This document shows, piece by piece, positions 1 through 64,000 of a DNA stretch of 64,000 nt. Source of the DNA: Aphanocapsa lilacina HA4352-LM1 (lineage in GTDB: Bacteria; Cyanobacteriota; Cyanobacteriia; Gloeobacterales; Gloeobacteraceae); contig JAHHGR010000017.1 of NCBI GenBank assembly GCA_019359725.1, positions 633 to 64,632 of the forward strand. The letters are read 5' to 3'. The notes under the pieces are model-generated. The model saw nothing but the letters and a program-made list of their open reading frames with translations, made no database searches and had not been told where the DNA came from. Both the position numbers and the translations under genes were made by a program. How positions within the stretch are numbered: the first letter of the stretch is position 1; each line of letters starts with the position of its first letter.

Positions 1-38
1 TGAAAGTCGGCAACGATGGTCTTTTGGTCAGTGGTCAT
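1..38 (-). CDS. 5' end of a CDS running off the window (MTTDQKTIVADF...), possibly DUF3140 family
   Basis: The ATG at 38 overlaps the TGA of the DUF2945 gene (ATGA overlap). DUF3140 is a usual DUF2945 partner, but only 12 codons are visible. Confidence 0.4.
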   Translation of the reverse strand, partial: MTTDQKTIVADF

Positions 39-262
39 GACTTGGATTTCTCGCTTATTTTTTTAAGAGACTCAGGCTTGTGGGCAGCCTCTTCGCCGGT
101 TTTGTCGCTAACGACAAGAAATTGAGGGTTCTCTTTGGAAGCCGCTACCTTGTGACCTTTAATTTCTATGGGATCAATCAACTTTTTCTTGATTTTTCCA
201 ACAGATTTGCCGCTGGAACTATGCCACTCCACCCGATCCCCAACTTTGAATTCTTCGGTCAT
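35..262 (-). CDS. DUF2945 / hypervirulence-associated Tudor-like domain protein
   Basis: MTEEFKVGDRVEWHSSSG...HKVAASKENPQFLVVSDKTGEEAAHKPESL; GGAGG RBS just upstream of the ATG at 262. Confidence 0.8.
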   Translation of the reverse strand: MTEEFKVGDRVEWHSSSGKSVGKIKKKLIDPIEIKGHKVAASKENPQFLVVSDKTGEEAAHKPESLKKISEKSKS

Positions 263-380
263 GTTTCCTCCAGGCTTTGCTGCCATATATCTTCACAGAC
301 AGGCTACACTGCGCCTTGCCTCTTTGGGTGGAGATTCTTATCGACTTCTGGAGGTTATTTCGAGGAGATAAGAACGGCAA

Positions 381-944
381 TCAAGCTTCCCAGCGGTCCA
401 GAAATTTCAACCATTTTTCGAGCTTGGGACCAAAGCGCTCCGCCAGTATCGTCCATAGCGAAGGTCGGGTCTGCTCCTCGTCGAGCAAAACGGCTTGATT
501 TTGCCGAATCCAGAGCACCTTGCCGTAACCGGGAGTCTGGGCAAGATGGGCGCGCACCCGAGCTAGAGAGCAGGGCAGTTCGTGCAAGATAACCAGATCG
601 AACTGACGGCTTGAGAGCAACATCTCCAGGTCCAGCAGACCGGCGCAGACGCTGTCGACTTTCAGCAAGCGATGCACCAGCCGCAGCGTCTGCGCCGGTC
701 CTATCCGGGTAAGTAGAGAATCGGTGTAAACAGAACCTTCGATGAGCGCGCATCGCCAGCCTTGTCGACTGAAGTTGTCGAGCAAACGGCGCAGACAGTG
801 GTTGCTGCCCGAAGCTGAGGATCGCACAATAGCCCTTCGCGAAGGGTGCGCGCGTCGTGGTGCTGTACGCGGTAAAAAGAGGGAATTGGTCTCAGTTGGA
901 ATCGGCTTTGCAGCCGCCGTTCTCGCTTGTAGTGTGGGTACCAT
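381..944 (-). CDS. RecA-fold protein with degenerate Walker A/B motifs (ImuA/SulA-like); start uncertain
   Basis: [31 protein letters not shown] aligns ungapped by eye to RecA [39 protein letters not shown] resembles Walker B and KVLWIRQ resembles LLIFINQ. Confidence 0.55.
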   Translation of the reverse strand: [187 protein letters not shown]

Positions 945-1056
945 CGCTCTTTGGTGTCGAATGCCATGCGTCCCGAATGTTCTTCCGCTATGCATGGGCA
1001 CGGTCTACCTCAAGGCGCCCCACACGCGGGCAACGGCGACAGGAGGAAAGCGGTTA

Positions 1057-1073
1057 TCGAACCACTGGTTCGA
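1057..1073. promoter_or_regulatory. Perfect 17-bp palindrome TCGAACCA-C-TGGTTCGA, candidate repressor site
   Basis: 8-bp perfect inverted repeat around one central base, in the AT-richer region upstream of the RecA-fold gene. Confidence 0.35.
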
Positions 1074-1344
1074 ACGGGCTCCCCTCTAGATGAACATATC
1101 TATTGCAGTGAAGCTCCCCCATTCATTGGGAGTTTTAAGCCATCGATCCCAAAATCCTCCGCCGGTACTACCTCCTATGGGGTAGGCCGTCACATTCCTG
1201 TACAAAAAAGGTAACTATTCAGGTGGTTGGGTTGACGAAACAACTATGGGCTGTAGCTTACGGCCTGAGTGCGCTCCCGCCGCTGCCCAGTCGTGACCAG
1301 TTGCTGCAGATGCCCCAGGCGCAGGCGATTGACCTGCTGCTGGA

Positions 1345-1839
1345 CTACATTGCTGGCGGACGATATTCCTGCTCCAGAATAGACATCACAATCAGCGAAT
1401 CGTACCGCTTACCGCTTCTGGCGCTCTCGCGCAATGTTCCCTCCGCCAAGAAACCTTCCGACGTGTAGAGGTGTCTGGCGGCGGCATTAAAATCTTTGAC
1501 CTCCAGCCACAACCGATGGAAGCCCACCTGCTCGAAAGCGAAGCGCTTGACCTGTTGCACCGCCTGCCGACCGAAGCCTTCGCCTTTGCGGGCAATGACG
1601 ATGCGCTTCAAACACAAACTGTCGTCGGGATTGCGCAGGCCGTGCAAGATCAAATAGCCTACCACCGCGTCCTCCGACTCAATCACCAGGTGCGCCCAGT
1701 CCGGAGCCAGCAGGCGGGCGCGGTGCTCGTCTGCCGACCATTGGCGGATGTAGGGCCGGTTGTCGGGGCTTTGCTCCTGTGCTAGGACGAAATCGAGGTC
1801 GGCTTCGGTTGTGGGACGAAGGCTGATGGTCTTCTCCAT
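1345..1839 (-). CDS. GNAT family N-acetyltransferase (RimL/SpeG-like)
   Basis: ISLRPTTEADLDFV...KGEGFGRQAV...FHRLWLEVKDFNAAARHLYTSEGFLAEGTLRES. Confidence 0.85.
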   Translation of the reverse strand: MEKTISLRPTTEADLDFVLAQEQSPDNRPYIRQWSADEHRARLLAPDWAHLVIESEDAVVGYLILHGLRNPDDSLCLKRIVIARKGEGFGRQAVQQVKRFAFEQVGFHRLWLEVKDFNAAARHLYTSEGFLAEGTLRESARSGKRYDSLIVMSILEQEYRPPAM

Positions 1840-1878
1840 CGGCTGGGGTTTCGTAAGGGTTCGGAGTTCATTGTAGAC

Positions 1879-3066
1879 ATGCAAACATTCGTAGACGATT
1901 CCAATGCGCAGCTGCGCGCGCTCATCGCACGGCGGGTCTCAGCCGGCCCGGGCGGGCGGCTGAATTTTGCCGAATTTATGGAACTGGCGCTCTACCATCC
2001 CGAACTCGGCTACTACGCCACGCACCCGGGGCGCATCGGCGGGCGGGGCGATTACATCACAGCTGCGCACCTGGGAAGCGACTTCGGCGAACTGTTGGCC
2101 GTTCAGGCCGCCCAGCTGTGGCGGCATCTGGGAAAGCCCGAGCGTTTCGACTTCGTGGAGATGGGGGCAGGACAGGGGCTATTTGCCGCCGATTTTTTGC
2201 GCCACGCCCACGCAAACCTGCCGGATTTTGCCACTGCCCTCAACTACCGGATTGTCGAGCGCTCCGTAGTGCAGATCGCCGAGCAACGCCGGGTGCTTGC
2301 CGGTCTGGCGGTGCACTGGTGCGATTTGGAGCAAATTGCCCCCGACTCGGTGGCAGGCTGTTTTTTTGCCAACGAGCTGGTGGACGCCCTGCCGGTGCAT
2401 CAGTTCGTTGTTCACCGGGGGGAATTGCTCGAGATTTATGTCGCCCTCGAAGGGGAGCGCGATTTTGTCGAGGTGGCGGCGGCCCCTTCCACCCCTCGCC
2501 TCGCAGCTTTTCTCGATCGCTGCGGCATATCGACAGCGTTACTGGGTGGGGGTTACCGCAGCGAGGTGAACTTGGCGGCCCTCGACTGGATCGAGGCGGT
2601 GGCCCGGCGGCTGGCACATGGCTATGTGATCACCGTCGATTACGGTTACACCGCCCGCCAGTACTACGCTCCCCAGCGCCAGGGCGGCACGCTCGCCTGC
2701 TACCACCGCCACCGGGTCCACGACAATCCGTACCTGCACATCGGCAACCAGGACATCACCGCCCACGTCAACTTCACCGCCCTCGAAACCCACGGTACCG
2801 CCTGCGGTCTTCAAACTCTGGGTTTTACCCGCCAGAGCTTCTTTTTGCTCGCTCTGGGCCTTGGGGAGCGGCTCGCGGCCTTGGGCGCCTCCGGGGCTAT
2901 CGAGAATTACGCCCAACTCAACGAAGCGTTGCGGCGGCGGGAGGCGCTGCGCACCCTGGTCGAGCCCAGCAGTATGGGCGATTTCGGCGTGCTGATCCAG
3001 GGCAAAAACGCCGGTCTGGATCTGCCGCTCGCGGGTCTTTCGCTGCCCGCTCAAACTCTGTCTTAG
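1879..3066 (+). CDS. MidA/NDUFAF7 family (DUF185) class I SAM-dependent methyltransferase
   Basis: FAEFMELALYHPELGYY, GDYITA, VEMGAGQG, FFANELVDALPVH, IDYG-like VTVDYG, DITAHVNF. Confidence 0.9.
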   Translation: MQTFVDDSNAQLRALIARRVSAGPGGRLNFAEFMELALYHPELGYYATHPGRIGGRGDYITAAHLGSDFGELLAVQAAQLWRHLGKPERFDFVEMGAGQGLFAADFLRHAHANLPDFATALNYRIVERSVVQIAEQRRVLAGLAVHWCDLEQIAPDSVAGCFFANELVDALPVHQFVVHRGELLEIYVALEGERDFVEVAAAPSTPRLAAFLDRCGISTALLGGGYRSEVNLAALDWIEAVARRLAHGYVITVDYGYTARQYYAPQRQGGTLACYHRHRVHDNPYLHIGNQDITAHVNFTALETHGTACGLQTLGFTRQSFFLLALGLGERLAALGASGAIENYAQLNEALRRREALRTLVEPSSMGDFGVLIQGKNAGLDLPLAGLSLPAQTLS

Positions 3067-3126
3067 GGTGTATTCCACGGCCTGGGGAATACGACTAGTC
3101 TTGTGGGTACTCCGAGACCCCGCCCG

Positions 3127-4311
3127 ATGGTTAGTATTGAAACCCGCGCCGACCAGATGGTCCTAAATCTAGGGCCGCACCACCCTTCCACCCACGGCGT
3201 ACTACGGCTTGTCGTCACTCTCGACGGCGAAAATGTCGTCGACTGTCGGCCGGTGCTGGGTTACTTGCACCGTGGCATGGAAAAAATCGGCGAGAACCGC
3301 ACGATCATCCAGTATTTGCCCTACTGTTCGCGCTGGGATTATGCAGCGGCGATGATGAACGAAGCGCCTGTAGTCAACGCTCCGGAGGCGATGGCCAGGG
3401 TGAAGGTACCGCGCCGGGCGAGTTACATCCGTGTGATCATGCTTGAGCTGTCGCGCATTGCTAACCACCTGCTGTGGGTGGGGCCGTTCTTGCTTGACAT
3501 GGGAGCGCAGTCGCCATTTTTCTATATCTTGCGCGAGCGCGAATTGATTCTCGACCTGTTCGAGGCGGCCACGGGGCTGCGCATGGTGGGCAACAATTAT
3601 TTTCGCGTCGGTGGGGTAACGGTGGATTTGCCCTACGGCTGGGTCGACAAGGCCCGTGATCTTTGCGACGTGATACCCGGAAAGATCGACGAGTACGAAC
3701 GGCTAATCACCAACAACCCGATCTTCCGCCGCCGCATCGAAAACTTGGGCTACATCAGCCGCGAGGATGCGATCAACTGGGGACTGTCCGGGCCGATGCT
3801 GCGCGCCTCGGGCGTCAAGTGGGATCTGCGCAAGGTTGATCACTACGAAATTTACGACGAACTGGACTGGGACATCGCCTGGGACACCGGTGGCGACTGT
3901 CTGGCGCGCTATGTCGTGCGCATCCAGGAGATGCGCGAGTCGGTCAAAATTATTCGTCAGGCCCTCGATCAGTTGCCCGGTGGCCCTTACGAGCAGCTGG
4001 AGGCGCGCCGTCTTACCGAGGGACCGAAGTCGGAGTGGAACAGTTTCGACTACCAGTTCATCGGCAAAAAGTCTTCGCCGACGTTCAAGATTCCCACGGG
4101 CGAATATTATGCCCGCTCGGAAGAAGCGAAGGGCGAACTGGGCATCTACGTCGTCGGCCGCGACGACACGACGCCCTGGCGCTGGAAGATCCGCACGCCG
4201 GATTTTGCCAACCTGGCCATCTTGCCGATGATTTTGCAGGGCACGAAGGTCGCAGATTTGGTCGTGGTGCTCGGTTCGATCGACATCATCATGGGCTCGG
4301 TCGACCGCTGA
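3127..4311 (+). CDS. ndhH: NAD(P)H-quinone oxidoreductase (NDH-1) subunit H
   Basis: [26 protein letters not shown]-terminal [13 protein letters not shown]. Confidence 0.97.
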
Positions 4312-4339
4312 ACCGGACAAGAGGTATCGGGTGGATGCA

Positions 4340-4368
4340 GGGGTGCGCTTCGTCGCACCCCTTTTTTT
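4340..4368 (+). terminator. Rho-independent terminator after ndhH
   Basis: GGGGTGCG-CTTCGT-CGCACCCC followed by T7. Confidence 0.85.
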
Positions 4369-4497
4369 GAGATGGCATATCGCAACAAAATCTGCAAAAC
4401 GGGTTGACTGGAGATGCGGACATGCTCAAGCCCTAACCCGAACTGACGTTAAAATAAACGTGCACTCTTGCCAGGGAAGCGGGCTGTAGGGTTGATG

Positions 4498-7200
4498 TTA
4501 TTGGGCGCTTTTTAAGGCTTTCTCGATCGCCGGCAGGGACAACCTGTAGCCTTCCGTTTCGTCGCTGAGCCGTCCCTGACTGCGCAACCGCAACAGTACC
4601 TCCCTCCCCATCAGAAGGTTGCGGCGCTCTGGTATCCGCACCCGCCGCTGGGCCATAGCGAGGTTGTAGAGCGCGTGGGCGTGAGCCTGGCCATGGAGCG
4701 AAGACCCGGTCAATCCCCAGACACGAGCACATAGATCGGCGGCTTGTGCGGACAACCGCAAACTCTCGGCCGCCTGAGCGCGGGTGGCAGCCAACTCCGC
4801 CTGCGCTCCCAGGACCGAGGCGAACCTGCTGAGATGTTCGATGTTGGCGCCGTCAATCTCACCAAGGCGGCGCAAGGTCTGGAAAGCGTATACCAGCGAC
4901 CCTTCGGCCTCGGCCGTTTTGCCCTGCTTGATCAGCACCTGGGCCAGCATCCAGGCGAGATCGGCACAGAGGGTGTTCACCTCCGCATTGTCGATTTTCT
5001 GTTGCTGCAACATTTTGCCGAGGGCCAAGGCTTCGCGATACTGGGAAATCGCCAGGGCAGTCTCGCGGCGGGCCGTGTGCAGATTAGCGAGCGCACCTAG
5101 CCCGCCCATCAGGTTTTGCCGCACACCGACGTCGGCGGGGTCAGCTGCGAGGAGCTGCCGTTGCCATTGCACCCCTTCGCGATACAGCTCCAGGGCGGCT
5201 TTTTGCTGGCCCTGCTGCTCGGCGCACCAACCGGCGTTCTGCAGCCCGATAGCCTGGCGACGCCACAGCAAAGGATGTCCGGCTGCTCCCTGACGCGCGC
5301 GGCGGTGCATCTGCAGAGCTTCGCGATAGCGCTCGCAGCCGCGGTCGACTTGACCCGCGGCGTAGTGCATGTCCGCCAGTCGTTCAAGGCCGATGGCGTG
5401 GGCGGAGTAGGCCTCCGCCGTACCTTCACCGTGGGCAAGCGAGTCTTGGTAGATGCCGGCGCTGCGCAGATAGAGGGTTTTAGCCTCCGCCAGCTTGCCG
5501 CCGTTATAAAAAATATCCCCCTGGCGCTGCAGGAGGTTGGCCAGATTGCGGCGGTGCGTTGCCGGGGCACCGGGGGCACCGGCTGCCGCTTCGGCGAACG
5601 GCCGGGCCCACCGGTAGAGGCGCTCCGCCTGCTCCGCCTGTCCGGTGTCCCGCAGGACATCCCCCAGTTCCACCAGCGCTGCGGCCAGCACCGCCTTGTC
5701 CTGGGGGGTCGAACCCGCGTCGCCCGCCAAGGCCCGGGCCTGGCGCACGGCAAGGGTGGCCCGCTTAGAAGCGCGGCGATAATCGCCGAGTTGGCGGTAA
5801 GCCTGGGAGAGCACCCGATTCGCCTCGGCGCTCTGCCGCTGCAGCTCGGCGGTGGTTCCTCCCTGGACATTCACCTCGTCGAAAATCTCGCCGGCGCGGA
5901 CCAACAGTCCCAGGCGGCTTTGCGTCGGACCGAGCATTTGGCCAAGCCCCCCAGCCATCTCGTGCACCATCGAATTGGCGGCCCGCACCGCCAGGTCCCG
6001 CTGGATTTGGGCGGAGCGCGCCTGCCACCCGGCCGCCGCCATCCCCCCCGCCAGCGAAAGGACTACCAAACCCGCCGCCGCCACGGCCGCTTTGTTCCTG
6101 CCCACGAACTTGCCCGTGCGGTAGCGCCAGGTGTCCTCCCGAGCTGCGACGGGCAACCCCTCCAGGTGGCGCTCGATGTCCCGGACCAATTGATCCACCG
6201 AACCGTAGCGCCGGGCCGGTTCCTTGCGCAGCGCCATCAGGACGATGTTGTCGAGGTCGCCTTGCAAAGCCCGCCGCCAAAGTGCCCCGGTGGCGCTGGG
6301 CTTTTGCGGTTCTTCGTAGTGGATCGCCTGCAAAAAAGCCTGGGGATCCTCCTCTGCGCTCACCCGGTAGGGGGACCGCCCGGTGAGCAGTTCGTACAAC
6401 AGCACCCCCAGCGAGTAGACGTCGCTTGCCGTGGTGACAGTCCCGCCGCGCAACTGTTCGGGGCTTGCGTGGGTGGGGGTGAGCATGCGGGCGAGCGTCG
6501 CCGTCGGCTGCGGCACGGATCCACCCGCGGGTACGTCGAGCAGCTTGGCGATGCCAAAATCCAGCAGCTTCGGTTCACCCGCAGTTGTCACCAGGATATT
6601 GCCGGGCTTGATATCGCGGTGGACGATCAGGTTCTGGTGGGCGTACTGGAGCGCGGCGCCCACGCGGCAGAAGAGCTTGAGCCGCTCGCTAAGCGGGAGA
6701 TTGCGCCTGCGGCAGTACTCGTCGATGGGCACGCCCTCGACATATTCCATCACCAGGTAGGGCAGCCCCTCCCGCGTCGTACCGCCGTCGAGCAACCGGG
6801 CAATGTTGGGGTGTTCGAGGTTGGCCAACAGCTGCCTTTCGATCTGAAAACGTTCCACCAGATGGGCGGATTCCCCACCGGGCCGGATCAACTTGATGGC
6901 CACCTGCTTGCGAAATTGCTCGTCGGCCCGATCGGCCAGATACACCACGCTCATCCCACCCCGGCCAATTTCGCGCAGCACCCGGTAGGCCCCGAGCCGC
7001 GCACCGACCACCGAAAAGACGGGCGCCTCCAAAAAGTTTTCGGCCCGCTCGTGCCAGGCAAGCAACGACTCGACCTCCGCCCGCAGCGCCGCATCTTCGG
7101 GAGCCAGGTTGTGGAGAAAGGCCGAACGCTCGGTAGAATCCAGCTCGACCGCCCGGTCGAATAGGGCACCGACCCGCTGCCATTTTTCGAAGGTATTCAC
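4498..7200 (-). CDS. Membrane-anchored Hanks-type Ser/Thr kinase with C-terminal TPR-like region (ECF-associated type)
   Basis: IGRGGMSVVY, VAIK, HRDIKPGN, DFGIAK, ASPEQ; TM segment AAVAAAGLVVLSLAGGMAAAGW; helical repeats follow. The GTG at 7200 overlaps the sigma factor TGA. Confidence 0.9.
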   Translation of the reverse strand: MNTFEKWQRVGALFDRAVELDSTERSAFLHNLAPEDAALRAEVESLLAWHERAENFLEAPVFSVVGARLGAYRVLREIGRGGMSVVYLADRADEQFRKQVAIKLIRPGGESAHLVERFQIERQLLANLEHPNIARLLDGGTTREGLPYLVMEYVEGVPIDEYCRRRNLPLSERLKLFCRVGAALQYAHQNLIVHRDIKPGNILVTTAGEPKLLDFGIAKLLDVPAGGSVPQPTATLARMLTPTHASPEQLRGGTVTTASDVYSLGVLLYELLTGRSPYRVSAEEDPQAFLQAIHYEEPQKPSATGALWRRALQGDLDNIVLMALRKEPARRYGSVDQLVRDIERHLEGLPVAAREDTWRYRTGKFVGRNKAAVAAAGLVVLSLAGGMAAAGWQARSAQIQRDLAVRAANSMVHEMAGGLGQMLGPTQSRLGLLVRAGEIFDEVNVQGGTTAELQRQSAEANRVLSQAYRQLGDYRRASKRATLAVRQARALAGDAGSTPQDKAVLAAALVELGDVLRDTGQAEQAERLYRWARPFAEAAAGAPGAPATHRRNLANLLQRQGDIFYNGGKLAEAKTLYLRSAGIYQDSLAHGEGTAEAYSAHAIGLERLADMHYAAGQVDRGCERYREALQMHRRARQGAAGHPLLWRRQAIGLQNAGWCAEQQGQQKAALELYREGVQWQRQLLAADPADVGVRQNLMGGLGALANLHTARRETALAISQYREALALGKMLQQQKIDNAEVNTLCADLAWMLAQVLIKQGKTAEAEGSLVYAFQTLRRLGEIDGANIEHLSRFASVLGAQAELAATRAQAAESLRLSAQAADLCARVWGLTGSSLHGQAHAHALYNLAMAQRRVRIPERRNLLMGREVLLRLRSQGRLSDETEGYRLSLPAIEKALKSAQ

Positions 7201-7793
7201 CCTTGCAGTTCCCGCGCCAGCCATGCCTTTGCGAGCATCCAGCGCCGTTTTACCGTCGCAACGGAGATGCCCAATTCCTGGGCAACCATTTCGATGGTGA
7301 ACCCTCCGAAGTAGCGCAGCTCAACGATCCGGCCCAGCTGCTCGTCGAGCGCCGTTAACCTTTGCAACGCCGCGTGCAGGGCGAGCAACTCCTCGTCGTT
7401 TTCGAGCGCCATCAACCCCTCCTCAGAACCGTTCGCAGCGATTTCTCCCGCTGTATCCAGGGGAATATGCACAAAACCGCCTCCGCGTTTTTCCGCCTGG
7501 CGTTTGCGGGCGTAGTCCACCAGGGCGTGGCGCATGGCCCGGGCCGCGACCGCATAAAAATGGTGGCGACCCTGCCAGGCCGGAACGCGCTTTTGATCGA
7601 CCAGCCTCAGGTACGCTTCATTGAGCAGGGCAGTCGCCTGCAAGGTGAGATGGGTCCGTCTGTAGCTTGTGCAGCGATTGGCGAGTACATGCAATTGCTC
7701 GTAAATGAGCGGATAGAGCCTGTCGAGGGCTTGCCGGTCGCCGCTGCTCCACTGCTGAAGTAGCAGGGTCACATCGTTGTCGCAAGGTTTCAC
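7197..7793 (-). CDS. ECF sigma factor, ECF43-like (TIGR02999-type)
   Basis: DVTLLLQQWSSGDRQALDRLYPLIYEQL, TLQATALLNEAYLRL, ALVDYARKRQAEKRGGG, IVELRYFGG, TVKRRWMLAKAWL; GTG start assumed at 7793. Confidence 0.88.
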   Translation of the reverse strand: MKPCDNDVTLLLQQWSSGDRQALDRLYPLIYEQLHVLANRCTSYRRTHLTLQATALLNEAYLRLVDQKRVPAWQGRHHFYAVAARAMRHALVDYARKRQAEKRGGGFVHIPLDTAGEIAANGSEEGLMALENDEELLALHAALQRLTALDEQLGRIVELRYFGGFTIEMVAQELGISVATVKRRWMLAKAWLARELQG

Positions 7794-8085
7794 CGAGGGT
7801 CTCTCAACGAGTACTGGTATGGAAAGATTGACATGTTGTGTTGATTTTTGATCGTCCCTTGAGCCGAAGCGCCACGACGCCCGGTTGCCTGTTCGCGCCT
7901 GCCAACTGCACAAAGACACTAGAGTCGATTGAAAAAATTTATGCACCGACAGCTACAGGAACGCTGCGATACGCCATAGCGCCCCGAAGACCCGTTTGCA
8001 GGAGCTGGGCTTTCTTTGACTGCCGATGTGGACCGGTGTGCACTGGACAGGCAAACCGGCAAGCTTTAGACGTCTGTGTCGCTGA

Positions 8086-9894
8086 CTAGCGGTTTGAGGA
8101 GATGTTGATCGATTCGTTGATGTTGCGGATGGTGCGCTGGCCTTCGCGTTCGAGGGCCACCTCGATCGTGCCGCCCGGGACGTTGATGTTTTTGCCGATC
8201 TGCACGGTCGCTTCGTAGAAACCGGGGGTGATTTCCTTCATGGTGATCGGGCCGGTATAACCCAGGATACGGAAGGTGGCCTTGCCGCCGCCGTCGCCTT
8301 CGAGCGAGACGGTGAGCACATCGCCGCTGTGGAGCACCCGGTTGGCCGGATCGACGCTCACCTGGCGGATGCGCAGGCGATTGGGACGCTGCACCGGGTC
8401 GAAGGGCGAAGGCGGACTGAACAAATCGCCGCTGCTGCGGCGGGTGATGATGGGCGGGTTGCCGTAGCCAGGGGTGCCGAAGGTACTGGAGCCGGGAGGG
8501 CGGGTGCCGTAGGGACTGGTACCAAAGCTGCCGCCCAGGCTGCCGGGACGGGTGCCGTAGGGACTGGTACCAAAGCTGCCGCCCAGGCTGCCGGGACGGG
8601 TGCCGTAGGGGTTCGGATTGCCGTAGCCGTAGCCGCCGCGGGTGCTGTAGCTGTCGAAACTGCCCGAGACACCCGCACTGTTGTTCGGGGGCGGGACGGC
8701 CGGGAAGCCGTCGTCGTCGTAGGCGGAGCGGGGGCTGCTGCTTGGGGCGGCGGCTGAACGCGAGCCGTAGCTGTTGTCGAAGCCGCCGGCCCGCCGCCCC
8801 GACTGCGAGGGCATCGGAGGCAGCTCGTCGTCGGGGTAGGTATCCCTCGGAGCCTGGGCGGTGCGGGTGTTGCCCACCTCCAGCTTGGCGATGCGCTGGG
8901 CCTGGGTGGCGAGGCCACCCCGGTCGAGGCGTACCGTTACCGTCGGGTTGATAATGGCGTCTTTGTCGGTGACTTTGTAAGTACCGGTGTATTCACCGGG
9001 GCTACTCTCCTGCATCGCCACGTCGGTTGCCAGATCCGCCAGATCGAACTTGGCCTGGGCGCCGGGGGTGCCCTTGGCCGTCACCGTCACCGCCTGGCCG
9101 GGGGTGACCTTGGCGTCCGGCTGCACCTGAATCGAGGCGATCGTCGGCCGCTCGATCTTGATCTGGGCGACCGGGGCCTCCACCGCCGCCAGCTTCTTCT
9201 GGTAGACGAGCGACTGGTGCATCAGCACCGCCACTTCGCCGCGGGTGAGGACATCGTCGGGGCCGAGCTTTTTGGCGTCGGGCACGTTGACCACCAATCC
9301 CGCCTGGGCGGCGGCGGCGATAAATTCGCGCCCCGCCTGCGGTACAGAAGCGGTGTCGCTGTACAGACCCAGCCAGCTTTCGACCGCCGGTTTAGAAGGT
9401 GCAGCCAGCTTGAGGGCGCGCCCGAAGATGGCGAGTGCCTCCAGGCGGGTGAGATCGCCCTGGGGCTTAAACAGACTGCCCGGATAGGTGGACATCACCC
9501 CGGCCTGCAGTAGCGCCTGGACGTTGAGATAATCGGGGCTATTTTTGGGCACATCTTTGATCGGTGTGTCCTTCTTCTTGGCGACGGGCCGGATTTCAAA
9601 AACGTTCGTAAGCCAACGGGCCAGCTCGATGCGGCTCATCGTCGCATCGAGGGATTCCCCCAGGATGATGAGATCGCTTTTGCTCTGCACCGCCTCGGCG
9701 TAAGGCTTCGTCCAGCGCACGTCCAGCTCGTCGCTCGCAGGGGCCGATGGGGCCGGAGCGAGGGAGGGCAACTCCGGCGGCGGGGCGCTGTCGGTTTTTG
9801 GGGAGGTCCCAGGAGGCTCCTGGGCAAGCGCCTGGGAGATGCTCCCGCACAACCCCAGCCACAAACCCACATGTACAACCCAGTTGCGTTTCAT
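8086..9894 (-). CDS. Secreted S-layer homology (SLH) domain protein with two Ig-like domains and a low-complexity linker
   Basis: Signal peptide; SLH motifs IKDVPKNSPDY...LTRLEAL and YSDTASVP...LTRGEVA; two similar beta-rich domains separated by a G/S/P/Y/R-rich region. Confidence 0.8.
   Translation of the reverse strand: MKRNWVVHVGLWLGLCGSISQALAQEPPGTSPKTDSAPPPELPSLAPAPSAPASDELDVRWTKPYAEAVQSKSDLIILGESLDATMSRIELARWLTNVFEIRPVAKKKDTPIKDVPKNSPDYLNVQALLQAGVMSTYPGSLFKPQGDLTRLEALAIFGRALKLAAPSKPAVESWLGLYSDTASVPQAGREFIAAAAQAGLVVNVPDAKKLGPDDVLTRGEVAVLMHQSLVYQKKLAAVEAPVAQIKIERPTIASIQVQPDAKVTPGQAVTVTAKGTPGAQAKFDLADLATDVAMQESSPGEYTGTYKVTDKDAIINPTVTVRLDRGGLATQAQRIAKLEVGNTRTAQAPRDTYPDDELPPMPSQSGRRAGGFDNSYGSRSAAAPSSSPRSAYDDDGFPAVPPPNNSAGVSGSFDSYSTRGGYGYGNPNPYGTRPGSLGGSFGTSPYGTRPGSLGGSFGTSPYGTRPPGSSTFGTPGYGNPPIITRRSSGDLFSPPSPFDPVQRPNRLRIRQVSVDPANRVLHSGDVLTVSLEGDGGGKATFRILGYTGPITMKEITPGFYEATVQIGKNINVPGGTIEVALEREGQRTIRNINESINISSNR
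8501..8610. repeat. 48-bp tandem repeat (2 full copies plus 14 bp) encoding GTRPGSLGGSFGTSPY
   Basis: CGGGTGCCGTAGGGACTGGTACCAAAGCTGCCGCCCAGGCTGCCGGGA at 8501 and 8549, with a partial copy at 8597. Confidence 0.95.
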
Positions 9895-10001
9895 GGCTTA
9901 CTATCCGTGCACTACCTGACTGATAGTGTAGCCAGACAAAAGTGCGGCGGTAGGGTTCCCGAAGGAACAAATCGGTTCATTGCAAGGCCGCCTGGATTGC
10001 T

Positions 10002-10577
10002 TTAGAAGTTTGTCCCGACGTTGAGGCGGGCAAAGCCCAGAAACTGGCCGCGCGGCGCGTCCCCGGCCGGATAGGCAACCACGTCGAACAGATAGGTGGC
10101 CTCGACCTGCGGGTTGGAGGCCATCCACTCGATATTGACGGTGCTGCCGGGGGCAACCGGCTCGTCAAAGGTGACCGCCAACTGCGACCCCTCGATGCGG
10201 GCCACAGAGGAGACGGCGTCGCCGTAGCGCAAACCGGTGCCGTCCCCGACGCGCACCCGCACCGGCGTCGTCCGGCTGGAGGTCATCTGCGCCACTGACA
10301 CATCGCCACTGCCGGGCACCGGCGCAATGGTGTCGCAGTTAAGGGGATTGGCAAGACCGATGACGACCCGTCCCAGGGCAGTATTGCTTTGCTGTGGAAC
10401 CTGGATGCGGACGTTGTAGGTACCACGGGTATTGAATCCGCGGTCGACCAGATCCTGGCCGACCAGACGCGGAATGTGGTCAAAGGCGGTCTCGCCGTCG
10501 GCAAACTGTATAGCACCGGCCGGAACGGCGACCAGCACCCCGAGGGCGGCGGCAGGAACAAGTGCGCGATACATCAT
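10002..10577 (-). CDS. DUF2808 domain secreted protein
   Basis: Signal peptide; GETAFDHIPRL, VTFDEPVAPGSTVNI, NPQVEATYLFDVVAYPAG...QFLGFARL. Confidence 0.8.
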   Translation of the reverse strand: MMYRALVPAAALGVLVAVPAGAIQFADGETAFDHIPRLVGQDLVDRGFNTRGTYNVRIQVPQQSNTALGRVVIGLANPLNCDTIAPVPGSGDVSVAQMTSSRTTPVRVRVGDGTGLRYGDAVSSVARIEGSQLAVTFDEPVAPGSTVNIEWMASNPQVEATYLFDVVAYPAGDAPRGQFLGFARLNVGTNF

Positions 10578-10868
10578 AGGAACGCTCCTTGAATCGGCTC
10601 GAAGTTGGCCCGCCCGGGAAGCTCGCCTCCGGCAGGACGAGCGCTATTTTCTTTACCTATTCTTAATCTTGATGGGAGTGCGGCGCCGCTGCTTCCCCCT
10701 AAAGAGAGATGGATCAGGTTCAACCCCACCCAAACCCAGAACGGCCTAGGGGAGGGAGCAGTTCGAGCATTTCAGCCCTGGGACAGAAGAATTGCATGCA
10801 TCGCGTGAGGCATCCTATGGTCAGGCTACCAATTAACAAAGCAACGACAAGCGTTTCGGAGATTATAT

Positions 10869-12116
10869 ATGTACGGACGGATTGCACTGATCTCTGTAAA
10901 TGGTGATCCCTCGGCGGTCATCGGCGCAGAGGAAGCAGGTGGACAGAATGTCTATGTTCGCGAAGTCGGCAAGCATCTGGCAAGCCTCGGTTATCAGATA
11001 GACATGTTCACGCGTCGCATCGATCCGTCGCAAGCCGAGGTGGTCGAAGAAGCCCCCAACTGCCGCACAATCCGCCTTGCGGCCGGGCCGCTGGAGTTTG
11101 TGAAGCGCGACAATTTGCACAGCTATATTCCCGATTTTGTCGACAGCTTGACGGCCTACGCCCGGCGCCACTCCTACGACGCGGTACATACCCACTACTG
11201 GCACTCGGGCATGGTGGGTCTGGCTTCGCGCGAGAAGCTGGGTATACCCGTGGTGCACACCTATCACTCTTTGGGCGCCATCAAGTATATGAACGTAGCG
11301 GAGATTCCCGCTTCGGCACAGTTGCGCCTGAGTGGCGAGCGCCGCATCCTCGAGCAGGCGGACCGTATCGTGGCCACCAGCCCCCAGGAAGCGGAGCATA
11401 TGCGCACCTATGTCTCGCGCAAGGGCTCGGTGGATATTATTCCCTGCGGCGTAGATGCCCGTCACTTCATGGGGACCGATCGGGCGGCGGCGCGCCGGGT
11501 GCTCGGCTGGGCCGAACAGGAGAAGGTGGTACTTTATGTGGGCCGCTTCGACAAGCGCAAGGGTATCGAGACCCTAGTGCGCGCAGTAGCACAGATTGAG
11601 GAGCCGGTGCGTCTGGTCATCGGCGGCGGCTATACGCCCGACCGCGGCGACGGTGTAGAGTTCGAGCGCATCCGGGGCATAGTCGAGGAGGTGGGTCTAA
11701 CCAGTCGGACCCAGTTCACGGGCCGGATCGATCAGGCGGATTTGCCCAATTTTTATACAGCGGCGGATGTGTGCGTGGTACCGAGCCACTACGAGCCGTT
11801 CGGCCTGGTGGCCATCGAAGCGATGGCCTGCGGAACGCCGGTGATCGCCAGTGCGGTGGGTGGCCTGTGCTACAGCGTCGTCAACGACGAGACGGGTTTG
11901 CTGGTACCGCCGCGCGATGCCGAAGGCTTTGCCGGGGCCATTCGCCGGGTGATCACCGACGCCGGGTTGCGCGAGCGATTCTCAGCCGCCGGTATTCGCC
12001 GCATCCACGACCATTTCACCTGGGCCGGGGTAAGCCGCCAACTGGGACGCCTCTACGCGAATCTGGCCGCCCGTCAGACTTCCCAGTGCCTGTCAAAGCA
12101 GCAGTCGGTGGCCTAG
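10869..12116 (+). CDS. sps: GT4 glycosyltransferase, single-domain sucrose-phosphate synthase type
   Basis: EAGGQNVYV, HTHYWHSG, HTYHSLG, YVGRFDKRKG, PSHYEPFGLVAIEAMACG; lies 3 bp upstream of an SPP gene. Confidence 0.75.
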   Translation: MYGRIALISVNGDPSAVIGAEEAGGQNVYVREVGKHLASLGYQIDMFTRRIDPSQAEVVEEAPNCRTIRLAAGPLEFVKRDNLHSYIPDFVDSLTAYARRHSYDAVHTHYWHSGMVGLASREKLGIPVVHTYHSLGAIKYMNVAEIPASAQLRLSGERRILEQADRIVATSPQEAEHMRTYVSRKGSVDIIPCGVDARHFMGTDRAAARRVLGWAEQEKVVLYVGRFDKRKGIETLVRAVAQIEEPVRLVIGGGYTPDRGDGVEFERIRGIVEEVGLTSRTQFTGRIDQADLPNFYTAADVCVVPSHYEPFGLVAIEAMACGTPVIASAVGGLCYSVVNDETGLLVPPRDAEGFAGAIRRVITDAGLRERFSAAGIRRIHDHFTWAGVSRQLGRLYANLAARQTSQCLSKQQSVA

Positions 12117-12119
12117 CCG

Positions 12120-12869
12120 ATGGCAAACTTGCCTTTTCTGTTCGTCAGCGATCTCGACGATACCCTGGTCGGTTCGCATCCTGAGGACCGCGAGGCGCTG
12201 CGGGCGCTCAACGCGATCCTCGCCGAGCCGAAGATCACCATGGTCTATGCCACCGGGCGCTCCCCGGCTTCGGCTTTGACCCTGATCGCCGAAGCTGAAT
12301 TGTTAATTCCTGATGCCCTGGTGACCAGTGTCGGGACGGCTATCTACTATTTTGAAGATCCCGATAGGCCGGATTATCAGTGGTGGGAGCATCTAAAAGA
12401 CGGGTGGCAAACGGAGGCCATCGAAGCTGTCGCCGGACTCTTCCCCGAACTGCGGCCCCAACCTGCAGCTGAGCAAGGCCCATTCAAGCGTAGTTACTTT
12501 CTTGATGCCATCCACAGCCACCGCATCGGTGAACTCGAAGAACAGCTACAAAAGGCACAATTGCAGACGCGCGTGGTTTACTCCAGCTTCCGCGATCTCG
12601 ATATTCTGCCTGCTAAGGGTACCAAGGGCTCGGCGGTGCGCTATCTGCAGGAGCGCTGGAATTTTGACAACCGAAGTACAGTGGTCTGCGGTGATTCCGG
12701 CAACGATCAAAGCCTCTTTGAGACCGGCAACCTGGGGATCGCCGTCGGCAACGCCCGCAGCGAATTGGTCGCGTGGATGGCGGGGCAACCGAAGCTACCT
12801 ATCTACGCTGCGAAGGCCCGCTGTGCTGAAGGCATTGCCGAAGGCTTGCGCCACTGGCAGCTCATCTGA
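12120..12869 (+). CDS. spp: Sucrose-phosphate phosphatase (HAD IIB)
   Basis: FVSDLDDTL, YATGRS, QGPFKRSYF, LDILPAKGTKGSA, VVCGDSGND. Confidence 0.85.
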   Translation: MANLPFLFVSDLDDTLVGSHPEDREALRALNAILAEPKITMVYATGRSPASALTLIAEAELLIPDALVTSVGTAIYYFEDPDRPDYQWWEHLKDGWQTEAIEAVAGLFPELRPQPAAEQGPFKRSYFLDAIHSHRIGELEEQLQKAQLQTRVVYSSFRDLDILPAKGTKGSAVRYLQERWNFDNRSTVVCGDSGNDQSLFETGNLGIAVGNARSELVAWMAGQPKLPIYAAKARCAEGIAEGLRHWQLI

Positions 12870-12890
12870 ACGGCGCGGCGCACCATCGAT

Positions 12891-13136
12891 TTATCTCACC
12901 ACGTATTTGCTCAGATCCAGACCCGCTTCTTTGGCTAAGGCCTGCAGGCTGCGGTGCTCAAGGGTCTTGATCGCTTTGGTCGAAAGCTTCAAGCGCACGA
13001 AGCAACCCTGCTGGTCATCCCAGATTCGTTTCCATTGCAGGTTGGCCATCTGCAGACGCTTGTTGCGGCGGTGGGAAAAAGAGACGCTGTAGGCGTTATT
13101 GGCTTTTTTGCCGGTGAGCATGCACTTGCGAGACAT
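12891..13136 (-). CDS. rpmB: 50S ribosomal protein L28
   Basis: [39 protein letters not shown]. Confidence 0.95.
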
Positions 13137-13257
13137 CGTCCGCACTCCGGATTTTGGACACAGTCGCCAATTATTACACACCTGCAGGGCTCGCCGCACG
13201 GGTGTCGTGGCCGGTGGGCTCAACGTTACAATAGATTGCTGACGCTGCCTGTCGTTC

Positions 13258-16200
13258 ATGCCGCTCACCGCCCTCGTCCAGAGTCTCAAGGGTTCTCCGT
13301 TTCTTGAGGAGATGGCCCAACGTCTCGGCAAAGCCCTGCCTGTCCGGCTGCAGGGTGGCAACCGGGTCGCCCGCGGCATTGCCGCCTCGGCCCTGGCCCG
13401 CCGCCAGGGCACGCCACTTCTGGTCATCACCGCCAATCTTGAGGAAGCGGCGCGCTGGAGCGCTCAGCTCGAAGCGATGGGCTGGGGTTCGGTGTACCTG
13501 TATCCGTCCTCAGAAGCGACCCCCTACGAGCCTTTTGATCCAGAAGAAGAAGTCACCTGGGGACAACTGCAGGTGCTCGCCGAGCTGACCGGACGCAGCA
13601 GCGCCCACTGGGCGATCGTCTGCACCAGCCGGGCGCTGCATCCCCACCTGCCGCCGCCGGAGTACCTGGCGGAATATTGCCTGTCGCTGGAGGCGGGTGC
13701 GGGTCTGTCGATTGAGAAGTTGACCGGCGAACTGGTCCGGCTGGGCTATCTGCGGGTGCCACAGGTCGAGGCGGAGGGCCAATTCTCCCGCCGCGGCGAT
13801 ATTCTGGACTTCTTTCCGGTTTCTGCCGAGATACCCGTGCGCGCCGAGTGGTTCGGCGCCGAGTTGGAGCGCCTGCGCGAATTTGACCCGGCCACCCAGC
13901 GCTCGCTCGATGCGGTGGAGCAGGTGGCGATTACCCCGGTGGGCTTCGGGCCGGTGGTGCTGCCGGAGCTGCAGTTGCGCCTCACCCCGGCGCGGGTGGC
14001 CGAGTTACCCGATAGCTGGCAGGAAGTCGTGCGCACCCAGATCCAACAGGGTCAGGCTCCCGAGGGGCTGCGCCGCTGGCTGGGGCTGACGTTTGACCAA
14101 CCGGCCTCGCTGGTGGGCTATCTGCCGGACGCGCTGACTGTCTGTGTCGATGAACCCGAGCAGGTGCGCTCCGCCGAGCACCGCTGGTGCGAGCAGGCCG
14201 AGGAGCAGTGGTGCCACCAGCCGGTGGGACCGGGGCCGCTACACACCGATTTTGCGGCGATCGAAGCGTCCCTCGGGCGCTACGCGCGCATCGAGATGCG
14301 CGAACTGGCCACCGAGGGCGAGGCGTTCGGTCTGGGCGGCCGGCCGCTGCCGAGTGTGCCCCACCAGTTCGGCAACCTGGCGGAGCACCTGCGGCAGTAC
14401 CGCACCCAGGGGCTGCAAATCTGGATGCTCTCGGCCCAGCCGAGCCGGGCAGTGGCCCTGTTGGGCGATCACGACTGCCCCGCCCAGTTCATCCCCAACC
14501 CGCAGGATCTGCCCGCCATCGAAAAGGCGCGCTCCACCCGCACGCCCATTGCCCTCAAGTACTCGGGCCTTGCCGAGATGGAGGGGAGCATCCTTGCCAC
14601 CCTGCGCGTCGTGCTGGTGACCGATCGCGAATTTTTTGGGCAGCGGGTGCTCGCCACGCCCAACTTCGTGCGCAAGCGCCGCCGGGCCGCCTCCAAGCAA
14701 ATCGACCTCGACAAGCTCAACCCCGGCGATTTTGTTGTCCACCGCAACCATGGGATTGGTCGCTTCGCGAAGCTCGAAAAGCTGACCGTGAGCGGCTCGG
14801 CGCGCGAGTACCTGGTCATCGAGTACGCCGACGGCATCCTGCGGGTGGCGGCCGACCAGATGAATTCGCTCTCGCGCTATCGCTCCACTGGCGGGACGGT
14901 GCAGCTTTCGCGCATGGGGAGCAAGAGCTGGGAGAAGACCAAGCAAAAAGTCAAAAAAGCGATCCAGAAAATTGCCTTCGACCTGCTCGATCTCTATGCC
15001 CGCCGCGCCCAGGAAAGCCGCATTCCCTTTCCGCCCGACCAGCCCTGGCAGCGGGAGATGGAAGAGTCTTTTCCCTATCCGCTTACCCCGGATCAAGCCC
15101 GCGCCATCCAGGAAGTGAAAATCGACATGGAGTCAGAACGGCCCATGGACCGACTAGTCTGCGGCGATGTCGGCTTCGGCAAAACCGAGGTGGCGATCCG
15201 TGCCGCCTTCAAAGCCCTCACCTCAGGTGTCCAGTGCGCCGTGCTGGTCCCCACCACGGTGCTCGCCTCGCAGCACTACCACACATTTAAAGAGCGCTTC
15301 GCCCCCTACCCGATTTCGATCGGTCTGCTCAACCGCTTTCGCACCGCGAGCGAGAAAAAAGACCTGCTCGCCCGCCTCGCCACCGGCGAACTGGACTTGG
15401 TGATCGGCACCCACCAGCTGTTGGGTGCCGGGGTGCGCTTCCAGAATCTTGGGCTATTGATTATCGACGAGGAGCAGCGCTTCGGCGTCGCCCAAAAAGA
15501 AAAAATCAAGACCCTCAAGACCCAGGTGGACGTGCTCACCCTCACGGCCACTCCCATCCCCCGCACGCTCTATATGTCGCTTTCCGGGGTGCGCGAGATG
15601 AGCCTGATTACCACCCCACCCCCGAGCCGCCGCCCGATCAAGACCCACCTGGCTCCCTACGACCCCGAGCACGTGCGCACGGCGATCTTGCAGGAGTTGG
15701 GCCGGGGTGGCCAGATTTTTTATGTCTACAACCGCATCGAAGATATCCAGGATGTCGCCGCCCGTCTGCAGGCGATGATCCCCACCGCCCGCATCGGCGT
15801 CGGCCACGGCCAGATGGAGGAGGGCGAACTCGAATCGACGATGCTTGCGTTTAGCGGCGGCGAGTACGACATTCTGGTGTGCACGACGATCATCGAATCG
15901 GGCCTCGATATTCCCCGCGTCAACACGATTCTGGTCGAGAACGCTCACCAGTTCGGTCTTTCCCAACTCTACCAGTTGCGCGGCCGGGTGGGCCGCTCGG
16001 GGGTACAGGCCCACGCCTGGATGTTCTACAAGCAGGAGGACGGCCTCACCGACGAGGCGCGCAAGCGCCTGCGGGCCATTCAAGAATTTACGCAGCTGGG
16101 CTCGGGCTATCAACTCGCCATGCGCGACATGGAAATCCGCGGCGTCGGCAATTTGCTGGGTGCCGAGCAGTCGGGCCAGCTCAACGCCATCGGCTTCGAT

Positions 16201-16722
16201 CTGTACATGGAACTGCTGGAAGAGGCGATTCAGGAAATCCGCGGCCGCAAACTGCCCAAGGTCGAAGACACCCAGATCGACCTGCGCGTCACCGCCTTTA
16301 TCCCGGCCGACTACATCCCGGATCTCGAACAGAAGATGCGCGCCTACCGCCAGGTGGCTGCCGCCCCCGACCGCACCCAACTGCAGGCCGCCGCCCTCGA
16401 GTGGACCGAGCGCTACGGTCCGGTCCCGCCTGCTGCCCAGCAGCTCCTGCGCGTCATGGAACTGAAGCAGGTGGCCCGCGCCCTGGGCTTTGCCCGCATC
16501 CGCCCCGAAGGCACCAACATTGTGCTGGAGACCCCCATGGAGGCCCCCGCCTGGGAGCAGATCCACCAGGCGCTGCCGGCGGAGGTGCGCGGACGCTTTT
16601 TCTTCCAGCCCGGCAAAGTCACCGTGCGCAACCTGGGCACCCTCCCCAGCGCCCAGCAACTCGAAAATCTGGTGCAGTGGCTCGACAAGGTACAGTTGCC
16701 GTCGCTGGAGATGGCGGGATAA
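13258..16722 (+). CDS. mfd: Transcription-repair coupling factor
   Basis: UvrB-like N-terminus, CarD/RID domain, [34 protein letters not shown]-terminus. Confidence 0.97.
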
Positions 16723-16737
16723 TCTCGCCTGAGGGGC

Positions 16738-17268
16738 TCAGTAGGCGTCCTGCAACTCGTAAAAATCGGGCGTGACGTAATCTTTGCGCATCGGCCAGCC
16801 TACCCAGTCCTCCGGCATCAGGATACGGATGAGGTTGGGATGGCCTTCGTAGATGATTCCGTACATGTCGAATGACTCGCGCTCCTGCCAGTCCGCCGTC
16901 TTCCAGATCCAGTAGAGAGAAGGGACGCGCGGATTATCGCGGGGCAGAAAGACTTTAATGCGCACTTCCTGCGGCCGATCGGCACTGTCGCTCAGTTTGG
17001 TGAGGTGGTACATGCTCCCGAGTGGAGCACCGGGGCCTTCGTCGAAGCCGCACTGGCAGGCCAGATAGTTGAAGCCGTCGTCGTAGAGAGCCCTGGCTAC
17101 TGCAACCAGGTGCTCGGGCTCCACTTTGATAATCTCGATTTTGCGGTTGTCGAGACCCGTCAATTCGTGGGGCAAGCCGCGCGCCTTGAGCGCGTCGGAA
17201 ACAGGGCCGGTGACAAGCTCGATGGCAATCTGCTCTTCGGCCGCGGATTGGGTGGTTTGCTCTTCCAT
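16738..17268 (-). CDS. ndhJ: NDH-1 subunit J
   Basis: [51 protein letters not shown]. Confidence 0.95.
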
Positions 17269-17271
17269 CGG

Positions 17272-17970
17272 TCAGGCCTGTTCGTTTTGCTTGACGACTG
17301 CGGGCAGCACCAGGGGCATCTCCAGGGCCGCCGCCAGCTCCGGTGGGGGCGCCTGGCGGGTCGGGCTTTCGAGATACTTGCTCGAGAGCGACTCCGGGAC
17401 CGCTTTGAGCGTGTGGGCGGTGGAGTAGTAGCGGTGGGTCTGGCGGATTTGCTCGTAGCGGTCGCGCAGATCCTCGGTGGCCATTTTCTTGCGCAACTTG
17501 ACGATCGCATCGAAGATCGCCTCGGGCCTGGGCGGGCAACCCGGGATGTACACGTCCACCGGTACGAGCTTGTCGACACCCCGCACGGTGGTGTAGGAGT
17601 CGGTGGAGAACATGCCGCCGGTGATCGTGCAGGCTCCCATGGCGATCACGTACTTGGGCTCGGGCATCTGTTCGTAGAGTGTCACCAGTGCTGGGGCCAT
17701 CTTCATGGTGACCGTACCGGCGGTGATGATTAGGTCCGCCTGGCGCGGTGAGGCCCGAGGCACCAGCCCAAAGCGGTCGAAGTCGAAGCGCGAGCCGATG
17801 AGCCCGGCAAATTCGATAAAGCAGCAACTTGTGCCGTACATCAAAGGCCAGACGCTCGAAAGCCGCGCCCAGTTGTACAGATCGTTGAGCGTCGTGAGCA
17901 CCACGTTGTTGGTCAGTTCGCTCGTGACTTCCGGGCGCTCGATCGGGTTGAGCAGATTCTTGGTGTCCAT
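17272..17970 (-). CDS. ndhK: NDH-1 subunit K
   Basis: [47 protein letters not shown]. Confidence 0.96.
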
Positions 17971-18026
17971 GGCATCTCAGGGCTTGTGCCCGTGCGGGGT
18001 GGGTGCAGAGATACAGTCGGGTCGAA

Positions 18027-18389
18027 TCAGGTCCACTCGAGGGCGCCCTTGCGCCAGGCGTAGACCAGGGCGACCACCAGAATAGCGATAAAAATCAGTG
18101 CTTCGATAAACGCGAGCAGTCCCAGCTGGTTGAACGCCGCGGCCCAGGGATAGAGAAACACCGTCTCCACGTCGAAGACGACAAAAACCAGGGCGAACAT
18201 GTAATAGCGGATGTTGAACTGGATCCAGCTGTCGCCGCGCGGATCGACCCCTGATTCATAGGTGGTGGTGCGGAAGGCGCCCGAACCTTTAGGGCGAAGG
18301 AGAGAGGAGATGGTGAGGGCCAGTACCGGGACCAGGGCGCTTAACATCAAAAAGATGAGCAGGGCGTCGTAACCGGAAAGAACAAACAC
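18027..18389 (-). CDS. ndhC: NDH-1 subunit 3
   Basis: GTG start, 120 aa; [46 protein letters not shown]. Confidence 0.95.
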
Positions 18390-18585
18390 TGCGTTTTGTG
18401 AAGTAATGGTTGTAGCCTTCAGTGTAACGCAGCTTGCGGGCGAGGCCCGAGCGGGCCTCGCCTTGACAGGCCTGCGAGCGCGTGGGTTACGATTGGCGAA
18501 GCGTTCGGGCGTCGCCAAGCGGTAAGGCACCTGGTTTTGGTCCAGGCACTCGGTGGTTCGAATCCATCCGCCCGAGGATAGTGGT

Positions 18586-19140
18586 TCAAAATTGATCGAT
18601 CGCCCGCCCCACCACCTTCAGGTCCAGGGCATAGCCGTTGGCGACCAGGTAAGCGGCGTCGGCCTCGCGGGCCACATTGCGGTTGAGTGCACCGAGCAAG
18701 TCTCGGAAACACCGACCCAGGGGAGAGGCGGGGATCACACCCCACCCGACCTCCTCGCTCACGGCGATCACCCGTGCCGCACACCGGTGCAGCTGGCCGG
18801 GCAAAGCCGCCACCGCCCGGGCGAGTGATTCCTCCTCAAAATCTGTCAGCAGCCTCGCACCCAGCCAGCCCCCGAGCGAATCGATCAGCAAGCATTCGTC
18901 CGCTTCGGCTTCTGCGAGCACCGCTTCGAGGGCCGGGCCACCGGGCACACCGGTCTCAACCAGACCCCAGCAGGAGGGACGGCGCTCGCGGTGGCGCGCG
19001 AGGCGCACCTGCCAGTCTGCATCATCAGGGGCACTCCAGCCTGTGGCAACGTAAGTAACCTGGGTAGCGCGCGCCGCCAGTTGCTCAGCCAGTTGGCTCT
19101 TGCCGCTGCGGGCGCCGCCGCTTACCAGGGTCAGTTTCAT
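18586..19140 (-). CDS. cobU: Adenosylcobinamide kinase / adenosylcobinamide-phosphate guanylyltransferase
   Basis: [47 protein letters not shown]. Confidence 0.92.
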
Positions 19141-19250
19141 GTCCGCTCCTTTCAATTGCTCAGCCAGTGGATATATTTGGTATTGCCAACGCCACTACCG
19201 GCAGGCAGAATGAGTAATTGAGTATTTTTGCGCATCCATCCGAATATTTT

Positions 19251-19532
19251 ATGAGCACTGAGACCCTTGAGAAAAAAAGTGTACAGCGCAAACCCATGCC
19301 GCTGTACAAGGTTCTGCTCCACAACGACGATCACACGCCGATGAACTACGTGATCGAGGTGCTGATGAAGACCATTCCAAAAATGCAGCCTTCCAAGGCG
19401 TGCAAGATCATGCTCGAAGCCCACAACAGCGGGGTGGCTGTGGTGATTGTCTGTGCCCTTGAACACGCCGAATTTTATAGCGAAAGCCTCAACCGCCACA
19501 ACTTGACCAGCACCTACGAACCTGACTGCTAA
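19251..19532 (+). CDS. clpS: ATP-dependent Clp protease adaptor
   Basis: YKVLLHNDDHTPMNYV, IMLEAHNSGVAVV. Confidence 0.93.
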   Translation: MSTETLEKKSVQRKPMPLYKVLLHNDDHTPMNYVIEVLMKTIPKMQPSKACKIMLEAHNSGVAVVIVCALEHAEFYSESLNRHNLTSTYEPDC

Positions 19533-20572
19533 GCCGGGCCAAGTACCCGGGTAAGTACCCGAGCATTGGCGCGTGCTCTGTGCGCCCAGCCTTGGCGCAC
19601 CTCGGCATTGAGACCGCTGCCCTGCCTGAAAGCTTCGCCCCAGGCGCGGGCGAGCACCGCCGGGTCGTCGGGAAGCCGGTCAAGTGCACAGCCGGGAGCC
19701 TGGATCTGGCTGAGCAGTTGAGCCACTTTCGGATCGTAGCTGAGGCCCCAGACCGGGTTACCCCCGGCGGCGGCCATCAGCACACCGTGCAGGCGCATGG
19801 CGACAGTGAGCTGCACCGAGGCGAACAGACCCATCAATCGGCGGGGATCGTCCTCGCTTACCACCAGTCCAGGTTTTTCGAGGCTTTCGGCGACGGCGCG
19901 GGCAAGGGGTTCATCCCCGGGAATCTGAAAAGGAACACACAGAACGCTTGCACCGATGTCCCGCTGCAGTTGGCCGAGTGCCGCGATGATCACCGCCTGC
20001 TGGTGCGCGCCGAGGTCCGGGTGGGGTCTGAGGACCACCGCCACGCGCGGCGGCGCGAGCGCTCCGGCCGTCGGGTTAGAAGCCGGTTCCAGTGCCCAGA
20101 CCGGATCGCAGGTCTGTTCGTGGGGAATACTCCAGGCGTCAAGTAGCTGGGCAGAAGCCGCATCGCGCACGCTCACCGCCTGACAACCCGCCAGCACTCT
20201 GCGGGTATAGTCGCGGCACCAGGGATCACGCAATGGCCCGATGCCCTGTGCCCAGGCGACGGTGCGCTTGCCGAAACTCTGGGCCAGCTGCATCAGTGAA
20301 CCGTAGTAGAGCACGCTTTTGCGGCCGGTGACATCCTGCATCAGACTGCCGCCGCCCCAGATGAACGCATCGGCGCGGGCAATGGTGCTGCTGACTGCAA
20401 ACCAGTTCCACCGATCCCGGCACTCGACGCCGTAGCGTTTTTGCATCTGCTGGGGGTTGGCCGCGAGCACTACCGGCTCGAGGTGGCCGGGCAGCATCTG
20501 CAGCAGAGCGGACAGCAGCGCTTCGTCGCCGCCGTTGCCGAAGCCGTAGTAGCCGCACAGAACGGCCCGCAT
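19529..20572 (-). CDS. csaB: Polysaccharide pyruvyl transferase
   Basis: GYYGFGNGGDEA, WGGGSLMQDVT, MRLHG, LSYDPKV. Confidence 0.9.
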   Translation of the reverse strand: MRAVLCGYYGFGNGGDEALLSALLQMLPGHLEPVVLAANPQQMQKRYGVECRDRWNWFAVSSTIARADAFIWGGGSLMQDVTGRKSVLYYGSLMQLAQSFGKRTVAWAQGIGPLRDPWCRDYTRRVLAGCQAVSVRDAASAQLLDAWSIPHEQTCDPVWALEPASNPTAGALAPPRVAVVLRPHPDLGAHQQAVIIAALGQLQRDIGASVLCVPFQIPGDEPLARAVAESLEKPGLVVSEDDPRRLMGLFASVQLTVAMRLHGVLMAAAGGNPVWGLSYDPKVAQLLSQIQAPGCALDRLPDDPAVLARAWGEAFRQGSGLNAEVRQGWAHRARANARVLTRVLGPA

Positions 20573-20573
20573 T

Positions 20574-21227
20574 CTAAAACTGCACCAGTTTGCGCCGCAC
20601 CGCCTCGATACATAGCGCCACCCGACCGTTGGTTTCGTTAGTATCCTCCAGAGCGATCCCCAGCTTTTCTTTGAGGCGCTGGACGTGGTTCTGCACCGTT
20701 TTTTTGCTGGTATAGATGCGATCGGCCACCGCCTGATCGGTGAGGGCTTCTTTGCAGATGAGGCCGAGCACCTCGACCTCCCGCTCGGTCAGCTGCAGCA
20801 GACCGCGCAGCTCGCGGGGGATCTTCAGCTCGCCGCTCAGGGCACTTTTGGCCCCTTCGAGAAACTGGGTGCGCCGGTCCATCTTGTTGACGGCGGCAAA
20901 ACCGCCCTCATGGCGACCGATCGCCTCGCCTAGGGGGGTGAGCAACAGGGGCTCACTCGAGTAGACCATGACGCACTGGTGCGGAAAGTGCTTGAAGACG
21001 TCGCGCAACAAATTGAGGCCCGGTTCGGCCGACTGCTGTCCGCTAGTCTGGCCGTAGAGCAAGTCGACCACCAACAAATCCGGCTGGAATTCTTTGAGGC
21101 GTTTGATAGCGGCGACCGGGTCGCTCAAAGTCTCACAATAGGCGTCGGCTTCGAGCTTCTGCAACCACTCGCAGTTGTGCTTGGCCACCTCGGGATGATC
21201 TTCGACAATGATGAAGCGCAAGGCCAT
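20574..21227 (-). CDS. NarL/LuxR-type DNA-binding response regulator
   Basis: IIVEDH, PDLLVVDL (phospho-Asp), VNK; C-terminal LTEREVEVL...KTVQNHVQRLKEKLG. Confidence 0.85.
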   Translation of the reverse strand: MALRFIIVEDHPEVAKHNCEWLQKLEADAYCETLSDPVAAIKRLKEFQPDLLVVDLLYGQTSGQQSAEPGLNLLRDVFKHFPHQCVMVYSSEPLLLTPLGEAIGRHEGGFAAVNKMDRRTQFLEGAKSALSGELKIPRELRGLLQLTEREVEVLGLICKEALTDQAVADRIYTSKKTVQNHVQRLKEKLGIALEDTNETNGRVALCIEAVRRKLVQF

Positions 21228-21466
21228 AGGGGTGTTGAGGGATTTTCCTCAGCGTATCACTGCGGCTTCTCCGCCGCAGCGCCTGCACGAAGGGGTAGCC
21301 TTTCGCCCCTCGAAGCCATTCTTGCCCTAGAGCACACCGACCGGCAGCGCTGGTGACGCAGACCGGCGATCTCGCCCGCAAGGCGGTTTAAACTCGGGGT
21401 GCACATCCACTGCACCCCACAGGCAGCCAAGTGAGCACCGAAATACACTCTACTTTTTACGAGCCG

Positions 21467-22372
21467 ATGTTCAAGAACCTCAGACTCGGAGCCAAGTTCG
21501 GCCTCATCCTGTTGCTCGCTTCCGCCTGCACGATCGTGGGCAGCGGCGCGATGCTCTCGTTTGTCCTGCAGCAGAACGCCGAGCGCGAAATCGCCTCGAA
21601 GGCGGGGATGCTCATGCAGACGATGCTCGCCATTCGCCAGTACACCGACTTGAACGTCGAGCCTGCCATTCTTTCAGGTCAGGTGAGCGACGAGACCGAC
21701 TTTCATCCGGAGCGCATCCCGTCTTTTTCGGCCACCACCGTCTTTGAGAACCTGCGCGGCAACGAGGAGTATCGGAGTTTTTTCTATAAAGAGGCCGCCC
21801 CCAACCCCACCAACCTGCGCGACAAGGCGGACGCTTTTGAAGAAGCCCTGGTCGGCCGCTTTCGCAGGGAGCCGGCCACCAAAGAAATCAGCGGTTTTCG
21901 CGAACAGCCGGGCGGTGAAGTGTTCTACGTCGCCCGGCCTTTAAAAGCGTCCGAGCCCAGTTGCCTGCAGTGCCACAGCACCCCGGAGGTTGCCCCCAAG
22001 AGCATGCTGAATGTCTACGGCGATCGAAACGGCTTCGGGTGGAAACTGGGCGAAATCATCGCCATCCAGCTCATCTCGGTGCCGGTCGAAGCAGTCTACG
22101 CGAGTGCGGTGCGCTCCTGGGTGCTGGTGGTGAGCATCCTAGCGGGCTTTTTTGTAATTTTTGCCGGGGTGATCACGGTGCTGCTCAGGCAAACGGTCAC
22201 CCTCCCGATTGTGCGCATGGCCCAGACCGCCGAGCAGGTGAGCACGGGCCAATCGAGCGACAACTTTCCCGAAGACGCCGCCGATGAAATCGGCATGCTC
22301 GCCAAAGCCTTCAACCGCATGAAGGCGAGTCTTGAGATCGCCTTCAAGATGCTGGGCGAGCACAGCCGTTGA
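21467..22372 (+). CDS. DUF3365 (Tll0287-like) c-type heme sensor with HAMP domain and no output domain
   Basis: TM1, YKEAAPNPTNLRDKAD, CLQCH (21962-21976), GFGWKLGE, TM2, then HAMP DEIGMLAKAFNRM and stop. Alternative GTG start at 21431. Confidence 0.85.
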   Translation: MFKNLRLGAKFGLILLLASACTIVGSGAMLSFVLQQNAEREIASKAGMLMQTMLAIRQYTDLNVEPAILSGQVSDETDFHPERIPSFSATTVFENLRGNEEYRSFFYKEAAPNPTNLRDKADAFEEALVGRFRREPATKEISGFREQPGGEVFYVARPLKASEPSCLQCHSTPEVAPKSMLNVYGDRNGFGWKLGEIIAIQLISVPVEAVYASAVRSWVLVVSILAGFFVIFAGVITVLLRQTVTLPIVRMAQTAEQVSTGQSSDNFPEDAADEIGMLAKAFNRMKASLEIAFKMLGEHSR

Positions 22373-22375
22373 AAA

Positions 22376-23749
22376 CTAAGACAAAAACCGCCGCCGGAAT
22401 TGGGCCGCTTTGGTCGGATCACCAATCTGGTCTGCCAGCCTGTCGACTAGATCCGCCTGGGTGAGGTGGCTCGATTGGGAAGCCACCTGCACCAGCCGCG
22501 CGGCAATCGGTCCTACAAAGTGCGCCAGCTCCCGCTCGCAGCGCTGCACAAAATTGGGATCGAGCACCGGAGATGGGGCAGCGCCGGGGTTGGTGGCCGG
22601 TGGCCGGGTCGGTGTGGCCCCCAGCAGATCCATCGCCTTTTGGCTAAAACTTGGCCGCTGCTTTTCGGGCAATTGCTCCGCAAGCCTTTCCACCAGATCC
22701 TGGGCGTCCTGGGCCAGCGCCTGGGCCTGGCGCACCAGAATCGGGGCGATCGGTCCAATCAGCGAGGCAAGGTGCTTCTGCAGTCGGTCGAGCTGGTTTG
22801 CGTTCAACTCCAACGGAAAAGCCAGGCGAGTCTCGTCGCGGCGCAAGGGCCGGGAAGGCTCGCCCTGGACGGCGCTGCGCAACAGTTGGCCGATTTCGCG
22901 CATGCCTGCCGGACGGGAGCGGGGATCTTTTTGCAGACAGGCGAGTACGACCCGCTCGACAGCGGGCGGTACGGCCCGGTAGGGACTGGCCTGGGCTATT
23001 GAGCGGGGGAGCCGTTCGGTATGGGCGTGATACCAGCAGTTGAAGCTCTGGTCGGCGAGGACGAACGGGTCGGTGCCGGAAAATAGCTCGTACAGAATCA
23101 TTCCGAGGCCGTAGACGTCGGACAGGACTGTCACCGCCTCTCCGCGCAACTGCTCCGGTGCCGAGTAGCGCGGTGTACCCAGATAGCCGTGGGTGAGTTG
23201 CCTCCGCTCGCCATAGACCATCGCCTCGCTGACCAGTTTGGCAATCCCAAAATCGAGAATCTTCACCCGCCAGCCCGACTGGGGGTCGCCGGAAAGATAG
23301 ATATTGCCCGGTTTGAGGTCGCGGTGGACGACTCCCAGATCGTGGGCAACCTGCAAACCTTCGCAAAGCTGCACCCCAATCGCCACCACCTGCTCGAGCG
23401 GCAAAGGCGAACCGGCCAGGTCGTCGAGGGCGTGCCCCTTGAGAAACTCCATCGTGAAGTACGGTAAATCGAGATCGTCGAGGATGCCGTAGTCGTAGAT
23501 CTGCACAATGTAGGGGCTACGCTCGCTCAGGCGGGCGCAGATGGCCGCCTCGTTGCGGAAGCGCTGGCGCAGGTCGTTGGTGTTGAGGCTCTGGGAAAGC
23601 AGCTTCACCGCCGCCGTCAGATCGTCGATCTCGACGTGAACGGCTCTGTAGACCGAACCCATCCCGCCGACGCCGATCTTCTCCACCAGGCGGTAGCGGC
23701 CGACCGTGCGGCCCAACAGAGGATCTCGCCGTCCTTGGAAGCTGGCCAC
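22376..23749 (-). CDS. Soluble Ser/Thr protein kinase with a duplicated C-terminal helical module
   Basis: IGVGGMGSVY, HRDLKPGN, DFGIAK, GTPRYSAPEQ; two copies of the LA-x-x-(I/V)GPIA module. GTG start assumed at 23749. Confidence 0.88.
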   Translation of the reverse strand: MASFQGRRDPLLGRTVGRYRLVEKIGVGGMGSVYRAVHVEIDDLTAAVKLLSQSLNTNDLRQRFRNEAAICARLSERSPYIVQIYDYGILDDLDLPYFTMEFLKGHALDDLAGSPLPLEQVVAIGVQLCEGLQVAHDLGVVHRDLKPGNIYLSGDPQSGWRVKILDFGIAKLVSEAMVYGERRQLTHGYLGTPRYSAPEQLRGEAVTVLSDVYGLGMILYELFSGTDPFVLADQSFNCWYHAHTERLPRSIAQASPYRAVPPAVERVVLACLQKDPRSRPAGMREIGQLLRSAVQGEPSRPLRRDETRLAFPLELNANQLDRLQKHLASLIGPIAPILVRQAQALAQDAQDLVERLAEQLPEKQRPSFSQKAMDLLGATPTRPPATNPGAAPSPVLDPNFVQRCERELAHFVGPIAARLVQVASQSSHLTQADLVDRLADQIGDPTKAAQFRRRFLS

Positions 23750-23867
23750 CGTCGGCAGGGAAATTTCGCTCAAACTATGACACAACTGCCAGGGTTTGTC
23801 CAACGGCGGCTTGCGGGCGCTTGCAAAGCTAAAGTACCCCGAGCGAAGCCTAAATTTGCGGTCGGGT

Positions 23868-25772
23868 CTAAGCTTCTTTGCGCAAGTCCGACACATCCCA
23901 GGCGCGCTCGACGTCGCGGGTCAGTTCGCGATCCTCCGCCTGCAGTACCCGCTCCAGTTCCTCGGCCTGCCGGCGCGAGCGGACCGCCACGAGCCTTTCT
24001 TCTTCCTCCAGTTCGGCCATCTCGTAGAGCATCTTTTCGTCGTTGGCTTTGAAGGTGCTTGCGATCCGTTGCGCCCGGTAGGAGCGCTCGCCCAACAATT
24101 TCAAAGCCCCGACGCCCATCTCCACGGCGGAGCCGAAGGTCTCGCGCTCGACTACGTCGACTTTGCGGCGAATCAATTCGTAGGCGTGGCGGCGGTCGAT
24201 CGCCCGAGCCAGGATCTTCAGGTGGGGAAAGTGCTTGCGCACCAGGTCGACCATCTCCACCGACTTTTCGCGATCGTCGATGGCGATGACCAGCAGCTTC
24301 GCCTGCTCCGCCCCGGCCGCGTGCAGCAGGTCGATGCGGGTGGCGTCGCCGTAGAAGAGCTTGAAGCCGAAGCGGCGCAGCATGTCTATCTGGCTCGGAT
24401 CGACTTCGAGGATAGTCACTTTGCAGCCGTTGGCCATCAACATGCGGCCGACAATCTGTCCGAAGCGGCCGAACCCGGCAATGATCACCGGGTTTTCGTT
24501 CTCGTCGATGGCGTCCGGTTCGCGCTCGGGCTCCGTCGAAATAAAGCGCGGCTGCACCAACCGGTCGTGCAGGATCATCAACAGCGGCGTCATCACCATC
24601 GACAGCGCCACCACCGCCACGAGCGGTTCGGCGACTTCCGGGGTGAGCACCCGGTTCTGGGTGGCAAAAGAAAAGAGCACGAAGGCAAATTCACCCCCCT
24701 GCGCCAGGGCAAAGGCGAACAAAAAACTCTGGCTCAGCTGCAAACGAAAGAACTGGCCAAGGGCCAACAGTACCGAAAACTTGACGACCGCGAGGCCGAT
24801 GACCAGACCAAGGATGAGCAGCGGCTGTTCGAAGAGCAAGTTGAAGTTGATGCTCGCCCCCACCGCGATAAAGAACAGGCCAAGCAGCAGACCCTTAAAT
24901 GGTTCGATGTCGGTTTCCAGTTCGTGGCGGTACTCGTTTTCGGCGAGCACCACCCCGGCCACAAAGGTACCGAGGGCGGGCGAGAGACCGACCGCCTGCA
25001 CCGCGAGGGCCACACCCACCACCAGCAGGAGCGCCGTGGCGGTAAAAATTTCGCGCAGGCGGGTCGAAGCGATGAAGCGAAAGACCGGCTGCATCAAAAA
25101 TCTACCCACCAGCACGATGCCGCCCAACAAAGCAATCACCAACAGCGCCTGCTGCCAGGCGGGCAGACTGGCTGTGGGGCCGGAGGCGCCCTCGGCGGCG
25201 ACCAAAATCAGATCCCCTGCGGCGGCCTGCAGGCTTACCTCGGTGGCCTTGCCGGTGGCCAGCAGCGGCAGCAGGGCCAGGATCGGGATCACGGCAATGT
25301 CTTGAAACAGCAGGACCGAAAAGGCCGACTGTCCAGCCTCGCTCTTCATTACCCCTTTTTCGTTGAGCGTCTGCAGTACAATGGCCGTCGAGGACATCGC
25401 CAGGATAAGGCCGACCGCCAGGGACATTTGCCAGGACAAGCCGACCGCCAGGGCAATCGCCCCCGCCACCAGAGCCGTCCCGATCACCTGCAGCCCGCCC
25501 ATGCCCAGGATCGGCACCCGCAAACGCCACAGCAGTGAGGGCTGCAACTCCAGACCGACCAGAAAGAGCATCATCACGACGCCGAATTCGGCGAAGTGCA
25601 TGACGTCTTCTCCCTCCTGGCCGACCAGGCCAAGGACGAACGGGCCGATAACCACCCCGGCGAGCAGGTAGCCCAACACCGAGCCGAGCCCGAGGCGCTT
25701 GGCAATCGGCACCGAGATCACGGCGGCAGCCAGATAAATGAATGCTTGAAAGAAGAAGTTTTCGTTAGCCAT
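23868..25772 (-). CDS. kefC: CPA2 family K+/H+ antiporter, glutathione-regulated KefC/KefB type
   Basis: HFAEFGVVMMLFLVGLEL, LLFQDIAV, ELETDIEPFKGLLLGLFF, RCK motif IAGFGRFG. Confidence 0.88.
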   Translation of the reverse strand: MANENFFFQAFIYLAAAVISVPIAKRLGLGSVLGYLLAGVVIGPFVLGLVGQEGEDVMHFAEFGVVMMLFLVGLELQPSLLWRLRVPILGMGGLQVIGTALVAGAIALAVGLSWQMSLAVGLILAMSSTAIVLQTLNEKGVMKSEAGQSAFSVLLFQDIAVIPILALLPLLATGKATEVSLQAAAGDLILVAAEGASGPTASLPAWQQALLVIALLGGIVLVGRFLMQPVFRFIASTRLREIFTATALLLVVGVALAVQAVGLSPALGTFVAGVVLAENEYRHELETDIEPFKGLLLGLFFIAVGASINFNLLFEQPLLILGLVIGLAVVKFSVLLALGQFFRLQLSQSFLFAFALAQGGEFAFVLFSFATQNRVLTPEVAEPLVAVVALSMVMTPLLMILHDRLVQPRFISTEPEREPDAIDENENPVIIAGFGRFGQIVGRMLMANGCKVTILEVDPSQIDMLRRFGFKLFYGDATRIDLLHAAGAEQAKLLVIAIDDREKSVEMVDLVRKHFPHLKILARAIDRRHAYELIRRKVDVVERETFGSAVEMGVGALKLLGERSYRAQRIASTFKANDEKMLYEMAELEEEERLVAVRSRRQAEELERVLQAEDRELTRDVERAWDVSDLRKEA

Positions 25773-26400
25773 GGTGGGTAGCCTCCTGGGCCGGGAGTTG
25801 CTGGGCAAGGTCGTGGTTGAAGTAGCGGCTTTGCCTGAGGCGCTCCCAGTCGACGGCATCGTCGCGCAGAGCGACGATCGCCTTGTAGTAATTTTCGATG
25901 TGGCGGGTTAGTTCCTGCTTTTCGCCCAACTGATGGGTGCTCTGGATAACGAACGGGGGCAGATACTCCATGCCGCACAGCCGGGCCGTCTGCTCGAAGG
26001 GCACCAGCAGTTCCCGGACGGTGAAGTAGTTGTGCCCCTCGCGGCTGTAGGCCTGCTCGCTGCCACCGGTGGTGATGGCGCTCAAAAACTTCTTGCCCCG
26101 CAAAGCGGTACCTTCGTGCCCATAGGCGAAGCCGTACTCCAACACCAGATCCTGCCATTCTTTGAGGATGGCCGGGCTGCTGTACCAGTAAAAAGGATGT
26201 TGGAAGACAACGATGTCATGGGTCACAAGCAGCTCCTGCTCGCGTTTGACGTTGATGTAAAAATCAGGATAGGCCTCGTACAGGTCGTGGATGGTGACCC
26301 CTGCCAATCCGGTAACGGCCTGGATCAGCCGTCGATTGACCCGTGACTTTTCTAGCGCCGGGTGGGCAAATAAAATCAAGATCCGATGGGAACGCGCCAT
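25765..26400 (-). CDS. kefG: KefF/KefG-type flavodoxin-like NAD(P)H oxidoreductase
   Basis: ILILFAHP...SRVN, FQHPFYWYSSPAILKEWQD, TTGG; 8-bp overlap with kefC. Confidence 0.85.
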   Translation of the reverse strand: MARSHRILILFAHPALEKSRVNRRLIQAVTGLAGVTIHDLYEAYPDFYINVKREQELLVTHDIVVFQHPFYWYSSPAILKEWQDLVLEYGFAYGHEGTALRGKKFLSAITTGGSEQAYSREGHNYFTVRELLVPFEQTARLCGMEYLPPFVIQSTHQLGEKQELTRHIENYYKAIVALRDDAVDWERLRQSRYFNHDLAQQLPAQEATHHG

Positions 26401-26759
26401 AGGTAGTGCCTCATAAGCCCTGGGCAACGGGCCTGAGCAAAGTCTAGCCGTTGTCCTCAGATTTTCGCCCGCAAGCTTCAATCGATTGGCACCACCAGCG
26501 GCTCGGCGCACCGTCGATGTTGTGGTGATACCCAAGTTCGAGGTGGAGCAATCGCTCGCCTATGCCCAGGGCCGCGACGGCCAAAAAAAAGCGCCAGAGG
26601 CACCCGCCGCACACCCCGAAATATAAAGTCTTGTGAGAATCATCTCATCAAAACTTCACATGTCCCTCATCGCCCTCCTGGATTCTGAAGGTGTGAGCGA
26701 TGAGTGCTCACTTCCAAAGCGCAAACGCAAACAGCCTTTCAGCACAGGAGATGACCGCC

Positions 26760-27071
26760 ATGATTCGTCCTACCGCCGTTCTCGCCGCCCTCGCCCTTGT
26801 GGCCCTGTCCGTCCCCGTCCTTGCCGTCGAAAAAGAAGTGCTCCAGGCCCAATCTGACCGCATCCCCGGCAGCATCACTTTTGCCGGCTCCTCCCCGAAA
26901 GCGGAGTTGCTTTCTGGAAACGCTGTTTCTGAAGATGCCCTAGGGTGCATCGAAAATCCGAAATTCTACCCGGCCAACGACGGCAACGGCCCCCGCGCCA
27001 CCGAAAACTACAGCGATTCCACGCCCTACGCGGCCACTGCCGCTGTCCTGGCGACCGAGGTCTGCCACTAA
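26760..27071 (+). CDS. Small secreted hypothetical protein with two Cys
   Basis: AGGAG RBS; signal peptide MIRPTAVLAALALVALSVPVLA; followed by a terminator. Confidence 0.65.
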   Translation: MIRPTAVLAALALVALSVPVLAVEKEVLQAQSDRIPGSITFAGSSPKAELLSGNAVSEDALGCIENPKFYPANDGNGPRATENYSDSTPYAATAAVLATEVCH

Positions 27072-27103
27072 TCAGGGTTAGTCCCATCCAAACCGATATC
27101 ACC

Positions 27104-27141
27104 AAAAAGGGGCGGGATGTTCGTTCATCCCGCCCCTTTTT
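27104..27141. terminator. Bidirectional Rho-independent terminator
   Basis: AAAAAGGGGCGGGATG-TTCGTT-CATCCCGCCCCTTTTT between convergent genes. Confidence 0.9.
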
Positions 27142-27148
27142 GGGCAAC

Positions 27149-28087
27149 TTACGATGGGGCGAGCGCCTCGCTGCGGGCGAAGTTGGTGAGGATCTGCTCG
27201 CGAAAGACGCGGCTGGCGCGCGATTCGTAGCGCTGGGGATGGGTCAGCAGGGTCAGGGGGCGGCGCAATACCAGCCCTTCGACGGTCAGTCGATGCAACA
27301 CACCCAATTGCAGCTCTTTTTCGATCGCTGTCGCCGAGAGGAACGCCACGCCCAATCCCGCCTGGACTGCCGCTTTGATGGCCTCGATGCTGCTCAGTTC
27401 CATCTCGATGCTGAGGCTTTCGACGTCGATGTCGAAGCGGCGCAGCACGCCGTCGAGTACGCGCCGGGTCGTCGATTCAGGATCGAGGGCGATGAACTTG
27501 AGTCCGTAGAGATCTTCGCGGCGGATCACCTCCGCGCCCGCGAGCGGGTGGAAACCCGGCACCACCAGGGCCAGTTCGTCCTCGGCGTACACTTCGACAG
27601 CGAGCCTGCCCTGCAACTCCAAGGGCACCTCGCCGCCGATGATCCCCAGATCGAAGCGGCCCTCGGCAACCCCGTAGGCGGTCCGCCGGGTGGACATTAC
27701 ATGGAGCTGCACGCCCACTTCGGGATAGCGGCGATGAAACTCGCCGATAAGCCGCGGAATCAAGTAGGTGCCGGTGGTCTGCGAGGCCCCGATCACCAGT
27801 GTGCCGCCTTTGAGGTTTTGCAAATCGGTAATCGCCCGCCGCGATTCGTCGCACAGTGCCAGGATACGGTGGGCGTAATCGAGAAAAATCCGTCCCGCTT
27901 CGGTGAGTTCCGCTTTGCGGCCGGATCGGTCGAACAGCGGCATCCCGAGGGCGGCTTCGAGGTTTTGGACCTGCAGTGAGACCGCCGGCTGGGAGATATA
28001 GAGCGATTCTGCCGCCCTTTTGAAGCTGCCGTGCTGGGCGATTGCCCGGAAGATGCGTATTTGGTCCAGGCTGAAGTTGTTCATCAA
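27149..28087 (-). CDS. rbcR: LysR transcriptional regulator, RbcR/Ycf30 type
   Basis: FSLDQIRIF...GSFKRAAESLYISQPAVSLQVQNLE; GGTLVIGASQTTGTY; STRRTAYGVA. Confidence 0.8.
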   Translation of the reverse strand: MMNNFSLDQIRIFRAIAQHGSFKRAAESLYISQPAVSLQVQNLEAALGMPLFDRSGRKAELTEAGRIFLDYAHRILALCDESRRAITDLQNLKGGTLVIGASQTTGTYLIPRLIGEFHRRYPEVGVQLHVMSTRRTAYGVAEGRFDLGIIGGEVPLELQGRLAVEVYAEDELALVVPGFHPLAGAEVIRREDLYGLKFIALDPESTTRRVLDGVLRRFDIDVESLSIEMELSSIEAIKAAVQAGLGVAFLSATAIEKELQLGVLHRLTVEGLVLRRPLTLLTHPQRYESRASRVFREQILTNFARSEALAPS

Positions 28088-28212
28088 ACAGAAATATCGG
28101 ACATCGAGCGGCAGGCGGCAGGGAGCAGCGCGAGGGATGAACCGCTGTCCAGGCCATCATTCATTGTGCAGCGAAACCGCCTCCGTCGCTACGACCGCTC
28201 CGAAATCGGGGA

Positions 28213-28992
28213 TCAGCGGCGGCGCGTGGGCAACCCCTCGGTGCGGATGATCTCTTCGAGCCGCTGCACGCGGTTGGCCGAAGCAGGATGGGTGCTCAAA
28301 AACTCGGCACTGCCGCCACCGCCCTGCAGACGCCTTAAAAAATCCGGCAGTCCGTTGGCGGGATAGCCTGCCCGGGCGAGGTTGCGCACGCCGAGGGCGT
28401 CCGCTTCGTACTCGTCGTCGCGCGAGTAGCCGCGCTGGTAGAGGCTCACACCCAGACCGACCAGCAGATTGTCGTTTTGACCCAGGGCACCGGCGATGCC
28501 CTGGGTGACGGCTGCCTGGCGCATCTGGTTGATGGCATGGCGGGCCACCAGATGACCGATTTCGTGGGCCATCACCCCGGCCAGTTCGGCGTCGCTGCGC
28601 ACGCCTTTTGCCAGACCGGCATTCACATAGACGTAGCCGCCCATGGTTGTGAAGGCGTTGATACTGCGGTCGTTCACCACAAAAAAGCGATAGGGCAGCT
28701 GCGGCCGCCCGCTGGTGCGGGCCAGTCGGCGGCCCATGTTGGTAACCCGAGCCACAAGGCGCCGGTCGTGCGAAAGGCGCACTTTGCCCTGGCGCACCAG
28801 CTGTTCGTGGATGCGCCGGCCGTAGGCGCCCTCCTGGGTATCGGAGAGGTTGTCGAGGGCAAAATACTGAAAGGCGCCGTTGAGCAGACCCTCCAGACCT
28901 TGTGCCCGGGCCGGGTTGGCAAAACCGCCGCCCATCAAAGTCGCTGCTAAAATGAACGCTATTCCTGTCTTGGCTGCTTCGGTAAACAGCAT
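28213..28992 (-). CDS. M48 family metallopeptidase
   Basis: INAFTTMGG, AHEIGH, SRDDEYEAD, FLSTHPASANRV. Confidence 0.9.
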   Translation of the reverse strand: MLFTEAAKTGIAFILAATLMGGGFANPARAQGLEGLLNGAFQYFALDNLSDTQEGAYGRRIHEQLVRQGKVRLSHDRRLVARVTNMGRRLARTSGRPQLPYRFFVVNDRSINAFTTMGGYVYVNAGLAKGVRSDAELAGVMAHEIGHLVARHAINQMRQAAVTQGIAGALGQNDNLLVGLGVSLYQRGYSRDDEYEADALGVRNLARAGYPANGLPDFLRRLQGGGGSAEFLSTHPASANRVQRLEEIIRTEGLPTRRR

Positions 28993-29028
28993 TGCTACGC
29001 CCCAAAAATAAGATTTACCCCTAGCTCA

Positions 29029-29805
29029 ATGATCCTGGATAAGCGCAAATTTCAGCTGCACTTAAAGACAGAAACTCTCGGCCACGGGTTTCATCTGTAC
29101 GAGCGGATCGATTCGACCAATCGCCTGGCGATGGAGTTTTTGCGCGAGGGCGCTCCCGAGGGTACGACCATCCTCGCCGAGCAGCAGACCGGCGGGCGCG
29201 GCAGCAACGGTCGCCAGTGGGAATCACTCCCCGGAGGGCTGTACCTGTCGGTGATCCTCAGGCCGCAACTGATGCTCGCCGATATCTTTCAATTGACGTT
29301 GGTGGCAGCCTTTGGCGTTGCCCAGAGCCTCGCCCGCCTCACCGGGGCCGATGTGCGCCTCAAGTGGCCTAACGACCTGGTTATCGAGCAGGGTGGGCGC
29401 CTTGCCAAAGTCGGCGGCATCCTCACCGAAACCCGTATCCAGGGCGACCGGCTTGCGGGGGCGGTGGTGGGTATGGGCATCAACTGGGACAACCCGGTGC
29501 CCGCCGAGGCGGCCCGCCTCAAGCCGCTCTCGCGGCGGGATCTCGACCTGGCGCCGGTGGCGGCGGCGGTGCTTTTGGGGCTGGAAGAGAGCTATCAGCT
29601 CTGGCGCCGGCGCGGTATCGAGCGCATCGTGAGCGGCTACGAACGCTATCTGGTCAATCTGGGTCAGGCGGTGGAGGTGCCCGGCCACGACGGCCAGGGT
29701 CGGATCATCGGCATCGACGAGCGTGGGGCGCTGCGGGTGTTGTTTTTAGACGGCGGCGAGACGCTGGTCATGCCTAGCGAATTGCGGCTGGGCTATGCAC
29801 TGTGA
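29029..29805 (+). CDS. birA: Biotin-protein ligase without an N-terminal DNA-binding domain
   Basis: IDSTN, EQQTGGRGSNGRQW, LKWPNDL, KVGGILTE, VVGMGIN. Confidence 0.92.
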   Translation: MILDKRKFQLHLKTETLGHGFHLYERIDSTNRLAMEFLREGAPEGTTILAEQQTGGRGSNGRQWESLPGGLYLSVILRPQLMLADIFQLTLVAAFGVAQSLARLTGADVRLKWPNDLVIEQGGRLAKVGGILTETRIQGDRLAGAVVGMGINWDNPVPAEAARLKPLSRRDLDLAPVAAAVLLGLEESYQLWRRRGIERIVSGYERYLVNLGQAVEVPGHDGQGRIIGIDERGALRVLFLDGGETLVMPSELRLGYAL

Positions 29806-30257
29806 GGATCAAGCTGATCGCGGTCGGGCGGCTGCGCGAGGAGGCTTACGAGTGGGCCTGCGCCGAATACGCCCGGCGGCTGGCGGCCTATGCCCGCCTG
29901 GAACTGGTGGAAGTGCGCGACGCCCGCATCGCCGACAGCCAGGCGGGCCTACTCAAGGAGGGCCAGGCTCTGCTTGCCCTGCTGCGCCCCGGCGAGCACG
30001 CAGTCTTGCTCGATAGCGGCGGCAAGCAGTTTACCAGCGTCGAATTGGCCGATTGGCTCGAAAACCATGCCGTGCAAGCGCCGGTCTTCATCGTCGGCTC
30101 AAGCCACGGCGTCGCTCCGATCGTTCGGGAGCGGGCACAGACGGTCTGGTCGCTCTCGAAGCTGACCTTTCCCCACGAGCTGGCGCGGGTGATCGTGCTG
30201 GAGCAGCTCTACCGCGCCGCCACCATCCTGGCTGGGCACCCTTACCACCATGGCTAA
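29802..30257 (+). CDS. rlmH: 23S rRNA m3Psi1915 methyltransferase
   Basis: MRIKLIAVG, FIVGSSHG, WSLSKLTFPHELARVIVLEQLYRA, HPYH. Confidence 0.93.
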   Translation: MRIKLIAVGRLREEAYEWACAEYARRLAAYARLELVEVRDARIADSQAGLLKEGQALLALLRPGEHAVLLDSGGKQFTSVELADWLENHAVQAPVFIVGSSHGVAPIVRERAQTVWSLSKLTFPHELARVIVLEQLYRAATILAGHPYHHG

Positions 30258-30284
30258 GATAGATAGGCCGTTACCCCTGTCGCC

Positions 30285-30920
30285 ATGCAAGCCCGCCGCA
30301 TCGCCCGTGAACTCGCCTTGATGAGCATCGGTCAGATGCCCGCCGATCGTTCGCGACTGCAGGCAAAAAACCTCGAAGAACTGGTGCTCGCCTCGGTGCG
30401 CACGCTGCGCGAGGAGGCCAACGAGAGCCTCCAGAGAGCCTGTACCGAGCTGCGACAGGGCCACAACCGCCTGGAGGCGAGCGAACTGACGGCGCCCACC
30501 GTCGAGGCGGCCCGCCGGGAGGTGGCGGCGGCGATTGCACTGGCCGAGCAGGCAATCAACCGGGTGGGCGCTTCGCTGGAGTTGCCGGAGTTCGTGCGCC
30601 TGGCGGACGAGTTGCAGGTGCGCGCCTACGCCTTCGAACTGCTCGGTGCCTTTGTGCGCCAGGGGGACAATCTCGACAAGCTGTTGGATACCTGTATGGA
30701 AGGTTGGCAAGTCGAACGGCTCACGCGCATCGACCGCGACATTCTGCGTCTGGCGCTGGTGGAGATGGTGGAATTGAAGAGTGTCCCCTTGCGCGTCGCC
30801 ATCGACGAGGCCGTCGAGCTGGCCAAAAAATACAGCACAGACACCGCCGTTCGCTTCATCAACGGCGTCCTGCGGCGGGTGGTGCAGCATCTGCAGCTGG
30901 AACAGCGCCCACGCCATTGA
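30285..30920 (+). CDS. nusB: Transcription antitermination factor (cyanobacterial long form)
   Basis: MQARRIARELAL, WQVERLTRIDRDILRLA, VAIDEAVELAKKYS, FINGVLR. Confidence 0.93.
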   Translation: MQARRIARELALMSIGQMPADRSRLQAKNLEELVLASVRTLREEANESLQRACTELRQGHNRLEASELTAPTVEAARREVAAAIALAEQAINRVGASLELPEFVRLADELQVRAYAFELLGAFVRQGDNLDKLLDTCMEGWQVERLTRIDRDILRLALVEMVELKSVPLRVAIDEAVELAKKYSTDTAVRFINGVLRRVVQHLQLEQRPRH

Positions 30921-31014
30921 CGTCTGGAATCGTGAGTGCCAGTGGCCGCCGGGCGCGATGCTAGGATGGCCGTTAGGCGAGTTTGTCTGCGAACTTACGA
31001 GGATTGCTGGAAGT

Positions 31015-32256
31015 ATGCTGAGCCATTGGAAAAAAAGACTTGTACAGCTTGCTGTTGTCGGAGCGGTGGCGGGCGGCAGCTTTACGCTGGGTACTTTTGC
31101 GGTGCGCCAGGTGGCGGGTGTTCCCCTAGCGGCGGCTCCAGCCCCGCAGGCGAGCCTGACCAGCAACGATGCGGTGCCGCCTCCGGCTCTATCGAGCGCC
31201 GAAGGCCCGGAGCGGGCATCGGCGGCCACGACTTTCTTGGGTCCCAACTTCATCGCCGATGCGGCCGAGAAGGCTTCTCCAGCCGTAGTGCGCATCAACA
31301 CCGAGCGGGTGCGCGAGGTGGGTGGCCGCACGCCGCTGGAGCAATTTTTTCCTGAATTCACGCCACGCCGGGGCGGCATGCCCCGCCTGGAGCAGGGGGC
31401 GGGTTCGGGCTTTATCCTCAGTGGCGACGGCACCGTGGTCACCAACGCCCACGTCGTCGAAAAGGCCGACAAAGTCTACGTCACCCTGGGCGACGGCCGC
31501 AAAACCACCGGCAAGGTGATCGGCGCCGACCCGCTCACCGACATTGCCGTGATCAAAATCGACGCGGGCATCGACTTGCCCACCGCCCCGTTGGGCGACT
31601 CGGACAGGTTGCGCGCCGGCGAGTGGGTGATTGCCGTGGGTAATCCGCTCGGCCTCAATCACACCGTCACCGCCGGCATCATCAGTGCCCTCAAGCGCTC
31701 CAGCAACGAAGTCGGGGTGCGCGAGGACCGGCGGCTCGACTTTATCCAGACCGACGCCGCCATCAATCCGGGCAACTCCGGCGGCCCGCTAGTCAATATC
31801 TACGGTCAGGTGGTGGGCATCAACACGGCCATTCGCGCCGACGGCCAGGGCATCGGCTTCGCCATCCCGATCAACAAAGTCAAAGAGATCACGGCGAGTT
31901 TGCTGAGGGACGGCCGGGTGATTCGCCCGTACATCGGCATCTCGATGGTGAGCATTACTCCCGAACTGCTGCGCGAACTCAAAGAGAACCCCGACGTCGC
32001 CAAGCTGCCCCAGGCCGAAAAAGGCGTCTGGATCCGCGAGGTGATCAAAGGCTCCCCCGCCGCCACAGCCGGGTTGCGCGCCGACGACATTATTGTCGAA
32101 GTCGACGGCAAAGTGGTTTTCGAGGCCAGGCAGGTGCAGGAACTGATTGGAGCGCGCAAGGTGGGCGATACCGTCTCAGTCAGAGTCCAGCGCAACAGCA
32201 AGCTCTCGACTTTTGATGTGCGCACCGTGGAATTAAGCCAGACACCGCTCAGCTAG
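31015..32256 (+). CDS. HtrA/HhoA/HhoB family serine protease with PDZ domain
   Basis: GAGSGFI, TNAHVV, TDIAVI, QTDAAINPGNSGGPL, PDZ domain. Confidence 0.93.
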   Translation: MLSHWKKRLVQLAVVGAVAGGSFTLGTFAVRQVAGVPLAAAPAPQASLTSNDAVPPPALSSAEGPERASAATTFLGPNFIADAAEKASPAVVRINTERVREVGGRTPLEQFFPEFTPRRGGMPRLEQGAGSGFILSGDGTVVTNAHVVEKADKVYVTLGDGRKTTGKVIGADPLTDIAVIKIDAGIDLPTAPLGDSDRLRAGEWVIAVGNPLGLNHTVTAGIISALKRSSNEVGVREDRRLDFIQTDAAINPGNSGGPLVNIYGQVVGINTAIRADGQGIGFAIPINKVKEITASLLRDGRVIRPYIGISMVSITPELLRELKENPDVAKLPQAEKGVWIREVIKGSPAATAGLRADDIIVEVDGKVVFEARQVQELIGARKVGDTVSVRVQRNSKLSTFDVRTVELSQTPLS

Positions 32257-32277
32257 ATCGTTTACACCGTCGGGACA

Positions 32278-32315
32278 ACTCCACCGCTGCGCGGATGCCT
32301 ACCGTGCGGTGGAGT
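32278..32315. other. Intergenic stem-loop without a U tract
   Basis: ACTCCACCGC ... GCGGTGGAGT 10-bp arms, with further inner pairing. Confidence 0.5.
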
Positions 32316-32406
32316 CACCAGCTAAAGAAAACGTTAAACAAACCTGGCCCCGATCCTCTCTACCCCATACTGGGGTGTAATCGCACTTCTTGCAGTGTGA
32401 AAGGGG

Positions 32407-33459
32407 ATGAGACAGCCGATGCCGAGCGACGACATCTGGTCCGACGAAGTGCAGGTAGAGGCGGAAGCGGAGGCCGAGGTCCTCGCTCCCGAGGAATTTG
32501 CCGTCGTCCGCGGCAGCACCGACGATCTGGTGCGGCTGTATCTGCAGGAAATCGGCCGGGTGCCGCTCCTGAAGCCTGCCGAAGAAATCGAACTGGCCCG
32601 CCGCATCGCCACCTGGCTTTCACTCGAAGAAAAGCGCAGCAAATTTCAGGCTGTCGCTGCCGAATCGTGGCTTGACGCCGCCAATCTCACCCCCCAGCAG
32701 TGGGCCACGATCGTCCGCGAGGGCGAGCGCGCCAAGGCCCATCTGGTCAAGGCCAATTTGCGTCTGGTGGTCTCGGTGGCCAAAAAATACCAGGGGCGCG
32801 GCCTGCACCTGCTCGATCTCATCCAGGAAGGCACGCTCGGCTTGATCCGTGCCGCCGAAAAGTTCGATTACACCCGCGGCTTCAAGTTTTCGACCTACGC
32901 AACCTGGTGGATCCGCCAGGGCATTACCCGCGCCATCGCCATGCAGGCGCGCACGATCCGCTTGCCGGTCCACATCGTCGAGAAGGTCAACCGCATCAAA
33001 AAAGCCACCCGCCAACTCTCACAGCAATTGGGCCGCTCGCCCTCGGAGGACGAGATCGCCGAGGCGGTGGAGATGGACGCGGATCAACTGCGCTTCGTGC
33101 GCAAGGCCATCCAGTTGCCGGTGTCGCTGGAGACTCCCGTCGGGCGCGAGGAAGACACCGCCCTGGGCGATCTGATTCAGGCGAAGGGCAACGAGCCCGA
33201 GCACGGCGTGGTGCGCGATTTGATGAACCAGGATCTCGAATCGCTGCTGCAGACTCTCACACCCCGCGAGCGCGACGTGCTGCGGTTACGCTACGGGCTT
33301 ATCGACGGCCGCTCGCGCACGCTGGACGAAGTCGGCCAGCAATTTGGCCTCACCCGCGAGCGCATCCGCCAGATTGAAGCGCGGGCGCTGCGCAAACTGC
33401 GCCATCCCCAACGGCTCCAGCGCGTGCGCGAGTATCTCGAAGGTATCGAGAATACGTAA
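32407..33459 (+). CDS. Group 2 RpoD-like sigma-70 factor
   Basis: [45 protein letters not shown]; no region 1.1. Confidence 0.92.
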
Positions 33460-33681
33460 TTTACTGGGCGGCCGGTTGATCCCCTGTTCTATGCTCTGCC
33501 GGCGGGTACGTCCCTTTGGCGTATTTTCGATCCATTTGCTACAACGCTCACAACGACGAGGAATCTATCGCGTTATACGAGCGGGCTGCAAACGCTTTGG
33601 TTCATGAGCGCTCCTTCGGCCTGAACGATCCCAGACTGCGCCCGCACATCCTGGAGGCGGCCAACACCAACAACATGACCA

Positions 33682-35355
33682 TTACTTATTGAGGCGCGGT
33701 TCGGTTCCCCGTTTTGCAGCCATTGCATGAAGACTTACACCAAAGGAATTGGAGTTGTCGGCATCAACGCGCCGAGCAAGGGTCCAGCCGAAGACTTCCG
33801 CCAGCGGCTTGTAGGCAAAACCAGACTTGTCGAGCAATTGGCGCGATTCGGGGGCAAGCCACCAGGAGTGCTGGGTATCGTCCGCGCGCACCCCGGCCGC
33901 GTCGAGTTGCAAGCTTGGTTTGGGAGTGTAGTACGTCAGGGCGATAAATTCTGAAACTCGCTCGCCGTTCTTTTCGTAGACCATGGCAATCGGAGCGTTC
34001 GGATCGACGTAGCCTGCGAGGCGCTGCTGGGAAAAGGCTTTGAAGTCGGGATAGAAGTCGCCCAGGAAGGTGGTGAGGACCGCGAGCAGCAGGGCGAAGT
34101 ACGGACCGCCGATGAGCGAAACCGTCCAGAGCGTCTGGGCGGCGGGCAGACTGCGCCGAATCCGGAAGAAGACCGGCACCCCCAGCCAGAGAATCCCGAG
34201 AGCCAGGCCCAGGGGCAAATAAAGCTGCACCCCGTCCACCCAGGTGGGATTGAAGGCAAGCAGTGGGGTCGCGATGACCAGCAACAGACCCACTAGTCCC
34301 ACCAAGAAGCTGGTGGCGGCCAGGGAGCGTCCGCGTCTGCGCTGCCAACAATGGTCGATCCACACCCCGGCCAGCAGGGCAATAAACGGACAAGCCTGGA
34401 TCAAATAGTAGGGTTCTTTGGTTGAAAAAAGCTGCAACAGCGACAGCAGCACCAGCGGATAGCTCCAGAGCAGCAACGGCGCCTTTTTTTCCCGCTGAAG
34501 CGCCCAGACTCCGCCCAGGGCCGGAAAGGTCCACGGGAAAGTATTGGCCGGTAAGTTCCAGAAATAGTAGAACGGCCCCACCGGGTGGAATTCTTTGTTT
34601 CCGAGCTTAAACAGATGCCCGAACAGCTGTTCGTAGACGAGCGCACCGTAGACGTTCGTGGCCGTCGCGTACCAGAAGCCGAACAGACCCACCCCGGCCG
34701 CGAGTCCGGCATAAAGATACGGGTTGGTGAGCAAACGGTGCTCGCGGTTGCGCCAGATGAGCCAGGCCAAGGTGGCGACGGCCGAAAGCAGAATCATCGT
34801 TGTCTTGAGGAGCAATCCAAGGCCGATAGCGATTCCCCACCCGGCGGCGAGCGCTCTCCATCTCGGCCGGACGGCCGGCAGCAGACAGCCCAGGCCCGCC
34901 AGTTCGAGGGTGGTGAGGATGACGTCGGTGACGGCCACACGCCCGTAGAACAACCACAGGTACATCGTGGGCAGCACCAGTGCCCCGAGTAGCGCCCGGC
35001 GCGGCCCCACCAGCTTCCGGCCAATCCAGTAGGTGAGCAAGACTCCCGCCACCCCGGCAATCACGCTCGGCAGCCTGGCGCTCCATTCGCTAATGCCGAA
35101 CGTCTGAAAGCTGACGGCAATCAGCCAGGGGTTGAGGGGGGGCTTCTCGAACCAGGGTTCGCCCAGAAAGCTCGGGGCGAGCCACTGGCCGCTGCGGATC
35201 ATCTCGCGCGCCATCTGGGCGTAGTAGCCCTCGTCGGTGCCGATGAGACTCTGGCGGCCGGCGTGCAGCAGCAGCAGCGGCGCGGTGTAGACCATCAGGC
35301 CTAAGCTGGTAAGAACATCCGCAAAGGAAGGAGCGCGCTCCGATGACTGCAGCAT
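33682..35355 (-). CDS. ArnT/PMT family (GT39/GT83-like) membrane glycosyltransferase
   Basis: DEGYYAQMAR, EKPPL, EWSARLP, multiple TM segments; start is 35355 or 35373. Confidence 0.85.
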   Translation of the reverse strand: MLQSSERAPSFADVLTSLGLMVYTAPLLLLHAGRQSLIGTDEGYYAQMAREMIRSGQWLAPSFLGEPWFEKPPLNPWLIAVSFQTFGISEWSARLPSVIAGVAGVLLTYWIGRKLVGPRRALLGALVLPTMYLWLFYGRVAVTDVILTTLELAGLGCLLPAVRPRWRALAAGWGIAIGLGLLLKTTMILLSAVATLAWLIWRNREHRLLTNPYLYAGLAAGVGLFGFWYATATNVYGALVYEQLFGHLFKLGNKEFHPVGPFYYFWNLPANTFPWTFPALGGVWALQREKKAPLLLWSYPLVLLSLLQLFSTKEPYYLIQACPFIALLAGVWIDHCWQRRRGRSLAATSFLVGLVGLLLVIATPLLAFNPTWVDGVQLYLPLGLALGILWLGVPVFFRIRRSLPAAQTLWTVSLIGGPYFALLLAVLTTFLGDFYPDFKAFSQQRLAGYVDPNAPIAMVYEKNGERVSEFIALTYYTPKPSLQLDAAGVRADDTQHSWWLAPESRQLLDKSGFAYKPLAEVFGWTLARRVDADNSNSFGVSLHAMAAKRGTEPRLNK

Positions 35356-36296
35356 CGCCTCTGGGCTCTCCATCACCTGACCTTGAACACCGGATTGTAA
35401 CATTGATACCCAGCGCCACTGAGATCGTCGCGGTACTGGGGCTTGCTTCCCGGCTAGTAGGCCGATCCCACGAGTGCGACTATCCCGAATCGGTACGTTC
35501 GCTTCCCGTCTGCACCAGGCCCAAATTTGATCCGATAGGCACCAGCCGCGAGGTGCACGAGCGGGTGAGCAAGCTGCTCGCCACCGCCCTGAGTGTTTAC
35601 GAAGTGGATCTGGCCATGCTTGAGCAACTGGCGCCTACCCACATCCTCACCCAGGCCCAGTGCGAAGTCTGTGCGGTGAGTCTGTCTGAAGTCGAGGCGG
35701 CGGTGGCGGGCCTGACGGGTGGGCAGCCCCATATCCTCTCGCTGCAGCCGAATGTGCTCAGCGATCTTTGGGAGGACATTGCGCGGGTAGGAACGGCTCT
35801 AGGTGTGCCGTCCGAACACGTCATCCAGGCACTCCGGGCGCGGGTAAAAGCTTGCTGTGAGAAGGCACAATCGGCGGGCACCGGTCGCCGGATAGCCTGC
35901 ATCGAGTGGACCGATCCGCTGATGGCGGCGGGCAACTGGGTACCGGAACTGGTGGAGATGGCGGGCGGGGTGAATCTTTTCGGTACCACCGCCAAGCACT
36001 CCCCCTGGTTGGAGTGGACGGATCTGGCAGCCGCCGACCCGGAGGTAATCATCTTGATGCCCTGCGGCTACGATCTGGACGCTACTCGCGAAGCGACTCT
36101 AGCCCTGGCCCGAAGCCAACCGGAATGGACATCGCTCAGCGCTGTGCGCGAAGGCGAAGTTTTTATCGTGGACGGCAATCAGTACTTCAACCGGCCGGGA
36201 CCGCGCCTGGTTGATTCGCTTGAAATCCTGGCTGAAATCTTGCACCCTGGCTTGTTCGCCTTCAGCTACGCCCCGCACGGTTGGCAACGGCTATAG
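35343..36296 (+). CDS. BtuF/TroA-like substrate-binding-fold protein lacking a signal peptide
   Basis: RIVTLIPSATEIV, VGRSHECDYP, EWTDPLMAAGNWVPE, DPEVIILMPCG, YFNRPGPRL. Confidence 0.8.
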   Translation: MTAASPLGSPSPDLEHRIVTLIPSATEIVAVLGLASRLVGRSHECDYPESVRSLPVCTRPKFDPIGTSREVHERVSKLLATALSVYEVDLAMLEQLAPTHILTQAQCEVCAVSLSEVEAAVAGLTGGQPHILSLQPNVLSDLWEDIARVGTALGVPSEHVIQALRARVKACCEKAQSAGTGRRIACIEWTDPLMAAGNWVPELVEMAGGVNLFGTTAKHSPWLEWTDLAAADPEVIILMPCGYDLDATREATLALARSQPEWTSLSAVREGEVFIVDGNQYFNRPGPRLVDSLEILAEILHPGLFAFSYAPHGWQRL

Positions 36297-36428
36297 AGCA
36301 AGCACCGCCTGCGGTCTTGCCGATGTGCATTTCAGCTTCGGCATAGCTAGAAATTGAACTCCCGCCAGAGGCTCCGCGCTTGTATGCGTGGGACAATTTC
36401 GATCAATGACACCTGAGGGAGCCAGCCT

Positions 36429-37085
36429 GTGGAGACCGCCGTCAAGCCGCTCGACGTACCCGCCGCCATCCGCCGGCGCCGGTCGATCAAAAACTTCAAA
36501 AGCGATCCGATTGCCCCGGAACTGCTCCAGGAACTGGTCACTCTTACCGTTGCCGCTCCAAGCAGTTGGAATTTGCAGGATTGGCGCATCGTGCTGGTGC
36601 AGTCGGAGGCCCAAAAAGCGGCCCTCAGCGCCGCCGCCTTCAACCAGAAGCAGATTATCGAGGCACCTGTGACCTTTGTGTTCGCCGCGAGCCCCTACGC
36701 CTGGCGCGAAGGCATCGAGCCCATCCTCGAGCAGGGGCAGGCCAACGGCTGGAGCGAGGGCTTCGCCGATTACCTGCGCGGAGCCGTTCCTCAGTTTCAA
36801 GAAACCTTGGGCGACAAAAACCGCGAGTACGCCGTCAAAGACGCGATGATCGCCGCCACCCACCTGGTGCTGGCCGCCGAGAGCCTGGGGCTTTCCACCT
36901 GCTTTATGAACGGCTGGGTCGAAGATCAAGTCAAGGCGGTGATCGGCGCGGCGGACGACTCGAATATCGCGATTGCCGTGTTGGTGCCGGTAGGCTACGC
37001 CGCTGAACCGCGTCCAAATCCCGGCAGGTTGCCATTTGAGCACAACGTGTTCAGCGAAACGCTGGGCACTCCGTACCAGCCGTAG
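36429..37085 (+). CDS. Nitroreductase family protein
   Basis: RRRRSIKNF, APSSWNLQDWR, AESLGLSTCFMNGW. Confidence 0.9.
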   Translation: METAVKPLDVPAAIRRRRSIKNFKSDPIAPELLQELVTLTVAAPSSWNLQDWRIVLVQSEAQKAALSAAAFNQKQIIEAPVTFVFAASPYAWREGIEPILEQGQANGWSEGFADYLRGAVPQFQETLGDKNREYAVKDAMIAATHLVLAAESLGLSTCFMNGWVEDQVKAVIGAADDSNIAIAVLVPVGYAAEPRPNPGRLPFEHNVFSETLGTPYQP

Positions 37086-37146
37086 GGCGATTTGTCGGTG
37101 GGCTTTCCTCCCTACAGAGGAGTGGAAGCACGGAGATTGACCGGCC

Positions 37147-38181
37147 ATGACAAGCCAGCAGACGGAGCGCGAAGACGAGAATGTGTCGGCAGGAGCAACG
37201 GTTCCTGCGGCGGTGGCGGGAGCCAAAGGGCTGGGCGCCGCCTCCGAACAACTGGGGGCTTACAGCGCAGATCTTGCAGATCAAGCGGAAAATATTTTGT
37301 GGGAAAGAGGCAGTCAAGAGGCCTTTCTCGATCGGCTGAATATCGAAGGCCCTCAGCAAGTCGCCTACAAGGCCGCCGAATTTAGCGACGAGGCTGCACA
37401 ATCGACCGCGCAGATCTACGACGAAGGGATTGCCTTTGCCCAGGAGAAAATCGCGTCGATGACTGCCCAGGCCGACGATCTTGCCGGTAGGGTGGTGGCG
37501 GCCGAGACGGCCTCGGGCGGTGCCAGTCTGGCCTCCAACGCCATGCTCGCCTACGCAGTGGCGGACGGTTTTGCCGAGGGGGAACTGACCGAGGCGGTGG
37601 TGCACACCGGCGGCGGCCTGCTGGAGAGTGCCTACGACGCGGCCGATGGTGCATTCGCTTCGGCGGACAACTTTTTGCAGGGCGATTTTGGCGGTGGGTT
37701 TGCAGATATCGGCAAAGGACTAGGCAATGCCGGCGAAGAACTGGCACAGGGTTGGGGCGAGGTGACGACGGATCTGTCCGAGGGCATCGACAACATCGGC
37801 GGCAATGTCACTGGGCTATTTACCGGGGAAACCTGGGCGCGCGCTGCCGATTTTGCCGTCGATACGACCGTCGCCATCGGCTCGGCCATCGGCGAAGGGG
37901 CCGCCGAGTGGGTCGAAAATCCCGGCGAAACCTTAAACGAGTTCACCGGTTTCTTCGGCGAAGTCGGCTCGAACATGGTGGAAGGGGTGCAGGATCTCTG
38001 GGGCAACCTCACCGACAGCGAAGTGGAGCCGGACGCCTCCGAACTAGCCCAGGGCGAAGTGGAGTCGGAGGTCTCCGAGGAGGCAGTAGCCCAGGCGGAG
38101 CCCGGTATGGAAGCTGCCGAAGCGCCGCTGCCCGAAGAGCAATACGAAGAGGAACTGCCGCCTGAAGCGGAGGAAGCCTGA
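37147..38181 (+). CDS. Very acidic Ala/Gly/Glu-rich hypothetical protein
   Basis: 344-aa ORF with GCC/GAA/GGC-rich coding bias that fills the gap between two genes. Confidence 0.75.
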   Translation: MTSQQTEREDENVSAGATVPAAVAGAKGLGAASEQLGAYSADLADQAENILWERGSQEAFLDRLNIEGPQQVAYKAAEFSDEAAQSTAQIYDEGIAFAQEKIASMTAQADDLAGRVVAAETASGGASLASNAMLAYAVADGFAEGELTEAVVHTGGGLLESAYDAADGAFASADNFLQGDFGGGFADIGKGLGNAGEELAQGWGEVTTDLSEGIDNIGGNVTGLFTGETWARAADFAVDTTVAIGSAIGEGAAEWVENPGETLNEFTGFFGEVGSNMVEGVQDLWGNLTDSEVEPDASELAQGEVESEVSEEAVAQAEPGMEAAEAPLPEEQYEEELPPEAEEA

Positions 38182-38259
38182 GGGCGTTTCGGCTTGTCCG
38201 CCGACACCTTTTTTGTGATCCCCTTGATACCCTGAAAGAAATTTTGGGCAGGGGTCTTT

Positions 38260-40449
38260 GTGACAAGCCATCCTCTTTACGTGGCCTTTATCTGGCACCA
38301 GCACCAACCGCTCTATAGAAGTGCCCTCTCGGGCCGCTACCTGATGCCGTGGGTGCGGCTGCACGGCACCAAAGATTATCTGGACCTGGCGCTGATTTTG
38401 GAGCGCTATCCGAAGCTGCACCAGACCTTTAACCTGGTGCCGTCGCTGTTGATGCAGATCGAGGACTATATCGCCGGAACCGCCATGGATCCGTGGCTGG
38501 AGGTGCTGCTCAAGCCGGTGGAGCAACTCACCCCCAACGACCGACGCTTCATCATCGAGCGGTTCTTCGACGCCAACTGGGAAAATCTCATCCACCCGTA
38601 TCCGCGCTATAGCCAACTGTTGGAGATCCGCCAGCAGCGCGGCATCAACTGGTGCCTGGAGCACTGGCAGGCGGCGGAGTACGAGGATTTGCTCGCCTGG
38701 CATAACCTCTGCTGGTTCGATCCGATCTTTCAAGAGGAAGACCCGCAGGTGCGCTCCTGGATAGCCCAGGATAGCGGCTTTACCCTGGCTGATCGCGAAG
38801 CCATCTACGCCAAACAGCGCCAGATCATGAGCCGCATCGTCTCCCAGCACAAATTGATGCAGGAGCGCGGGCAAATCGAGGTAACCACCACCCCCTACAC
38901 CCACCCGATCTTGCCCTTGCTCGCCAACACCGACAGCGGCCGGGTGGCCAGGCCCCAGATGGCGCTGCCGCGCTCGCGCTTCCATTGGCCCCAGGATGTG
39001 CGCACACAGCTTCTTAAAGGCAAAGAAAACTACCAGACCCGCTTCGATTGCGACCCGCGCGGTTTGTGGCCTTCGGAAGAGTCGGTGAGCCCGGCGGTCT
39101 TGCCTGAGGTGGTGAAGGCGGGTTTCAAGTGGCTGGTCTCCGACGAGGGCGTGCTCGGCTGTTCGATCGACCACTTTTTCAACCGCGACAACTACGGCCA
39201 TGTCCAGGCGCCGGACTTGCTCTACCGGCCCTATCTGGTGGAGACGCCCGCCGGGCCGGTCTCGATGGTCTTTCGCGACAACCGCCTGTCGGATTTGATC
39301 GGCTTCGAGTACGCCTCGCGCCCAGCTGAGGAGGCTGCCCGCGACTTTATCGAACAACTGGAGGCCATCGGCCGTCTCATCAAGGCCCAGAAAGCCCCCG
39401 GGCCGCACCTGGTGACGGTGGCCCTCGACGGCGAGAACTGCTGGGAGTACTACAACCAGGACGGCAAACCCTTCCTAGAAGCGCTCTACTCCCGCCTCTC
39501 GCGCCACCGCTCGATCAAACTCGTCACCGTCAGCGAATACCTCGACCGCTTCGGTGCGGAGCGTTCGATCCCGCTCGAGCGCCTCCACAGCGGCTCGTGG
39601 ATCAACGCCGATTTCACCACCTGGATAGGCGATCCGGTCAAAAACCGCGCCTGGGAACTGCTCGCCCAGGCCCGCCAGGTGATCGAAGTCCACCCGCGCG
39701 CCACCGACGCCTCCTGGGAGGCGCTTTGGGCGGCGGAGGGGTCCGACTGGTTCTGGTGGTTCGGCTACGGCCACAGCTCCGCCCAGGACGCTTTGTTCGA
39801 TCAACTCTTTCGCGAGCATCTGCAGGCGCTGTACGTCTCGCTCGGCGAAGCGATCCCCAAGGCCCTCCGTTCGCCCCTGGAGCGCCACGATTCGCCCGGA
39901 AGCCGAGTGCCCAGGGCCTTCATCCAACCGCAGATTACCGGCTACGGCTTCGAGCAGGAGTGGAGCGAGGCCGGTTGTTACGAGGTGGGCGGGGCGCGCG
40001 GTACGATGCACCGGTCGGCCAGTGTCCAGCGCGTTTGGTACGGCACCGATCACCGCCATTTTTATCTGCGCCTCGACTTCGGCGGCGAGCGGCCCCAGGC
40101 GGTGCACCTCTACTGGTACTATCCCCACCAGGTCCATCACAACAGTGCCGTGCCGCTCAGGGAACGCCCGGCGCAGGGAACGGCCAGCTACCAGTTTCGC
40201 CACGGCCTGGAGTTGCACCTGCAGCACCGCCACTGCCAATTGAAGGCGGCGGGCGAGTATGACCGTTGGCACGATGTGCCCACCTCCACCCGCTTCGCTG
40301 TGCAGGAGTGCCTGGAATTGGCCGTGCCCTGGGAAGATCTGGAGATGAGTTCGGGGATTCAGCCGCAATTTATCGTCGTGCTTGCCCGCGACGGCCGTTT
40401 TGAGACGGCGATTCCCGAAGGGGAAACCCTCGAAGTGCAGGTGCCATAG
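38260..40449 (+). CDS. Glycoside hydrolase family 57 (amylopullulanase-like)
   Basis: WHQHQP, PWVRLH, PYTHPILPL, GLWPSEE, VALDGEN, AEGSDWFWW. Confidence 0.92.
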   Translation: MTSHPLYVAFIWHQHQPLYRSALSGRYLMPWVRLHGTKDYLDLALILERYPKLHQTFNLVPSLLMQIEDYIAGTAMDPWLEVLLKPVEQLTPNDRRFIIERFFDANWENLIHPYPRYSQLLEIRQQRGINWCLEHWQAAEYEDLLAWHNLCWFDPIFQEEDPQVRSWIAQDSGFTLADREAIYAKQRQIMSRIVSQHKLMQERGQIEVTTTPYTHPILPLLANTDSGRVARPQMALPRSRFHWPQDVRTQLLKGKENYQTRFDCDPRGLWPSEESVSPAVLPEVVKAGFKWLVSDEGVLGCSIDHFFNRDNYGHVQAPDLLYRPYLVETPAGPVSMVFRDNRLSDLIGFEYASRPAEEAARDFIEQLEAIGRLIKAQKAPGPHLVTVALDGENCWEYYNQDGKPFLEALYSRLSRHRSIKLVTVSEYLDRFGAERSIPLERLHSGSWINADFTTWIGDPVKNRAWELLAQARQVIEVHPRATDASWEALWAAEGSDWFWWFGYGHSSAQDALFDQLFREHLQALYVSLGEAIPKALRSPLERHDSPGSRVPRAFIQPQITGYGFEQEWSEAGCYEVGGARGTMHRSASVQRVWYGTDHRHFYLRLDFGGERPQAVHLYWYYPHQVHHNSAVPLRERPAQGTASYQFRHGLELHLQHRHCQLKAAGEYDRWHDVPTSTRFAVQECLELAVPWEDLEMSSGIQPQFIVVLARDGRFETAIPEGETLEVQVP

Positions 40450-40485
40450 ATCAGGCGTCAGTAAGCCCCTGACGCCTGGCACCGC

Positions 40486-41184
40486 TCAAACAACAGCCAG
40501 GGCGCTTGCCACCAGGCCCTCAAAAAGCCTTCGCCCGTCACTGCCCCCGAGGCTCGGGTCGCTCGCCCGCTCGGGATGGGGCATCATGCCCAGCACGTTG
40601 CCGTGCCGGTTGCAGAGGCCGGCGATGTTGTGGAGCGAACCGTTCGGGTTGCCGACGGCGTCGATGGTGCCATCCGGACGGCAGTAACGAAAGACGATCT
40701 GGCGATTTTCTTCCAGCTCGGCCAGGGTCGCTTCCTCGGCGTAGTAGCAGCCCTCGCCGTGGGCGATGGGCAGGGTAATCACCTCGTCCGGCTGGTAGGA
40801 GTGCACCCACGGCAGATCGGTGCGCTCGACTTTGAGGGCCACCCGATCGCAGACGAACTGCAGAGCGCGGTTGCGCATCAGGGCACCCGGGAGCAATCCC
40901 GCCTCGGTGAGAACCTGAAAACCGTTGCAGATGCCGATCACCAGACCGCCGCGCTCGGCGTGGCGGCGCACGGCCTGCATGACGGGCGAGAAGCGGGCGA
41001 TGGCGCCGCAGCGCAGGTAGTCGCCGTAACTGAAGCCGCCGGGGATTACAGCCACATCGCAGCCGTCCAGGTCGTCCTCGGTGTGCCAGACCAGGCGGGT
41101 CGGCTGGTCCAGCAGGCCGCGGGTGACAGTGACCACGTCGCGGTCGCAGTTGGAACCGGGAAAGACGATGACGGCGAATTTCAT
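40486..41184 (-). CDS. purQ: Phosphoribosylformylglycinamidine synthase I
   Basis: MKFAVIVFPGSNCDRD, PGGFSYGDYLR, GICNGFQ, GMMPHPER. Confidence 0.96.
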   Translation of the reverse strand: MKFAVIVFPGSNCDRDVVTVTRGLLDQPTRLVWHTEDDLDGCDVAVIPGGFSYGDYLRCGAIARFSPVMQAVRRHAERGGLVIGICNGFQVLTEAGLLPGALMRNRALQFVCDRVALKVERTDLPWVHSYQPDEVITLPIAHGEGCYYAEEATLAELEENRQIVFRYCRPDGTIDAVGNPNGSLHNIAGLCNRHGNVLGMMPHPERASDPSLGGSDGRRLFEGLVASALAVV

Positions 41185-41335
41185 GGCGGGTCCCAGGGGT
41201 ACGCGACCATTGTGCCAGATCCGGATCCTCGAAGGCTGGAGCAGGCGCAGCAACTGGAACCTGCCGGTATCTGGCCTTGATGATGCCGGGCAGATCAGCG
41301 AGACTGGTTGGCAGCGCACCCCTGAAGCAAAGCGT

Positions 41336-42676
41336 ATGTTGCGACTGATCACCCAGTTGTCCGAAGCGCAAACCGAAATCAAGCGGATTGCCGCGCGAAC
41401 GCACTCCGAGCAGGTGCAACACCAAGAAGCGACCGTCCGCGAAATCCTGCAGAACGTTCGCCGCCAGGGGGACGAAGCGCTGTTGCGCTACACCCTCGAA
41501 TTTGATCAGGTGCGCCTTGCCCCAGGGGATCTGGTGGTGGGCGCCGCCGAACTGGACGCCGCCTATCAGCGGGTCTCCACCAGTCTGCTCAAGGCGATTC
41601 GCCTCGCCAAGCAGCGCATCGAGCAGTTTCACCGCGAGCGCATCTGCAAATCCTGGGTACAATTTCAAGATCGCGGGATTGTGCTGGGTCGGCGCTACAC
41701 GCCCGTCGATGCGGCCGGGCTCTACATTCCGGGCGGGCGGGCGAGTTATCCCAGTTCGGTGCTGATGAGCGCTATCCCGGCCGTGGTGGCGGGAGTTTCC
41801 CGCATCGTGCTGGTCACCCCGCCCAACCCCGAGGGCAAGATCAACCCGGCCGTGCTGGTGGCCGCCCAAGAATCAGGGGTGCACGAAATTTACCGCATCG
41901 GCGGCGCCCAGGCGATCGGAGCCCTCACCTACGGTACGCGCACGATCGCCCCGGTGAGTGTCATCTCCGGCCCCGGCAATATCTACGTCACCCTGGCCAA
42001 AAAACTGGTTTACGGCGAGGTGGGCATCGACTCGCTGGCCGGCCCGTCCGAGGTGCTCATCATCGCCGACAGCACCGCCAATCCGGTGTTTCTGGCGGCG
42101 GACATGCTCGCCCAGGCCGAGCACGACTCCCTCGCCTCGGCCATTTTGATCACCCCCGACGGCCGCCTGGCCGAGCGCACCATCGAGGCGGTCGACCGCC
42201 AACTCGAAAACCACCCACGCCGCACGCTCACCGAAAAATCCCTCGCCAACTACGGTCTGGTGATCGTCACCGCCGATCTGGCCGAGGCGGCGGCCCTGTC
42301 GAACCTGTTTGCCCCCGAACATCTCGAACTGGAGGTCGAAGATCCCTGGGAGTTGCTCGAAAAGGTGCGCCACGCCGGGGCAATCTTTTTAGGCCACGCC
42401 ACCCCGGAGGCGGTGGGCGACTATCTGGCCGGACCCAGCCACATTCTGCCCACCTCCGGCACGGCGCGCTACGCCTCGGGAGTCGGGGTCGAGACGTTCC
42501 AGAAGTGCTCCAGCCTGGTGCAGTACACCCCCCAGGCCCTGGCCGAGGTGGGAGAAGCGATCGACGCGTTGACTGCCGCCGAGGGATTGCCTTCCCACGG
42601 CGATTCGGTGCGCCTGCGGTTGCAGCAGTACGAAAACCCGCACTCCCCAACTCAACAGCAGCAACAGGAGGAGTGA
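41336..42676 (+). CDS. hisD: Histidinol dehydrogenase
   Basis: GLYIPGGRASYPS, GPGNIYV, AGPSE, AQAEHD, APEHLEL, GPSHILPT. Confidence 0.96.
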   Translation: MLRLITQLSEAQTEIKRIAARTHSEQVQHQEATVREILQNVRRQGDEALLRYTLEFDQVRLAPGDLVVGAAELDAAYQRVSTSLLKAIRLAKQRIEQFHRERICKSWVQFQDRGIVLGRRYTPVDAAGLYIPGGRASYPSSVLMSAIPAVVAGVSRIVLVTPPNPEGKINPAVLVAAQESGVHEIYRIGGAQAIGALTYGTRTIAPVSVISGPGNIYVTLAKKLVYGEVGIDSLAGPSEVLIIADSTANPVFLAADMLAQAEHDSLASAILITPDGRLAERTIEAVDRQLENHPRRTLTEKSLANYGLVIVTADLAEAAALSNLFAPEHLELEVEDPWELLEKVRHAGAIFLGHATPEAVGDYLAGPSHILPTSGTARYASGVGVETFQKCSSLVQYTPQALAEVGEAIDALTAAEGLPSHGDSVRLRLQQYENPHSPTQQQQQEE

Positions 42677-43734
42677 TGCAACCCTATCTACGCCCCGATC
42701 TGGACCGGTTGCAGGCTTACCATACGCCCCACTTTCCGGAGGCCGACAAGCTCGACGCCAACGAACTGCCCCACGATCTGCCCGAGTGGCTCAAAAACAA
42801 GCTCGCCTTTTTGCTGGAGCAGGGCGTGCGAACGAACCGCTATCCCGAGGGCGATCCGTTGGCCCTCAAGGCGGCCATCGCCGAGTACTGCGGGGTCACC
42901 TCGGACATGGTCTGCGTCGGCAACGGCTCGGACGAGTTGATTCGCTCGCTCATCACAGCGACTTGCCTGGGTGGCCGGGGGACGGTGGCAAGCGCCGAAC
43001 CTACCTTCTCGATGTACCGCATCCTGGCTGAGACCCTGGCGGTACCCTACGTCGGCGTCGCGCGTACAGCCGATTACGGCGTCGATGCGGACGCCCTGGA
43101 GGCCGTCATCCAGGCAAACGGCGTGCGGGTGCTGTTTCTGGCCAATCCCAACAGCCCGACCGGCAACCTACTTTCTGACGAGATTATCGAGCGCCTCGGA
43201 TCCCTGCCGGTGCTGGTGGTTCTCGACGAGGCCTACTACGAATTCAGCCGCTTTAGCGCCGTACCTTTGCTGTGGGAGCGGCCGAACCTGGTTATCTTGC
43301 GCACGTTTTCCAAAGCCTTTCGCCTCGCCAATTTCCGGGTGGGCTACGCCCTCGCCAACCCCGAGATTGCCGCAGTCCTCGAAAAGGTGCGCCTGCCCTA
43401 CAATCTGCCGGGTCTGTCGCAGCTGGCCGCTTTTGCTGCCCTCGAACATCGCGATGTCCTCCTTGCGGCCATTCCTGAGATCCTGGCGGAGCGCCGGCGT
43501 ATCGAGCGCTTTCTGGCCGATTTCGAAGAGATCGAGCGATTTGCGAGCGACGCCAATTTTCTGTTTGTCCGGCCCCACACCGCCGATCCCGAGGCGGTGC
43601 GGGTTGCCCTGGCCGGGCGCGGCTCGCTGGTGCGCGGCGCGGCCGGTGGTCTGCGCATCACCGTGGGTACCCCCGAGCAGAACGACCGGCTTATCGCCAA
43701 TATTGCGGCGCTCTTTACACGGGAAATACGGTAG
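42676..43734 (+). CDS. hisC: Histidinol-phosphate aminotransferase
   Basis: KLDANE, NRYP, GNGSDE, NPNSPTG, LDEAYYEF, RTFSK; TGATG overlap with hisD. Confidence 0.93.
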   Translation: MQPYLRPDLDRLQAYHTPHFPEADKLDANELPHDLPEWLKNKLAFLLEQGVRTNRYPEGDPLALKAAIAEYCGVTSDMVCVGNGSDELIRSLITATCLGGRGTVASAEPTFSMYRILAETLAVPYVGVARTADYGVDADALEAVIQANGVRVLFLANPNSPTGNLLSDEIIERLGSLPVLVVLDEAYYEFSRFSAVPLLWERPNLVILRTFSKAFRLANFRVGYALANPEIAAVLEKVRLPYNLPGLSQLAAFAALEHRDVLLAAIPEILAERRRIERFLADFEEIERFASDANFLFVRPHTADPEAVRVALAGRGSLVRGAAGGLRITVGTPEQNDRLIANIAALFTREIR

Positions 43735-44518
43735 TCAGCGGCTGGACTCGGCCGAGTTGCTCGACCATCGCCGGGTGCAGCGCGCCGTTGGTGGCGAGCA
43801 CCCGGCCCGAGCGCAGATCCAGCGGCGCGCCGTCGTAGGCGCTCACCGTGCCGCCCGCCTCCCTCACCAGCACGATCCCGGCCACCATGTCCCAGGGCGA
43901 GAGGCCCCGCTCCCAGAAGCCGTCGAAGCGTCCTGCCGCCACGTAGGCCAGATCCAGCGCCGCTGAACCGCCCCGGCGCACCCCCTGGGTGAGGTGGGTG
44001 AACTGACAAAATTCGGCGTAGTTGTTGTCGGGCGTCTCGCGCCGGTCGTAGGCAAACCCGGTAGCCAGCAGGCTGCGATCCAGCCTTTCGGTAGTCGAGA
44101 TGGCGATCGGCCGGTGGTTGCAAAAGGCTCCCAATCCCCGCGCGGCCGAGAACAGTTCCCCCGCCACCGGGTCGTAGACCGCCCCCACCACCGGGGTGCC
44201 GTCGATGAGCAGACCGATCGACACGCAAAAAACCGGATAGCGGTGGGCAAAGTTTGTCGTGCCATCCAACGGATCCACGGCCCACAAAAAGGGGCTGTCC
44301 TCGATACCGGCCAGCCCCGATTCCTCCGCGAGGATGCCGTGGTCGGGGTAGTGGCGCTTGAGGGTAGCGAGGATCACCGCCTCCGCGGCGCGATCGGCCT
44401 CGGTGACCAGATTGCCGGGGGTCTTCTCGTCGAAATCCGCGAGCTTGCCCAGATAGCCCAACAGCACCGCCCCCGCCGTCCGCGCCGCCACACAGGCGAT
44501 ATCCAAAAACCGCTCCAT
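43715..44518 (-). CDS. suhB: Inositol monophosphatase family protein (SuhB type)
   Basis: LVTEAD, AEES, VDPLDGTTNFAH, GSAALDL, WDMVAG. Confidence 0.85.
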   Translation of the reverse strand: MERFLDIACVAARTAGAVLLGYLGKLADFDEKTPGNLVTEADRAAEAVILATLKRHYPDHGILAEESGLAGIEDSPFLWAVDPLDGTTNFAHRYPVFCVSIGLLIDGTPVVGAVYDPVAGELFSAARGLGAFCNHRPIAISTTERLDRSLLATGFAYDRRETPDNNYAEFCQFTHLTQGVRRGGSAALDLAYVAAGRFDGFWERGLSPWDMVAGIVLVREAGGTVSAYDGAPLDLRSGRVLATNGALHPAMVEQLGRVQPLTTVFPV

Positions 44519-44592
44519 CGGCCGCCTCCTTTTGCCTTCCCTCAGGCTAACCGCAGAGGCTGGAACCGTACAGCCCGTCGCGCCCAGCCGCC

Positions 44593-45243
44593 ATGATGAT
44601 CTTCCAGCCCGCCCAGGCCCGCAAAACCCGTTCGGAGCAGCTGCTCCATCGGCGGGGGATCGCTGTCGATGCCGAGTTGCCCCCCCTGCCCGACGAGCAG
44701 ACGGTGCGTCTGCGCCCGGCTCGGGAGGTGGCCGAACGCGCCCTGGCACTGTTTGCTATAGCCGCCCGCGCCGAGGGGTTGGATCAGGCAGCCGCCATCC
44801 AGTTTCTCGAGGAGCGCGGCCTCTGGATGGCCGCCACCTGCGAGGAGCAGACTTTTTTGTTGGATCCCGAACCCGACGAGCAGGACCGACTGCAGTTCGT
44901 CTGGCGCTACGAGAGTCTGTGGGTATTGCTCTGGGCGCTCGGATACATCGACCCTCTCGGTTGGCCGGGAAACATCTGCGATATCGAGCGCATCACGTTG
45001 ATCGCCCTGCGCACATCGGTCGAAGCCTTGGTCACGATGACTGTACTGCGACCCGCAGGCGAAATCCTCGATGCGGTGGATCTCACCTATCGGTGCCATT
45101 GGGCGGCTGCCAATGCGCGGCTCAAAGGCGAAGACCCGCCCGGCAACCTCGATGCCAGCGTCGTCTACGAGCGGTACTATGCCCTCAACTGGCTCACCTG
45201 TCACCTCGATCAGGAGTGGGACGATATCTCCACGGATCTTTAA
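44593..45243 (+). CDS. DUF4272 domain protein
   Basis: WRYESLWVLLWALG, ILDAVDLTYRCHWA, LDASVVYERYYALNWL, EWDDISTD. Confidence 0.8.
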   Translation: MMIFQPAQARKTRSEQLLHRRGIAVDAELPPLPDEQTVRLRPAREVAERALALFAIAARAEGLDQAAAIQFLEERGLWMAATCEEQTFLLDPEPDEQDRLQFVWRYESLWVLLWALGYIDPLGWPGNICDIERITLIALRTSVEALVTMTVLRPAGEILDAVDLTYRCHWAAANARLKGEDPPGNLDASVVYERYYALNWLTCHLDQEWDDISTDL

Positions 45244-45266
45244 ACCGGCCGTCAGATAGCAAAACG

Positions 45267-45446
45267 ATGGAACCAACCTTCGCGCAGCTTCTGAAAACTT
45301 ACATCCTCGCTTGCAACCTTACCCGGTTCTATCGTTCAGTCGAGCTCGTTAGACTGGACGAGCGAACCGGCTTTGTCGTGATCCTGGCCGGAGCAGAAAC
45401 CGAGATAGAAATAGCCCACAACGGCGCCTGGAGGCTTTTACCATGA
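45267..45446 (+). CDS. Small DUF6888-like protein (59 aa)
   Basis: MEPTFAQLL...LTRFYRSVELVRLDERTGFVVILAGAETEIEIAHNGAWRLL; ATGA overlap with the next gene. Confidence 0.65.
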   Translation: MEPTFAQLLKTYILACNLTRFYRSVELVRLDERTGFVVILAGAETEIEIAHNGAWRLLP

Positions 45447-45655
45447 GCATACCGGACTTCGACACCTTGCCTCTCGACGAATTCAAACGGTACATACTCG
45501 CTCATCGCGATGACGACGATGCCTTTCACATCTACATGGCCCGGTCCCGCAAAGAGCACACTTGGAGCCGGTGGTACCGTGACGGCGAGGAGGAGCAGTT
45601 CATGGCAGATCTCCTGCGCAGCCTTGAGCAACGGCAAGGCAATGAAGGCGTTTGA
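45443..45655 (+). CDS. Small DUF6887-like protein
   Basis: MSIPDFDTLPLDEFKRYILAHRDDDDAF. Confidence 0.7.
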   Translation: MSIPDFDTLPLDEFKRYILAHRDDDDAFHIYMARSRKEHTWSRWYRDGEEEQFMADLLRSLEQRQGNEGV

Positions 45656-45724
45656 GCAATTTTCTTGGCTTACCCCCTGGCAACCCACCGGGGGGCGTAT
45701 GTTAGCCTGTTGAAGCCGAAAGAT

Positions 45725-45806
45725 GGGTCGGTGTCCGAGTGGTTAAAGGAGACGGACTGTAAATCCGTTGGCTCTGCCTACGTTGGTTCAAATCCAACCC
45801 GGCCCA
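45725..45806 (+). tRNA. trnY: tRNA-Tyr(GTA)
   Basis: GGGTCGG...GACGGACT-GTA-AATCCGT, long variable arm, GGTTCAAATCC, CCGGCCCA; CCA not encoded. Confidence 0.97.
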
Positions 45807-45817
45807 CATTTATCCAC

Positions 45818-45889
45818 GCTGCTATGGCGCAGTGGTAGCGCATCCCCTTGGTAAGGGGAAGGTCGCGAGTTCGAATCTCGCTAGCAGCT
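45818..45889 (+). tRNA. trnT: tRNA-Thr(GGT)
   Basis: GCTGCTA...TCCCCTT-GGT-AAGGGGA...GAGTTCGAATCTC-GCTAGCAGCT. Confidence 0.97.
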
Positions 45890-46096
45890 TTGAAGCCACG
45901 TAAGGCATCGTGTGAGTGTTTGCGCAGATGCAGCCACCAGTCCGTTGCCTCTGTCCAGCCGGTCTAGTCAGAAGAATAGCGGTTGTGATAGGTTCCTTGG
46001 GTCGGCTTTGTAGACCAAGAACGTGTGTACGCTGAACGGGCACCCTTCGTTGCGATTCCATGCCTTGAGGCCCTTCCATGTTGGTGAGTATTCAAG

Positions 46097-47245
46097 ATGC
46101 AAAACGCTCTTAAATTTGCAACGTTGCTAGCATTTGCGGTGACAATTGCCGGAAGCACCCAGCTTCCACCGCAGGCCGCCGCCCAGACGGCACCTGAGGA
46201 TGTCCTGGTCTCCGATCCGAGCGAAGGGATAGCCGATCCGGAGTTTGATCAGTACTTTGGACGCTTTACCTGGGTCGACGGCCAGGGCAACGTCTGGCTC
46301 GGAAACGTCGATCCGCAGACCGGAGACTTTTTGCCCCCCAACGGCAAAGCCATCCTGGTCGATACTGGTGCAGTCTCCCTCCTGGAAGTGGGCAATGGCC
46401 CGGAGTGGGTCTACACCAGCTCCGGGCCCCAGATTGTCTATACTAAATACGACAACAACGGGCGTTTTGCCATCGCCCGGGGCCGCCAGACCGGCGATAC
46501 TTGGGGGGGGGCACTGCTGCAAAAAGCGAGTGCCCGCTACGGTCCCTACGGCAGCCTCGACCGCTTCGACCCGAAGCCGCGCATTTCCTACGTCGGTCGC
46601 GACGCCGCAGGCAAGCAGGTCGTCGAATGGCGCTATCTCGATCAACCGGACAGCGAAGCGGAGATTCCCGGTTCGATCCCGCCGGGGGGGCGTTGGGTGG
46701 AGGGATTGCCCGCCATCGTCCTGCCCCAGCGCGCCAAAAGCACCAACCGGCAGGCCTTTTTCTACAACGTCGAGACTGGCGAACTGGAGCAACTGACCTT
46801 CGACACTGGAGACAAGGCCCACGTCTTTATGTGGAAAGCTCCGGAGTATAACAATGAGTACATCTTTCTTGCCCTCGTCGACGAAACAAGCATTGGCGTA
46901 TACCGCAAAGTAGACGGAGCCTGGACCCGGATCAACACCGTCAAGCCGCCTTCGGTGGGCAATTACCTCTGGTCGCCCGAACCCTTTGTGCACAACGGCA
47001 AGTCCTATCTGATCATGACCACCTCGACCAGCGACGACCAAAAAAGTACGACCGTCCCGACCGACGTCTGGATGGCGGGCATCGACCCGGAGGCGCCGTT
47101 TTATAAGCAAGTCAGCGATCCGTCTGTGAAGGTGCGCAAGGATCCTGAAGTTTTCTTTACCGCCAACGGCCCCTATATCTATTACTCGGCCCTCCGGCCG
47201 AACGTCATCTACCGGTCGGATCCCGGCCTCGGACCGGCCCAGTGA
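46097..47245 (+). CDS. Secreted hypothetical protein, probably beta-propeller-like
   Basis: Signal peptide; beta-rich repeats (NGPEWVY, LEQLTFD, YLWSPEPF, KDPEVF). Confidence 0.75.
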   Translation: MQNALKFATLLAFAVTIAGSTQLPPQAAAQTAPEDVLVSDPSEGIADPEFDQYFGRFTWVDGQGNVWLGNVDPQTGDFLPPNGKAILVDTGAVSLLEVGNGPEWVYTSSGPQIVYTKYDNNGRFAIARGRQTGDTWGGALLQKASARYGPYGSLDRFDPKPRISYVGRDAAGKQVVEWRYLDQPDSEAEIPGSIPPGGRWVEGLPAIVLPQRAKSTNRQAFFYNVETGELEQLTFDTGDKAHVFMWKAPEYNNEYIFLALVDETSIGVYRKVDGAWTRINTVKPPSVGNYLWSPEPFVHNGKSYLIMTTSTSDDQKSTTVPTDVWMAGIDPEAPFYKQVSDPSVKVRKDPEVFFTANGPYIYYSALRPNVIYRSDPGLGPAQ

Positions 47246-47417
47246 TCCCGTATGGGGGCGCCCCCCGCCCCCTGCCCTGCTCCGGCACGATCTTGCAAAA
47301 ATTATCTTGATGTAACTAGCTGGGCAGTGCGGATTAAAGTCCCGACAAGCTGGTCTTAGCAAAAGGTTTACGTCGAACCTTTACACTCGGCACGCTGTGG
47401 ATCGGAGCACATGGCGA

Positions 47418-48980
47418 ATGGCAAAGTTACTTTCAAGACGAACCTTTTTGGCCCTCAGCACCACCTTGAGCGCATCGGCCGTACTGATGGGCTCCTGGCG
47501 TGGCACCGCCACGGTGGCGGCGGAAGCGCCCTCCTACGGCGCCCAGGTGGGCGATGTCACCCCGACGCGCGCGGTGGTCTGGGCGCGCGGCCAGAGCGGT
47601 GCGCGTCTGGTGGTCGATTATTCGACCTCGCCGCGCTTCGAGCGGGTACAGACCCGCCGCGGCCCGCTGGTGAATGCTGCCACCGACTATACCGGCAGCC
47701 TCGATCTGGCGGGATTGCAACCTGGGACCGAGTACTACTATCAGGTGCGCTTCGTGCCGGTGGGCAAACCGGTCCTGCCGCCTGCCCGGCCGCGGGTCAC
47801 GGGGCGCTTCCGGACTGCGCCGCGCGCCGAGAATGCCGCCCCTTTGCGCTTTGTCTGGGTGGCCGACATGTGTGGCCAGGGCTGGGGCCGCAACCCCGAG
47901 CTTGAGATTACGACTGTGGACGGCCGCACCATCAAAGGCGGCTACGTGATCTTCGATGTGATTCGTCCCCTCAAGCCCGACTTTGCCATCTTCTGCGGCG
48001 ACATGGTCTACTCCGACAACGCCTGCCCGCCCACCCAGGAGATCCCCGCCGTCGTTGGGGGCGGCACCTGGATCAACGACCCGCCCAAGGACTTTGTGGC
48101 GGTCAGCCTCGAGGAGTTCCGCGAGAACTGGAAGTACAACCTGAGTGACGAGAAATTTCGGGCCTTTTTGGCCCAGACGCCCATCTATGTGCAGTGGGAC
48201 GACCACGAAGTCACCAACAACTGGTATCCGGGCGAGGTGCTTACCGCCGAGCCGTACAACGGCATCGGCGCGGATGCGTTGGCAGAGCGTGCGCGCCAGG
48301 CATTCTTTGAGTACAACCCGATCCGGGGCGAGCGCATCTACCGCGCCTACGGCTGGGGCAAGCTGATGGAGATGTTCTTGCTCGACGAGCGCTCCTTCCG
48401 GGGTGGCAACGACAGGAACACCCAGCCGGAGTTGCTGGCAATGTTGGGTCCTGAGCAATTGCAGTGGCTCAAGGAGCGTCTGAAAGCCTCGCGCTCTACC
48501 TGGAAGGTGATCGCCACCCACGACCCGCTGTCGATCGTCACCGGCGGCGAGGGCGACTACGACGCCTGGTCGCAAAACAACAGCCAGGTGCTCGGCCGCG
48601 AACAGGAACTGGCCGACTTGCTCAAGTTCATCAAAGACGAGGACATCCGTAACGTCGTGTGGATCACCGCCGATGTGCACTTTCCGGCCGCCATCCACTA
48701 CGATCCCACCCGGGCGGTCTACCAGGACTTCAATCCTTTCTGGGAATTTGTGATCGGTCCTATCCATGCCGGGGCCTTCGGTCCTGCCAGCGGCTTTCCC
48801 CTCGACGGGAGCTTCGGCCCGCGCTACGAATTCAATGTCTTTCCAGTGGAGGCCAACCTGCCGCCCCCGAACAACCAGTACTTCGGCGCCATCGACATCG
48901 ACGCGCGCGGCGCCTTGACCGCCCGTATCTACAAGATCACCGGCGAGGTGGTCTACGAGAAGACGCTCAGTCCCGTGTGA
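47418..48980 (+). CDS. phoD: Alkaline phosphatase D family protein with Tat signal
   Basis: SRRTFL, QVGDVT, FCGDMVYSD, WDDHEVTNNW, LDERSFR, TADVH. Confidence 0.9.
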   Translation: MAKLLSRRTFLALSTTLSASAVLMGSWRGTATVAAEAPSYGAQVGDVTPTRAVVWARGQSGARLVVDYSTSPRFERVQTRRGPLVNAATDYTGSLDLAGLQPGTEYYYQVRFVPVGKPVLPPARPRVTGRFRTAPRAENAAPLRFVWVADMCGQGWGRNPELEITTVDGRTIKGGYVIFDVIRPLKPDFAIFCGDMVYSDNACPPTQEIPAVVGGGTWINDPPKDFVAVSLEEFRENWKYNLSDEKFRAFLAQTPIYVQWDDHEVTNNWYPGEVLTAEPYNGIGADALAERARQAFFEYNPIRGERIYRAYGWGKLMEMFLLDERSFRGGNDRNTQPELLAMLGPEQLQWLKERLKASRSTWKVIATHDPLSIVTGGEGDYDAWSQNNSQVLGREQELADLLKFIKDEDIRNVVWITADVHFPAAIHYDPTRAVYQDFNPFWEFVIGPIHAGAFGPASGFPLDGSFGPRYEFNVFPVEANLPPPNNQYFGAIDIDARGALTARIYKITGEVVYEKTLSPV

Positions 48981-49029
48981 CAAGGTCTGAGGTGCCAGGT
49001 GTCAGTCAGTGCGTCCTGGCACCTCAGAC

Positions 49030-49938
49030 CTATCCAGATTGCTCGCCGCTGAAGCGCAGTTTGCTGCCGATGAACATGCGGTGGGTGACTTTGAGCCCGA
49101 GGGCCACCCCCCGGATGGTTTCTGTTTCGGCGTCGCTGATGAACCCGTCGGCCGCCGCCAGGCAAAAAAGCATGTCCACCAATCCCAGCGCCAGCGGGCG
49201 CTCGGCGTAGTTTTCGACCCCACGCACCAGCCGCGAGCGATCGAGGCTTCGCACGTAAGGGTCCACCAGCGTCTGGGCGACAAAGCGCGTCTGCGGCTCG
49301 CCCAGACGCAGGCAGCGGCGGATGCACGGGAGCGGGTCGGGCAACTCGCGCTGGAGTTCCCCCCAGGTGCACCCAGCCAGAGCACCGACGAACAAAAGTG
49401 AGCGCTGCTCGGGGGTGGGCGGTTCGCCGGCTTTGAAGGCAGCCACGTAGGGGTCGCTCGGGTAGTCGCGCTCGCGCCAAAGTTTCACCAGTTCCGCCTC
49501 CAGCGCAGCCAGAAGCGCGTCGCTCGAACGGCTGCTGACGAAGGGCCGTGCCGAGAAAAAGCCGCGCAGGCGGTTGGCAAATAAACCCAGATCGCCGGTA
49601 CTCTCGAAAAGATCCCGCACGCGCCCCAAAAACAAGCGCTCCGCCTCGTCAAGGTGCTCGTCGGCAGCGGCGAGTTGCTGAAGCCTGCTCAGCGCTTCCT
49701 CGCGCTCACGCCCGCTGTGGACCGCCTCGATGAGCCCCTTACTAAAATCCTCCGCCTGCTGGCGGGTGGTGGGCTGCTCCAGGTAGTACTGCAAGTAATT
49801 GCGCTGCTGTTCGCTGACATAAAATTCGCTCATCCACCGGCCGATGAGCCGGCGCTCTGCATCGGTCAACACACCGTCCGACCAACCGACGGCAATCAAC
49901 ACCTTAAGCAGGGCAATCTGAAAGCTGGACGCAGTCAT
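49030..49938 (-). CDS. TerB/DjlA-like protein with two TerB domains
   Basis: LIAVGWSDGVLTDAERRLI, LAAADEHLDEAERLFL, LAAADGFISDAETETIRGVALGL. Confidence 0.8.
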   Translation of the reverse strand: MTASSFQIALLKVLIAVGWSDGVLTDAERRLIGRWMSEFYVSEQQRNYLQYYLEQPTTRQQAEDFSKGLIEAVHSGREREEALSRLQQLAAADEHLDEAERLFLGRVRDLFESTGDLGLFANRLRGFFSARPFVSSRSSDALLAALEAELVKLWRERDYPSDPYVAAFKAGEPPTPEQRSLLFVGALAGCTWGELQRELPDPLPCIRRCLRLGEPQTRFVAQTLVDPYVRSLDRSRLVRGVENYAERPLALGLVDMLFCLAAADGFISDAETETIRGVALGLKVTHRMFIGSKLRFSGEQSG

Positions 49939-50045
49939 AGTCTTCTCAGTGTACGACGCTCCGACCACCTGCTACCCACCGCCGGGCACCTCCGGAGACC
50001 GGGGGCCGTCACAATGACGGTGTCGGTTCAACCCGGGAGAAAACC

Positions 50046-50402
50046 ATGACCAGGCGAACGGTTGTGATATTAGCGGCCCTAGCGGCCCTGGCCGGAACGC
50101 CGGGCGCATTTGCCCACCACGGCTGGAGCAACTACAACAGTGCCGAGACGCTCAATGTAAGCGGTAAGGTGCAGTCGGTGCGCTACGAATCGCCCCACGT
50201 GACCATCCAACTGCAGACCGCCGAAAAAGTCTGGCTCGCGGTCCTCGCTCCGCCCGCCCGCATGGAAAACCGGGGACTACCGAAGGCGGATCTGCAGCCG
50301 GGCATGGGCGTGCGTGTCGAAGGCTACGTGCACCGCAGCGAACCGAACGAACTGCGCGCCGAGCGGATTGTCGTGGGCGAGAAAACCATCGAGTTGCGCT
50401 GA
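50046..50402 (+). CDS. Secreted DUF6152-like protein
   Basis: Signal peptide ending AFA, then HHGWSNY...PHV...ELRAERI. Confidence 0.7.
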   Translation: MTRRTVVILAALAALAGTPGAFAHHGWSNYNSAETLNVSGKVQSVRYESPHVTIQLQTAEKVWLAVLAPPARMENRGLPKADLQPGMGVRVEGYVHRSEPNELRAERIVVGEKTIELR

Positions 50403-50878
50403 TGCTCCCGGAAAACTGGCTGCGGCAACTGGAGCAGACCGCCCCGGCCGTCGCTCTGCGCCAGGGGGTGTGGCTCTACCCGGCGGTGGAGATCGTCCAC
50501 ATCGCTGCTTTTGTGCTGGCGGTGGGCGCTGTCGCCCTTTTTGATCTGCGGCTGGTGGGGCTGGCCCGGGCGCTGCCGGTGGCTCCCCTCGCCCGTTTCC
50601 TGCTGCCGGTGGTACACAGAAGTTTTGCCGCCGCCGCCCTTTCCGGCTTGATGCTGTTTGCAACCGATGCCGCGGCCCTCGCCGCCAATCCGGCCTTTCG
50701 AGTCAAGCTTGCCCTGATTGCTCTGGCCGGAGCCAACGCGGCACTCCTGCGCGCAGGACCCTTGCGCACCGTCGAGCAGTGGACCAAGGTGCCTCCGGCG
50801 GCACGCTCGATGGCCGTCCTCTCTTTGCTGCTTTGGGGTGCGGTCCTCGTCTGCGGTCGCCTGATTGCCTATCTATAG
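50402..50878 (+). CDS. DUF6644-like four-TM membrane protein
   Basis: WLYPAVEIVHI, DLRLVG, NPAFRVKL, LWGAVLVCGRLIAY; TGATG overlap with the upstream gene. Confidence 0.7.
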   Translation: MLPENWLRQLEQTAPAVALRQGVWLYPAVEIVHIAAFVLAVGAVALFDLRLVGLARALPVAPLARFLLPVVHRSFAAAALSGLMLFATDAAALAANPAFRVKLALIALAGANAALLRAGPLRTVEQWTKVPPAARSMAVLSLLLWGAVLVCGRLIAYL

Positions 50879-51074
50879 ATAATCTTTTTGGCATAGATGC
50901 TTGTTTGTGCACTGTGCAGACTGCCCGTGGGATGGGCACCTGGCCAAGATCCGACTGGAGAGCGGATCTTGGCTGCCGGATCATTGTATCTAGTGTTACA
51001 AATCATGCGCAGGGATGGACAGCGGCGAGCTTTGGATATACGTGTAAGTGTGCTGGATCCAGGGAGCTTTCTGC

Positions 51075-51590
51075 ATGAAACTGTCTTTGGCCTTGAGTAC
51101 GTGCGCCCTACTGCTGTTGTCCGCCGCTCCGTTGAGCGCCATTGTCGCCAACGGGGAGACTTTCTTCAGCGTCGTGCCCAAGCTCACCCGCGCCATGACG
51201 ACCAACGTCAGCGCCTCGTACAACACCGCGACCTACACGTTCGACGTCACTGTCCCCTCCGACAGCGGCGAACCCCTCGGTGGTCTAGTCGTGGGCATTC
51301 CCAGGCGCGTGCGCGTTCCTGACCCGAATCAGATCCGGGTGTTGAGCGGGGGCACTTCGGTACCGCTGCAAGTCGAGAGCCTGAGCGGCCGGCGCCTGCG
51401 ATTGAACCTGCAGAAGCCGGTGAGCCCGGGTCAGGCGGTTACTATCGAACTTTCGACGATGCGCAACCCTCGCGGCGGCGGCACGTACTTGTTTGAAATC
51501 AACGCCCAACCCGTCGGCACCAACCCGTTTACCTACTTTCTCGGCTTTGGCCGGTTGGAGTTCTTTGCTGGCGGTAGCGGCAGCAGCTAG
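51075..51590 (+). CDS. DUF2808 domain secreted protein
   Basis: GETFFSVVPKL, ATYTFDV, PVSPGQAVTIEL, RNPRGGGTYLF, YFLGFGRL. Confidence 0.82.
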   Translation: MKLSLALSTCALLLLSAAPLSAIVANGETFFSVVPKLTRAMTTNVSASYNTATYTFDVTVPSDSGEPLGGLVVGIPRRVRVPDPNQIRVLSGGTSVPLQVESLSGRRLRLNLQKPVSPGQAVTIELSTMRNPRGGGTYLFEINAQPVGTNPFTYFLGFGRLEFFAGGSGSS

Positions 51591-51703
51591 CAGCAGCGCT
51601 GGGTCTGGGCGCAAATACGAGTATTGGGAAAGGGCAGTTTGCACTGATGCTGTCACCCGAAACTGGTCCGCGCCAAGCAGCACGAGTGCACCCGCGAGTG
51701 GTT

Positions 51704-52549
51704 ATGGAAAGCAACTGGTCGATTCAACCGACGGCGGACGGCTCGTTCACCTTCGCCTGTACGAGGACTGGGCGGGCGTTTCACAGCCGCACAGGAGCGT
51801 GCCGCGAAGCGCTGGGCAAGTTCGTCCGCCCCAGCGGCCTGTTGAACCGGCCCGAACCCATACGGGTGCTCGATGTCTGCTACGGCCTTGGCTATAACAG
51901 CGCCGCGCTGCTCGATACATTGTGGCGGGTCCGCCCCACAGCCCGCGTCGAGCTGGTGGCCCTCGATCTCGATTTCGGCACCGCCCGCACTGCCCACGCC
52001 CTGGGAGGGTTGGCCCTGTGGCCGCTTGCCGAGCCGCTCCTGGGGAGGCTGGCGGTCCAAGGAACAGTGCAAACCGAGCAACTGCAGGCCCAAGTCCTGG
52101 AGGGTGACGCCCGTCGCACCCTTCAGGCCGTGCCGTCCGCCTGGGCGGACGGCATCTACTTAGACCCATTTGCCCCGGAACACGATCCGCTGCTTTGGAC
52201 AGTGGAATTTTTGAGCCTGCTTGCCCAGAAACTACAGGCGGACGGAGCGCTGGTGACCTACGCCTGCGGCGCGGCGGTGCGCAAGGCATTGCTCCTGGCG
52301 GGGCTTGCGGTCGGTTCGACGCCGCCGGTGGGCCGCCGCAGCCCAGGGACGATCGCCAACTGGCACGGGGGGCTACCGCCGCTAGCCGCTCAAGAACTCG
52401 AACACCTCCAAACACGCGCCGCGATTCCCTACCGCGATCCCACCCTCACAGACGATGCCTCGACCCTGTACCGGCGGCGGCGCGAGGAGCAGCAGTGCAG
52501 TGACCTCGAGCCGAGTTCGCACTGGAAAAAACGGTGGGCCGACCGGTAG
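51704..52549 (+). CDS. MnmC-type (MnmD domain only) tRNA mnm5s2U methyltransferase-like protein
   Basis: TADGSFT, FHSRTGA, VLDVCYGLGYN, EGDAR, IYLDPFAP, LWTVEF. Confidence 0.82.
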   Translation: MESNWSIQPTADGSFTFACTRTGRAFHSRTGACREALGKFVRPSGLLNRPEPIRVLDVCYGLGYNSAALLDTLWRVRPTARVELVALDLDFGTARTAHALGGLALWPLAEPLLGRLAVQGTVQTEQLQAQVLEGDARRTLQAVPSAWADGIYLDPFAPEHDPLLWTVEFLSLLAQKLQADGALVTYACGAAVRKALLLAGLAVGSTPPVGRRSPGTIANWHGGLPPLAAQELEHLQTRAAIPYRDPTLTDDASTLYRRRREEQQCSDLEPSSHWKKRWADR

Positions 52550-52556
52550 CCGACCC

Positions 52557-53459
52557 TCAGCCCACCAACTCCGGCAAGGTGAAGCGCCGCAGCGAGCACT
52601 GCTGCTGTCGGTGGCTGAGGGACGCTGTTAAATATTCAAGCTCCCACGGTTTGAAGCTGCCGTTGCAGATATGGGAATTGAGTGGCTGGCAAGAGGTGTA
52701 GGTATAAAAAATCGCCAGGCGCTCGCGTTGGGTTGGCATCTTCCCACGGTGAAAGATGGTTGCCGTGTCGGCGAGAACCACGGTGCCGGCGCGGCCCAGA
52801 CATGTCTGCCAGAAGCTTTCAGGCACAAGGGACGCCACAGTCTTGAGGGGGATCCTGCCGTGTCGATAGCTGAGTTTATCGCGCAGGTAGGCGCTCAGGC
52901 GTTTGGAGATGTACTGAAAAGGGCCGGAGTGGGCGTCCACGTCGCTCAAGTAGACGATCACTTTGACCATGCGCAGATCCTCGTGGTCGGTATGCCAGTC
53001 GCGCGTTTTGACCTGGGCGCTATGCAGGGTCGAGCGCCTGAGGGCCGTTCCCATATACCGCGCAGGCAAGCCAAGATAAGTTTCGACAATATTGAGCAAA
53101 GATTCCTCCAGGCCCCACCGATAGAGCACCGGTGAATGCAAGATCGCTGCGTCGTCAAGCTTGAGATCTTGCTTGGCGGTGATCTCGGGCTGGGTGTCGT
53201 TAAGGGTGGGAATCCATCGCCGGGCGGCTTGCAGCATGGCCGCTGTCGAAGCAAGTGCAAGGTCCTCGAGGTGGGTCACATAGACACCTTCGCGCTCCAG
53301 GGCGTAGACGCAGTCGCGCTGCCTTTCAGACAATTGCGGCAGTTCCTTGCGGTGGATCTCCACCGCCAGGGCCTGGGCAAACTGAGAGGATAGACGAGCT
53401 GACGGTAAAGTATTAATTTCTCGTATAATCAGGTCGCGGGTGCGTCTTATCAGTGCCAT
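52557..53459 (-). CDS. 2OG-Fe(II) dioxygenase / PhyH-like protein
   Basis: WHTD, VKVIVYLSDV, GPFQYI, AGTVVLADT, FHRG. Confidence 0.75.
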   Translation of the reverse strand: MALIRRTRDLIIREINTLPSARLSSQFAQALAVEIHRKELPQLSERQRDCVYALEREGVYVTHLEDLALASTAAMLQAARRWIPTLNDTQPEITAKQDLKLDDAAILHSPVLYRWGLEESLLNIVETYLGLPARYMGTALRRSTLHSAQVKTRDWHTDHEDLRMVKVIVYLSDVDAHSGPFQYISKRLSAYLRDKLSYRHGRIPLKTVASLVPESFWQTCLGRAGTVVLADTATIFHRGKMPTQRERLAIFYTYTSCQPLNSHICNGSFKPWELEYLTASLSHRQQQCSLRRFTLPELVG

Positions 53460-53748
53460 GGCAATACGACATCCAAGTCTGAGTGTTCATAAAGCGTTGT
53501 CAGGATGCACCTGCAGGTCATCTGCTTTCCTTCAAACGGCAAACGGAAAAACCTGCTCCGCATACCACCTCCTAAGACAGCAGAGGACATGTTCACCTCA
53601 TTGATAAGAATATCTGCTGATAGTCTCAAAGAAATTGCGTGAAAAGAACGATCTTTTGAACCTTCTCTTTTGCGGTTCGAAGAAGCAGGTGCACGCTTAT
53701 CGGTCAGCCCCCCCATATTAGTGAAGTAGATCTACGTATTCATGCAGC

Positions 53749-54426
53749 TTACCGGGGCGGTCCCGAGGAATTTGAGGGGTATCGGACAGCGTTGGCGAGC
53801 AGTTGCTGCACCTCGCTGTCGGAGGTCTGCGAAAAATCTGCGTACCAGACTCCGACCGAAGTAAAGTTTCCCGGTGCAAGGGAGCAGATCAGTCTGTCGA
53901 CCAGGGGTTGTAGGGCAATCAGGGCGGAGGGAGCAGCCACGGGTACCGCGACAATCAACCGGGCGGGTTGTTGGGTGCGCACCGACTCGACGGCGGCGCG
54001 CATCGTGGCGCCCGTGGCCAAACCGTCATCGATGAGGATCACCGGCCGACGGCCGACAGCCGTGCGAGGGCGCTCGCCGCGGTAGAGCACCTCGCGCCTT
54101 TGCAGTTCGCGCTCCTCGACTGCAACCACCGCGGCGATTTGCGCTTCGCTGACGCCGCAGGAGCGGACGATAGGCTCGTTGAGCACCCGCACTCCGCCAG
54201 GAGCGATCGCCCCCATGGCCAGTTCTTCCTGGCCCGGCACGCCGAGTTTGCGCACGACGAGCACGTCGAGGTCGGCCCGCAGGGCGGCGGCCACCTCATA
54301 GGCAACTGGTACGCCACCGCGCGCCAGCCCAAGGACGAGCAGGCCAGGCACTTCGCGGTAGTCCCACAGGTGTGTCGCCAGTTGCCGGCCCGCGTCGCGG
54401 CGGTTGAAAAAAGGCCGGTGGCTCAT
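53749..54426 (-). CDS. Type I phosphoribosyltransferase family protein
   Basis: FFNRRDAG, VLGLARGGVPV, VRKLGVPGQEE, VILIDDGLATG, VGVWYADF. Confidence 0.9.
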   Translation of the reverse strand: MSHRPFFNRRDAGRQLATHLWDYREVPGLLVLGLARGGVPVAYEVAAALRADLDVLVVRKLGVPGQEELAMGAIAPGGVRVLNEPIVRSCGVSEAQIAAVVAVEERELQRREVLYRGERPRTAVGRRPVILIDDGLATGATMRAAVESVRTQQPARLIVAVPVAAPSALIALQPLVDRLICSLAPGNFTSVGVWYADFSQTSDSEVQQLLANAVRYPSNSSGPPR

Positions 54427-54532
54427 CGTGCATCACTTCCTGCTTCCAGGGTACCGTCCGGCGCCCGGGTGCACCAGTTCCTGGTCACGGACGCAAAAGC
54501 CTTCTACGATCAGCAGCAGCACCTTGCCGCCG

Positions 54533-55555
54533 ATGTCGTCGATGGGGTTTGTCGAAGCGCTGGGCAATCTGGCCCTGTTCATTTTTGTGGCGATCGATGT
54601 TGGGGCTATCTACCAGGCCGTCGCTTCGATCGCCGATCGCCGCAAATGGCCGCCGCCGGGTCGGCTGGTGGACGTGGGAGGCCACCGGCTGCATTTGCTC
54701 GAAGTCGGCTCGGGCGGGCCGACGGTGATTTTGGAGGCGGGCGGTGGTGCCTGGTCGCTGGAGTGGTGCCGGGTACAGGCGGAGGTGGGCAAATTCACCC
54801 GCACCGTCAGTTATGACCGGGCCGGTTATGGCTGGAGCGATGTGGGTCTTAAAAATCCGACCAGCCGCCAGGTGGCCGAGGAGCTGCACGCTTTGCTTGA
54901 AAAGGCGGGGATCGCCGGACCCTATATCCTGGTAGGCCGCTCTCTAGGTGGACTGCACGTGCACATGTTCGCCCATCTGTATCCACGGGAGGTGGCTGGG
55001 GTCGTGCTGGTAGACGCCAGCCACGAGGACGAAGATAGCCGCATCCTGCCGCAGTTGCGCGCCGCGGGTGAGCGCAATTTGTACTGGCTGAGCTGGCTGC
55101 GTCTACTCGCCCCGGTCGGGCTCATCCGTTTTGCCGGGTGGTGGGAAATTCTCCCCAGGCTAGGGACGATCGAAAAGCTGCCTGCGGAGCACCAGAGTGC
55201 CGCCCGGGCGGGGATTTTCCGCTCGCTCTACTGCAGCACCCTCTACAGTGAGTACCGGCATTTTGAGGAGAGTGCCGATCAAGTGCGGGCGGCGGGCTCC
55301 CTGGGGGATCTACCCCTCGCGGTGCTCACTGCCGCCAATCACCTCGATCCGGCCGAGTACTGCCAAGATTTTCCGATCGAAGCGAGCCGGCGCATCTGGT
55401 TGGAGCTGCAGGCAGAACTGGTGGCTCTTTCCAGCGAGAGCCACCAGAGCGTTCTGCCCGACTGCGGCAACTATATTTCGCTGGAGCGGCCCGAGGCGGT
55501 CGTGGCGGCGATCCGCTCGGTCTATCTCAAAGCGCGCGAACGGGTCGGGCGATGA
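54533..55555 (+). CDS. Alpha/beta hydrolase with N-terminal membrane anchor; catalytic His apparently replaced by Asn
   Basis: VILEAGGG, YDRAGYGWS, VGRSLGG, VLVDASH, CGNYISLERPE. Confidence 0.82.
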   Translation: MSSMGFVEALGNLALFIFVAIDVGAIYQAVASIADRRKWPPPGRLVDVGGHRLHLLEVGSGGPTVILEAGGGAWSLEWCRVQAEVGKFTRTVSYDRAGYGWSDVGLKNPTSRQVAEELHALLEKAGIAGPYILVGRSLGGLHVHMFAHLYPREVAGVVLVDASHEDEDSRILPQLRAAGERNLYWLSWLRLLAPVGLIRFAGWWEILPRLGTIEKLPAEHQSAARAGIFRSLYCSTLYSEYRHFEESADQVRAAGSLGDLPLAVLTAANHLDPAEYCQDFPIEASRRIWLELQAELVALSSESHQSVLPDCGNYISLERPEAVVAAIRSVYLKARERVGR

Positions 55556-55630
55556 TAACTGCGTCGCGTTTACAACCGAGCCGGCAGCGACTCGCACCGG
55601 TTGTCGGTCTTGCAGACGGGAGGAAAAACC

Positions 55631-56932
55631 ATGGCGCAGCGGCTTTACCGGGCGCTACCGCTTTTGATCTGGCTGGGGGTGCTCCGGGGGACGGGTATGC
55701 CGGCTATCCTTACCCAACAGGCTGCTGCTGAGACACCTATTATGTTGCGCCTGGCGGATTCGCCTAAGGCTCTGGTAGATGAAGTCTGGCAGACGGTCGG
55801 GCGCAAATTTTATGACCCGGGCTTCAATCGGCTCAACTGGCCGCAGGTGCGCAGTGAACTGTTGGGGCGCGAGTACGCCTCCAAAGACGATGCCTATCGG
55901 GCCATCCGCACGGCGCTCAAAAAGCTCGGCGATCCCTACACCCGCTTTTTGACCCCCCGCGAGTACCAGAACCTGTTGGAGCAGACCCGCGGCGAGTCGA
56001 TCGGGGTGGGCCTGCACCTGGGCACCGACGAAGCGACCGGGGTGCCGGTGATCGTCCGGGTGTTTCCAGATGGCCCGGCGGCCCGGGCCGGACTGCAGGT
56101 CAAAGACCAGATCGTCGCAGTCGATCGCCAACCGGCGGCGCGGCTGAATTTCGACGCCGTCACCCAGGCTATGGGCGGCGAAGAGGGCGCCGCCCTCACC
56201 CTGACCTTGCAGCGCGGCAGAGACGAGCCATTTACTGTGACCCTGACGCGCGCTGCCGTCGAATTGCCGGTGCTCAGCGCCCGGCTGCAGCAGGAGGGCG
56301 TCTTCAAGCTGGGTTATATCCAACTGCAAGCATTCAACACCAGGGCCGGGCGGGAAATGCGCACCGCCCTGGGCGCGCTCGCCCGCGCGGGAGCCCAGGG
56401 CTGGATTTTGGATCTGCGCAACAACCCCGGCGGCCGGGTGGACGCCGCCGCTGAGGTGACCAGCCTGCTGATGGCCGAAGGTGCAATCGTCTCGGCGGTC
56501 GAGCGCACCGGCGAGCGCGAGACGATCCGCACTACCGGTCCGTCTATCACCCAACTGCCGCTGGTGGTGCTGGTGGACCGCGGCTCCGCCTCCGCCAGCG
56601 AAATTGTCGCAGGCGCTTTGCAGGACCACCGCCGCGCGGTGCTGGTGGGGATGCCGACCTTCGGCAAAGGGGCAATCCAGCAGATCCACGCACTTTCGGA
56701 CGGCTCGGCGCTCAACGTCACGATCGCCCGCTACCGCACCCCCTGCGGCCGGGAAATCCACAAAAAAGGGCTCCGCCCGGATGTTCTGGTGAGTATGGCG
56801 GAGGGCATTCGCCAGCAGCTCACCGCCACCGGCAAGTGGGGCGGCGAGGCCGACGAGCAGTACCGCCGGGCGGCCTCGCTGCTCACCGAACAGCTGCAAA
56901 AAACCGTCAGCCTCGCAGCGCCGGGCCGCTAA
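55631..56932 (+). CDS. S41A carboxyl-terminal processing peptidase (CtpA family)
   Basis: LGDPYTRF, PDZ domain, LDLRNNPGG, SASASEI, TFGKG; orthology to the D1-processing CtpA is not established. Confidence 0.9.
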   Translation: MAQRLYRALPLLIWLGVLRGTGMPAILTQQAAAETPIMLRLADSPKALVDEVWQTVGRKFYDPGFNRLNWPQVRSELLGREYASKDDAYRAIRTALKKLGDPYTRFLTPREYQNLLEQTRGESIGVGLHLGTDEATGVPVIVRVFPDGPAARAGLQVKDQIVAVDRQPAARLNFDAVTQAMGGEEGAALTLTLQRGRDEPFTVTLTRAAVELPVLSARLQQEGVFKLGYIQLQAFNTRAGREMRTALGALARAGAQGWILDLRNNPGGRVDAAAEVTSLLMAEGAIVSAVERTGERETIRTTGPSITQLPLVVLVDRGSASASEIVAGALQDHRRAVLVGMPTFGKGAIQQIHALSDGSALNVTIARYRTPCGREIHKKGLRPDVLVSMAEGIRQQLTATGKWGGEADEQYRRAASLLTEQLQKTVSLAAPGR

Positions 56933-57278
56933 ATTGCCGAAGCAATATAAACACGCGGTTCTGCGGCTAAGCTCCAGTCCCAGGGCTTTTTGGCCTCTGC
57001 CGCGATTCTGGTGTTGAATTAGCTCCGCTGGCTCAGGACTCTCCATTGCATAAGTTCCTCGGGTCGAACATATACATTGGTAACCTTCTGTGGATCGATC
57101 CATAGTGCGCGCGGGATTTTCCAGACCCTTAACCAACGCATAATCTGAACCAGGGCTTGTGACCCGCGAGCCGCCCAAATGGTCTTTCTTATTGAAAAAT
57201 GCACAGCTAATGATTGATAGTCTTTTGAGCGAAAGGAAAGTCCGATGTTCCTTTCGATTAACCCTTCCGGAGCCGACT

Positions 57279-59402
57279 ATGGGTGCGCCACCAAACGAGT
57301 ATTCCTTCGACTACGACCAGATGCAGCGGGCCGCCAGCCATTGGCGCGAGCACGAAGAAAAACGCGAATACGACACCAAACTCCTCGGCGAAGGCCGTTA
57401 CGACGCAGTGGAATCGAAAGAACGGCTTGCCAAGCGGGTCAACCGCCTTTTGAACATAGTCAAACAGCGCCTCCCCGCCAAAGAAGAATCCTTGCCCGGG
57501 TTCCTCGCAGAAGCGCTGGAACACAAACATTTCGAGCCCGACGAAGTCGACAACGCCTTGGTGGAACGGGTGATCGGCGAGACGCGCGACTTTTTGTCGT
57601 TGGAGTTCGTCGAAAAAGCGTTGCGTGTGAACCGGCCTGTCGGCCGGATTGTCACACGGTTGGGCGGTGGTCGTGTGAGCTACGGAACCGGTTTTCTGGT
57701 TTCGCCGAAGCTGCTGCTGACCAACCAGCACGTCTTGAAGGCCCCCAAACGTGCCCTAGACAGCTTGGTCGAATTCGACTACCAAAGCGACGGGTACGGC
57801 CGACCGATTTCCGTAGAAAAGTTCGAACTGGATCCGGGTGTGTTTTTCCTCAACGACGAAGACCTTGACTATGCTCTGGTCGCGGTCAAACCGATTTCCA
57901 AAACAGGTCGTCCCCTATCCGATTACGGCTGGTGCCCGCTCATCAAAGAGGAAGGGAAAATCCGGCTTCACGAAGCGATCAATATCATCCAGCACCCCCG
58001 CGGGGAGATGAAGCAGATCGTCATCCGCTCCAATAAGCTGTTGGCTCTGCTGGACCTGTTCGCCCACTACGAGGCGGACACCGAACCAGGTTCTTCCGGT
58101 TCACCGGTATTCAACGACCAATGGGAAGTGATTGCCTTGCACCATATGGGCGTGCCGAAAACGAACGCTCGGGGCGAATTTCTAACCGAAGACGGCAGTG
58201 TCTGGAAAAAAGGCGACGACCCCACTTGTTTGGCCTGGGTGGCCAACGAGGGTGTGCGCGTCTCGCGCCTGGTCGACGCGATATCCAAGGCACGGGTGCA
58301 GCCGCACGAGAAGGAACTGCTGGCGGAGCTATTGGAAGCCAACGAACCGGAGCCGTCGGAGATCGGGTTTTCGGTGAAACAGAAATTCGATCGCACCGCT
58401 GCAAAGCCAAGCGTCACCCTCACCGTCCCGCTGCGCATCACGCTGAGCTTTGGGCAACCGATCGAAGATGAGGAGCCAGAAGATCAAGGCGGTCTGGAGG
58501 CGGTCGAACCCGAAGGAGACTACGACCGCCGCCCGGGATACGATCCGGACTTTTTGGGCTTCTCAGTGCCCTTGCCCAAGCTCCCCAATGCGTTGCGCTC
58601 AAAAGCCTTCGAACTGCCGGGGGCGAACGGCACAGGCAGATTCGAGCTGAAGTACCACCACTACAGCGTTCTGTTCAACCGCGAACGGCGTTTGGCGTTC
58701 GCGGCGGCGGTGAACTACGATGCCGGGGCACCCTACAAGCACAGTCGCGAAGGCAATGACAGGTGGTTCTTTGACCCCCGGGTGGACAAAAAAGAGCAGG
58801 CGGGCGAAAAATACTACAAGGACAATCCCCTAGATCGCGGTCACCTGGTGCGGCGGGCGGACGCCGCCTGGGGCGGCACCCCGAAAGAGGCAAAGCTCGC
58901 CAACGACGACACGTTCCATTTCACGAACTGCTCGCCCCAGCACGAGATCTTTAACCAATCGACCAAAGCAGACAAACAGGGCGTCAAGCTTTGGGGCAAC
59001 CTAGAGAACCATATCGCCGCTCAAGGGAGCGCCGACGGCAAAAAGCTGTCCATCTCCAACGGGCCGATATTTCGGCCCGACGATCGCGTTTATCGCGAGG
59101 ACTTTCTGCTGCCCAAGGCGTATTGGAAAGTGGTCGCCTTCGAGACCGACGGAGGCCGACCGAGGGCACTCGCCTTCGTCCTCAGCCAGGAGGGATTGCT
59201 CAAGAACCTACCCGAGGAGGAGTTTGAGGAAGGCCCTTACAAAACCTTCCAGGTCAAAATCCGGGATCTCGAAGCGATAACAAAGCTCGATTTCGGCATC
59301 CTACGCTCCCACGACCCGCTTGAGGCGGATCAAAACGAAAGTTTCTTTGTGGAGGGTACCGATGCGGTACTTCTCGAGGGCCTGGGCGATATCGTTCTGT
59401 AG
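57279..59402 (+). CDS. Fusion of a trypsin-like serine protease and a DNA/RNA non-specific (NucA/EndoG) endonuclease
   Basis: GTGFLV, LTNQHV, LDYAL, DTEPGSSGSPV; then YHHYSV, LDRGHLV, FTNCSPQ, FNQ, WGNLE, PKAYWKVV. Confidence 0.88.
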   Translation: MGAPPNEYSFDYDQMQRAASHWREHEEKREYDTKLLGEGRYDAVESKERLAKRVNRLLNIVKQRLPAKEESLPGFLAEALEHKHFEPDEVDNALVERVIGETRDFLSLEFVEKALRVNRPVGRIVTRLGGGRVSYGTGFLVSPKLLLTNQHVLKAPKRALDSLVEFDYQSDGYGRPISVEKFELDPGVFFLNDEDLDYALVAVKPISKTGRPLSDYGWCPLIKEEGKIRLHEAINIIQHPRGEMKQIVIRSNKLLALLDLFAHYEADTEPGSSGSPVFNDQWEVIALHHMGVPKTNARGEFLTEDGSVWKKGDDPTCLAWVANEGVRVSRLVDAISKARVQPHEKELLAELLEANEPEPSEIGFSVKQKFDRTAAKPSVTLTVPLRITLSFGQPIEDEEPEDQGGLEAVEPEGDYDRRPGYDPDFLGFSVPLPKLPNALRSKAFELPGANGTGRFELKYHHYSVLFNRERRLAFAAAVNYDAGAPYKHSREGNDRWFFDPRVDKKEQAGEKYYKDNPLDRGHLVRRADAAWGGTPKEAKLANDDTFHFTNCSPQHEIFNQSTKADKQGVKLWGNLENHIAAQGSADGKKLSISNGPIFRPDDRVYREDFLLPKAYWKVVAFETDGGRPRALAFVLSQEGLLKNLPEEEFEEGPYKTFQVKIRDLEAITKLDFGILRSHDPLEADQNESFFVEGTDAVLLEGLGDIVL

Positions 59403-60140
59403 TCGGTCCGCCTCCAACAACTGGATCACCTGTTTGAAAGCAGTCCTACGACATCTAAGATCGACGTGGGCGGAACCGCTCCACAGCCGAAACGCAGCTA
59501 ACCTCGATTTTTTCGCGGACGGCCCCGCGGGCGTTTGACGGAGGGGGGCCGTGCACATCGCAGGACCGTTCCTCCTTTGGACGTGTACTTTAGCTCCCCA
59601 GACTCGGTGTATCGCAAGTGCTGGTATTCCTCCGATGAATCGACGGCACGGTCGAGCCGGGCATCGGCGTCGAGCAGTGCTTCCAACGGCATCGAGGACA
59701 TCGTCGTCGCATTGGTCGGTGCCGTGTTCGAGCGCGTCGTGCATCAGTGGGCTGCTCAGGTTCTCCTGGCACTCCCATTCGGTGAGACGCACCTTTTCCG
59801 GCGGGTCGTCGACGGGAAACCGTGCCCGCTGCCGATGCGCCCTTAGCAAGCTGCGGTAATTCGCTCTCATTTTGCGGTTGCGATCAACGTGCCCAGTTCA
59901 GACCCATCGCTGGAGCACCGGTCCAGTACTGTCCTGTGTCCACAAGTTCAAAACCCTGAAAGTCGTATTCCTTAGAAGATGGCTTGAGAATTTAGGCAAT
60001 AAAAAAATATATTAATTGACTCTGGCCCGACGCTCCAGTCGCTAGATCCGGCCTGGTCTTTCCTGGGATGGATGCCATTGGTGTCCCTGGGGCGCGAGCT
60101 TGAACTGGTGTGTTCAGTCGATGGCGGGATTGCCATGGAA

Positions 60141-60704
60141 ATGCGTGAAGATATCCAAAGGGCAGTAGGTACCTTTCCCAATCGCGCCCAGGCGCTGCAG
60201 GCCCTCGAACGGCTGCGGGCGAGCGGATTTGCGATGGAACGGGTCTCGGTGCTTACCCGCCAGCACAGCGAGGGCGAGAAACTGGCCGACGCCGAGGTGA
60301 AGGACGCCCTCGGTACGCGGGCGGCGGAGGGAGGAGCCGCCGGGGCGGGGGCCGGCGGGCTGGCCGGCGGGCTGGCCGGTTTGTTGGTCGGTGTGGGAGC
60401 GCTCACCATCCCGGGGATCGGTCCGGTGGTGACGGCGGGTACAGTCGGGGCGGCCCTGGCTGCCGCGCTGGGCGGCGGGGCGGTGGGAGCGGCTGCGGGC
60501 GGGCTGGTCGGGGCGCTCGCCGGTTGGGGGGTTCCTAAAGATCGCGCCGAGGCATTTTTACCCGTAATCGAGCAGGGGGGCTATCTGGTGATCGTCGATG
60601 GGGATCGCGAGCAGATCAAGAGGGCTGACCTGGTGCTCCACAGCGGCGGCATCGAGAATTACGACGTATACGCCGCTCCCGGCGACGCGCAGAGCCGCCC
60701 GTGA
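60141..60704 (+). CDS. General stress protein (YflT/17M-like, glycine-zipper membrane protein)
   Basis: AVGTFPNRAQA, GAGAGGLAGGLAGLLVG...IPGIGPVV, GWGVPKDRA. Confidence 0.8.
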   Translation: MREDIQRAVGTFPNRAQALQALERLRASGFAMERVSVLTRQHSEGEKLADAEVKDALGTRAAEGGAAGAGAGGLAGGLAGLLVGVGALTIPGIGPVVTAGTVGAALAAALGGGAVGAAAGGLVGALAGWGVPKDRAEAFLPVIEQGGYLVIVDGDREQIKRADLVLHSGGIENYDVYAAPGDAQSRP

Positions 60705-60832
60705 ACTTCTTAGCTCGGCAAGGGGAGTTTGCCCACCTGGAAGCTACGTGGTGTATTGGCCTGTCCTTCTGTGGGTAGAGGCGCCCGCGGCGGTCGGGGT
60801 CTATTGTGCGTACAAAGACGAGGAGAGAACCC

Positions 60833-61339
60833 ATGAGTGCCAAACCGCCGGAAAATCCCGAAAAGTACACCCCGGATCTCAACAAGATTGACCTCGACCT
60901 CAGCGGCGTCGAAACCGCCCAGCCGAACGTATCCGCTGAGATCATGGCCCGCGAGGAGGCAAAAGAAGAAAAAGTGATTGCCAAGTACGCCGATACCCAG
61001 GCTCCGGATCTCGAATTTTTGCCCCTCGATTTTCTAAGCGACCAAGAGGACGAGGACGAGCGCGATTTTCGGGTCAAGTTCCGTCAGGTGGTGATCGCCG
61101 GTTACGCCGAAGGTAAAAGCCTCGATGAAATTTACACTGCCGTGGACGCTATCGAGCGCTCAAAGGCGGTAGATACCCAGAACCTGCCTCTGCACGACCT
61201 GGCAAAGCGCATCTACCAGAGCGCCGCTGAGCGCAGCAGCGAAGTCACCCGCTGCTATATCTGCGGCAAGTACAATCCCCGCTACGAAGACAGCTGCCCG
61301 ACTTTCTGCCCCTACAGCGAGAGCATCGGGCAAAGTTAA
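60833..61339 (+). CDS. Acidic hypothetical protein with a C-terminal 4-Cys motif
   Basis: AGGAG RBS; ends RCYICGKYNPRYEDSCPTFCPY. Confidence 0.75.
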   Translation: MSAKPPENPEKYTPDLNKIDLDLSGVETAQPNVSAEIMAREEAKEEKVIAKYADTQAPDLEFLPLDFLSDQEDEDERDFRVKFRQVVIAGYAEGKSLDEIYTAVDAIERSKAVDTQNLPLHDLAKRIYQSAAERSSEVTRCYICGKYNPRYEDSCPTFCPYSESIGQS

Positions 61340-61427
61340 AGTCAGTACCACCTGTCACATCCGCTCAACCGGCGCCGCACGTAGGATAAAGCGATTGCGG
61401 CGCGTGCGGGATGCGGTAGTGCTCAAG

Positions 61428-62942
61428 ATGGGAAAAATTGCCGGTGGGGGTGCGTTGTTGCTCCTGATGTTGAGTGCAACGGCCGGGGCGCAGGATGTGC
61501 TCATCACCAACGCCTTCATCTACGACGGCGGCGGTGGGGTGCCCTACGCGGGCAGCGTGCGGGTCAAAGACGGCCGGATCGCGGCGGTGGCAACAACTTT
61601 GGCCACCCGGCCGGGGGAGCGGACGCGGGATCTAGGTGGAATGGCCCTTGCCCCCGGATTCATCGATATGCACAGCCATGCCGATGCGGCCATCTTTGCG
61701 AACCCGACCGCCGATGTGGCCATCCGTCAGGGGATTGCGACGGTTTTTGTCGGCCAGGACGGCGGGTCGAATTATCCGCTCGCCGATTTTTTTGACCGTC
61801 TGGAGAAGCAGCCCGCCGCCTTGAACGTGGCGAGCATGGTCGGCCATGCCACCTTGCGCCGCGAAGCGATGCAGCCCGACGCGCTGCGCGCTTCGACAGC
61901 GGCGGAATTGGAGCGCATGCGCGTCCTTTTGGAGCGGGAAATGGCTGCGGGGGCCTTCGGGCTTTCGACCGGCCTGGAGTACCCGGATGGTTTTTCAGCC
62001 ACCACCGAGGAGGTGGTGGAACTATCCAGGGTGGCGGCACGCTCGGGGGGCTTTTATATCAGTCACATGCGCGACGAGGGCAACGCAGTCTTCGAAGCGT
62101 TGGCCGAACTTGTCGAAATCGGCGCGCGCGCAAAGTTGCCGGTGCAGGTCAGCCATATCAAGCTTGCCACCACCCCCGTCTGGCACCAGGCGCCGCTGCG
62201 GGTGCCGCCGCTGGTGGCGACGGCCCGCCTGCGGGGCGTCGATCTTAAAGCGGACGTGTACCCTTACACCTTCTGGCAATCGACGCTGCGGGTGATCGTG
62301 CCCGATCGCGATTACTTCAACGCCGCCAAAGTCGACAGGGCAATCGCCGACAACGGCGGACCGGCGCGGCTGCGCATCGTCCGCTACGAGCCGGATGCGG
62401 GCCTCGCCGGCAAGACCCTCGGCGAGATTGCCCAACTGTGGAAGGTGACACCCACCCAGGCCTTTATGCGCATCGTGCGCGAGACCGAACCGGTGGGTGA
62501 CCGGCGGCCGGAGGAGGGGGTGATTGGCACCTCGGTGAGCGAGGACGACCTGCGCTGGTTCCTTGCCGCTCCCTGGTCGATGTTCTGCACCGATGGGGAA
62601 CTTGACGGCGCCCACCCGCGCGGGGCCGGTTCCTTCGCTCGCATTCTAGGCAAATACGTGCGCGAAGAAAAAGTGTTGCCCCTAACAACGGCGATTTACA
62701 AGATGACGGGCCTGCCGGCAAGCCAGTTGAAACTTACCGACCGCGGCCGCATCGCCCCGGGCTTTCACGCGGATCTGGTGGTCTTCGACCCGGCGCGCGT
62801 CGCCGATCGAGCCACCGTCGAGGCACCGCTCGCTCCGCCGGTGGGAATCGAAGCGGTGATGGTCAACGGCGAATGGGTGGTCGAAGCGGGCAAAGTCACC
62901 GGCCGGCGGCCGGGGAGGGTGCTGCGGCGGCCGGGAAGCTAA
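61428..62942 (+). CDS. N-acyl-D-amino-acid deacylase family amidohydrolase, predicted secreted
   Basis: PGFIDMHSH, STGLEY, YISHMRDE, QVSHIK, HPRGAGSF, GFHADLVVFDP. Confidence 0.88.
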   Translation: MGKIAGGGALLLLMLSATAGAQDVLITNAFIYDGGGGVPYAGSVRVKDGRIAAVATTLATRPGERTRDLGGMALAPGFIDMHSHADAAIFANPTADVAIRQGIATVFVGQDGGSNYPLADFFDRLEKQPAALNVASMVGHATLRREAMQPDALRASTAAELERMRVLLEREMAAGAFGLSTGLEYPDGFSATTEEVVELSRVAARSGGFYISHMRDEGNAVFEALAELVEIGARAKLPVQVSHIKLATTPVWHQAPLRVPPLVATARLRGVDLKADVYPYTFWQSTLRVIVPDRDYFNAAKVDRAIADNGGPARLRIVRYEPDAGLAGKTLGEIAQLWKVTPTQAFMRIVRETEPVGDRRPEEGVIGTSVSEDDLRWFLAAPWSMFCTDGELDGAHPRGAGSFARILGKYVREEKVLPLTTAIYKMTGLPASQLKLTDRGRIAPGFHADLVVFDPARVADRATVEAPLAPPVGIEAVMVNGEWVVEAGKVTGRRPGRVLRRPGS

Positions 62943-62982
62943 AGCTCCGCTATGATGCGGGGGTGGCTTTCGGGTGTGGCGC

Positions 62983-63102
62983 GTGGACTGGTTGAGTGTG
63001 GTGATGGTGCTCTTGGCCGCCGGGATCGTGGTGGGCGGCCTGGCGATGGTCTTTTCGGGTGCCCGCGCCATGTCCGGCGAGGACAAGCCCCGCGACCGTT
63101 AG
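62983..63102 (+). CDS. 39-aa single-TM small protein absent from the ORF track
   Basis: GTG start; MDWLSVVMVLLAAGIVVGGLAMVFSGARAMSGEDKPRDR*; 4-nt overlap with the glgB stop. Confidence 0.55.
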   Translation: MDWLSVVMVLLAAGIVVGGLAMVFSGARAMSGEDKPRDR

Positions 63103-64000
63103 CTGCCCTGTTCCTGGCGCCGCTTGAAGACCAGGCAGCCCAGAGGAGGCAGTTGCAGGCCCAGCAAGTGAGGCTGGCCGTGGATGGCCCAGTGCTCGCT
63201 CCACAGGCCGCCGAGGTTGCCTTTGTTGCTGCCCCCGTAGAGACCGGAGTCGCTGTTGAATATTTCCTGCCAGAAACCGGCCTCCGGCACGCCCACCCGG
63301 TAGTGGGGATGGTAAGTGGGGGTGAAGTTGCAGACGAACAGCAGTTGTTCGGTCGGGTCTTTGCCGCGGCGCACGAAGGTGAAGACGCTGTTGAGCACGT
63401 CATGGCAGTCGACCCAGAAAAATCCCGCCGGGTTGCAATCTTCTTCGTACAGTGCGGGTTCACTGCCGTAAAGCTGGTTGAGGTCGCGGAAGAACTGCTG
63501 GGTCTGGCGGTGCTGGGGGTGATCGAGCAGGTGCCAATCGAGGGATTGGTGAGCGTTCCACTCGCGGCCGTGGGCAAACTCCATGCCCATAAACAGCGTC
63601 TTCTTGCCCGGATGCCCGTACATAAAGGTGAAGAGCGCCCGCAAATTGGCGAATTTTTGCCAGCCGTCCCCGGGCATCTTGCCGATGATCGAGCCTTTCA
63701 TGTGCACGACTTCGTCGTGGGAAAGGGCCAGCACAAAGTTCTCGTAGAACGTGTAAGTGATCGAGAAGGTGATGTCGTTGTGCCGGTAGCGGCGAAAGAG
63801 CGGATCGGTCCGGAAGTAGGCGAGGGTATCGTGCATCCAGCCCATGTGCCACTTGAGGTTGAAGCCCAGGCCCCCAAGATAGGGGGGTCGCGTGACCAGG
63901 GGCCAGGCGGTCGACTCCTCGGCGATCGAGAGTGCCCCGGGGTAGTAAAGAAAAATCAGTTCATTGAGCTGGCGCAAAAAGCCGATCGCTTCGAGGTTCT
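63099..64000 (-). CDS. glgB: 1,4-alpha-glucan branching enzyme, 3' part (5' end outside the window)
   Basis: IAEESTAWP, KWHMGWMHD, LSHDEVVHMKG, HPGKKTLFMG, VCNFTP, LPPLG. Confidence 0.96.
   Translation of the reverse strand, partial: NLEAIGFLRQLNELIFLYYPGALSIAEESTAWPLVTRPPYLGGLGFNLKWHMGWMHDTLAYFRTDPLFRRYRHNDITFSITYTFYENFVLALSHDEVVHMKGSIIGKMPGDGWQKFANLRALFTFMYGHPGKKTLFMGMEFAHGREWNAHQSLDWHLLDHPQHRQTQQFFRDLNQLYGSEPALYEEDCNPAGFFWVDCHDVLNSVFTFVRRGKDPTEQLLFVCNFTPTYHPHYRVGVPEAGFWQEIFNSDSGLYGGSNKGNLGGLWSEHWAIHGQPHLLGLQLPPLGCLVFKRRQEQGS

Follow-up and report, generated by a model that had tools for sequence, protein, structure and literature searches.

A MidA/NDUFAF7-family methyltransferase gene beside ndhH in Aphanocapsa lilacina: comparative evidence for a possible arginine methylation of photosynthetic NDH-1

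Introduction

Does the methyltransferase encoded directly upstream of ndhH in the cyanobacterium Aphanocapsa lilacina HA4352-LM1 modify the NdhH protein, and with it the photosynthetic NDH-1 complex? The question is raised by two neighboring genes in a 64,000-nucleotide stretch of contig JAHHGR010000017.1 (the window, to whose numbering all positions refer). The NDH-1 complex of cyanobacteria and the chloroplast complex descended from it drive cyclic electron flow, respiration and CO2 uptake, and several cryo-EM structures of NDH-1 exist. The initial annotation of the locus took the mitochondrial enzyme NDUFAF7 to dimethylate the arginine of the LHRG motif in NDUFS2, the homolog of NdhH, and the literature bears this out, the residue being Arg85 (PMC3829151). 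The equivalent arginine of Nqo4 is dimethylated in Paracoccus (PMC3750175) and is unmethylated in Escherichia coli (PMC8042128), and a control profile search detected no PF02636 protein in E. coli.

The function of MidA in prokaryotes has so far been inferred in silico only (PMC12455994). Our literature search found no paper on methylation of NdhH Arg49 in any cyanobacterium and no paper connecting NDUFAF7/MidA to cyanobacteria or to NdhH, nor did it reveal any mention of a modified arginine beside the terminal Fe-S cluster of NDH-1. A modified Arg49 is unmentioned in the two NDH-1 cryo-EM papers searched, and MidA was not found on a published list of NDH-1 assembly factors. The comparative genomic evidence presented here suggests that the equivalent arginine of photosynthetic NDH-1 is a target of MidA.

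Results

The midA gene product

The open reading frame at 1879-3066 (forward strand, 395 amino acids) encodes a full-length class I SAM-dependent methyltransferase of the MidA/NDUFAF7 family (PF02636, COG1565/DUF185), an assignment confirmed by family profile and predicted fold. The Pfam model Methyltransf_28 (PF02636) was matched over its whole length (profile positions 1-249 of 249) with an E value of 1.6e-70 and a score of 237.9 bits (cut-off 23.3), and an NCBIfam search returned no named model for the protein. Among PDB sequences, the product matched 4F3N (1e-38), 1ZKD (1.5e-32) and Dictyostelium MidA, 5ZTZ (8e-20); in pairwise comparison it was nearer to Burkholderia 4F3N (30% identity) than to 1ZKD or Dictyostelium MidA (22-23%). 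The AF2 model (pLDDT 93.7, pTM 0.92) was aligned by Foldseek over its full length with 4G67 (TM 0.84), 4F3N (0.80), 1ZKD (0.76) and 5ZU0/5ZTZ (0.80), and unrelated methyltransferases ranked next with TM scores of only about 0.34. The predicted two-lobed MidA fold spans the whole chain and is distinct from that of generic Rossmann methyltransferases.

The SAM-binding motif I, VEMGAGQG, is located at residues 93-100 (2155-2178, forward strand) and aligns with EFGAGTG in 4F3N, EIGPGRG in 1ZKD and EMGPGRG in 5ZTZ. Among 43 homologs, E94, G96 and G100 of this motif were invariant and G98 was almost so. The family blocks NE(L/F)xDA(L/F)P, DYG and QD(I/L)T(A/S)HV(N/D)F were found as well and were aligned with the same three structures; within them, N165, E166, D169, D254, Y255, G256, Q291, D292, T294, H296 and F299 were invariant in the 43 homologs. 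The invariance of the SAM motif and of the catalytic-domain blocks argues for a working MidA enzyme. The N-terminus of the protein is alignable with its homologs, and midA is present in a single copy in this genome.

The ndhH gene product and Arg49

The downstream gene (3127-4311, forward strand, 394 amino acids) encodes NDH-1 subunit H, the homolog of NuoD and NDUFS2. Its product is an end-to-end match to the NCBIfam NdhH equivalog NF005649 (775 bits, cut-off 583), contains a PF00346 match (E 6e-100) and aligns over residues 1-394 with NdhH of T. elongatus (PDB 6HUM chain H, E 8e-210). An in-frame GTG is located at 3103, upstream of the ATG at 3127; the latter is favored as the start because the family match runs from end to end.

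The NdhH translation contains His23, Tyr72 and the sequence YLHRGMEK. Arg49 had been placed at codon 3271-3273 within a retained YLHRG, and there it is: the codon is CGT, the residue lies in YLHRGMEK, and in an alignment with NDUFS2 it falls on dimethylated Arg85. Together with Gly50 (GGC) it occupies 3271-3276 (forward strand) in the HRGxE motif, Arg49 being the proposed methyl acceptor. Carroll et al. paired NDUFS2 Arg85 with Thr64 of Nqo4 from T. thermophilus (PMC3750175), and Arg85 and Thr64 are each 23 residues ahead of the quinone-site tyrosine (Tyr108 and Tyr87, respectively), as Arg49 of NdhH is before Tyr72 (PMC6992706). By alignment, NdhH Arg49 is the equivalent of bovine and human NDUFS2 Arg85. 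Arg49 was found in every NdhH or NuoD examined, whether MidA was present or not, and such conservation rules it out as a marker of MidA dependence.

The A. lilacina genome contains a second ndhH, which encodes an Arg-Ser protein, lies on contig C76 away from MidA and is 78% identical to the MidA-linked copy. This paralog implies that the MidA-linked, Arg-Gly NdhH may be just one isoform rather than the sole NdhH of the organism. The same division was observed in MidA-positive genomes with two copies (Gloeobacter and genome G566): Arg-Gly in the copy close to MidA, Arg-Ser or Arg-Ala in the second.

The midA-ndhH unit

The midA stop codon (3064-3066) and the ndhH ATG (3127) are on the same strand and are separated by a spacer of 60 bp (3067-3126), exactly as first annotated. 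The spacer is without a terminator-like site and folded no better than shuffled sequences (z 0.55). No attenuator or terminator was found within it; a weak 7-bp hairpin is without a T-run and folds like the shuffles, and the spacer sequence is kept only among close relatives within the Gloeobacteraceae. The annotation had also reported that the only clear terminator follows ndhH, which agrees with the terminator scan. The sole strong terminator-like site detected is the hairpin AGGGGTGCG-CTTCGT-CGCACCCCT followed by a T-run (4339-4369, forward strand), 28 bp 3' of the ndhH stop codon; its stem (4339-4362) has nine pairs, seven of them GC, and precedes TTTTTTT. The layout is of the operon type, with both genes on one strand, a short spacer, no internal terminator and a terminator after ndhH. 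In the Gloeobacteraceae, midA and ndhH are probably co-transcribed, with termination at the hairpin downstream of ndhH, as judged from this layout.

Linkage of MidA with NDH-1 and complex I genes

The MidA-then-ndhH order, with gaps of 60-82 nt, was detected in five Gloeobacteraceae genomes, whose MidA proteins are only 52-57% identical, and was limited to this family. In 26 of 128 Cyanobacteriia genomes (five families and 16 of 79 genera), the two genes are at most 6 kb apart on the same strand and in the reverse order, ndhH-then-MidA; such proximity would be expected by chance at a rate of about 0.2% per genome. Of these genomes, Chroococcus has a gap of 66 nt, and Gloeocapsopsis has an ndhH stop that overlaps the MidA start (TGATG). 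The two genes are kept apart in about three quarters of cyanobacterial genomes. At three further cyanobacterial loci MidA adjoins ndhC-K-J. In genome G344, an ndhK-like open reading frame is located between ndhH and MidA.

Linkage was not confined to the Cyanobacteriia. In four of four genomes of a family (f37) of another class of the phylum, MidA precedes nuoD by about 2 kb on the same strand, and a locus of that class that was read whole (L024) has MidA immediately upstream of nuoA-B-C-D-E-F-G-H. In other phyla, the gene orders were nuoC-nuoD-MidA in Persephonella (Aquificota) and MidA-nuoA-nuoB in Nitrospirales (Nitrospirota), and MidA was divergent from nuoB-C-D in Verrucomicrobiota. The linkage of MidA with NDH-1 or complex I genes comprises at least five distinct arrangements in four phyla. 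MidA is most commonly paired with ndhH or nuoD, and the two frequently stand as a unit apart from the remaining ndh genes. The adjacency, on whose absence from other cyanobacteria the refutation of the pairing had been staked beforehand, is present in many of them and in several gene orders.

Co-variation of MidA with residue 50 of NdhH

MidA was found in 335 of 401 sampled Cyanobacteriia genomes. Six MidA-negative genomes inside MidA-positive families, five of them 61-85% complete and one 97%, were counted as probable assembly gaps. In family f32, MidA was detected in no genome of the phylum sample, and NuoD also was found in none of the 11 f32 genomes searched.

The residue that follows Arg49 was glycine in all 35 NdhH copies read from MidA-positive genomes, and in the phylum sample a motif scan detected an Arg-Gly copy in each of the 127 genomes with MidA, that of A. 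lilacina included. Residue 50 was relaxed to serine or alanine only in MidA-less genomes or in second, unlinked paralogs. MidA was absent in 49 of 49 genomes with a detected Arg-Ser motif in NdhH; among the 335 MidA-positive genomes, the Ser50 motif was present only in three Gloeobacter genomes, each of which also has an Arg-Gly copy beside MidA. Families f21 and f43, which are MidA-less and branch early, have an Arg-Ser NdhH. A column scan covered the 166 NdhH positions that were at least 97% conserved in the 35 copies from MidA-positive genomes. Gly50 was the sole position of the 166 to be changed in all six MidA-less lineages, and it was changed in all three second paralogs as well; the runner-up columns were changed in two lineages. 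The independent phylogenetic contrasts between MidA and Gly50 numbered only three to five, and the informative ones were all in the predicted direction (sign test p 0.25).

Arg-Gly was kept despite the absence of MidA in eight cyanobacteria, in members of other classes and in E. coli, and Gly50 is therefore not maintained by MidA alone. Chloroplast NdhH retains Arg-Gly. Genomes G326 and G344 were considered as a within-genus comparison of MidA deletion and were unusable, given that the gene orders around ndhH differ and that the ndhH genes are only 76% identical at the DNA level.

Discussion

A probable enzyme and its substrate

We consider it likely that midA and ndhH encode an enzyme and its substrate and that MidA methylates Arg49 of NdhH and acts in NDH-1 maturation, a view based on comparative sequence analysis and on analogy with the characterized systems. 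This was the proposal of the initial annotation, and it has gained support of a comparative kind from the recurrent linkage in cyanobacteria and other phyla and from the tracking of MidA by Gly50. MidA would be a SAM-dependent protein arginine methyltransferase acting on NdhH, which is encoded by the adjoining downstream gene. By analogy with the mitochondrial and Paracoccus proteins, the methylated residue would be Arg49 in the HRGxE motif and the product probably symmetric dimethylarginine. Methylation would most likely occur on free NdhH or early in assembly, ahead of docking onto NdhK, and it is this timing that leads us to propose MidA as an NDH-1 maturation or assembly factor. Gly50 may be required for recognition by MidA or as space for the dimethylated side chain; either requirement would explain why Gly50 is frozen wherever MidA exists. 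We infer the transfer of the methyl groups, the symmetric dimethyl chemistry and its timing, as we do an effect on assembly or on the properties of cluster N2 and the co-transcription of the two genes.

Other roles for MidA

MidA could instead assist NDH-1 assembly by binding or chaperoning NdhH or the NdhH-NdhK module; methylation would then be dispensable, occur elsewhere or proceed to the monomethyl stage only, and the linkage would be the mark of a physical partnership instead of Arg49 dimethylation. Such a role is unlikely in our judgment, even though linkage indicates a functional tie rather than a chemistry, the genes linked to MidA at some loci are ndhC-K-J or nuoA-B and not ndhH/nuoD, and some MidA-less cyanobacteria keep Arg-Gly. 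The SAM motif and catalytic blocks that are invariant in 43 homologs argue for a working enzyme, the co-variation hits the residue beside Arg49 and no other conserved NdhH position, and a homologous enzyme methylates exactly the equivalent arginine (PMC3829151).

The loci where MidA adjoins ndhC-K-J or nuoA-B, and the ndhK-like open reading frame of G344, would also suit a MidA that methylates another subunit of NDH-1 or complex I (e.g., NdhK/NuoB), or several subunits, with NdhH merely a neighbor in a shared regulon. We give this little credence, since the commonest partner of MidA is ndhH or nuoD, often as a separate two-gene unit, NdhH Gly50 tracks the presence of MidA, and MidA stays with the Arg-Gly copy in genomes that have two. 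It is very improbable that MidA is unrelated to NDH-1 and methylates DNA, RNA or small molecules, the Gloeobacter adjacency being accidental and the genes transcribed independently: DNA methylation was proposed for Wolbachia MidA expressed in E. coli in a report that its own authors call preliminary (PMC12455994), the genes are apart in most cyanobacteria and no NCBIfam model names the protein, but linkage recurs in at least five arrangements in four phyla, family f32 is without both MidA and NuoD in the genomes searched for both, and the co-variation seen at one NdhH residue would be difficult to account for.

Two possible kinds of NDH-1

Returning to methylation of Arg49 by MidA, a broader view, which we advance tentatively and regard as somewhat doubtful, is that MidA and Arg-Gly NdhH constitute a co-inherited and possibly mobile module, that Gly50 is the determinant by which Arg49 is recognized for dimethylation or its methyl groups are accommodated, that two chemically distinct kinds of NDH-1 exist and that the maturation step is ancient and spans phyla. 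One kind would have dimethyl-Arg49 next to cluster N2 and would occur in most cyanobacteria and perhaps in chloroplasts, where Arg-Gly is kept. In the other, Arg49 would be free of methyl groups and followed by Ser or Ala; this kind would occur in lineages f21, f43 and f55 and in the second Gloeobacter paralog. Both isoforms would be made within one cell in Gloeobacter and G566, and they might differ in N2 potential or in the route of assembly. Dimethylation of Arg49 would then be an ancient step of complex I-type enzymes and not a proteobacterial or mitochondrial invention.

If MidA methylates NdhH, a gene present in 335 of the 401 sampled cyanobacterial genomes acquires a function, NDH-1 acquires a post-translational modification, one that is needed for assembly in mitochondria, and the NDUFAF7 mechanism reaches well past proteobacteria and mitochondria. 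Natural controls are available in the whole lineages that are MidA-less and have Ser or Ala at position 50 and in the genomes with both types of NdhH. With such lineages, what the methyl groups do for N2 potential, for the docking of NdhH with NdhK and for assembly becomes directly testable in genetically tractable phototrophs.

Comparison with known systems

CRR6/Slr1097, CRR7, CRR41, CRR42 and CRR1 are cyanobacterial or chloroplast NDH-1 assembly factors that serve in maturation of the hydrophilic NdhH-K subcomplex. To our knowledge, their folds are unrelated to that of MidA and none of them modifies NdhH enzymatically.

The closest solved relatives of the A. lilacina protein are those of Burkholderia thailandensis (4F3N/4G67) and Rhodopseudomonas palustris (1ZKD), which belong to COG1565/DUF185 (27-30% identity, TM 0.76-0.85). 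Like cyanobacterial MidA, they are bacterial, and they come from organisms with complex I; they were deposited as uncharacterized or as a "likely methyl transferase".

Human NDUFAF7 and MidA of Dictyostelium discoideum (5ZTZ, 5ZU0, 5ZZW) are complex I assembly factors that act by symmetric dimethylation of NDUFS2 Arg85. The cyanobacterial protein shares with them PF02636, the fold over the whole chain (TM 0.80) and the conserved SAM motif, and its proposed substrate is orthologous (NdhH corresponding to NDUFS2/NuoD), as is the HRGxE arginine next to cluster N2. It differs from them in being only 22-23% identical and in being encoded by a prokaryotic gene beside that of its putative substrate. 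Unlike the mitochondrial target, NDH-1 is ferredoxin-dependent, photosynthetic and respiratory, and is without the NADH-oxidizing module.

Among the papers covered, Nqo4 of Paracoccus denitrificans belongs to the only bacterial complex I in which mass spectrometry has proven the equivalent arginine to be dimethylated (PMC3750175). In contrast to cyanobacterial NDH-1, the P. denitrificans enzyme is an alphaproteobacterial NADH:ubiquinone oxidoreductase, and its dimethylarginine means that the modification is not confined to mitochondria.

Identity and Arrangement of midA and ndhH

The midA gene is a 395-amino-acid open reading frame (1879-3066, +) that matched the whole profile of Pfam PF02636 (Methyltransf_28, MidA/NDUFAF7 family; E 1.6e-70) and is the single PF02636 copy in the source genome. 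An NCBIfam search gave no model naming the protein. Sequence matches included the uncharacterised Burkholderia COG1565 protein 4F3N (E 1e-38), the Rhodopseudomonas palustris DUF185 protein 1ZKD (E 1.5e-32) and Dictyostelium MidA 5ZTZ (E 8e-20), and the blocks aligned with these solved structures were SAM motif I VEMGAGQG (nt 2155-2178, +), NELVDALPVH, DYGY and QDITAHVNF. An AlphaFold2 model built with 43 homologues as input was confident (pLDDT 93.7, pTM 0.92). Its top six matches in the PDB were all MidA-family entries (4G67/4F3N, TM 0.84/0.80; 5ZU0/5ZTZ, TM 0.80; 1ZKD chains A and B, TM 0.76), followed by generic methyltransferases at TM ~0.34. Family membership and fold are established.

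The ndhH gene (3127-4311, +) matched NCBIfam equivalog NF005649 end to end (775 bits) and T. elongatus NdhH (6HUM; E 8e-210). The initial annotation had described a 60-bp same-strand gap from midA to ndhH and a terminator only past ndhH. The two reading frames are spaced in this way, a scan gave zero terminator-like sites between them, and a terminator-like hairpin (9-bp GC-rich stem and T-run; 4339-4369, +) lies 3' of ndhH. Folding of the 60-bp spacer gave no significant structure.

Divergent to midA is a GNAT-family acetyltransferase gene (1345-1884, -). Its longest reading frame (TTG start at 1884) shares 6 nt with the ATG end of midA; the 5' ends abut, so the promoters must sit within coding sequence. 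A close relative (G306, L005) has a GNAT recognisable over the first 46 residues only. Convergent to ndhH (4498-7946, -) are genes for a 908-amino-acid membrane Ser/Thr kinase with TPR repeats and then an ECF-type sigma factor.

Arg49 as the Counterpart of NDUFS2 Arg85

The proposed methyl acceptor, Arg49, is encoded by CGT at 3271-3273 in the context YLHRGMEK, as initially annotated, and its claimed equivalence to the methylated arginine of NDUFS2 was correct. The counterpart of NDUFS2 Arg85 in T. thermophilus Nqo4 is Thr64 (Carroll et al., PMC3750175), and the spacing to the quinone-site tyrosine (tyrosines from PMC6992706) is 23 residues in each protein (Thr64-Tyr87, Arg85-Tyr108, and Arg49-Tyr72 of NdhH), which establishes target equivalence. 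NDUFAF7 makes the Arg85 modification (Rhein et al., PMC3829151), which was seen also in Pichia and in Paracoccus Nqo4 (Carroll et al., PMC3750175). YLHRGMEK is kept in NdhH of T. elongatus and the chloroplast, and Arg49 was universal among the NdhH/NuoD proteins examined, with MidA present or absent. Hameedi et al. (PMC8042128) give the motif as HRGxE and report the equivalent E. coli arginine to be unmethylated; a control search found E. coli to be without PF02636.

Linkage of midA and ndhH

In Gloeobacteraceae, the order MidA-then-ndhH with a gap of 60-82 nt is kept in four genomes besides the source, in which identity to the source MidA falls as low as 52-57%. The synteny check proposed earlier across cyanobacteria compared MidA and NdhH positions in one genome per genus and then in all 128 sampled Cyanobacteriia. 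The genes were linked (at most 6 kb apart, same strand) in 26 of the 128, with both on a single contig in only 75; the linked genomes come from 5 of the 30 families and represent 16 of the 79 genera. By chance, two given genes would lie this close in ~0.2% of 5-Mb genomes. Linkage is established.

Outside Gloeobacteraceae, the order in Cyanobacteriia is reversed (ndhH-then-MidA), and several genomes have the genes directly adjacent. A Chroococcus MAG leaves 66 nt between them, and Gloeocapsopsis crepidinum LEGE 06123 has its MidA start overlapping the ndhH stop as TGATG (L077:130-220), which suggests translational coupling. In a Chroococcidiopsidaceae MAG, MidA lies immediately 3' of a tandem pair of ndhH genes, both Arg-Gly (residues 49-50; L078:5476-9188); a possible TTG start of this MidA overlaps the stop codon of ndhH. 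Between ndhH and MidA, and on their strand, several family f7 genomes carry a conserved GAF-domain-like reading frame of 184-195 amino acids (L018:4490-5044, L020:4185-4772, L022:4032-4586), and family f15 has a conserved one of 73-75 amino acids there (L021:4923-5144, L023:5042-5269). At three further cyanobacterial loci, MidA adjoins ndhC-ndhK-ndhJ.

Linkage extends beyond Cyanobacteriia. In f37, a family of another class of the phylum, 4/4 genomes carry MidA ~2 kb 5' of nuoD and in the same orientation; the one locus read whole (L024) has MidA directly 5' of nuoA-B-C-D-E-F-G-H. Among non-cyanobacterial relatives, retrieved using a MidA alignment, the arrangements were nuoC-nuoD-MidA (Persephonella MAG), MidA-nuoA-nuoB (Nitrospirales MAG) and MidA divergent to nuoB-C-D (Verrucomicrobiota MAG).

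Co-variation of Gly50 with MidA

PF02636 was detected in 335 of 401 sampled Cyanobacteriia genomes. In the phylum sample every f32 genome lacked it (this family has small genomes, ~1.6-2.5 Mb), and a NuoD search in eleven of these found none; certain other non-Cyanobacteriia families have NuoD and lack bona fide MidA. Some f32 genomes (G269, G223, G297, G285, G249, G263, G229, G209, G289) contain a YLHRGMEK-encoding site, which may belong to NuoD-like or hydrogenase-like large subunits.

Unlike Arg49, Gly50 varies among NdhH copies. Arg-Gly NdhH was present in 127/127 MidA-positive genomes of the phylum sample, the source included. The pattern YLHR[not G]MEK, which is blind to Ala50 variants, gave 52 true NdhH matches in the 401 genomes, every one Arg-Ser; such searches detect the exact YLHRxMEK context only, and variants such as YLHRGVEK were collected by hand. 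Forty-nine matches came from genomes without MidA (f21, 10/10 sampled; f43, f55, f54, f41 and one Gloeobacteraceae genome). The other three were from Gloeobacter genomes including the source, each of which also has an Arg-Gly copy adjoining MidA. Seventeen MidA-negative genomes were without the Ser pattern: 11 from those early-branching families (Arg-Gly in eight, Arg-Ala in three) and six from otherwise MidA-positive families, five of them 61-85% complete, which are probably assembly gaps.

The contrast recurs within genera. In g155, G326 is Arg-Ser without MidA vs. G344, which is Arg-Gly with a convergent MidA ~0.8 kb off. In g188, G566 has MidA ~2 kb from its Arg-Gly copy and a second, Arg-Ala copy; congeners without MidA are Arg-Ser or Arg-Ala. 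G344 also has a long ndhK-like reading frame (263 amino acids; L143:2735-3526) immediately 3' of ndhH and ahead of MidA, and G326 an ndhA-like gene 3' of ndhH.

A conservation of at least 97% across 35 copies taken from MidA-positive genomes defined 166 NdhH positions, of which Gly50 was the sole one altered in 6/6 MidA-less lineages (11/18 sequences); runners-up were altered in two. It was also altered in 3/3 second paralogues. On an NdhH tree built without the residue-50 column, Gly50 state changed seven times, and all non-Gly copies were from MidA-less genomes or were second, unlinked paralogues. Gly50 is kept without MidA in other classes and in E. coli. An independent-pairs test gave 3-5 contrasts, the informative ones all in the predicted direction; with so few, the sign test (p 0.25) was unable to reach significance. 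Co-variation is shown by these comparisons; the association is strong as to direction and specificity and has few independent events behind it.

The second ndhH of the source genome (contig C76, L002:1498-2679, -; 393 amino acids, YLHRS) is 78% identical to the window copy and stands alone, away from MidA, adjoining a chlL-like (protochlorophyllide reductase Fe-protein) gene. On the tree, branches were long for the copies linked to MidA (Gloeobacter, G566, G344) and short for Arg-Ser and Arg-Ala copies, that of the C76 copy being shorter than that of the MidA-linked one. The long branches suggest that MidA-linked NdhH may be a specialised or faster-evolving isoform travelling with its enzyme.

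Proposed Mechanism and Comparison with Known Systems

We infer a methylation chemistry, its timing, its consequence and a transcript structure as follows. SAM-bound MidA would act on freshly synthesised NdhH and methylate its Arg49, most likely twofold and symmetrically by analogy with mitochondria and Paracoccus, before NdhH docks on NdhK, which bears the terminal Fe-S cluster N2. The bulkier, less hydrogen-bonding side chain could aid NdhH-NdhK assembly, tune N2, or both. Gly50 would be needed either so that the site is recognised or to leave steric room. A single expression unit would hold the enzyme and substrate genes in Gloeobacteraceae.

Prokaryotic MidA function has so far been inferred only in silico (PMC12455994), and a 2018 MidA structure paper, as cited in PMC9006661, argues for a proteobacterial origin. 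Our literature search on MidA/NDUFAF7 turned up no paper dealing with cyanobacteria, NdhH or NDH-1, and methylation was unmentioned in the NDH-1 structure papers searched for it. The co-variation of Gly50 with MidA and the paired paralogues are new here. In one alphaproteobacterium the modification was shown by mass spectrometry. The relationship proposed here is of the same kind as that between NDUFAF7/MidA and NDUFS2, which is known for mitochondria.

Follow-up and report, generated by a model that had tools for sequence, protein, structure and literature searches.

A 64,000-nucleotide stretch of Aphanocapsa lilacina HA4352-LM1 DNA (the window) carries an ECF sigma factor gene and a membrane Ser/Thr kinase gene that probably form an ECF43-type two-gene signalling module, in which the kinase activates the sigma factor by phosphorylating Thr54 (Table 1). 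The pair is a further member of the known ECF43/PknS-type system and the mechanism itself is ordinary: the module is often found in Acidobacteriota, Planctomycetota and other bacteria, its working has been studied in detail in Vibrio and Xanthomonas, and no new mechanism is involved. What is unusual is only its distribution among cyanobacteria, where it is nearly restricted to the early-branching Gloeobacter group. The assignment of the window sigma to ECF43 is based on TIGR02999, the motif and kinase homology.

Profile searches matched the window sigma to TIGR02999 at 191.5 bits (cut-off 126.15) and to PF07638 at 179.5 bits (E 8e-53, profile positions 2-184 of 185 covered), with a TIGR02937 match of 66.8 bits. 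PF07638 also separates the sigma factors of the host genome: the four that are kinase-linked score 167-191 bits, and four canonical ECFs only 22-29. The GTG start at 7793 is kept in the ortholog of genome G403, which is 87% identical, and a longer open reading frame upstream of that start (to 7946) shows no conservation there. A reading made earlier from the sequence only had called the gene ECF43-like, and the full-length TIGR02999/PF07638 match, the uncharged ECF43-type sigma-2.2 motif and a Thr aligned with T51 of EcfK (Xanthomonas citri) all bear this out. From the common motif and the EcfK peptide match we infer that the TIGR02999/PF07638 family corresponds to ECF43.

ECF sigmas hold on to RNA polymerase at its beta-prime clamp helices through an acidic (D/E)AED patch of region 2.2. 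In the window sigma this region reads HLTLQATALLNEAY, and alignment with the host genome's four canonical ECFs, whose motif is EAED or DRSD, places QATA against EAED; the lack of the acidic DAED and the position of the Thr54 codon were thus correctly described from the sequence. The Thr column holds T in 102/106 family sequences (23/23 from Gloeobacterales and 79/83 others), and outside Gloeobacterales D or E is found at each motif position in at most 2 of the 83 sequences. The EcfK phosphopeptide AGLQATELVHEAWMR aligns ungapped to residues 51-63 with T51 falling on T54, at a score of 41 versus a highest score of 34 in 500 shuffles. Published motifs are QTTA for the ECF43 consensus, 88% of the group retaining the phospho-Thr, and QATE for EcfK (PMC13147305).

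The kinase has its G-loop at residues 79-86, VAIK at 100-103, HRDIKPGN at 194-201, DFG at 214-216, SPE at 246-248 and DVYSLG at 260-265. Its closest solved structure is PknS (PDB 9EED, residues 1-364; E 2.3e-56), with PknB at 4e-43, and the alignment to 9EED spans residues 6-346, beginning within the N-terminal extension. This extension has no Pfam match and is conserved across 78 sigma-adjacent kinases at W7, R25, D36, L39, R40, E42, V43, L46, L47, F56 and P60. The N side of the transmembrane helix is positively charged (flank RYRTGKFVGRNK), and by the positive-inside rule the C-terminal region is predicted to be periplasmic, a location that the work on EcfP/PknT and EcfK/PknS also suggests. 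The C-terminal region exceeds the Pfam cut-offs for TPR_2 (41.7 bits, six stretches) and TPR_12 (42 bits, four stretches), and TPR_8 matches too. Motifs, hydropathy and Pfam therefore all agree with the earlier description of a kinase with intact catalytic motifs, one transmembrane segment and a long TPR-like C-terminus.

Table 1 Features of the sigma-kinase locus (window coordinates)
Feature	Position	Strand	Basis or remark
ECF sigma gene (ECF43-like, TIGR02999/PF07638)	7197..7793	-	198 aa from GTG 7793
Q52-A53-T54-A55 codons, region 2.2, uncharged in place of (D/E)AED	7629..7640	-	alignment to canonical ECFs of the same genome
Thr54 codon, predicted phospho-acceptor	7632-7634	-	conservation and EcfK phosphopeptide alignment
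Non-coding region upstream of sigma	7794..8085	-	blocks conserved with G403 (two-genome alignment)
GTGA overlap of sigma stop and kinase start (translational coupling)	7197..7200	-	same junction in G403 ortholog
Membrane Hanks-type Ser/Thr kinase gene, PknS-like, 900 aa	4498..7200	-	Pkinase E 6e-42
Kinase N-terminal extension, ~66 aa, predicted helical	7003..7200	-	aligns with PknS N-terminal extension
Kinase catalytic domain, residues 72-333	6202..6987	-	Hanks motifs all intact
Single transmembrane helix, residues ~370-393	6022..6093	-	hydropathy peak 2.0
Predicted periplasmic TPR-rich sensor region, residues 396-900	4501..6015	-	TPR profile matches

The kinase GTG (7200-7198) and the sigma TGA (7199-7197) make up a 4-nt overlap, and the open reading frame coordinates agree with this junction as it was first reported. 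The kinase could also start from an in-frame ATG at 7224, which would make the overlap 28 nt; GTG 7200 is favoured because the family has 5-9 residues ahead of the conserved Trp. No anti-sigma domain was found among the neighbours, which encode an SLH-domain protein, a DUF2808 protein, NdhH and a MidA-like methyltransferase (Methyltransf_28), so that the absence of an anti-sigma gene noted from the sequence holds for these genes. Linkage of the two genes is general in the family, with a kinase at most 300 nt from the sigma in 78/107 loci, and the distances among sigmas correlate with those among kinases (Mantel r 0.38, p 0.001). The host genome has four TIGR02999 sigmas, 4/4 adjoining a kinase of one subfamily. 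The window pair is one of these four paralogous pairs, from a family common to the Gloeobacter group, and no lone curiosity.

Our own results concern gene structure, domains, the motif replacement, EcfK/PknS homology, family-wide linkage and phyletic distribution, whereas phosphorylation of Thr54 and its effect on polymerase binding are proposed by analogy with EcfP/PknT and EcfK/PknS. Without the acidic (D/E)AED patch, the newly made sigma would probably be inactive. The membrane kinase, co-translated with it, would have its TPR region in the periplasm and its N-terminal extension and kinase domain in the cytoplasm, and an envelope or periplasmic cue could lead to autophosphorylation of the kinase and then to phosphorylation of the sigma on Thr54. 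Phospho-Thr54 would restore the missing negative charge, allowing holoenzyme formation and transcription of a regulon.

The kinase might also control the sigma without Thr54 being decisive, through other sites (in the linker, for example T114, cf. EcfK T106) or several jointly. EcfK has five PknS-dependent phosphosites, and T51A alone is functional in X. citri because the linker residue T106 can substitute, only T51A/T106A being dead (PMC13147305); Thr54 may therefore not be the sole or essential site, and a T54A variant that stays fully active, which had been suggested as a refutation of the pathway, is not a clean one. The window sigma also has D113-T114 within a conserved linker patch, KRGGG-x5-L-[DE]. 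We nevertheless regard this arrangement as unlikely: Thr54 is near-invariant across the family, while E or D predominates at position 114, with T in only 2/24 Gloeobacterales sequences, and QATA has no acidic residue, unlike QATE of EcfK, and resembles the motif of EcfP, whose single Thr is essential in the account we cite. The EcfK linker peptide carrying T106 scored below the shuffle mean against the window sigma and gave no alignment, and the placing of T106 on this sigma was dropped.

The pair is accessory in the genus, being missing from two complete congeneric genomes (G401 and G402), and in G403 the orthologous kinase is cut after residue 770, so that its last ~130 residues are gone and it abuts an IS transposase gene. 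Within the host genome, a frameshift splits a paralogous kinase on contig C41, and C2 carries the remnant of a kinase. These losses would fit a decaying or silent accessory locus without present function, but that is improbable for the window pair: both open reading frames are intact and full-length, the catalytic and sigma motifs are all preserved, GC3 is in line with the other genes of the genome, and the window and G403 orthologs retain their 87% protein identity while the intergenic DNA is more diverged.

It is highly improbable that the kinase is mainly a membrane anchor or anti-sigma, with the extension sequestering the sigma until a signal releases it and phosphorylation secondary: the ~66-aa helical extension is conserved in the 78 sigma-adjacent kinases without belonging to a Pfam family, and the PknS paper leaves its role open, but its distance correlation with the sigma (r 0.42) lies among those of equal-length kinase-domain pieces (0.29-0.44), the family-wide loss of the acidic 2.2 motif is explained by phosphorylation and not by sequestration, and phosphomimetic EcfP and EcfK are active without the kinase according to the passages cited (PMC13147305; PMC7826278). 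A first Mantel comparison had given 0.38 for the extension versus 0.15 for the kinase domain; the extension is no outlier among equal-length kinase chunks, and the idea of extension-sigma co-evolution was therefore dropped.

Activation by phosphorylation of Thr54, the reading we prefer, has its models in two characterized pairs. EcfK/PknS of Xanthomonas citri (ECF43; PMC13147305; 9EED) has the same kinase order of N-terminal helical extension, Hanks domain, one transmembrane helix and periplasmic TPRs, the same LQAT-LxxEA motif in the sigma, and likewise adjacent genes with no anti-sigma gene. It differs in that EcfK keeps one acidic residue and a second functional site, T106, whereas the window motif is fully uncharged and the linker is unalignable; moreover, EcfK belongs to a T6SS cluster and its response is to amoebae; the window pair, in a cyanobacterial host, is flanked by an SLH-protein gene and ndhH. 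EcfP of Vibrio parahaemolyticus (ECF43, with PknT; Iyer et al. 2020 via PMC8999054) has the uncharged STTA versus QATA here, with the Thr third. In that second-hand account EcfP has no intrinsic activity and is switched on by the neighbouring membrane kinase, in a pathway of polymyxin response and resistance (PMC8999054); the likeness to the window sigma is one of motif, not of aligned full sequences.

In ECF59, ECF61, ECF62, ECF217, ECF267 and ECF283 a Ser/Thr kinase also adjoins an ECF gene without an anti-sigma, but these groups keep a DAED-like motif or use Ser (PMC7826278), whereas the window sigma matches the ECF43 consensus. Canonical cyanobacterial ECFs with an anti-sigma, such as SigG/SapG (PMC2758279), are two-domain ECFs like the window sigma; those of the host genome differ from it in their EAED/DRSD motif and weak PF07638 score.

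In the samples searched, the family is, within Cyanobacteriota, essentially confined to the early-branching Gloeobacterales. It is present in 8/14 Gloeobacterales genomes and 1/387 other Cyanobacteriia genomes, the one being a contaminated MAG, and in 0/400 genomes of a phylum-wide draw. MAG contamination as the source of the Gloeobacterales copies was ruled out by complete single-contig congeneric genomes with 2-5 copies, and further by the cyanobacterial ndhH and DUF2808 genes on the window contig. The nearest relatives outside are 43-54% identical and mostly from Acidobacteriota, which points to an old horizontal acquisition. GC and GC3 of the window pair match those of the neighbouring genes; this rules out a recent transfer, and any transfer must therefore be old.

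A phylogeny had been proposed as a check for horizontal transfer and answered it in part: the nearest outside relatives are mostly Acidobacteriota, but one acquisition is not separated from several, as deep nodes lack resolution and three label changes are required, with starred branches permitting one. The module family was probably acquired by the Gloeobacter-group ancestor from a soil or rock bacterium, for example an acidobacterium, followed by duplication and loss. More tentatively, this ancestor may have taken ECF43/PknS-type modules from a bacterium that shared its soil or rock-surface habitat (an acidobacterium, for instance) and turned them into a small, fast-turnover family, with 1-5 pairs in each genome as well as sigmas and kinases that are orphans, a form of envelope sensing used by no other cyanobacterial lineage, with the N-terminal extension as a possible docking site that pairs each kinase with its own sigma.

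Our literature search found no paper tying ECF43 to cyanobacteria, which is in line with the original suggestion that a pathway of this type is uncharacterised in the phylum. The Sigma70_ECF-only class went unexplained in a 2024 survey of sigma factors in cyanobacteria, which doubted that its members are functional sigmas. The Gloeobacter 'Sigma70_ECF-only' sigmas would, judging by their sequences, belong to the ECF43 type that is activated by a kinase, each being paired with a PknS-like receptor kinase. Being nearly confined to Gloeobacterales, the family is a clean marker for regulation that is specific to one lineage, and was probably acquired horizontally, in the oxygenic phototrophs that branched off first.

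Upstream of the sigma gene, a consensus scan of the gene strand found neither a sigma-70-type promoter nor a terminator. The blocks in common with the G403 ortholog (such as TGCATAAATTTT at 7934-7945) and a TGCATA-N17-CTAGT candidate have a single occurrence in the genome and gave no regulon lead, and upstream of the 107 family sigma genes no common bipartite promoter (5-mer, N13-19, 4-mer) rose above the reverse-strand background. A whole-locus search, for which a reversed-sequence control is invalid since it amounts to the complement, returned GATGCG-N17-ACGC at 50 loci; at +254 this string falls within the sigma coding sequence, where it encodes the conserved MRRILVDHAR, and it is therefore no promoter.

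Pairs of an ECF43 sigma factor and a Ser/Thr kinase are a known and common kind of module. In our literature search no publication connected ECF43 with cyanobacteria, in keeping with the sequence-only reading, whose author knew of no characterised module of this type in the phylum. A 2007 survey of Ser/Thr kinases listed Gloeobacter TPR kinases, including glr1096 and glr4072, leaving the neighbouring sigma factors unnoticed, and a 2024 survey of cyanobacterial sigma factors regarded Sigma70_ECF-only proteins as of doubtful function. The finding is therefore a correct insight at the level of annotation; its phyletic pattern is neat, and the mechanism is not new.

The sigma factor matches the whole PF07638 profile (E 8e-53), scores 191.5 bits against TIGR02999 (curated cut-off 126) and also exceeds the cut-off of the general ECF model, TIGR02937. 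When aligned with four ordinary ECFs from the same genome, its Q52-A53-T54-A55 falls on their EAED position (DRSD in one), which bears out the reported replacement of the acidic region 2.2 motif; the Thr54 codon lies at 7634-7632, as first read. In ECF43, DAED is replaced by uncharged residues with the consensus QTTA, and the phospho-Thr is kept in 88% of members (PMC13147305). In our family alignment of 107 members, this column holds Thr in 23/23 Gloeobacterales copies and 79/83 others, with almost no acidic residues at the four motif positions.

Xanthomonas citri EcfK has the motif QATE with T51 as phospho-Thr (PMC13147305), and Vibrio EcfP has STTA. Aligned with the window sigma factor, the EcfK phosphopeptide AGLQATELVHEAWMR (supplement of PMC13147305) covers residues 51-63 gap-free and places T51 over T54; its score is 41, whereas the best of 500 shuffles reached 34. 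In contrast to the QATE of EcfK, QATA is fully uncharged, which argues by analogy that Thr54 would be more important here than T51 is in EcfK, as in EcfP. EcfK has a further site in its linker, T106, for which no counterpart was mapped in the window sigma factor because the linker peptide fails to align. The conserved linker patch after KRGGG reads P111-L112-D113-T114 in the window sigma factor, and 23/24 Gloeobacterales copies carry D or E at position 113.

Features of the sigma factor-kinase locus
Feature	Position	Strand or orientation	Remarks
Sigma factor ORF	GTG 7793 to TGA 7197	minus	198 aa; ORF reading
Kinase ORF	GTG 7200 to 4498	minus	900 aa; ORF reading
N-terminal extension of kinase	7003-7200	minus	~66 aa; conserved in 78 related loci
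Pkinase domain	residues 72-333 of kinase		profile match
Hanks motifs, all intact	GRGGMSVV 79-86, VAIK 100-103, HRDIKPGN 194-201 (residues)		
Hanks motifs, all intact	DFG 214-216, SPE 246-248, DVYSLG 260-265 (residues)		
SLH-domain protein gene	8086-9894	same strand	upstream of sigma gene
DUF2808 protein gene		same strand	upstream of sigma gene
ndhH, MidA-like methyltransferase gene		convergent with kinase	downstream

The overlap of sigma stop and kinase start was confirmed in the sequence, both sharing GTGA 7200-7197. An alternative in-frame kinase start is possible at ATG 7224, but the spacing of 5-9 residues ahead of the conserved Trp, seen both in the paralogs and in PknS, favours GTG 7200. 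The mechanical sigma ORF reaches 7946; the part beyond the GTG is not kept in the congeneric ortholog (sigma 87% identical), which does keep the GTG and, just upstream, GAGAG, possibly a ribosome-binding site. The four neighbours (SLH, DUF2808, NdhH and MidA-like) contain no anti-sigma domain, so the locus indeed has no anti-sigma gene, as claimed. A scan of the gene strand gave neither a promoter nor a terminator of consensus type. The convergent ndhH and kinase genes are 186 bp apart, and between them, 3' of ndhH, lies a strong hairpin (4339-4362), GC-rich and with a T-run, which may terminate both transcripts. None of the motif searches tried recovered a target promoter of the sigma factor, and one apparent promoter motif was dropped as it turned out to be coding sequence.

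The kinase also agrees with its original description: every catalytic Hanks motif is present, a single hydrophobic helix (about residues 370-393) makes up the one TM segment, and several units of the long TPR-like C-terminal region exceed Pfam cut-offs. A Lys/Arg-rich stretch flanks the N side of the helix, which predicts an extracytoplasmic location for the C-terminal 500 residues. Among all PDB chains the closest is 9EED (E 2.3e-56), residues 1-364 of X. citri PknS, the kinase that phosphorylates EcfK; PknB is second (4e-43). Since the 9EED alignment begins at residue 6, the pre-kinase segment is homologous to the N-terminal extension of PknS, described by its authors as conserved and of unknown role. 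No Pfam model matched this extension. Its consensus in 78 sigma-adjacent kinases is W-x17-R-x7-C-x2-D-x2-LR-x-EV-x2-LL ... FL-x2-P (W7, R25, C33, D36, L39, R40, E42, V43, L46, L47, F56, P60); in the window kinase, Ala replaces the Cys that most of the others conserve.

Judged from its homologues EcfP/PknT and EcfK/PknS, the module would most likely work as follows: the sigma factor as made would be unable to bind the beta-prime clamp, the TPR region would sense a periplasmic or envelope cue, and the kinase would then phosphorylate Thr54, allowing the phospho-sigma to recruit core polymerase. The evidence for this route is structural and comparative, and the phosphorylation itself is inferred.

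A kinase of this kind usually follows the sigma gene within tens of bases in the 80 loci retrieved from other phyla; in total, 78/107 sigma copies have one within 300 nt. The distances among sigma factors correlate with those among kinases (Mantel r 0.38, p 0.001), so the pairs diversify as units. The correlation of the extension with the sigma factor is no higher than for equal-length kinase-domain pieces and thus lends no specific support to a docking surface. For several of the family's Gloeobacterales sigma factors, the surrounding 7 kb contain no kinase gene. Four such ECF43-like orphans (L140, L141, L142 and L144, in G402, G403, G404 and G405; no kinase within about 7 kb) neighbour, for example, the gene of a solute-binding protein or one resembling recN and would require phosphorylation in trans, if any.

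TIGR02999 exceeded its cut-off in the window's own genome alone among 401 genomes drawn evenly from the phylum. The family is present in all 7 genomes of the taxonomic family (1-5 copies each) and in 8/14 of the order; outside the order, a 401-genome class draw gave one match only, in an 800-contig MAG with 8% contamination. This sole match in Cyanobacteriia outside Gloeobacterales (G576:C152:1618-2145, 156 bits) could reflect a contaminating contig or an independent transfer. Beyond the order, the closest relatives share 43-54% identity and come almost entirely from Acidobacteriota, with some from Gemmatimonadota, Planctomycetota and others. In the tree, the Gloeobacterales copies form several groups inside this mainly acidobacterial radiation, with deep nodes lacking resolution. 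The phylogeny, proposed in the note as a test for horizontal transfer, does not separate one acquisition from several; a single acquisition is compatible with it. Because the non-photosynthetic sister classes and all other Cyanobacteriia lack the family, a single ancient gain is a more parsimonious account than inheritance from a common ancestor followed by several losses. GC and GC3 of both window genes are similar to those of their neighbours.

Within the genus the pair is accessory: an ortholog, with an 87%-identical sigma factor and the same SLH/DUF2808 genes upstream, occurs in one congener only (G403), and the other two lack it. The G403 kinase (L138, C1:3255000-3273000; 12180-13071) stops after residue 770 and adjoins a 291-aa transposase-like ORF; synteny is lost on the ndhH side, and about 430 bp of extra DNA separates the SLH and sigma genes. 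Two congeners are complete in one contig each (4,659,019 and 4,724,791 bp), and kinase positions in congeners fit glr1096 and glr4072.

The window genome (4.2 Mb, 62% GC) encodes four TIGR02999 sigma factors, all with HTLQ[AP]TAL and all adjoining a kinase of one subfamily (kinase domains 52-54% identical). On its contig C41 (2858-5493), the sigma-adjacent kinase is split into two overlapping ORFs (kinase part 484 aa, TPR part 440 aa; 919 aa in the intact G404 ortholog), which reflects either pseudogenisation by a frameshift or a mistake in the assembly. In the complete congener G401 (L139, C1:1160000-1176000), the ortholog of the C41 sigma factor reads HTLRPTAL, Arg replacing the conserved Gln, and lies ~7 kb from its own kinase with opposite-strand genes between (KAS-like, lipoyl-domain E2-like and others). 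The window genome also carries, as an orphan, a full kinase belonging to the sigma-linked subfamily (C23:11562-12320, 49% identical, no sigma nearby) and a remnant comprising the N-terminal extension and the first ~44 kinase-domain residues (C2:88201-88893).

Follow-up and report, generated by a model that had tools for sequence, protein, structure and literature searches.

The window analyzed here is a 64-kb stretch of Aphanocapsa lilacina HA4352-LM1 DNA. [quoted passage not shown] The initial annotation had read both enzymes from the sequence, and the ORF call together with Pfam confirmed this arrangement. The gene and its upstream signals comprise the following features:

57192..57221, + strand: promoter-like site TTGAAA-18-GATAGT, 58 nt upstream of the start codon (consensus scan only)
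57269..57272, + strand: Shine-Dalgarno sequence GGAG, 6 nt before the ATG (direct sequence reading)
57279..59402, + strand: CDS of the 707-aa protease-nuclease fusion, stop codon included
57279..57548, + strand: helical, family-specific N-domain (aa 1-90; AF2 helices at 12-24, 26-37, 47-64 and 74-81)
57549..58334, + strand: S1 serine protease module (aa 91-352; Pfam Trypsin_2), including the conserved 'ERVIGETRDF' lead-in helices
57729-57731, 57867-57869 and 58095-58097, + strand: catalytic triad H151, D197 and S273
58335..58508, + strand: flexible linker (aa 353-410), two variable Pro/Ala/Ser-rich spacers flanking a hairpin
58410..58454, + strand: 15-aa hairpin S-V-T-L-T-[IV]-P-L-x-I-T-V-S-L-G (aa 378-392), conserved and of fixed length
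58509..59303, + strand: NucA/EndoG-type non-specific nuclease (aa 411-675; Pfam Endonuclease_NS)
58833-58844, 58926-58928, 58953-58955 and 59004-59006, + strand: nuclease motif residues DRGH, N550, N559 and E576
58959..58985, + strand: family-specific 9-aa insertion beside the active site (aa 561-569; alignment to Anabaena NucA)
59304..59399, + strand: acidic C-terminal tail (aa 676-707), ending [DS]-[IVM]-[VI]-[LFY]-COOH

Beginning translation at an upstream GTG extends the in-frame ORF to 57159..59402. The promoter-like site falls inside this extended ORF, which favors the ATG start. Because of this site, the GGAG sequence, and a shared Met that opens 110 of 120 homologues (within 'MAAPxNxxAFD'), the ATG at 57279 is the preferred and likely translation start, giving the 707-aa product.

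The protease domain was matched by Pfam Trypsin_2 at aa 136-287 (E = 4.2e-21), in agreement with its initial assignment. The positions first given for the triad His (57729) and Ser (58095) were correct, and none of the three catalytic residues is substituted in 34 full-length relatives. The structures nearest to the protease are the FAM111A serine protease domain (SPD), Esp, V8 and the Spl proteases, with the FAM111A SPD the best match. In PADLOC-DB v2 only the protease domain was matched, and weakly (RT-Protease_XI, 2.2e-7; LmuA, 1.1e-6; PDC-S45, 5e-5); no catalogued defence protein matched over the full length.

The nuclease, likewise described at the outset as intact, was matched by Pfam Endonuclease_NS at aa 446-672 (E = 7.4e-43), with DRGH correctly placed at 58833-58844. 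Residues D519, G521, H522, N550, N559 and E576 are invariant in the 34 full-length relatives, and R520 is present in at least 90% of them. The nuclease catalytic residues are also invariant in 120 of 120 relatives, which indicates that catalysis is under selection. Both enzymes are intact and under purifying selection. The predicted fold matches EndoG, Serratia nuclease and NucA; Anabaena NucA, Serratia nuclease and mitochondrial EndoG share with it the DRGH motif, the metal-binding Asn and W..LE. Unlike these enzymes, the present protein contains the 9-aa insertion, which separates the Mg-binding Asn from W572/E576 and is ungapped in 120 relatives (pLDDT 54-60), and the acidic tail. The tail stops at the same column in 108 of 120 relatives, with a length of 31-37 aa and a median net charge of -6. 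Some divergent subfamilies have related endings (DIRV, DIKI, HIVL) on their NucA fusions, and the PLD and Endonuclease_1 fusions checked have none; judged from these sequences, the tail travels with the nuclease. It is a candidate inhibitor of the nuclease in cis.

The linker between the two enzymes is predicted to be disordered (AF2 pLDDT ~30-47) except for the conserved hairpin. The spacers vary from 13 to 74 and from 17 to 47 aa in 120 relatives, and the hairpin retains P384 in 119 and G392 in 115 of them. The hairpin is also kept in a PLD fusion (P0258) and an Endonuclease_1 fusion (L031), indicating that it travels with the protease core, and it is a candidate cleavage or pseudo-substrate site. 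The linker had been described as acidic. This holds for the window protein, in which the net charge of the second spacer is -8, but not as a family trait (median -3): the consistently acidic element of the family is the C-terminal tail.

AF2 modeled the N-domain with pLDDT ~91-94 at aa 11-60 and 67-82 at aa 61-80. A Pfam scan of 24 N-terminal segments, with E values up to 10, gave nothing consistent, and the best Foldseek match in the PDB, using a separate AF2 model of the N-domain, had an E value of 3.2. No CARD or Death-like fold was matched in the PDB, and no EAD in Pfam. Only 212 clusters (at 50% identity) carry the N-domain, and Trypsin_2 is present in 55 of the 55 long cluster representatives scanned. 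No second copy of the N-domain, as in EAD-type pairing, was present in the 64-kb window or within 10 kb in 37 loci. A sensor, as initially suggested, is one option for its role; a pro-domain, an oligomerization domain and an adaptor are others.

The best 120 matches to the protein are all full-length relatives, sharing 49-61% identity and distributed over many bacterial phyla. Full-length relatives are found in Bradyrhizobium, Rhizobium, Mesorhizobium and Sinorhizobium, and more distant ones in one archaeon and on megaplasmids of rhizobia, Bacillus and Paenibacillus. Sinorhizobium fredii NGR234 has its gene on pNGR234a. The family is thus patchy across phyla and in part plasmid-borne. A phage origin was ruled against by the lack of a full-length match among 50,697 phage records. 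Among the 55 long representatives, the domain accompanying the core is Endonuclease_NS in 42, an alpha/beta-hydrolase in 7, Endonuclease_1 in 4, and PLD and subtilase in one each; an NTPase domain is present in none. In a Geminocystis version the core is joined to a GDSL-like hydrolase, and a peptidoglycan-hydrolase operon comes after the same core on a Geminocystis plasmid. The N-domain and protease therefore form a core that stays constant while the degradative domain recombined with it changes, a pattern expected of a conflict or cell-death effector. The Streptomyces C-terminal domain was called an alpha/beta-hydrolase from an HSLG motif, with neither Pfam nor PDB support, and is a putative assignment.

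Localization and gene neighborhood were examined in the relatives as well as in the window. Neither a signal peptide nor a TM segment was found in any of the 34 full-length relatives (Kyte-Doolittle, 19 residues, maximum ≤1.68; hydrophilic N-termini) or in the Bacillus, Rhizobium or Mesorhizobium plasmid versions, in keeping with the cytoplasmic location proposed earlier. Pfam detected no trafficking domain in the window protein. NucA (inhibitor NuiA), Serratia nuclease and EndoG (inhibitor EndoGI) are exported or compartmentalized, and a separate inhibitor protein controls them. In contrast, the present protein has no signal peptide, and Pfam matches of flanking ORFs revealed no NuiA-like or other recognizable inhibitor gene beside the gene or in the loci of relatives, as had been noted for this locus. 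The window contains no NTPase, STAND, NLR or CARD-protease gene, so the earlier view of a gene standing alone without an NTPase sensor was upheld among the window genes. Clustering of 464 ORFs from 34 loci and the window, together with annotated contexts, revealed no neighbor or immunity gene conserved across phyla. The only recurring neighbors reflect synteny in close alphaproteobacterial genomes and one mycobacterial cluster; the alphaproteobacterial ones (histidine kinase, GST, fumarase) were rejected as partners, being housekeeping synteny. The 12 annotated neighborhoods contain mostly housekeeping genes, with occasional defence-type neighbors: Paludisphaera has PLDc_2 and Cas3, and two rhizobial plasmids carry toxin-antitoxin genes. 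Association with defence islands is weak.

The architecture and the idea of a proteolysis-gated fusion are already published, and the present fusion is not unique. A 'NucA-trypsin' conflict system (System 3) was predicted, by computation only, by Kaur, Burroughs, Iyer and Aravind (2020, eLife; PMC7159879). As described there, the system includes single-polypeptide fusions and subtilase-flanked versions, is concentrated in alphaproteobacteria, and is proposed to deploy its nuclease by proteolysis. The present gene resembles it in joining Endonuclease_NS and Trypsin_2, here in one polypeptide with intact catalytic residues, and would follow the same proposed logic. Their account stresses multi-copy operons, TM-fused peptidases and EAD1/STAND/bDLD2 partners, whereas the present gene and its close relatives are solitary, soluble and without EAD; no TM-fused peptidase paralogue, EAD1 or STAND NTPase with bDLD2 was found in the window or beside close relatives. 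These accessories are described for subsets only, so their absence here is compatible with membership. The N-domain, hairpin, acidic tail and wider phyletic spread are not described in the text consulted (PMC7159879). New here are the constant core, the travelling hairpin, the acidic tail of fixed length, and the absence of a conserved partner or inhibitor gene.

The sole experimentally studied protein with a peptidase-linker-endonuclease architecture is LypC, of the CARD-NLR-like LypABC system of Caulobacter crescentus (Banks et al. 2026, Nat Microbiol; PMC13236601). In LypC (~660-700 aa), a flexible linker connects an N-terminal trypsin-like peptidase to a C-terminal Serratia/NucA-type endonuclease. 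LypC requires two products of its own operon, LypA (CARD-peptidase-ATPase) and LypB (NLR-like); it does not lie in a defence island, and its overproduction together with these partners is toxic. The S296A substitution in the peptidase abolishes lysis and the endonuclease substitutions H471A and N505A do not; deletion of the endonuclease domain destabilizes the protein (PMC13236601). The order of domains, compared by the published description of LypC, is the same in the present protein, which differs in having no LypA- or LypB-like genes in the 64-kb window or conserved beside its relatives. LypC (ACL94044.1) was not among the matches listed for the window protein or for a Caulobacteraceae relative. 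A further parallel is provided by the trypsin-MBL pairs of Hachiman, AVAST, Lamassu and DRT, in which proteolysis unmasks a pro-nuclease, a non-specific DNase that is latent until then (Tuck et al. 2025, Science; PMC12799240; also PMC12642450). Their protease is activated by oligomerization and cuts after a conserved Ile in disordered segments that, in the HamM type, are insertions obstructing the active site of the nuclease (PMC12799240). The disordered linker of the present protein carries a conserved Ile/Leu-rich motif. In trypsin-MBL pairs the nuclease has an MBL fold and its own gene, which in the HamM type lies upstream of the protease gene, and a sensor (HamA, Avs or LmuA) is part of the protease polypeptide; here the nuclease is of the beta-beta-alpha-Me NucA type and fused in cis, with no recognizable sensor.

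We hypothesize, with a confidence falling slightly short of even, that the gene product is a degradative effector of the 'NucA-trypsin' kind, cytoplasmic and latent, built from an N-domain, an S1 protease, a hairpin linker, a Mg-dependent nuclease and an acidic tail. The nuclease would be kept harmless in cis, candidates for this being the acidic tail, the active-site insertion and tethering to the protease. A trigger would turn on the protease, most likely through N-domain-mediated self-association, for which dimerization-activated FAM111A and the oligomerization-activated Hachiman protease are models. Once active, the protease would sever the flexible linker at the hairpin or close to it, perhaps along with other cell proteins, and the released nuclease would degrade nucleic acids, causing growth arrest or death of the infected or stressed cell. 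The AF2 arrangement of the domains relative to one another is uncertain (pTM 0.54). Gating of the effector by proteolysis, the central proposal of the initial annotation, is plausible: the cytoplasmic location, intact enzymes, lack of an inhibitor gene and swapping of degradative domains speak for it, while the dispensable nuclease of LypC and the mostly housekeeping neighborhoods speak against. The stricter version, a self-contained one-protein suicide or immune module in which the N-domain senses and self-associates, the hairpin is cut and a tail-inhibited NucA is freed, with no NTPase sensor, second messenger or partner, we consider unlikely.

The protein might instead serve as the effector for a sensor whose gene lies elsewhere in the genome (CARD-NLR/STAND, LypABC-like), with the N-domain as a docking adaptor. 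The dependence of LypC on LypA and LypB (PMC13236601) and the frequency of trypsin-like protease fusions among effectors of three-gene CARD-NLR operons (PMC10312443) point in this direction, as do mycobacterial relatives that immediately precede an AAA_16-LuxR STAND-like gene and have Tle1-like and S8 genes nearby, and a Crocosphaera relative of the protease that carries EAD8. However, no partner is conserved across phyla at the loci examined, no second N-domain lies within 10 kb at any locus or in the window, none of the 55 long representatives has an NTPase domain, and the N-domain matches neither a CARD/Death-like fold nor an EAD in Pfam; we judge such a partner to be unlikely. An alternative that we rate as distinctly unlikely is that the protease is the real output, cleaving cell proteins or activating lytic enzymes, with the nuclease accessory to it, as a nucleic-acid binding or sensing module or a secondary effector. 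It would account for the dependence of LypC lysis on S296 but not on H471 or N505, with endonuclease deletion destabilizing the protein (PMC13236601), for the peptidoglycan-hydrolase operon that follows the core on the Geminocystis plasmid, and for the protease core being the constant element of the family, but it sits poorly with nuclease catalytic residues invariant in 120 of 120 relatives and with the replacement of NucA by degradative enzymes in all cases and by binding modules in none.

A housekeeping or stress role on nucleoprotein, such as removal of DNA-protein crosslinks or nucleoid turnover by a FAM111A-like protease and a nuclease, would fit the best structural match of the protease and the one relative adjoining an Lhr helicase. 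It appears very improbable, given the patchy distribution, the plasmid carriage, the substitution of lipase-like, PLD and GDSL hydrolases for the nuclease, and the lack of repair genes conserved nearby (34 loci and the window). A non-specific NucA nuclease is, in addition, a poor repair enzyme. Equally remote, or slightly more so, is export of the protein, whether as a scavenging nuclease/protease or as an inter-bacterial toxin that a secretion system delivers. In its favor, the classical NucA-type enzymes and Serratia nuclease are themselves secreted, a Bacillus plasmid copy lies amid genes for extracellular cell-wall proteins, and a type I secretion locus is ~3 kb from the Rhizobium gallicum copy. 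Export is countered by the lack of a signal peptide or TM segment in all 34 relatives and in the plasmid versions, of a Pfam trafficking domain and of an adjacent immunity gene, and by a distribution over many bacterial phyla and one archaeon that share no single secretion system.

If the latent effector is indeed gated in cis, no smaller protease-controlled death effector would be known: a single soluble polypeptide would combine sensor, switch and executioner and offer a convenient system for studying how a dangerous nuclease is licensed by proteolysis. Such gating would extend trypsin-MBL/CARD-NLR logic to another nuclease fold and to many soil phyla, and could help to account for the nuclease in LypC-type proteins. 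Thousands of entries labelled 'DNA/RNA non-specific endonuclease' or 'endonuclease G' would acquire functional context.

The base composition of the locus was also examined. The intergenic DNA on either side of the gene is AT-richer, as first observed, with GC contents of 0.497 and 0.575 compared with 0.622 for the window. The fusion gene itself has a GC of 0.58 and a GC3 of 0.715, against 0.64-0.70 and 0.75-0.82 in five of nine neighbors. Two unannotated neighbors match its low GC, and GlgB has a GC of 0.60. Because these neighbors are also low, the composition is a mild signal of horizontal acquisition only, and it was not counted as evidence. The sequence was present in none of the RNA runs and in one DNA run only, labelled 'algae metagenome'.

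The open reading frame proposed in the initial annotation proved to be real. It extends from an upstream GTG (57159..59402, + strand), and when started at ATG 57279 encodes a 707-aa fusion protein. This ATG is likely the start, because a Shine-Dalgarno-like GGAG lies 6 nt 5' of it, a promoter-like site is present upstream at 57192-57221, and 110 of 120 full-length homologues start at this Met, in a conserved MAAPxNxxAFD context. Pfam detected Trypsin_2 (aa 136-287, E 4.2e-21) and Endonuclease_NS (aa 446-672, E 7.4e-43), and the motif coordinates that were checked were correct (H151 at 57729, S273 at 58095, DRGH at 58833-58844). H151, D197, S273, D519, G521, H522, N550, N559 and E576 are invariant in 34 full-length relatives, R520 is retained in at least 90% of these, and the nuclease catalytic residues are conserved in 120/120 relatives. 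Both the protease and the nuclease are thus intact. The protein is cytoplasmic: the reported lack of a signal peptide or TM segment extends to all 34 full-length relatives. The intergenic DNA on either side of the gene is richer in AT than the window, as had been noted.

The protease-nuclease fusion is not a one-off. The best 120 database matches were all full-length with both domains present (49-61% identity) and, where taxonomically labelled, belong to Planctomycetota, Acidobacteriota, Bacteroidota, Actinomycetota, Gemmatimonadota and Eisenbacteria. A genome scan revealed further full-length relatives in alphaproteobacteria (42-48% identity). A sister subfamily, ~37% identical to the fusion protein, is equally broadly spread, and includes myxobacteria, Chloroflexota, cyanobacteria, Verrucomicrobiota and one Nitrososphaeraceae archaeon. 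No full-length family match was found in 50,697 phage records. The family occurs on 141 plasmids (coverage of at least 80% in 42); among the matches listed, large rhizobial replicons such as pNGR234a and megaplasmids of the Bacillus cereus group and Paenibacillus predominate. In two alphaproteobacterial MAGs the gene reads as two ORFs (L015 10001-12275, 607 and 183 aa; L018 9403-12926, 817 and 347 aa), a split that a frameshift, an insertion or an assembly error might explain. The contig of one relative (P0074) also encodes a protein of 992 aa that combines LTD, Big_2, PKD and Endonuclease_NS domains (L040 17912-18205). It looks like a surface or secreted architecture, so that an exported-looking NucA contrasts with the cytoplasmic fusion within one genome.

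A profile of the N-terminal 122 residues, covering the family-specific helical N-domain (aa 1-90), was searched against 1.84 billion representatives. It matched 212 clusters only, of which 55 long clusters were domain-scanned:

Domains accompanying the N-domain in the 55 long representatives
Trypsin_2: 55/55
Endonuclease_NS: 42/55
PGAP1/LCAT-type alpha/beta-hydrolase added in front, giving hydrolase-protease-nuclease triple fusions of ~1200 aa: 7/55
Endonuclease_1: 4/55
PLD domain: 1/55
Subtilase after the nuclease: 1/55

The effector domains are modular. Conflict and cell-death effectors are usually recognised by a regulatory core that stays the same while the degradative enzymes joined to it change, and the constant N-domain-protease core of this family, with its exchanged enzymes, suggests such a role. 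Five Streptomyces and Yinghuangia loci (L026, L027, L028, L029, L032) join the core to a ~290-aa unannotated C-terminal domain with no Pfam or PDB sequence matches. Its motifs (HLVFLHG ... VSHSLGT ... GSPLG, including HSLG) are typical of alpha/beta-hydrolases, and it may represent an undescribed hydrolase family. On the Geminocystis sp. NIES-3709 plasmid pGM3709_07 (L045 1468-7431), the core (45% identity) has as its fusion partner a GDSL-like hydrolase, which scores below Pfam's threshold. Directly after it lies a peptidoglycan-hydrolase operon (GH19, a TPR protein, N-acetylmuramoyl-L-alanine amidase and murein endopeptidase), a gene order hinting at a possible role of the core in controlling lysis of the cell wall in certain hosts.

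An AF2 model of the fusion protein, built from a 34-sequence alignment (pLDDT 83, pTM 0.54), comprised four parts:

aa 12-118: helical N-terminal region
aa 121-352: protease
aa 362-407: low-confidence linker
aa 410-700: nuclease

The protease is closest by fold to the human FAM111A serine protease domain, followed by staphylococcal Esp, V8 and Spl proteases; the nuclease matched EndoG, Serratia nuclease and Anabaena NucA. In 120 relatives the linker consists of two spacers rich in Pro, Ala and Ser, varying in length (13-74 and 17-47 aa), on either side of a fixed 15-aa hairpin motif, S-V-T-L-T-[IV]-P-L-x-I-T-V-S-L-G (aa 378-392), whose P384 is retained in 119/120. The hairpin is kept in the PLD and Endonuclease_1 fusions, and is therefore part of the protease core. 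The linker had been described as acidic, which holds for the fusion protein (second spacer net charge -8) and not as a family trait (median -3). The consistently acidic element across the family is instead the C-terminal tail (aa 676-707; median net charge -6). Compared with NucA, the nuclease has 9 extra residues inserted between its Mg-binding Asn and W572/E576, and this additional 32-aa tail. The tail terminates at the same column in 108/120 relatives, ending [DS]-[IVM]-[VI]-[LFY]-COOH. Similar endings (DIRV, DIKI, HIVL) are seen again in some divergent subfamilies where NucA is the fusion partner; the PLD and Endonuclease_1 fusions that were checked lack them. The ending therefore appears to be part of the nuclease module.

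The surroundings of the gene contain no conserved inhibitor or partner gene. ORF clustering of 34 genomic loci and the window gave no neighbour family common across phyla, and the recurrent alphaproteobacterial neighbours reflect housekeeping synteny. Twelve annotated neighbourhoods were varied and for the most part housekeeping, with defence-type neighbours only occasional: PLDc_2 and Cas3 lie 3-5 kb from a Paludisphaera relative, and toxin-antitoxin genes lie near relatives on two rhizobial plasmids. No second N-domain copy was found near any family member. The window is an unremarkable stretch of chromosome, with genes for Mfd, HisD, GH57, an HtrA-type protease and Ser/Thr kinases. The initial annotation had the gene standing alone, with neither a NuiA-like inhibitor nor an NTPase sensor; indeed, no recognisable inhibitor gene lies near it, and the 64 kb hold no STAND, NLR or CARD-protease gene. 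The exception to this solitary context is a mycobacterial branch (L016 9917-11962, L019 4596-6683, L020 9905-12001). Here a Tle1-like (DUF2235) hydrolase gene is found upstream of the fusion gene in 2/3 loci, the stop of the fusion gene is overlapped by an 883-aa AAA_16-LuxR STAND-like gene in 2/3 (L019, L020), and a subtilase gene (~400-765 aa by locus) is nearby in 3/3. Unlike the solitary window gene, these loci look like a multi-gene conflict cluster.

Both the architecture and the gating idea are already published. System 3 of Kaur et al. 2020 (PMC7159879), 'NucA-trypsin', is a conflict system, mostly of alphaproteobacteria, that includes single-polypeptide fusions and trypsin-NucA-subtilase forms, and the nuclease is proposed to be deployed by a proteolytic cascade. 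Caulobacter LypC is a peptidase-linker-endonuclease protein that requires LypA and LypB; its S296A mutation abolishes gene-transfer-agent lysis and nuclease-site mutations do not (Banks et al. 2026, PMC13236601). In the system of Tuck et al. 2025 (PMC12799240), a sensor-fused trypsin-like protease, activated by oligomerisation, cuts after conserved Ile residues and unmasks a separately encoded MBL pro-nuclease. The fusion gene joins a family already flagged computationally, with one architectural relative studied experimentally. What this analysis adds is the constant core with a census of its partners, a hairpin that moves together with the protease and an acidic tail that moves together with the nuclease, along with the isolated setting of the gene and the wide distribution of the family across phyla. 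With these additions the cis-gating hypothesis can be tested directly, but it is not established.

We tentatively propose, at slightly less than an even chance, that the fusion protein is a latent cytoplasmic effector whose triggered core cuts the linker and frees a nuclease otherwise restrained in cis. A trigger would switch on the core, probably via self-association; the activated protease would cut the flexible linker, where the hairpin is the leading candidate for the cleavage site, and might attack other proteins too. The cut would release the non-specific nuclease, for whose restraint the acidic tail and the active-site insertion are candidates. Nuclease latency, the position of the cut, the nature of the trigger and what becomes of the cell are all inferred.

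Dependence on an unlinked NLR-type sensor is unlikely, if a serious contender; a STAND-like gene adjoins the fusion gene in two mycobacterial loci, and the window has none. The LypC data suggest that the protease provides the main output and the nuclease plays an accessory part, a rather improbable reading for this family, in which the nuclease catalytic residues are conserved in all 120 relatives. A repair or housekeeping role is highly improbable, given the exchange of degradative partners around the core. Export, for which a signal peptide or TM segment was sought in the 34 full-length relatives and found in none, is scarcely credible.

Several other features of the window were recorded. 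Two ORFs with coding-like GC3 and no Pfam match (52557-53459, 60806-61339) resemble the fusion gene in their low overall GC, and may be further acquired genes. The 670-bp gap downstream of the fusion gene contains short ORFs only, with no Pfam matches. The Pfam 'GT4-conflict' match (PF20706, E 2.9e-24) of the glycosyltransferase is outscored by generic GT families. Taken together, the two Ser/Thr kinases, the SLH-domain protein, GH57 and the DUF2808 gene suggest that the host is a cyanobacterium. Rfam gave three tRNAs and no other family above threshold.

4498-7224, - strand: Ser/Thr protein kinase with TPR repeats
8086-9894, - strand: SLH-domain protein
10869-12116, + strand: GT4 glycosyltransferase
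18504-18577: tRNA-Gln(ttg)
22376-23896, - strand: Ser/Thr protein kinase
38260-40449: GH57
45725-45807 and 45818-45889: adjacent tRNA-Tyr(gta) and tRNA-Thr(ggt)
~51075-51590 (L035 3797-4312): DUF2808
52557-53459, - strand: 300-aa ORF, GC 0.58
59301-59558, - strand: Logan gene call, overlapping the 3' end of the fusion gene by ~100 nt
59403-60071: downstream gap
59498-59701, - strand: short ORF in this gap with an AT-hook-like end (RGRPRKNRG)
60806-61339, + strand: 177-aa ORF, GC 0.56
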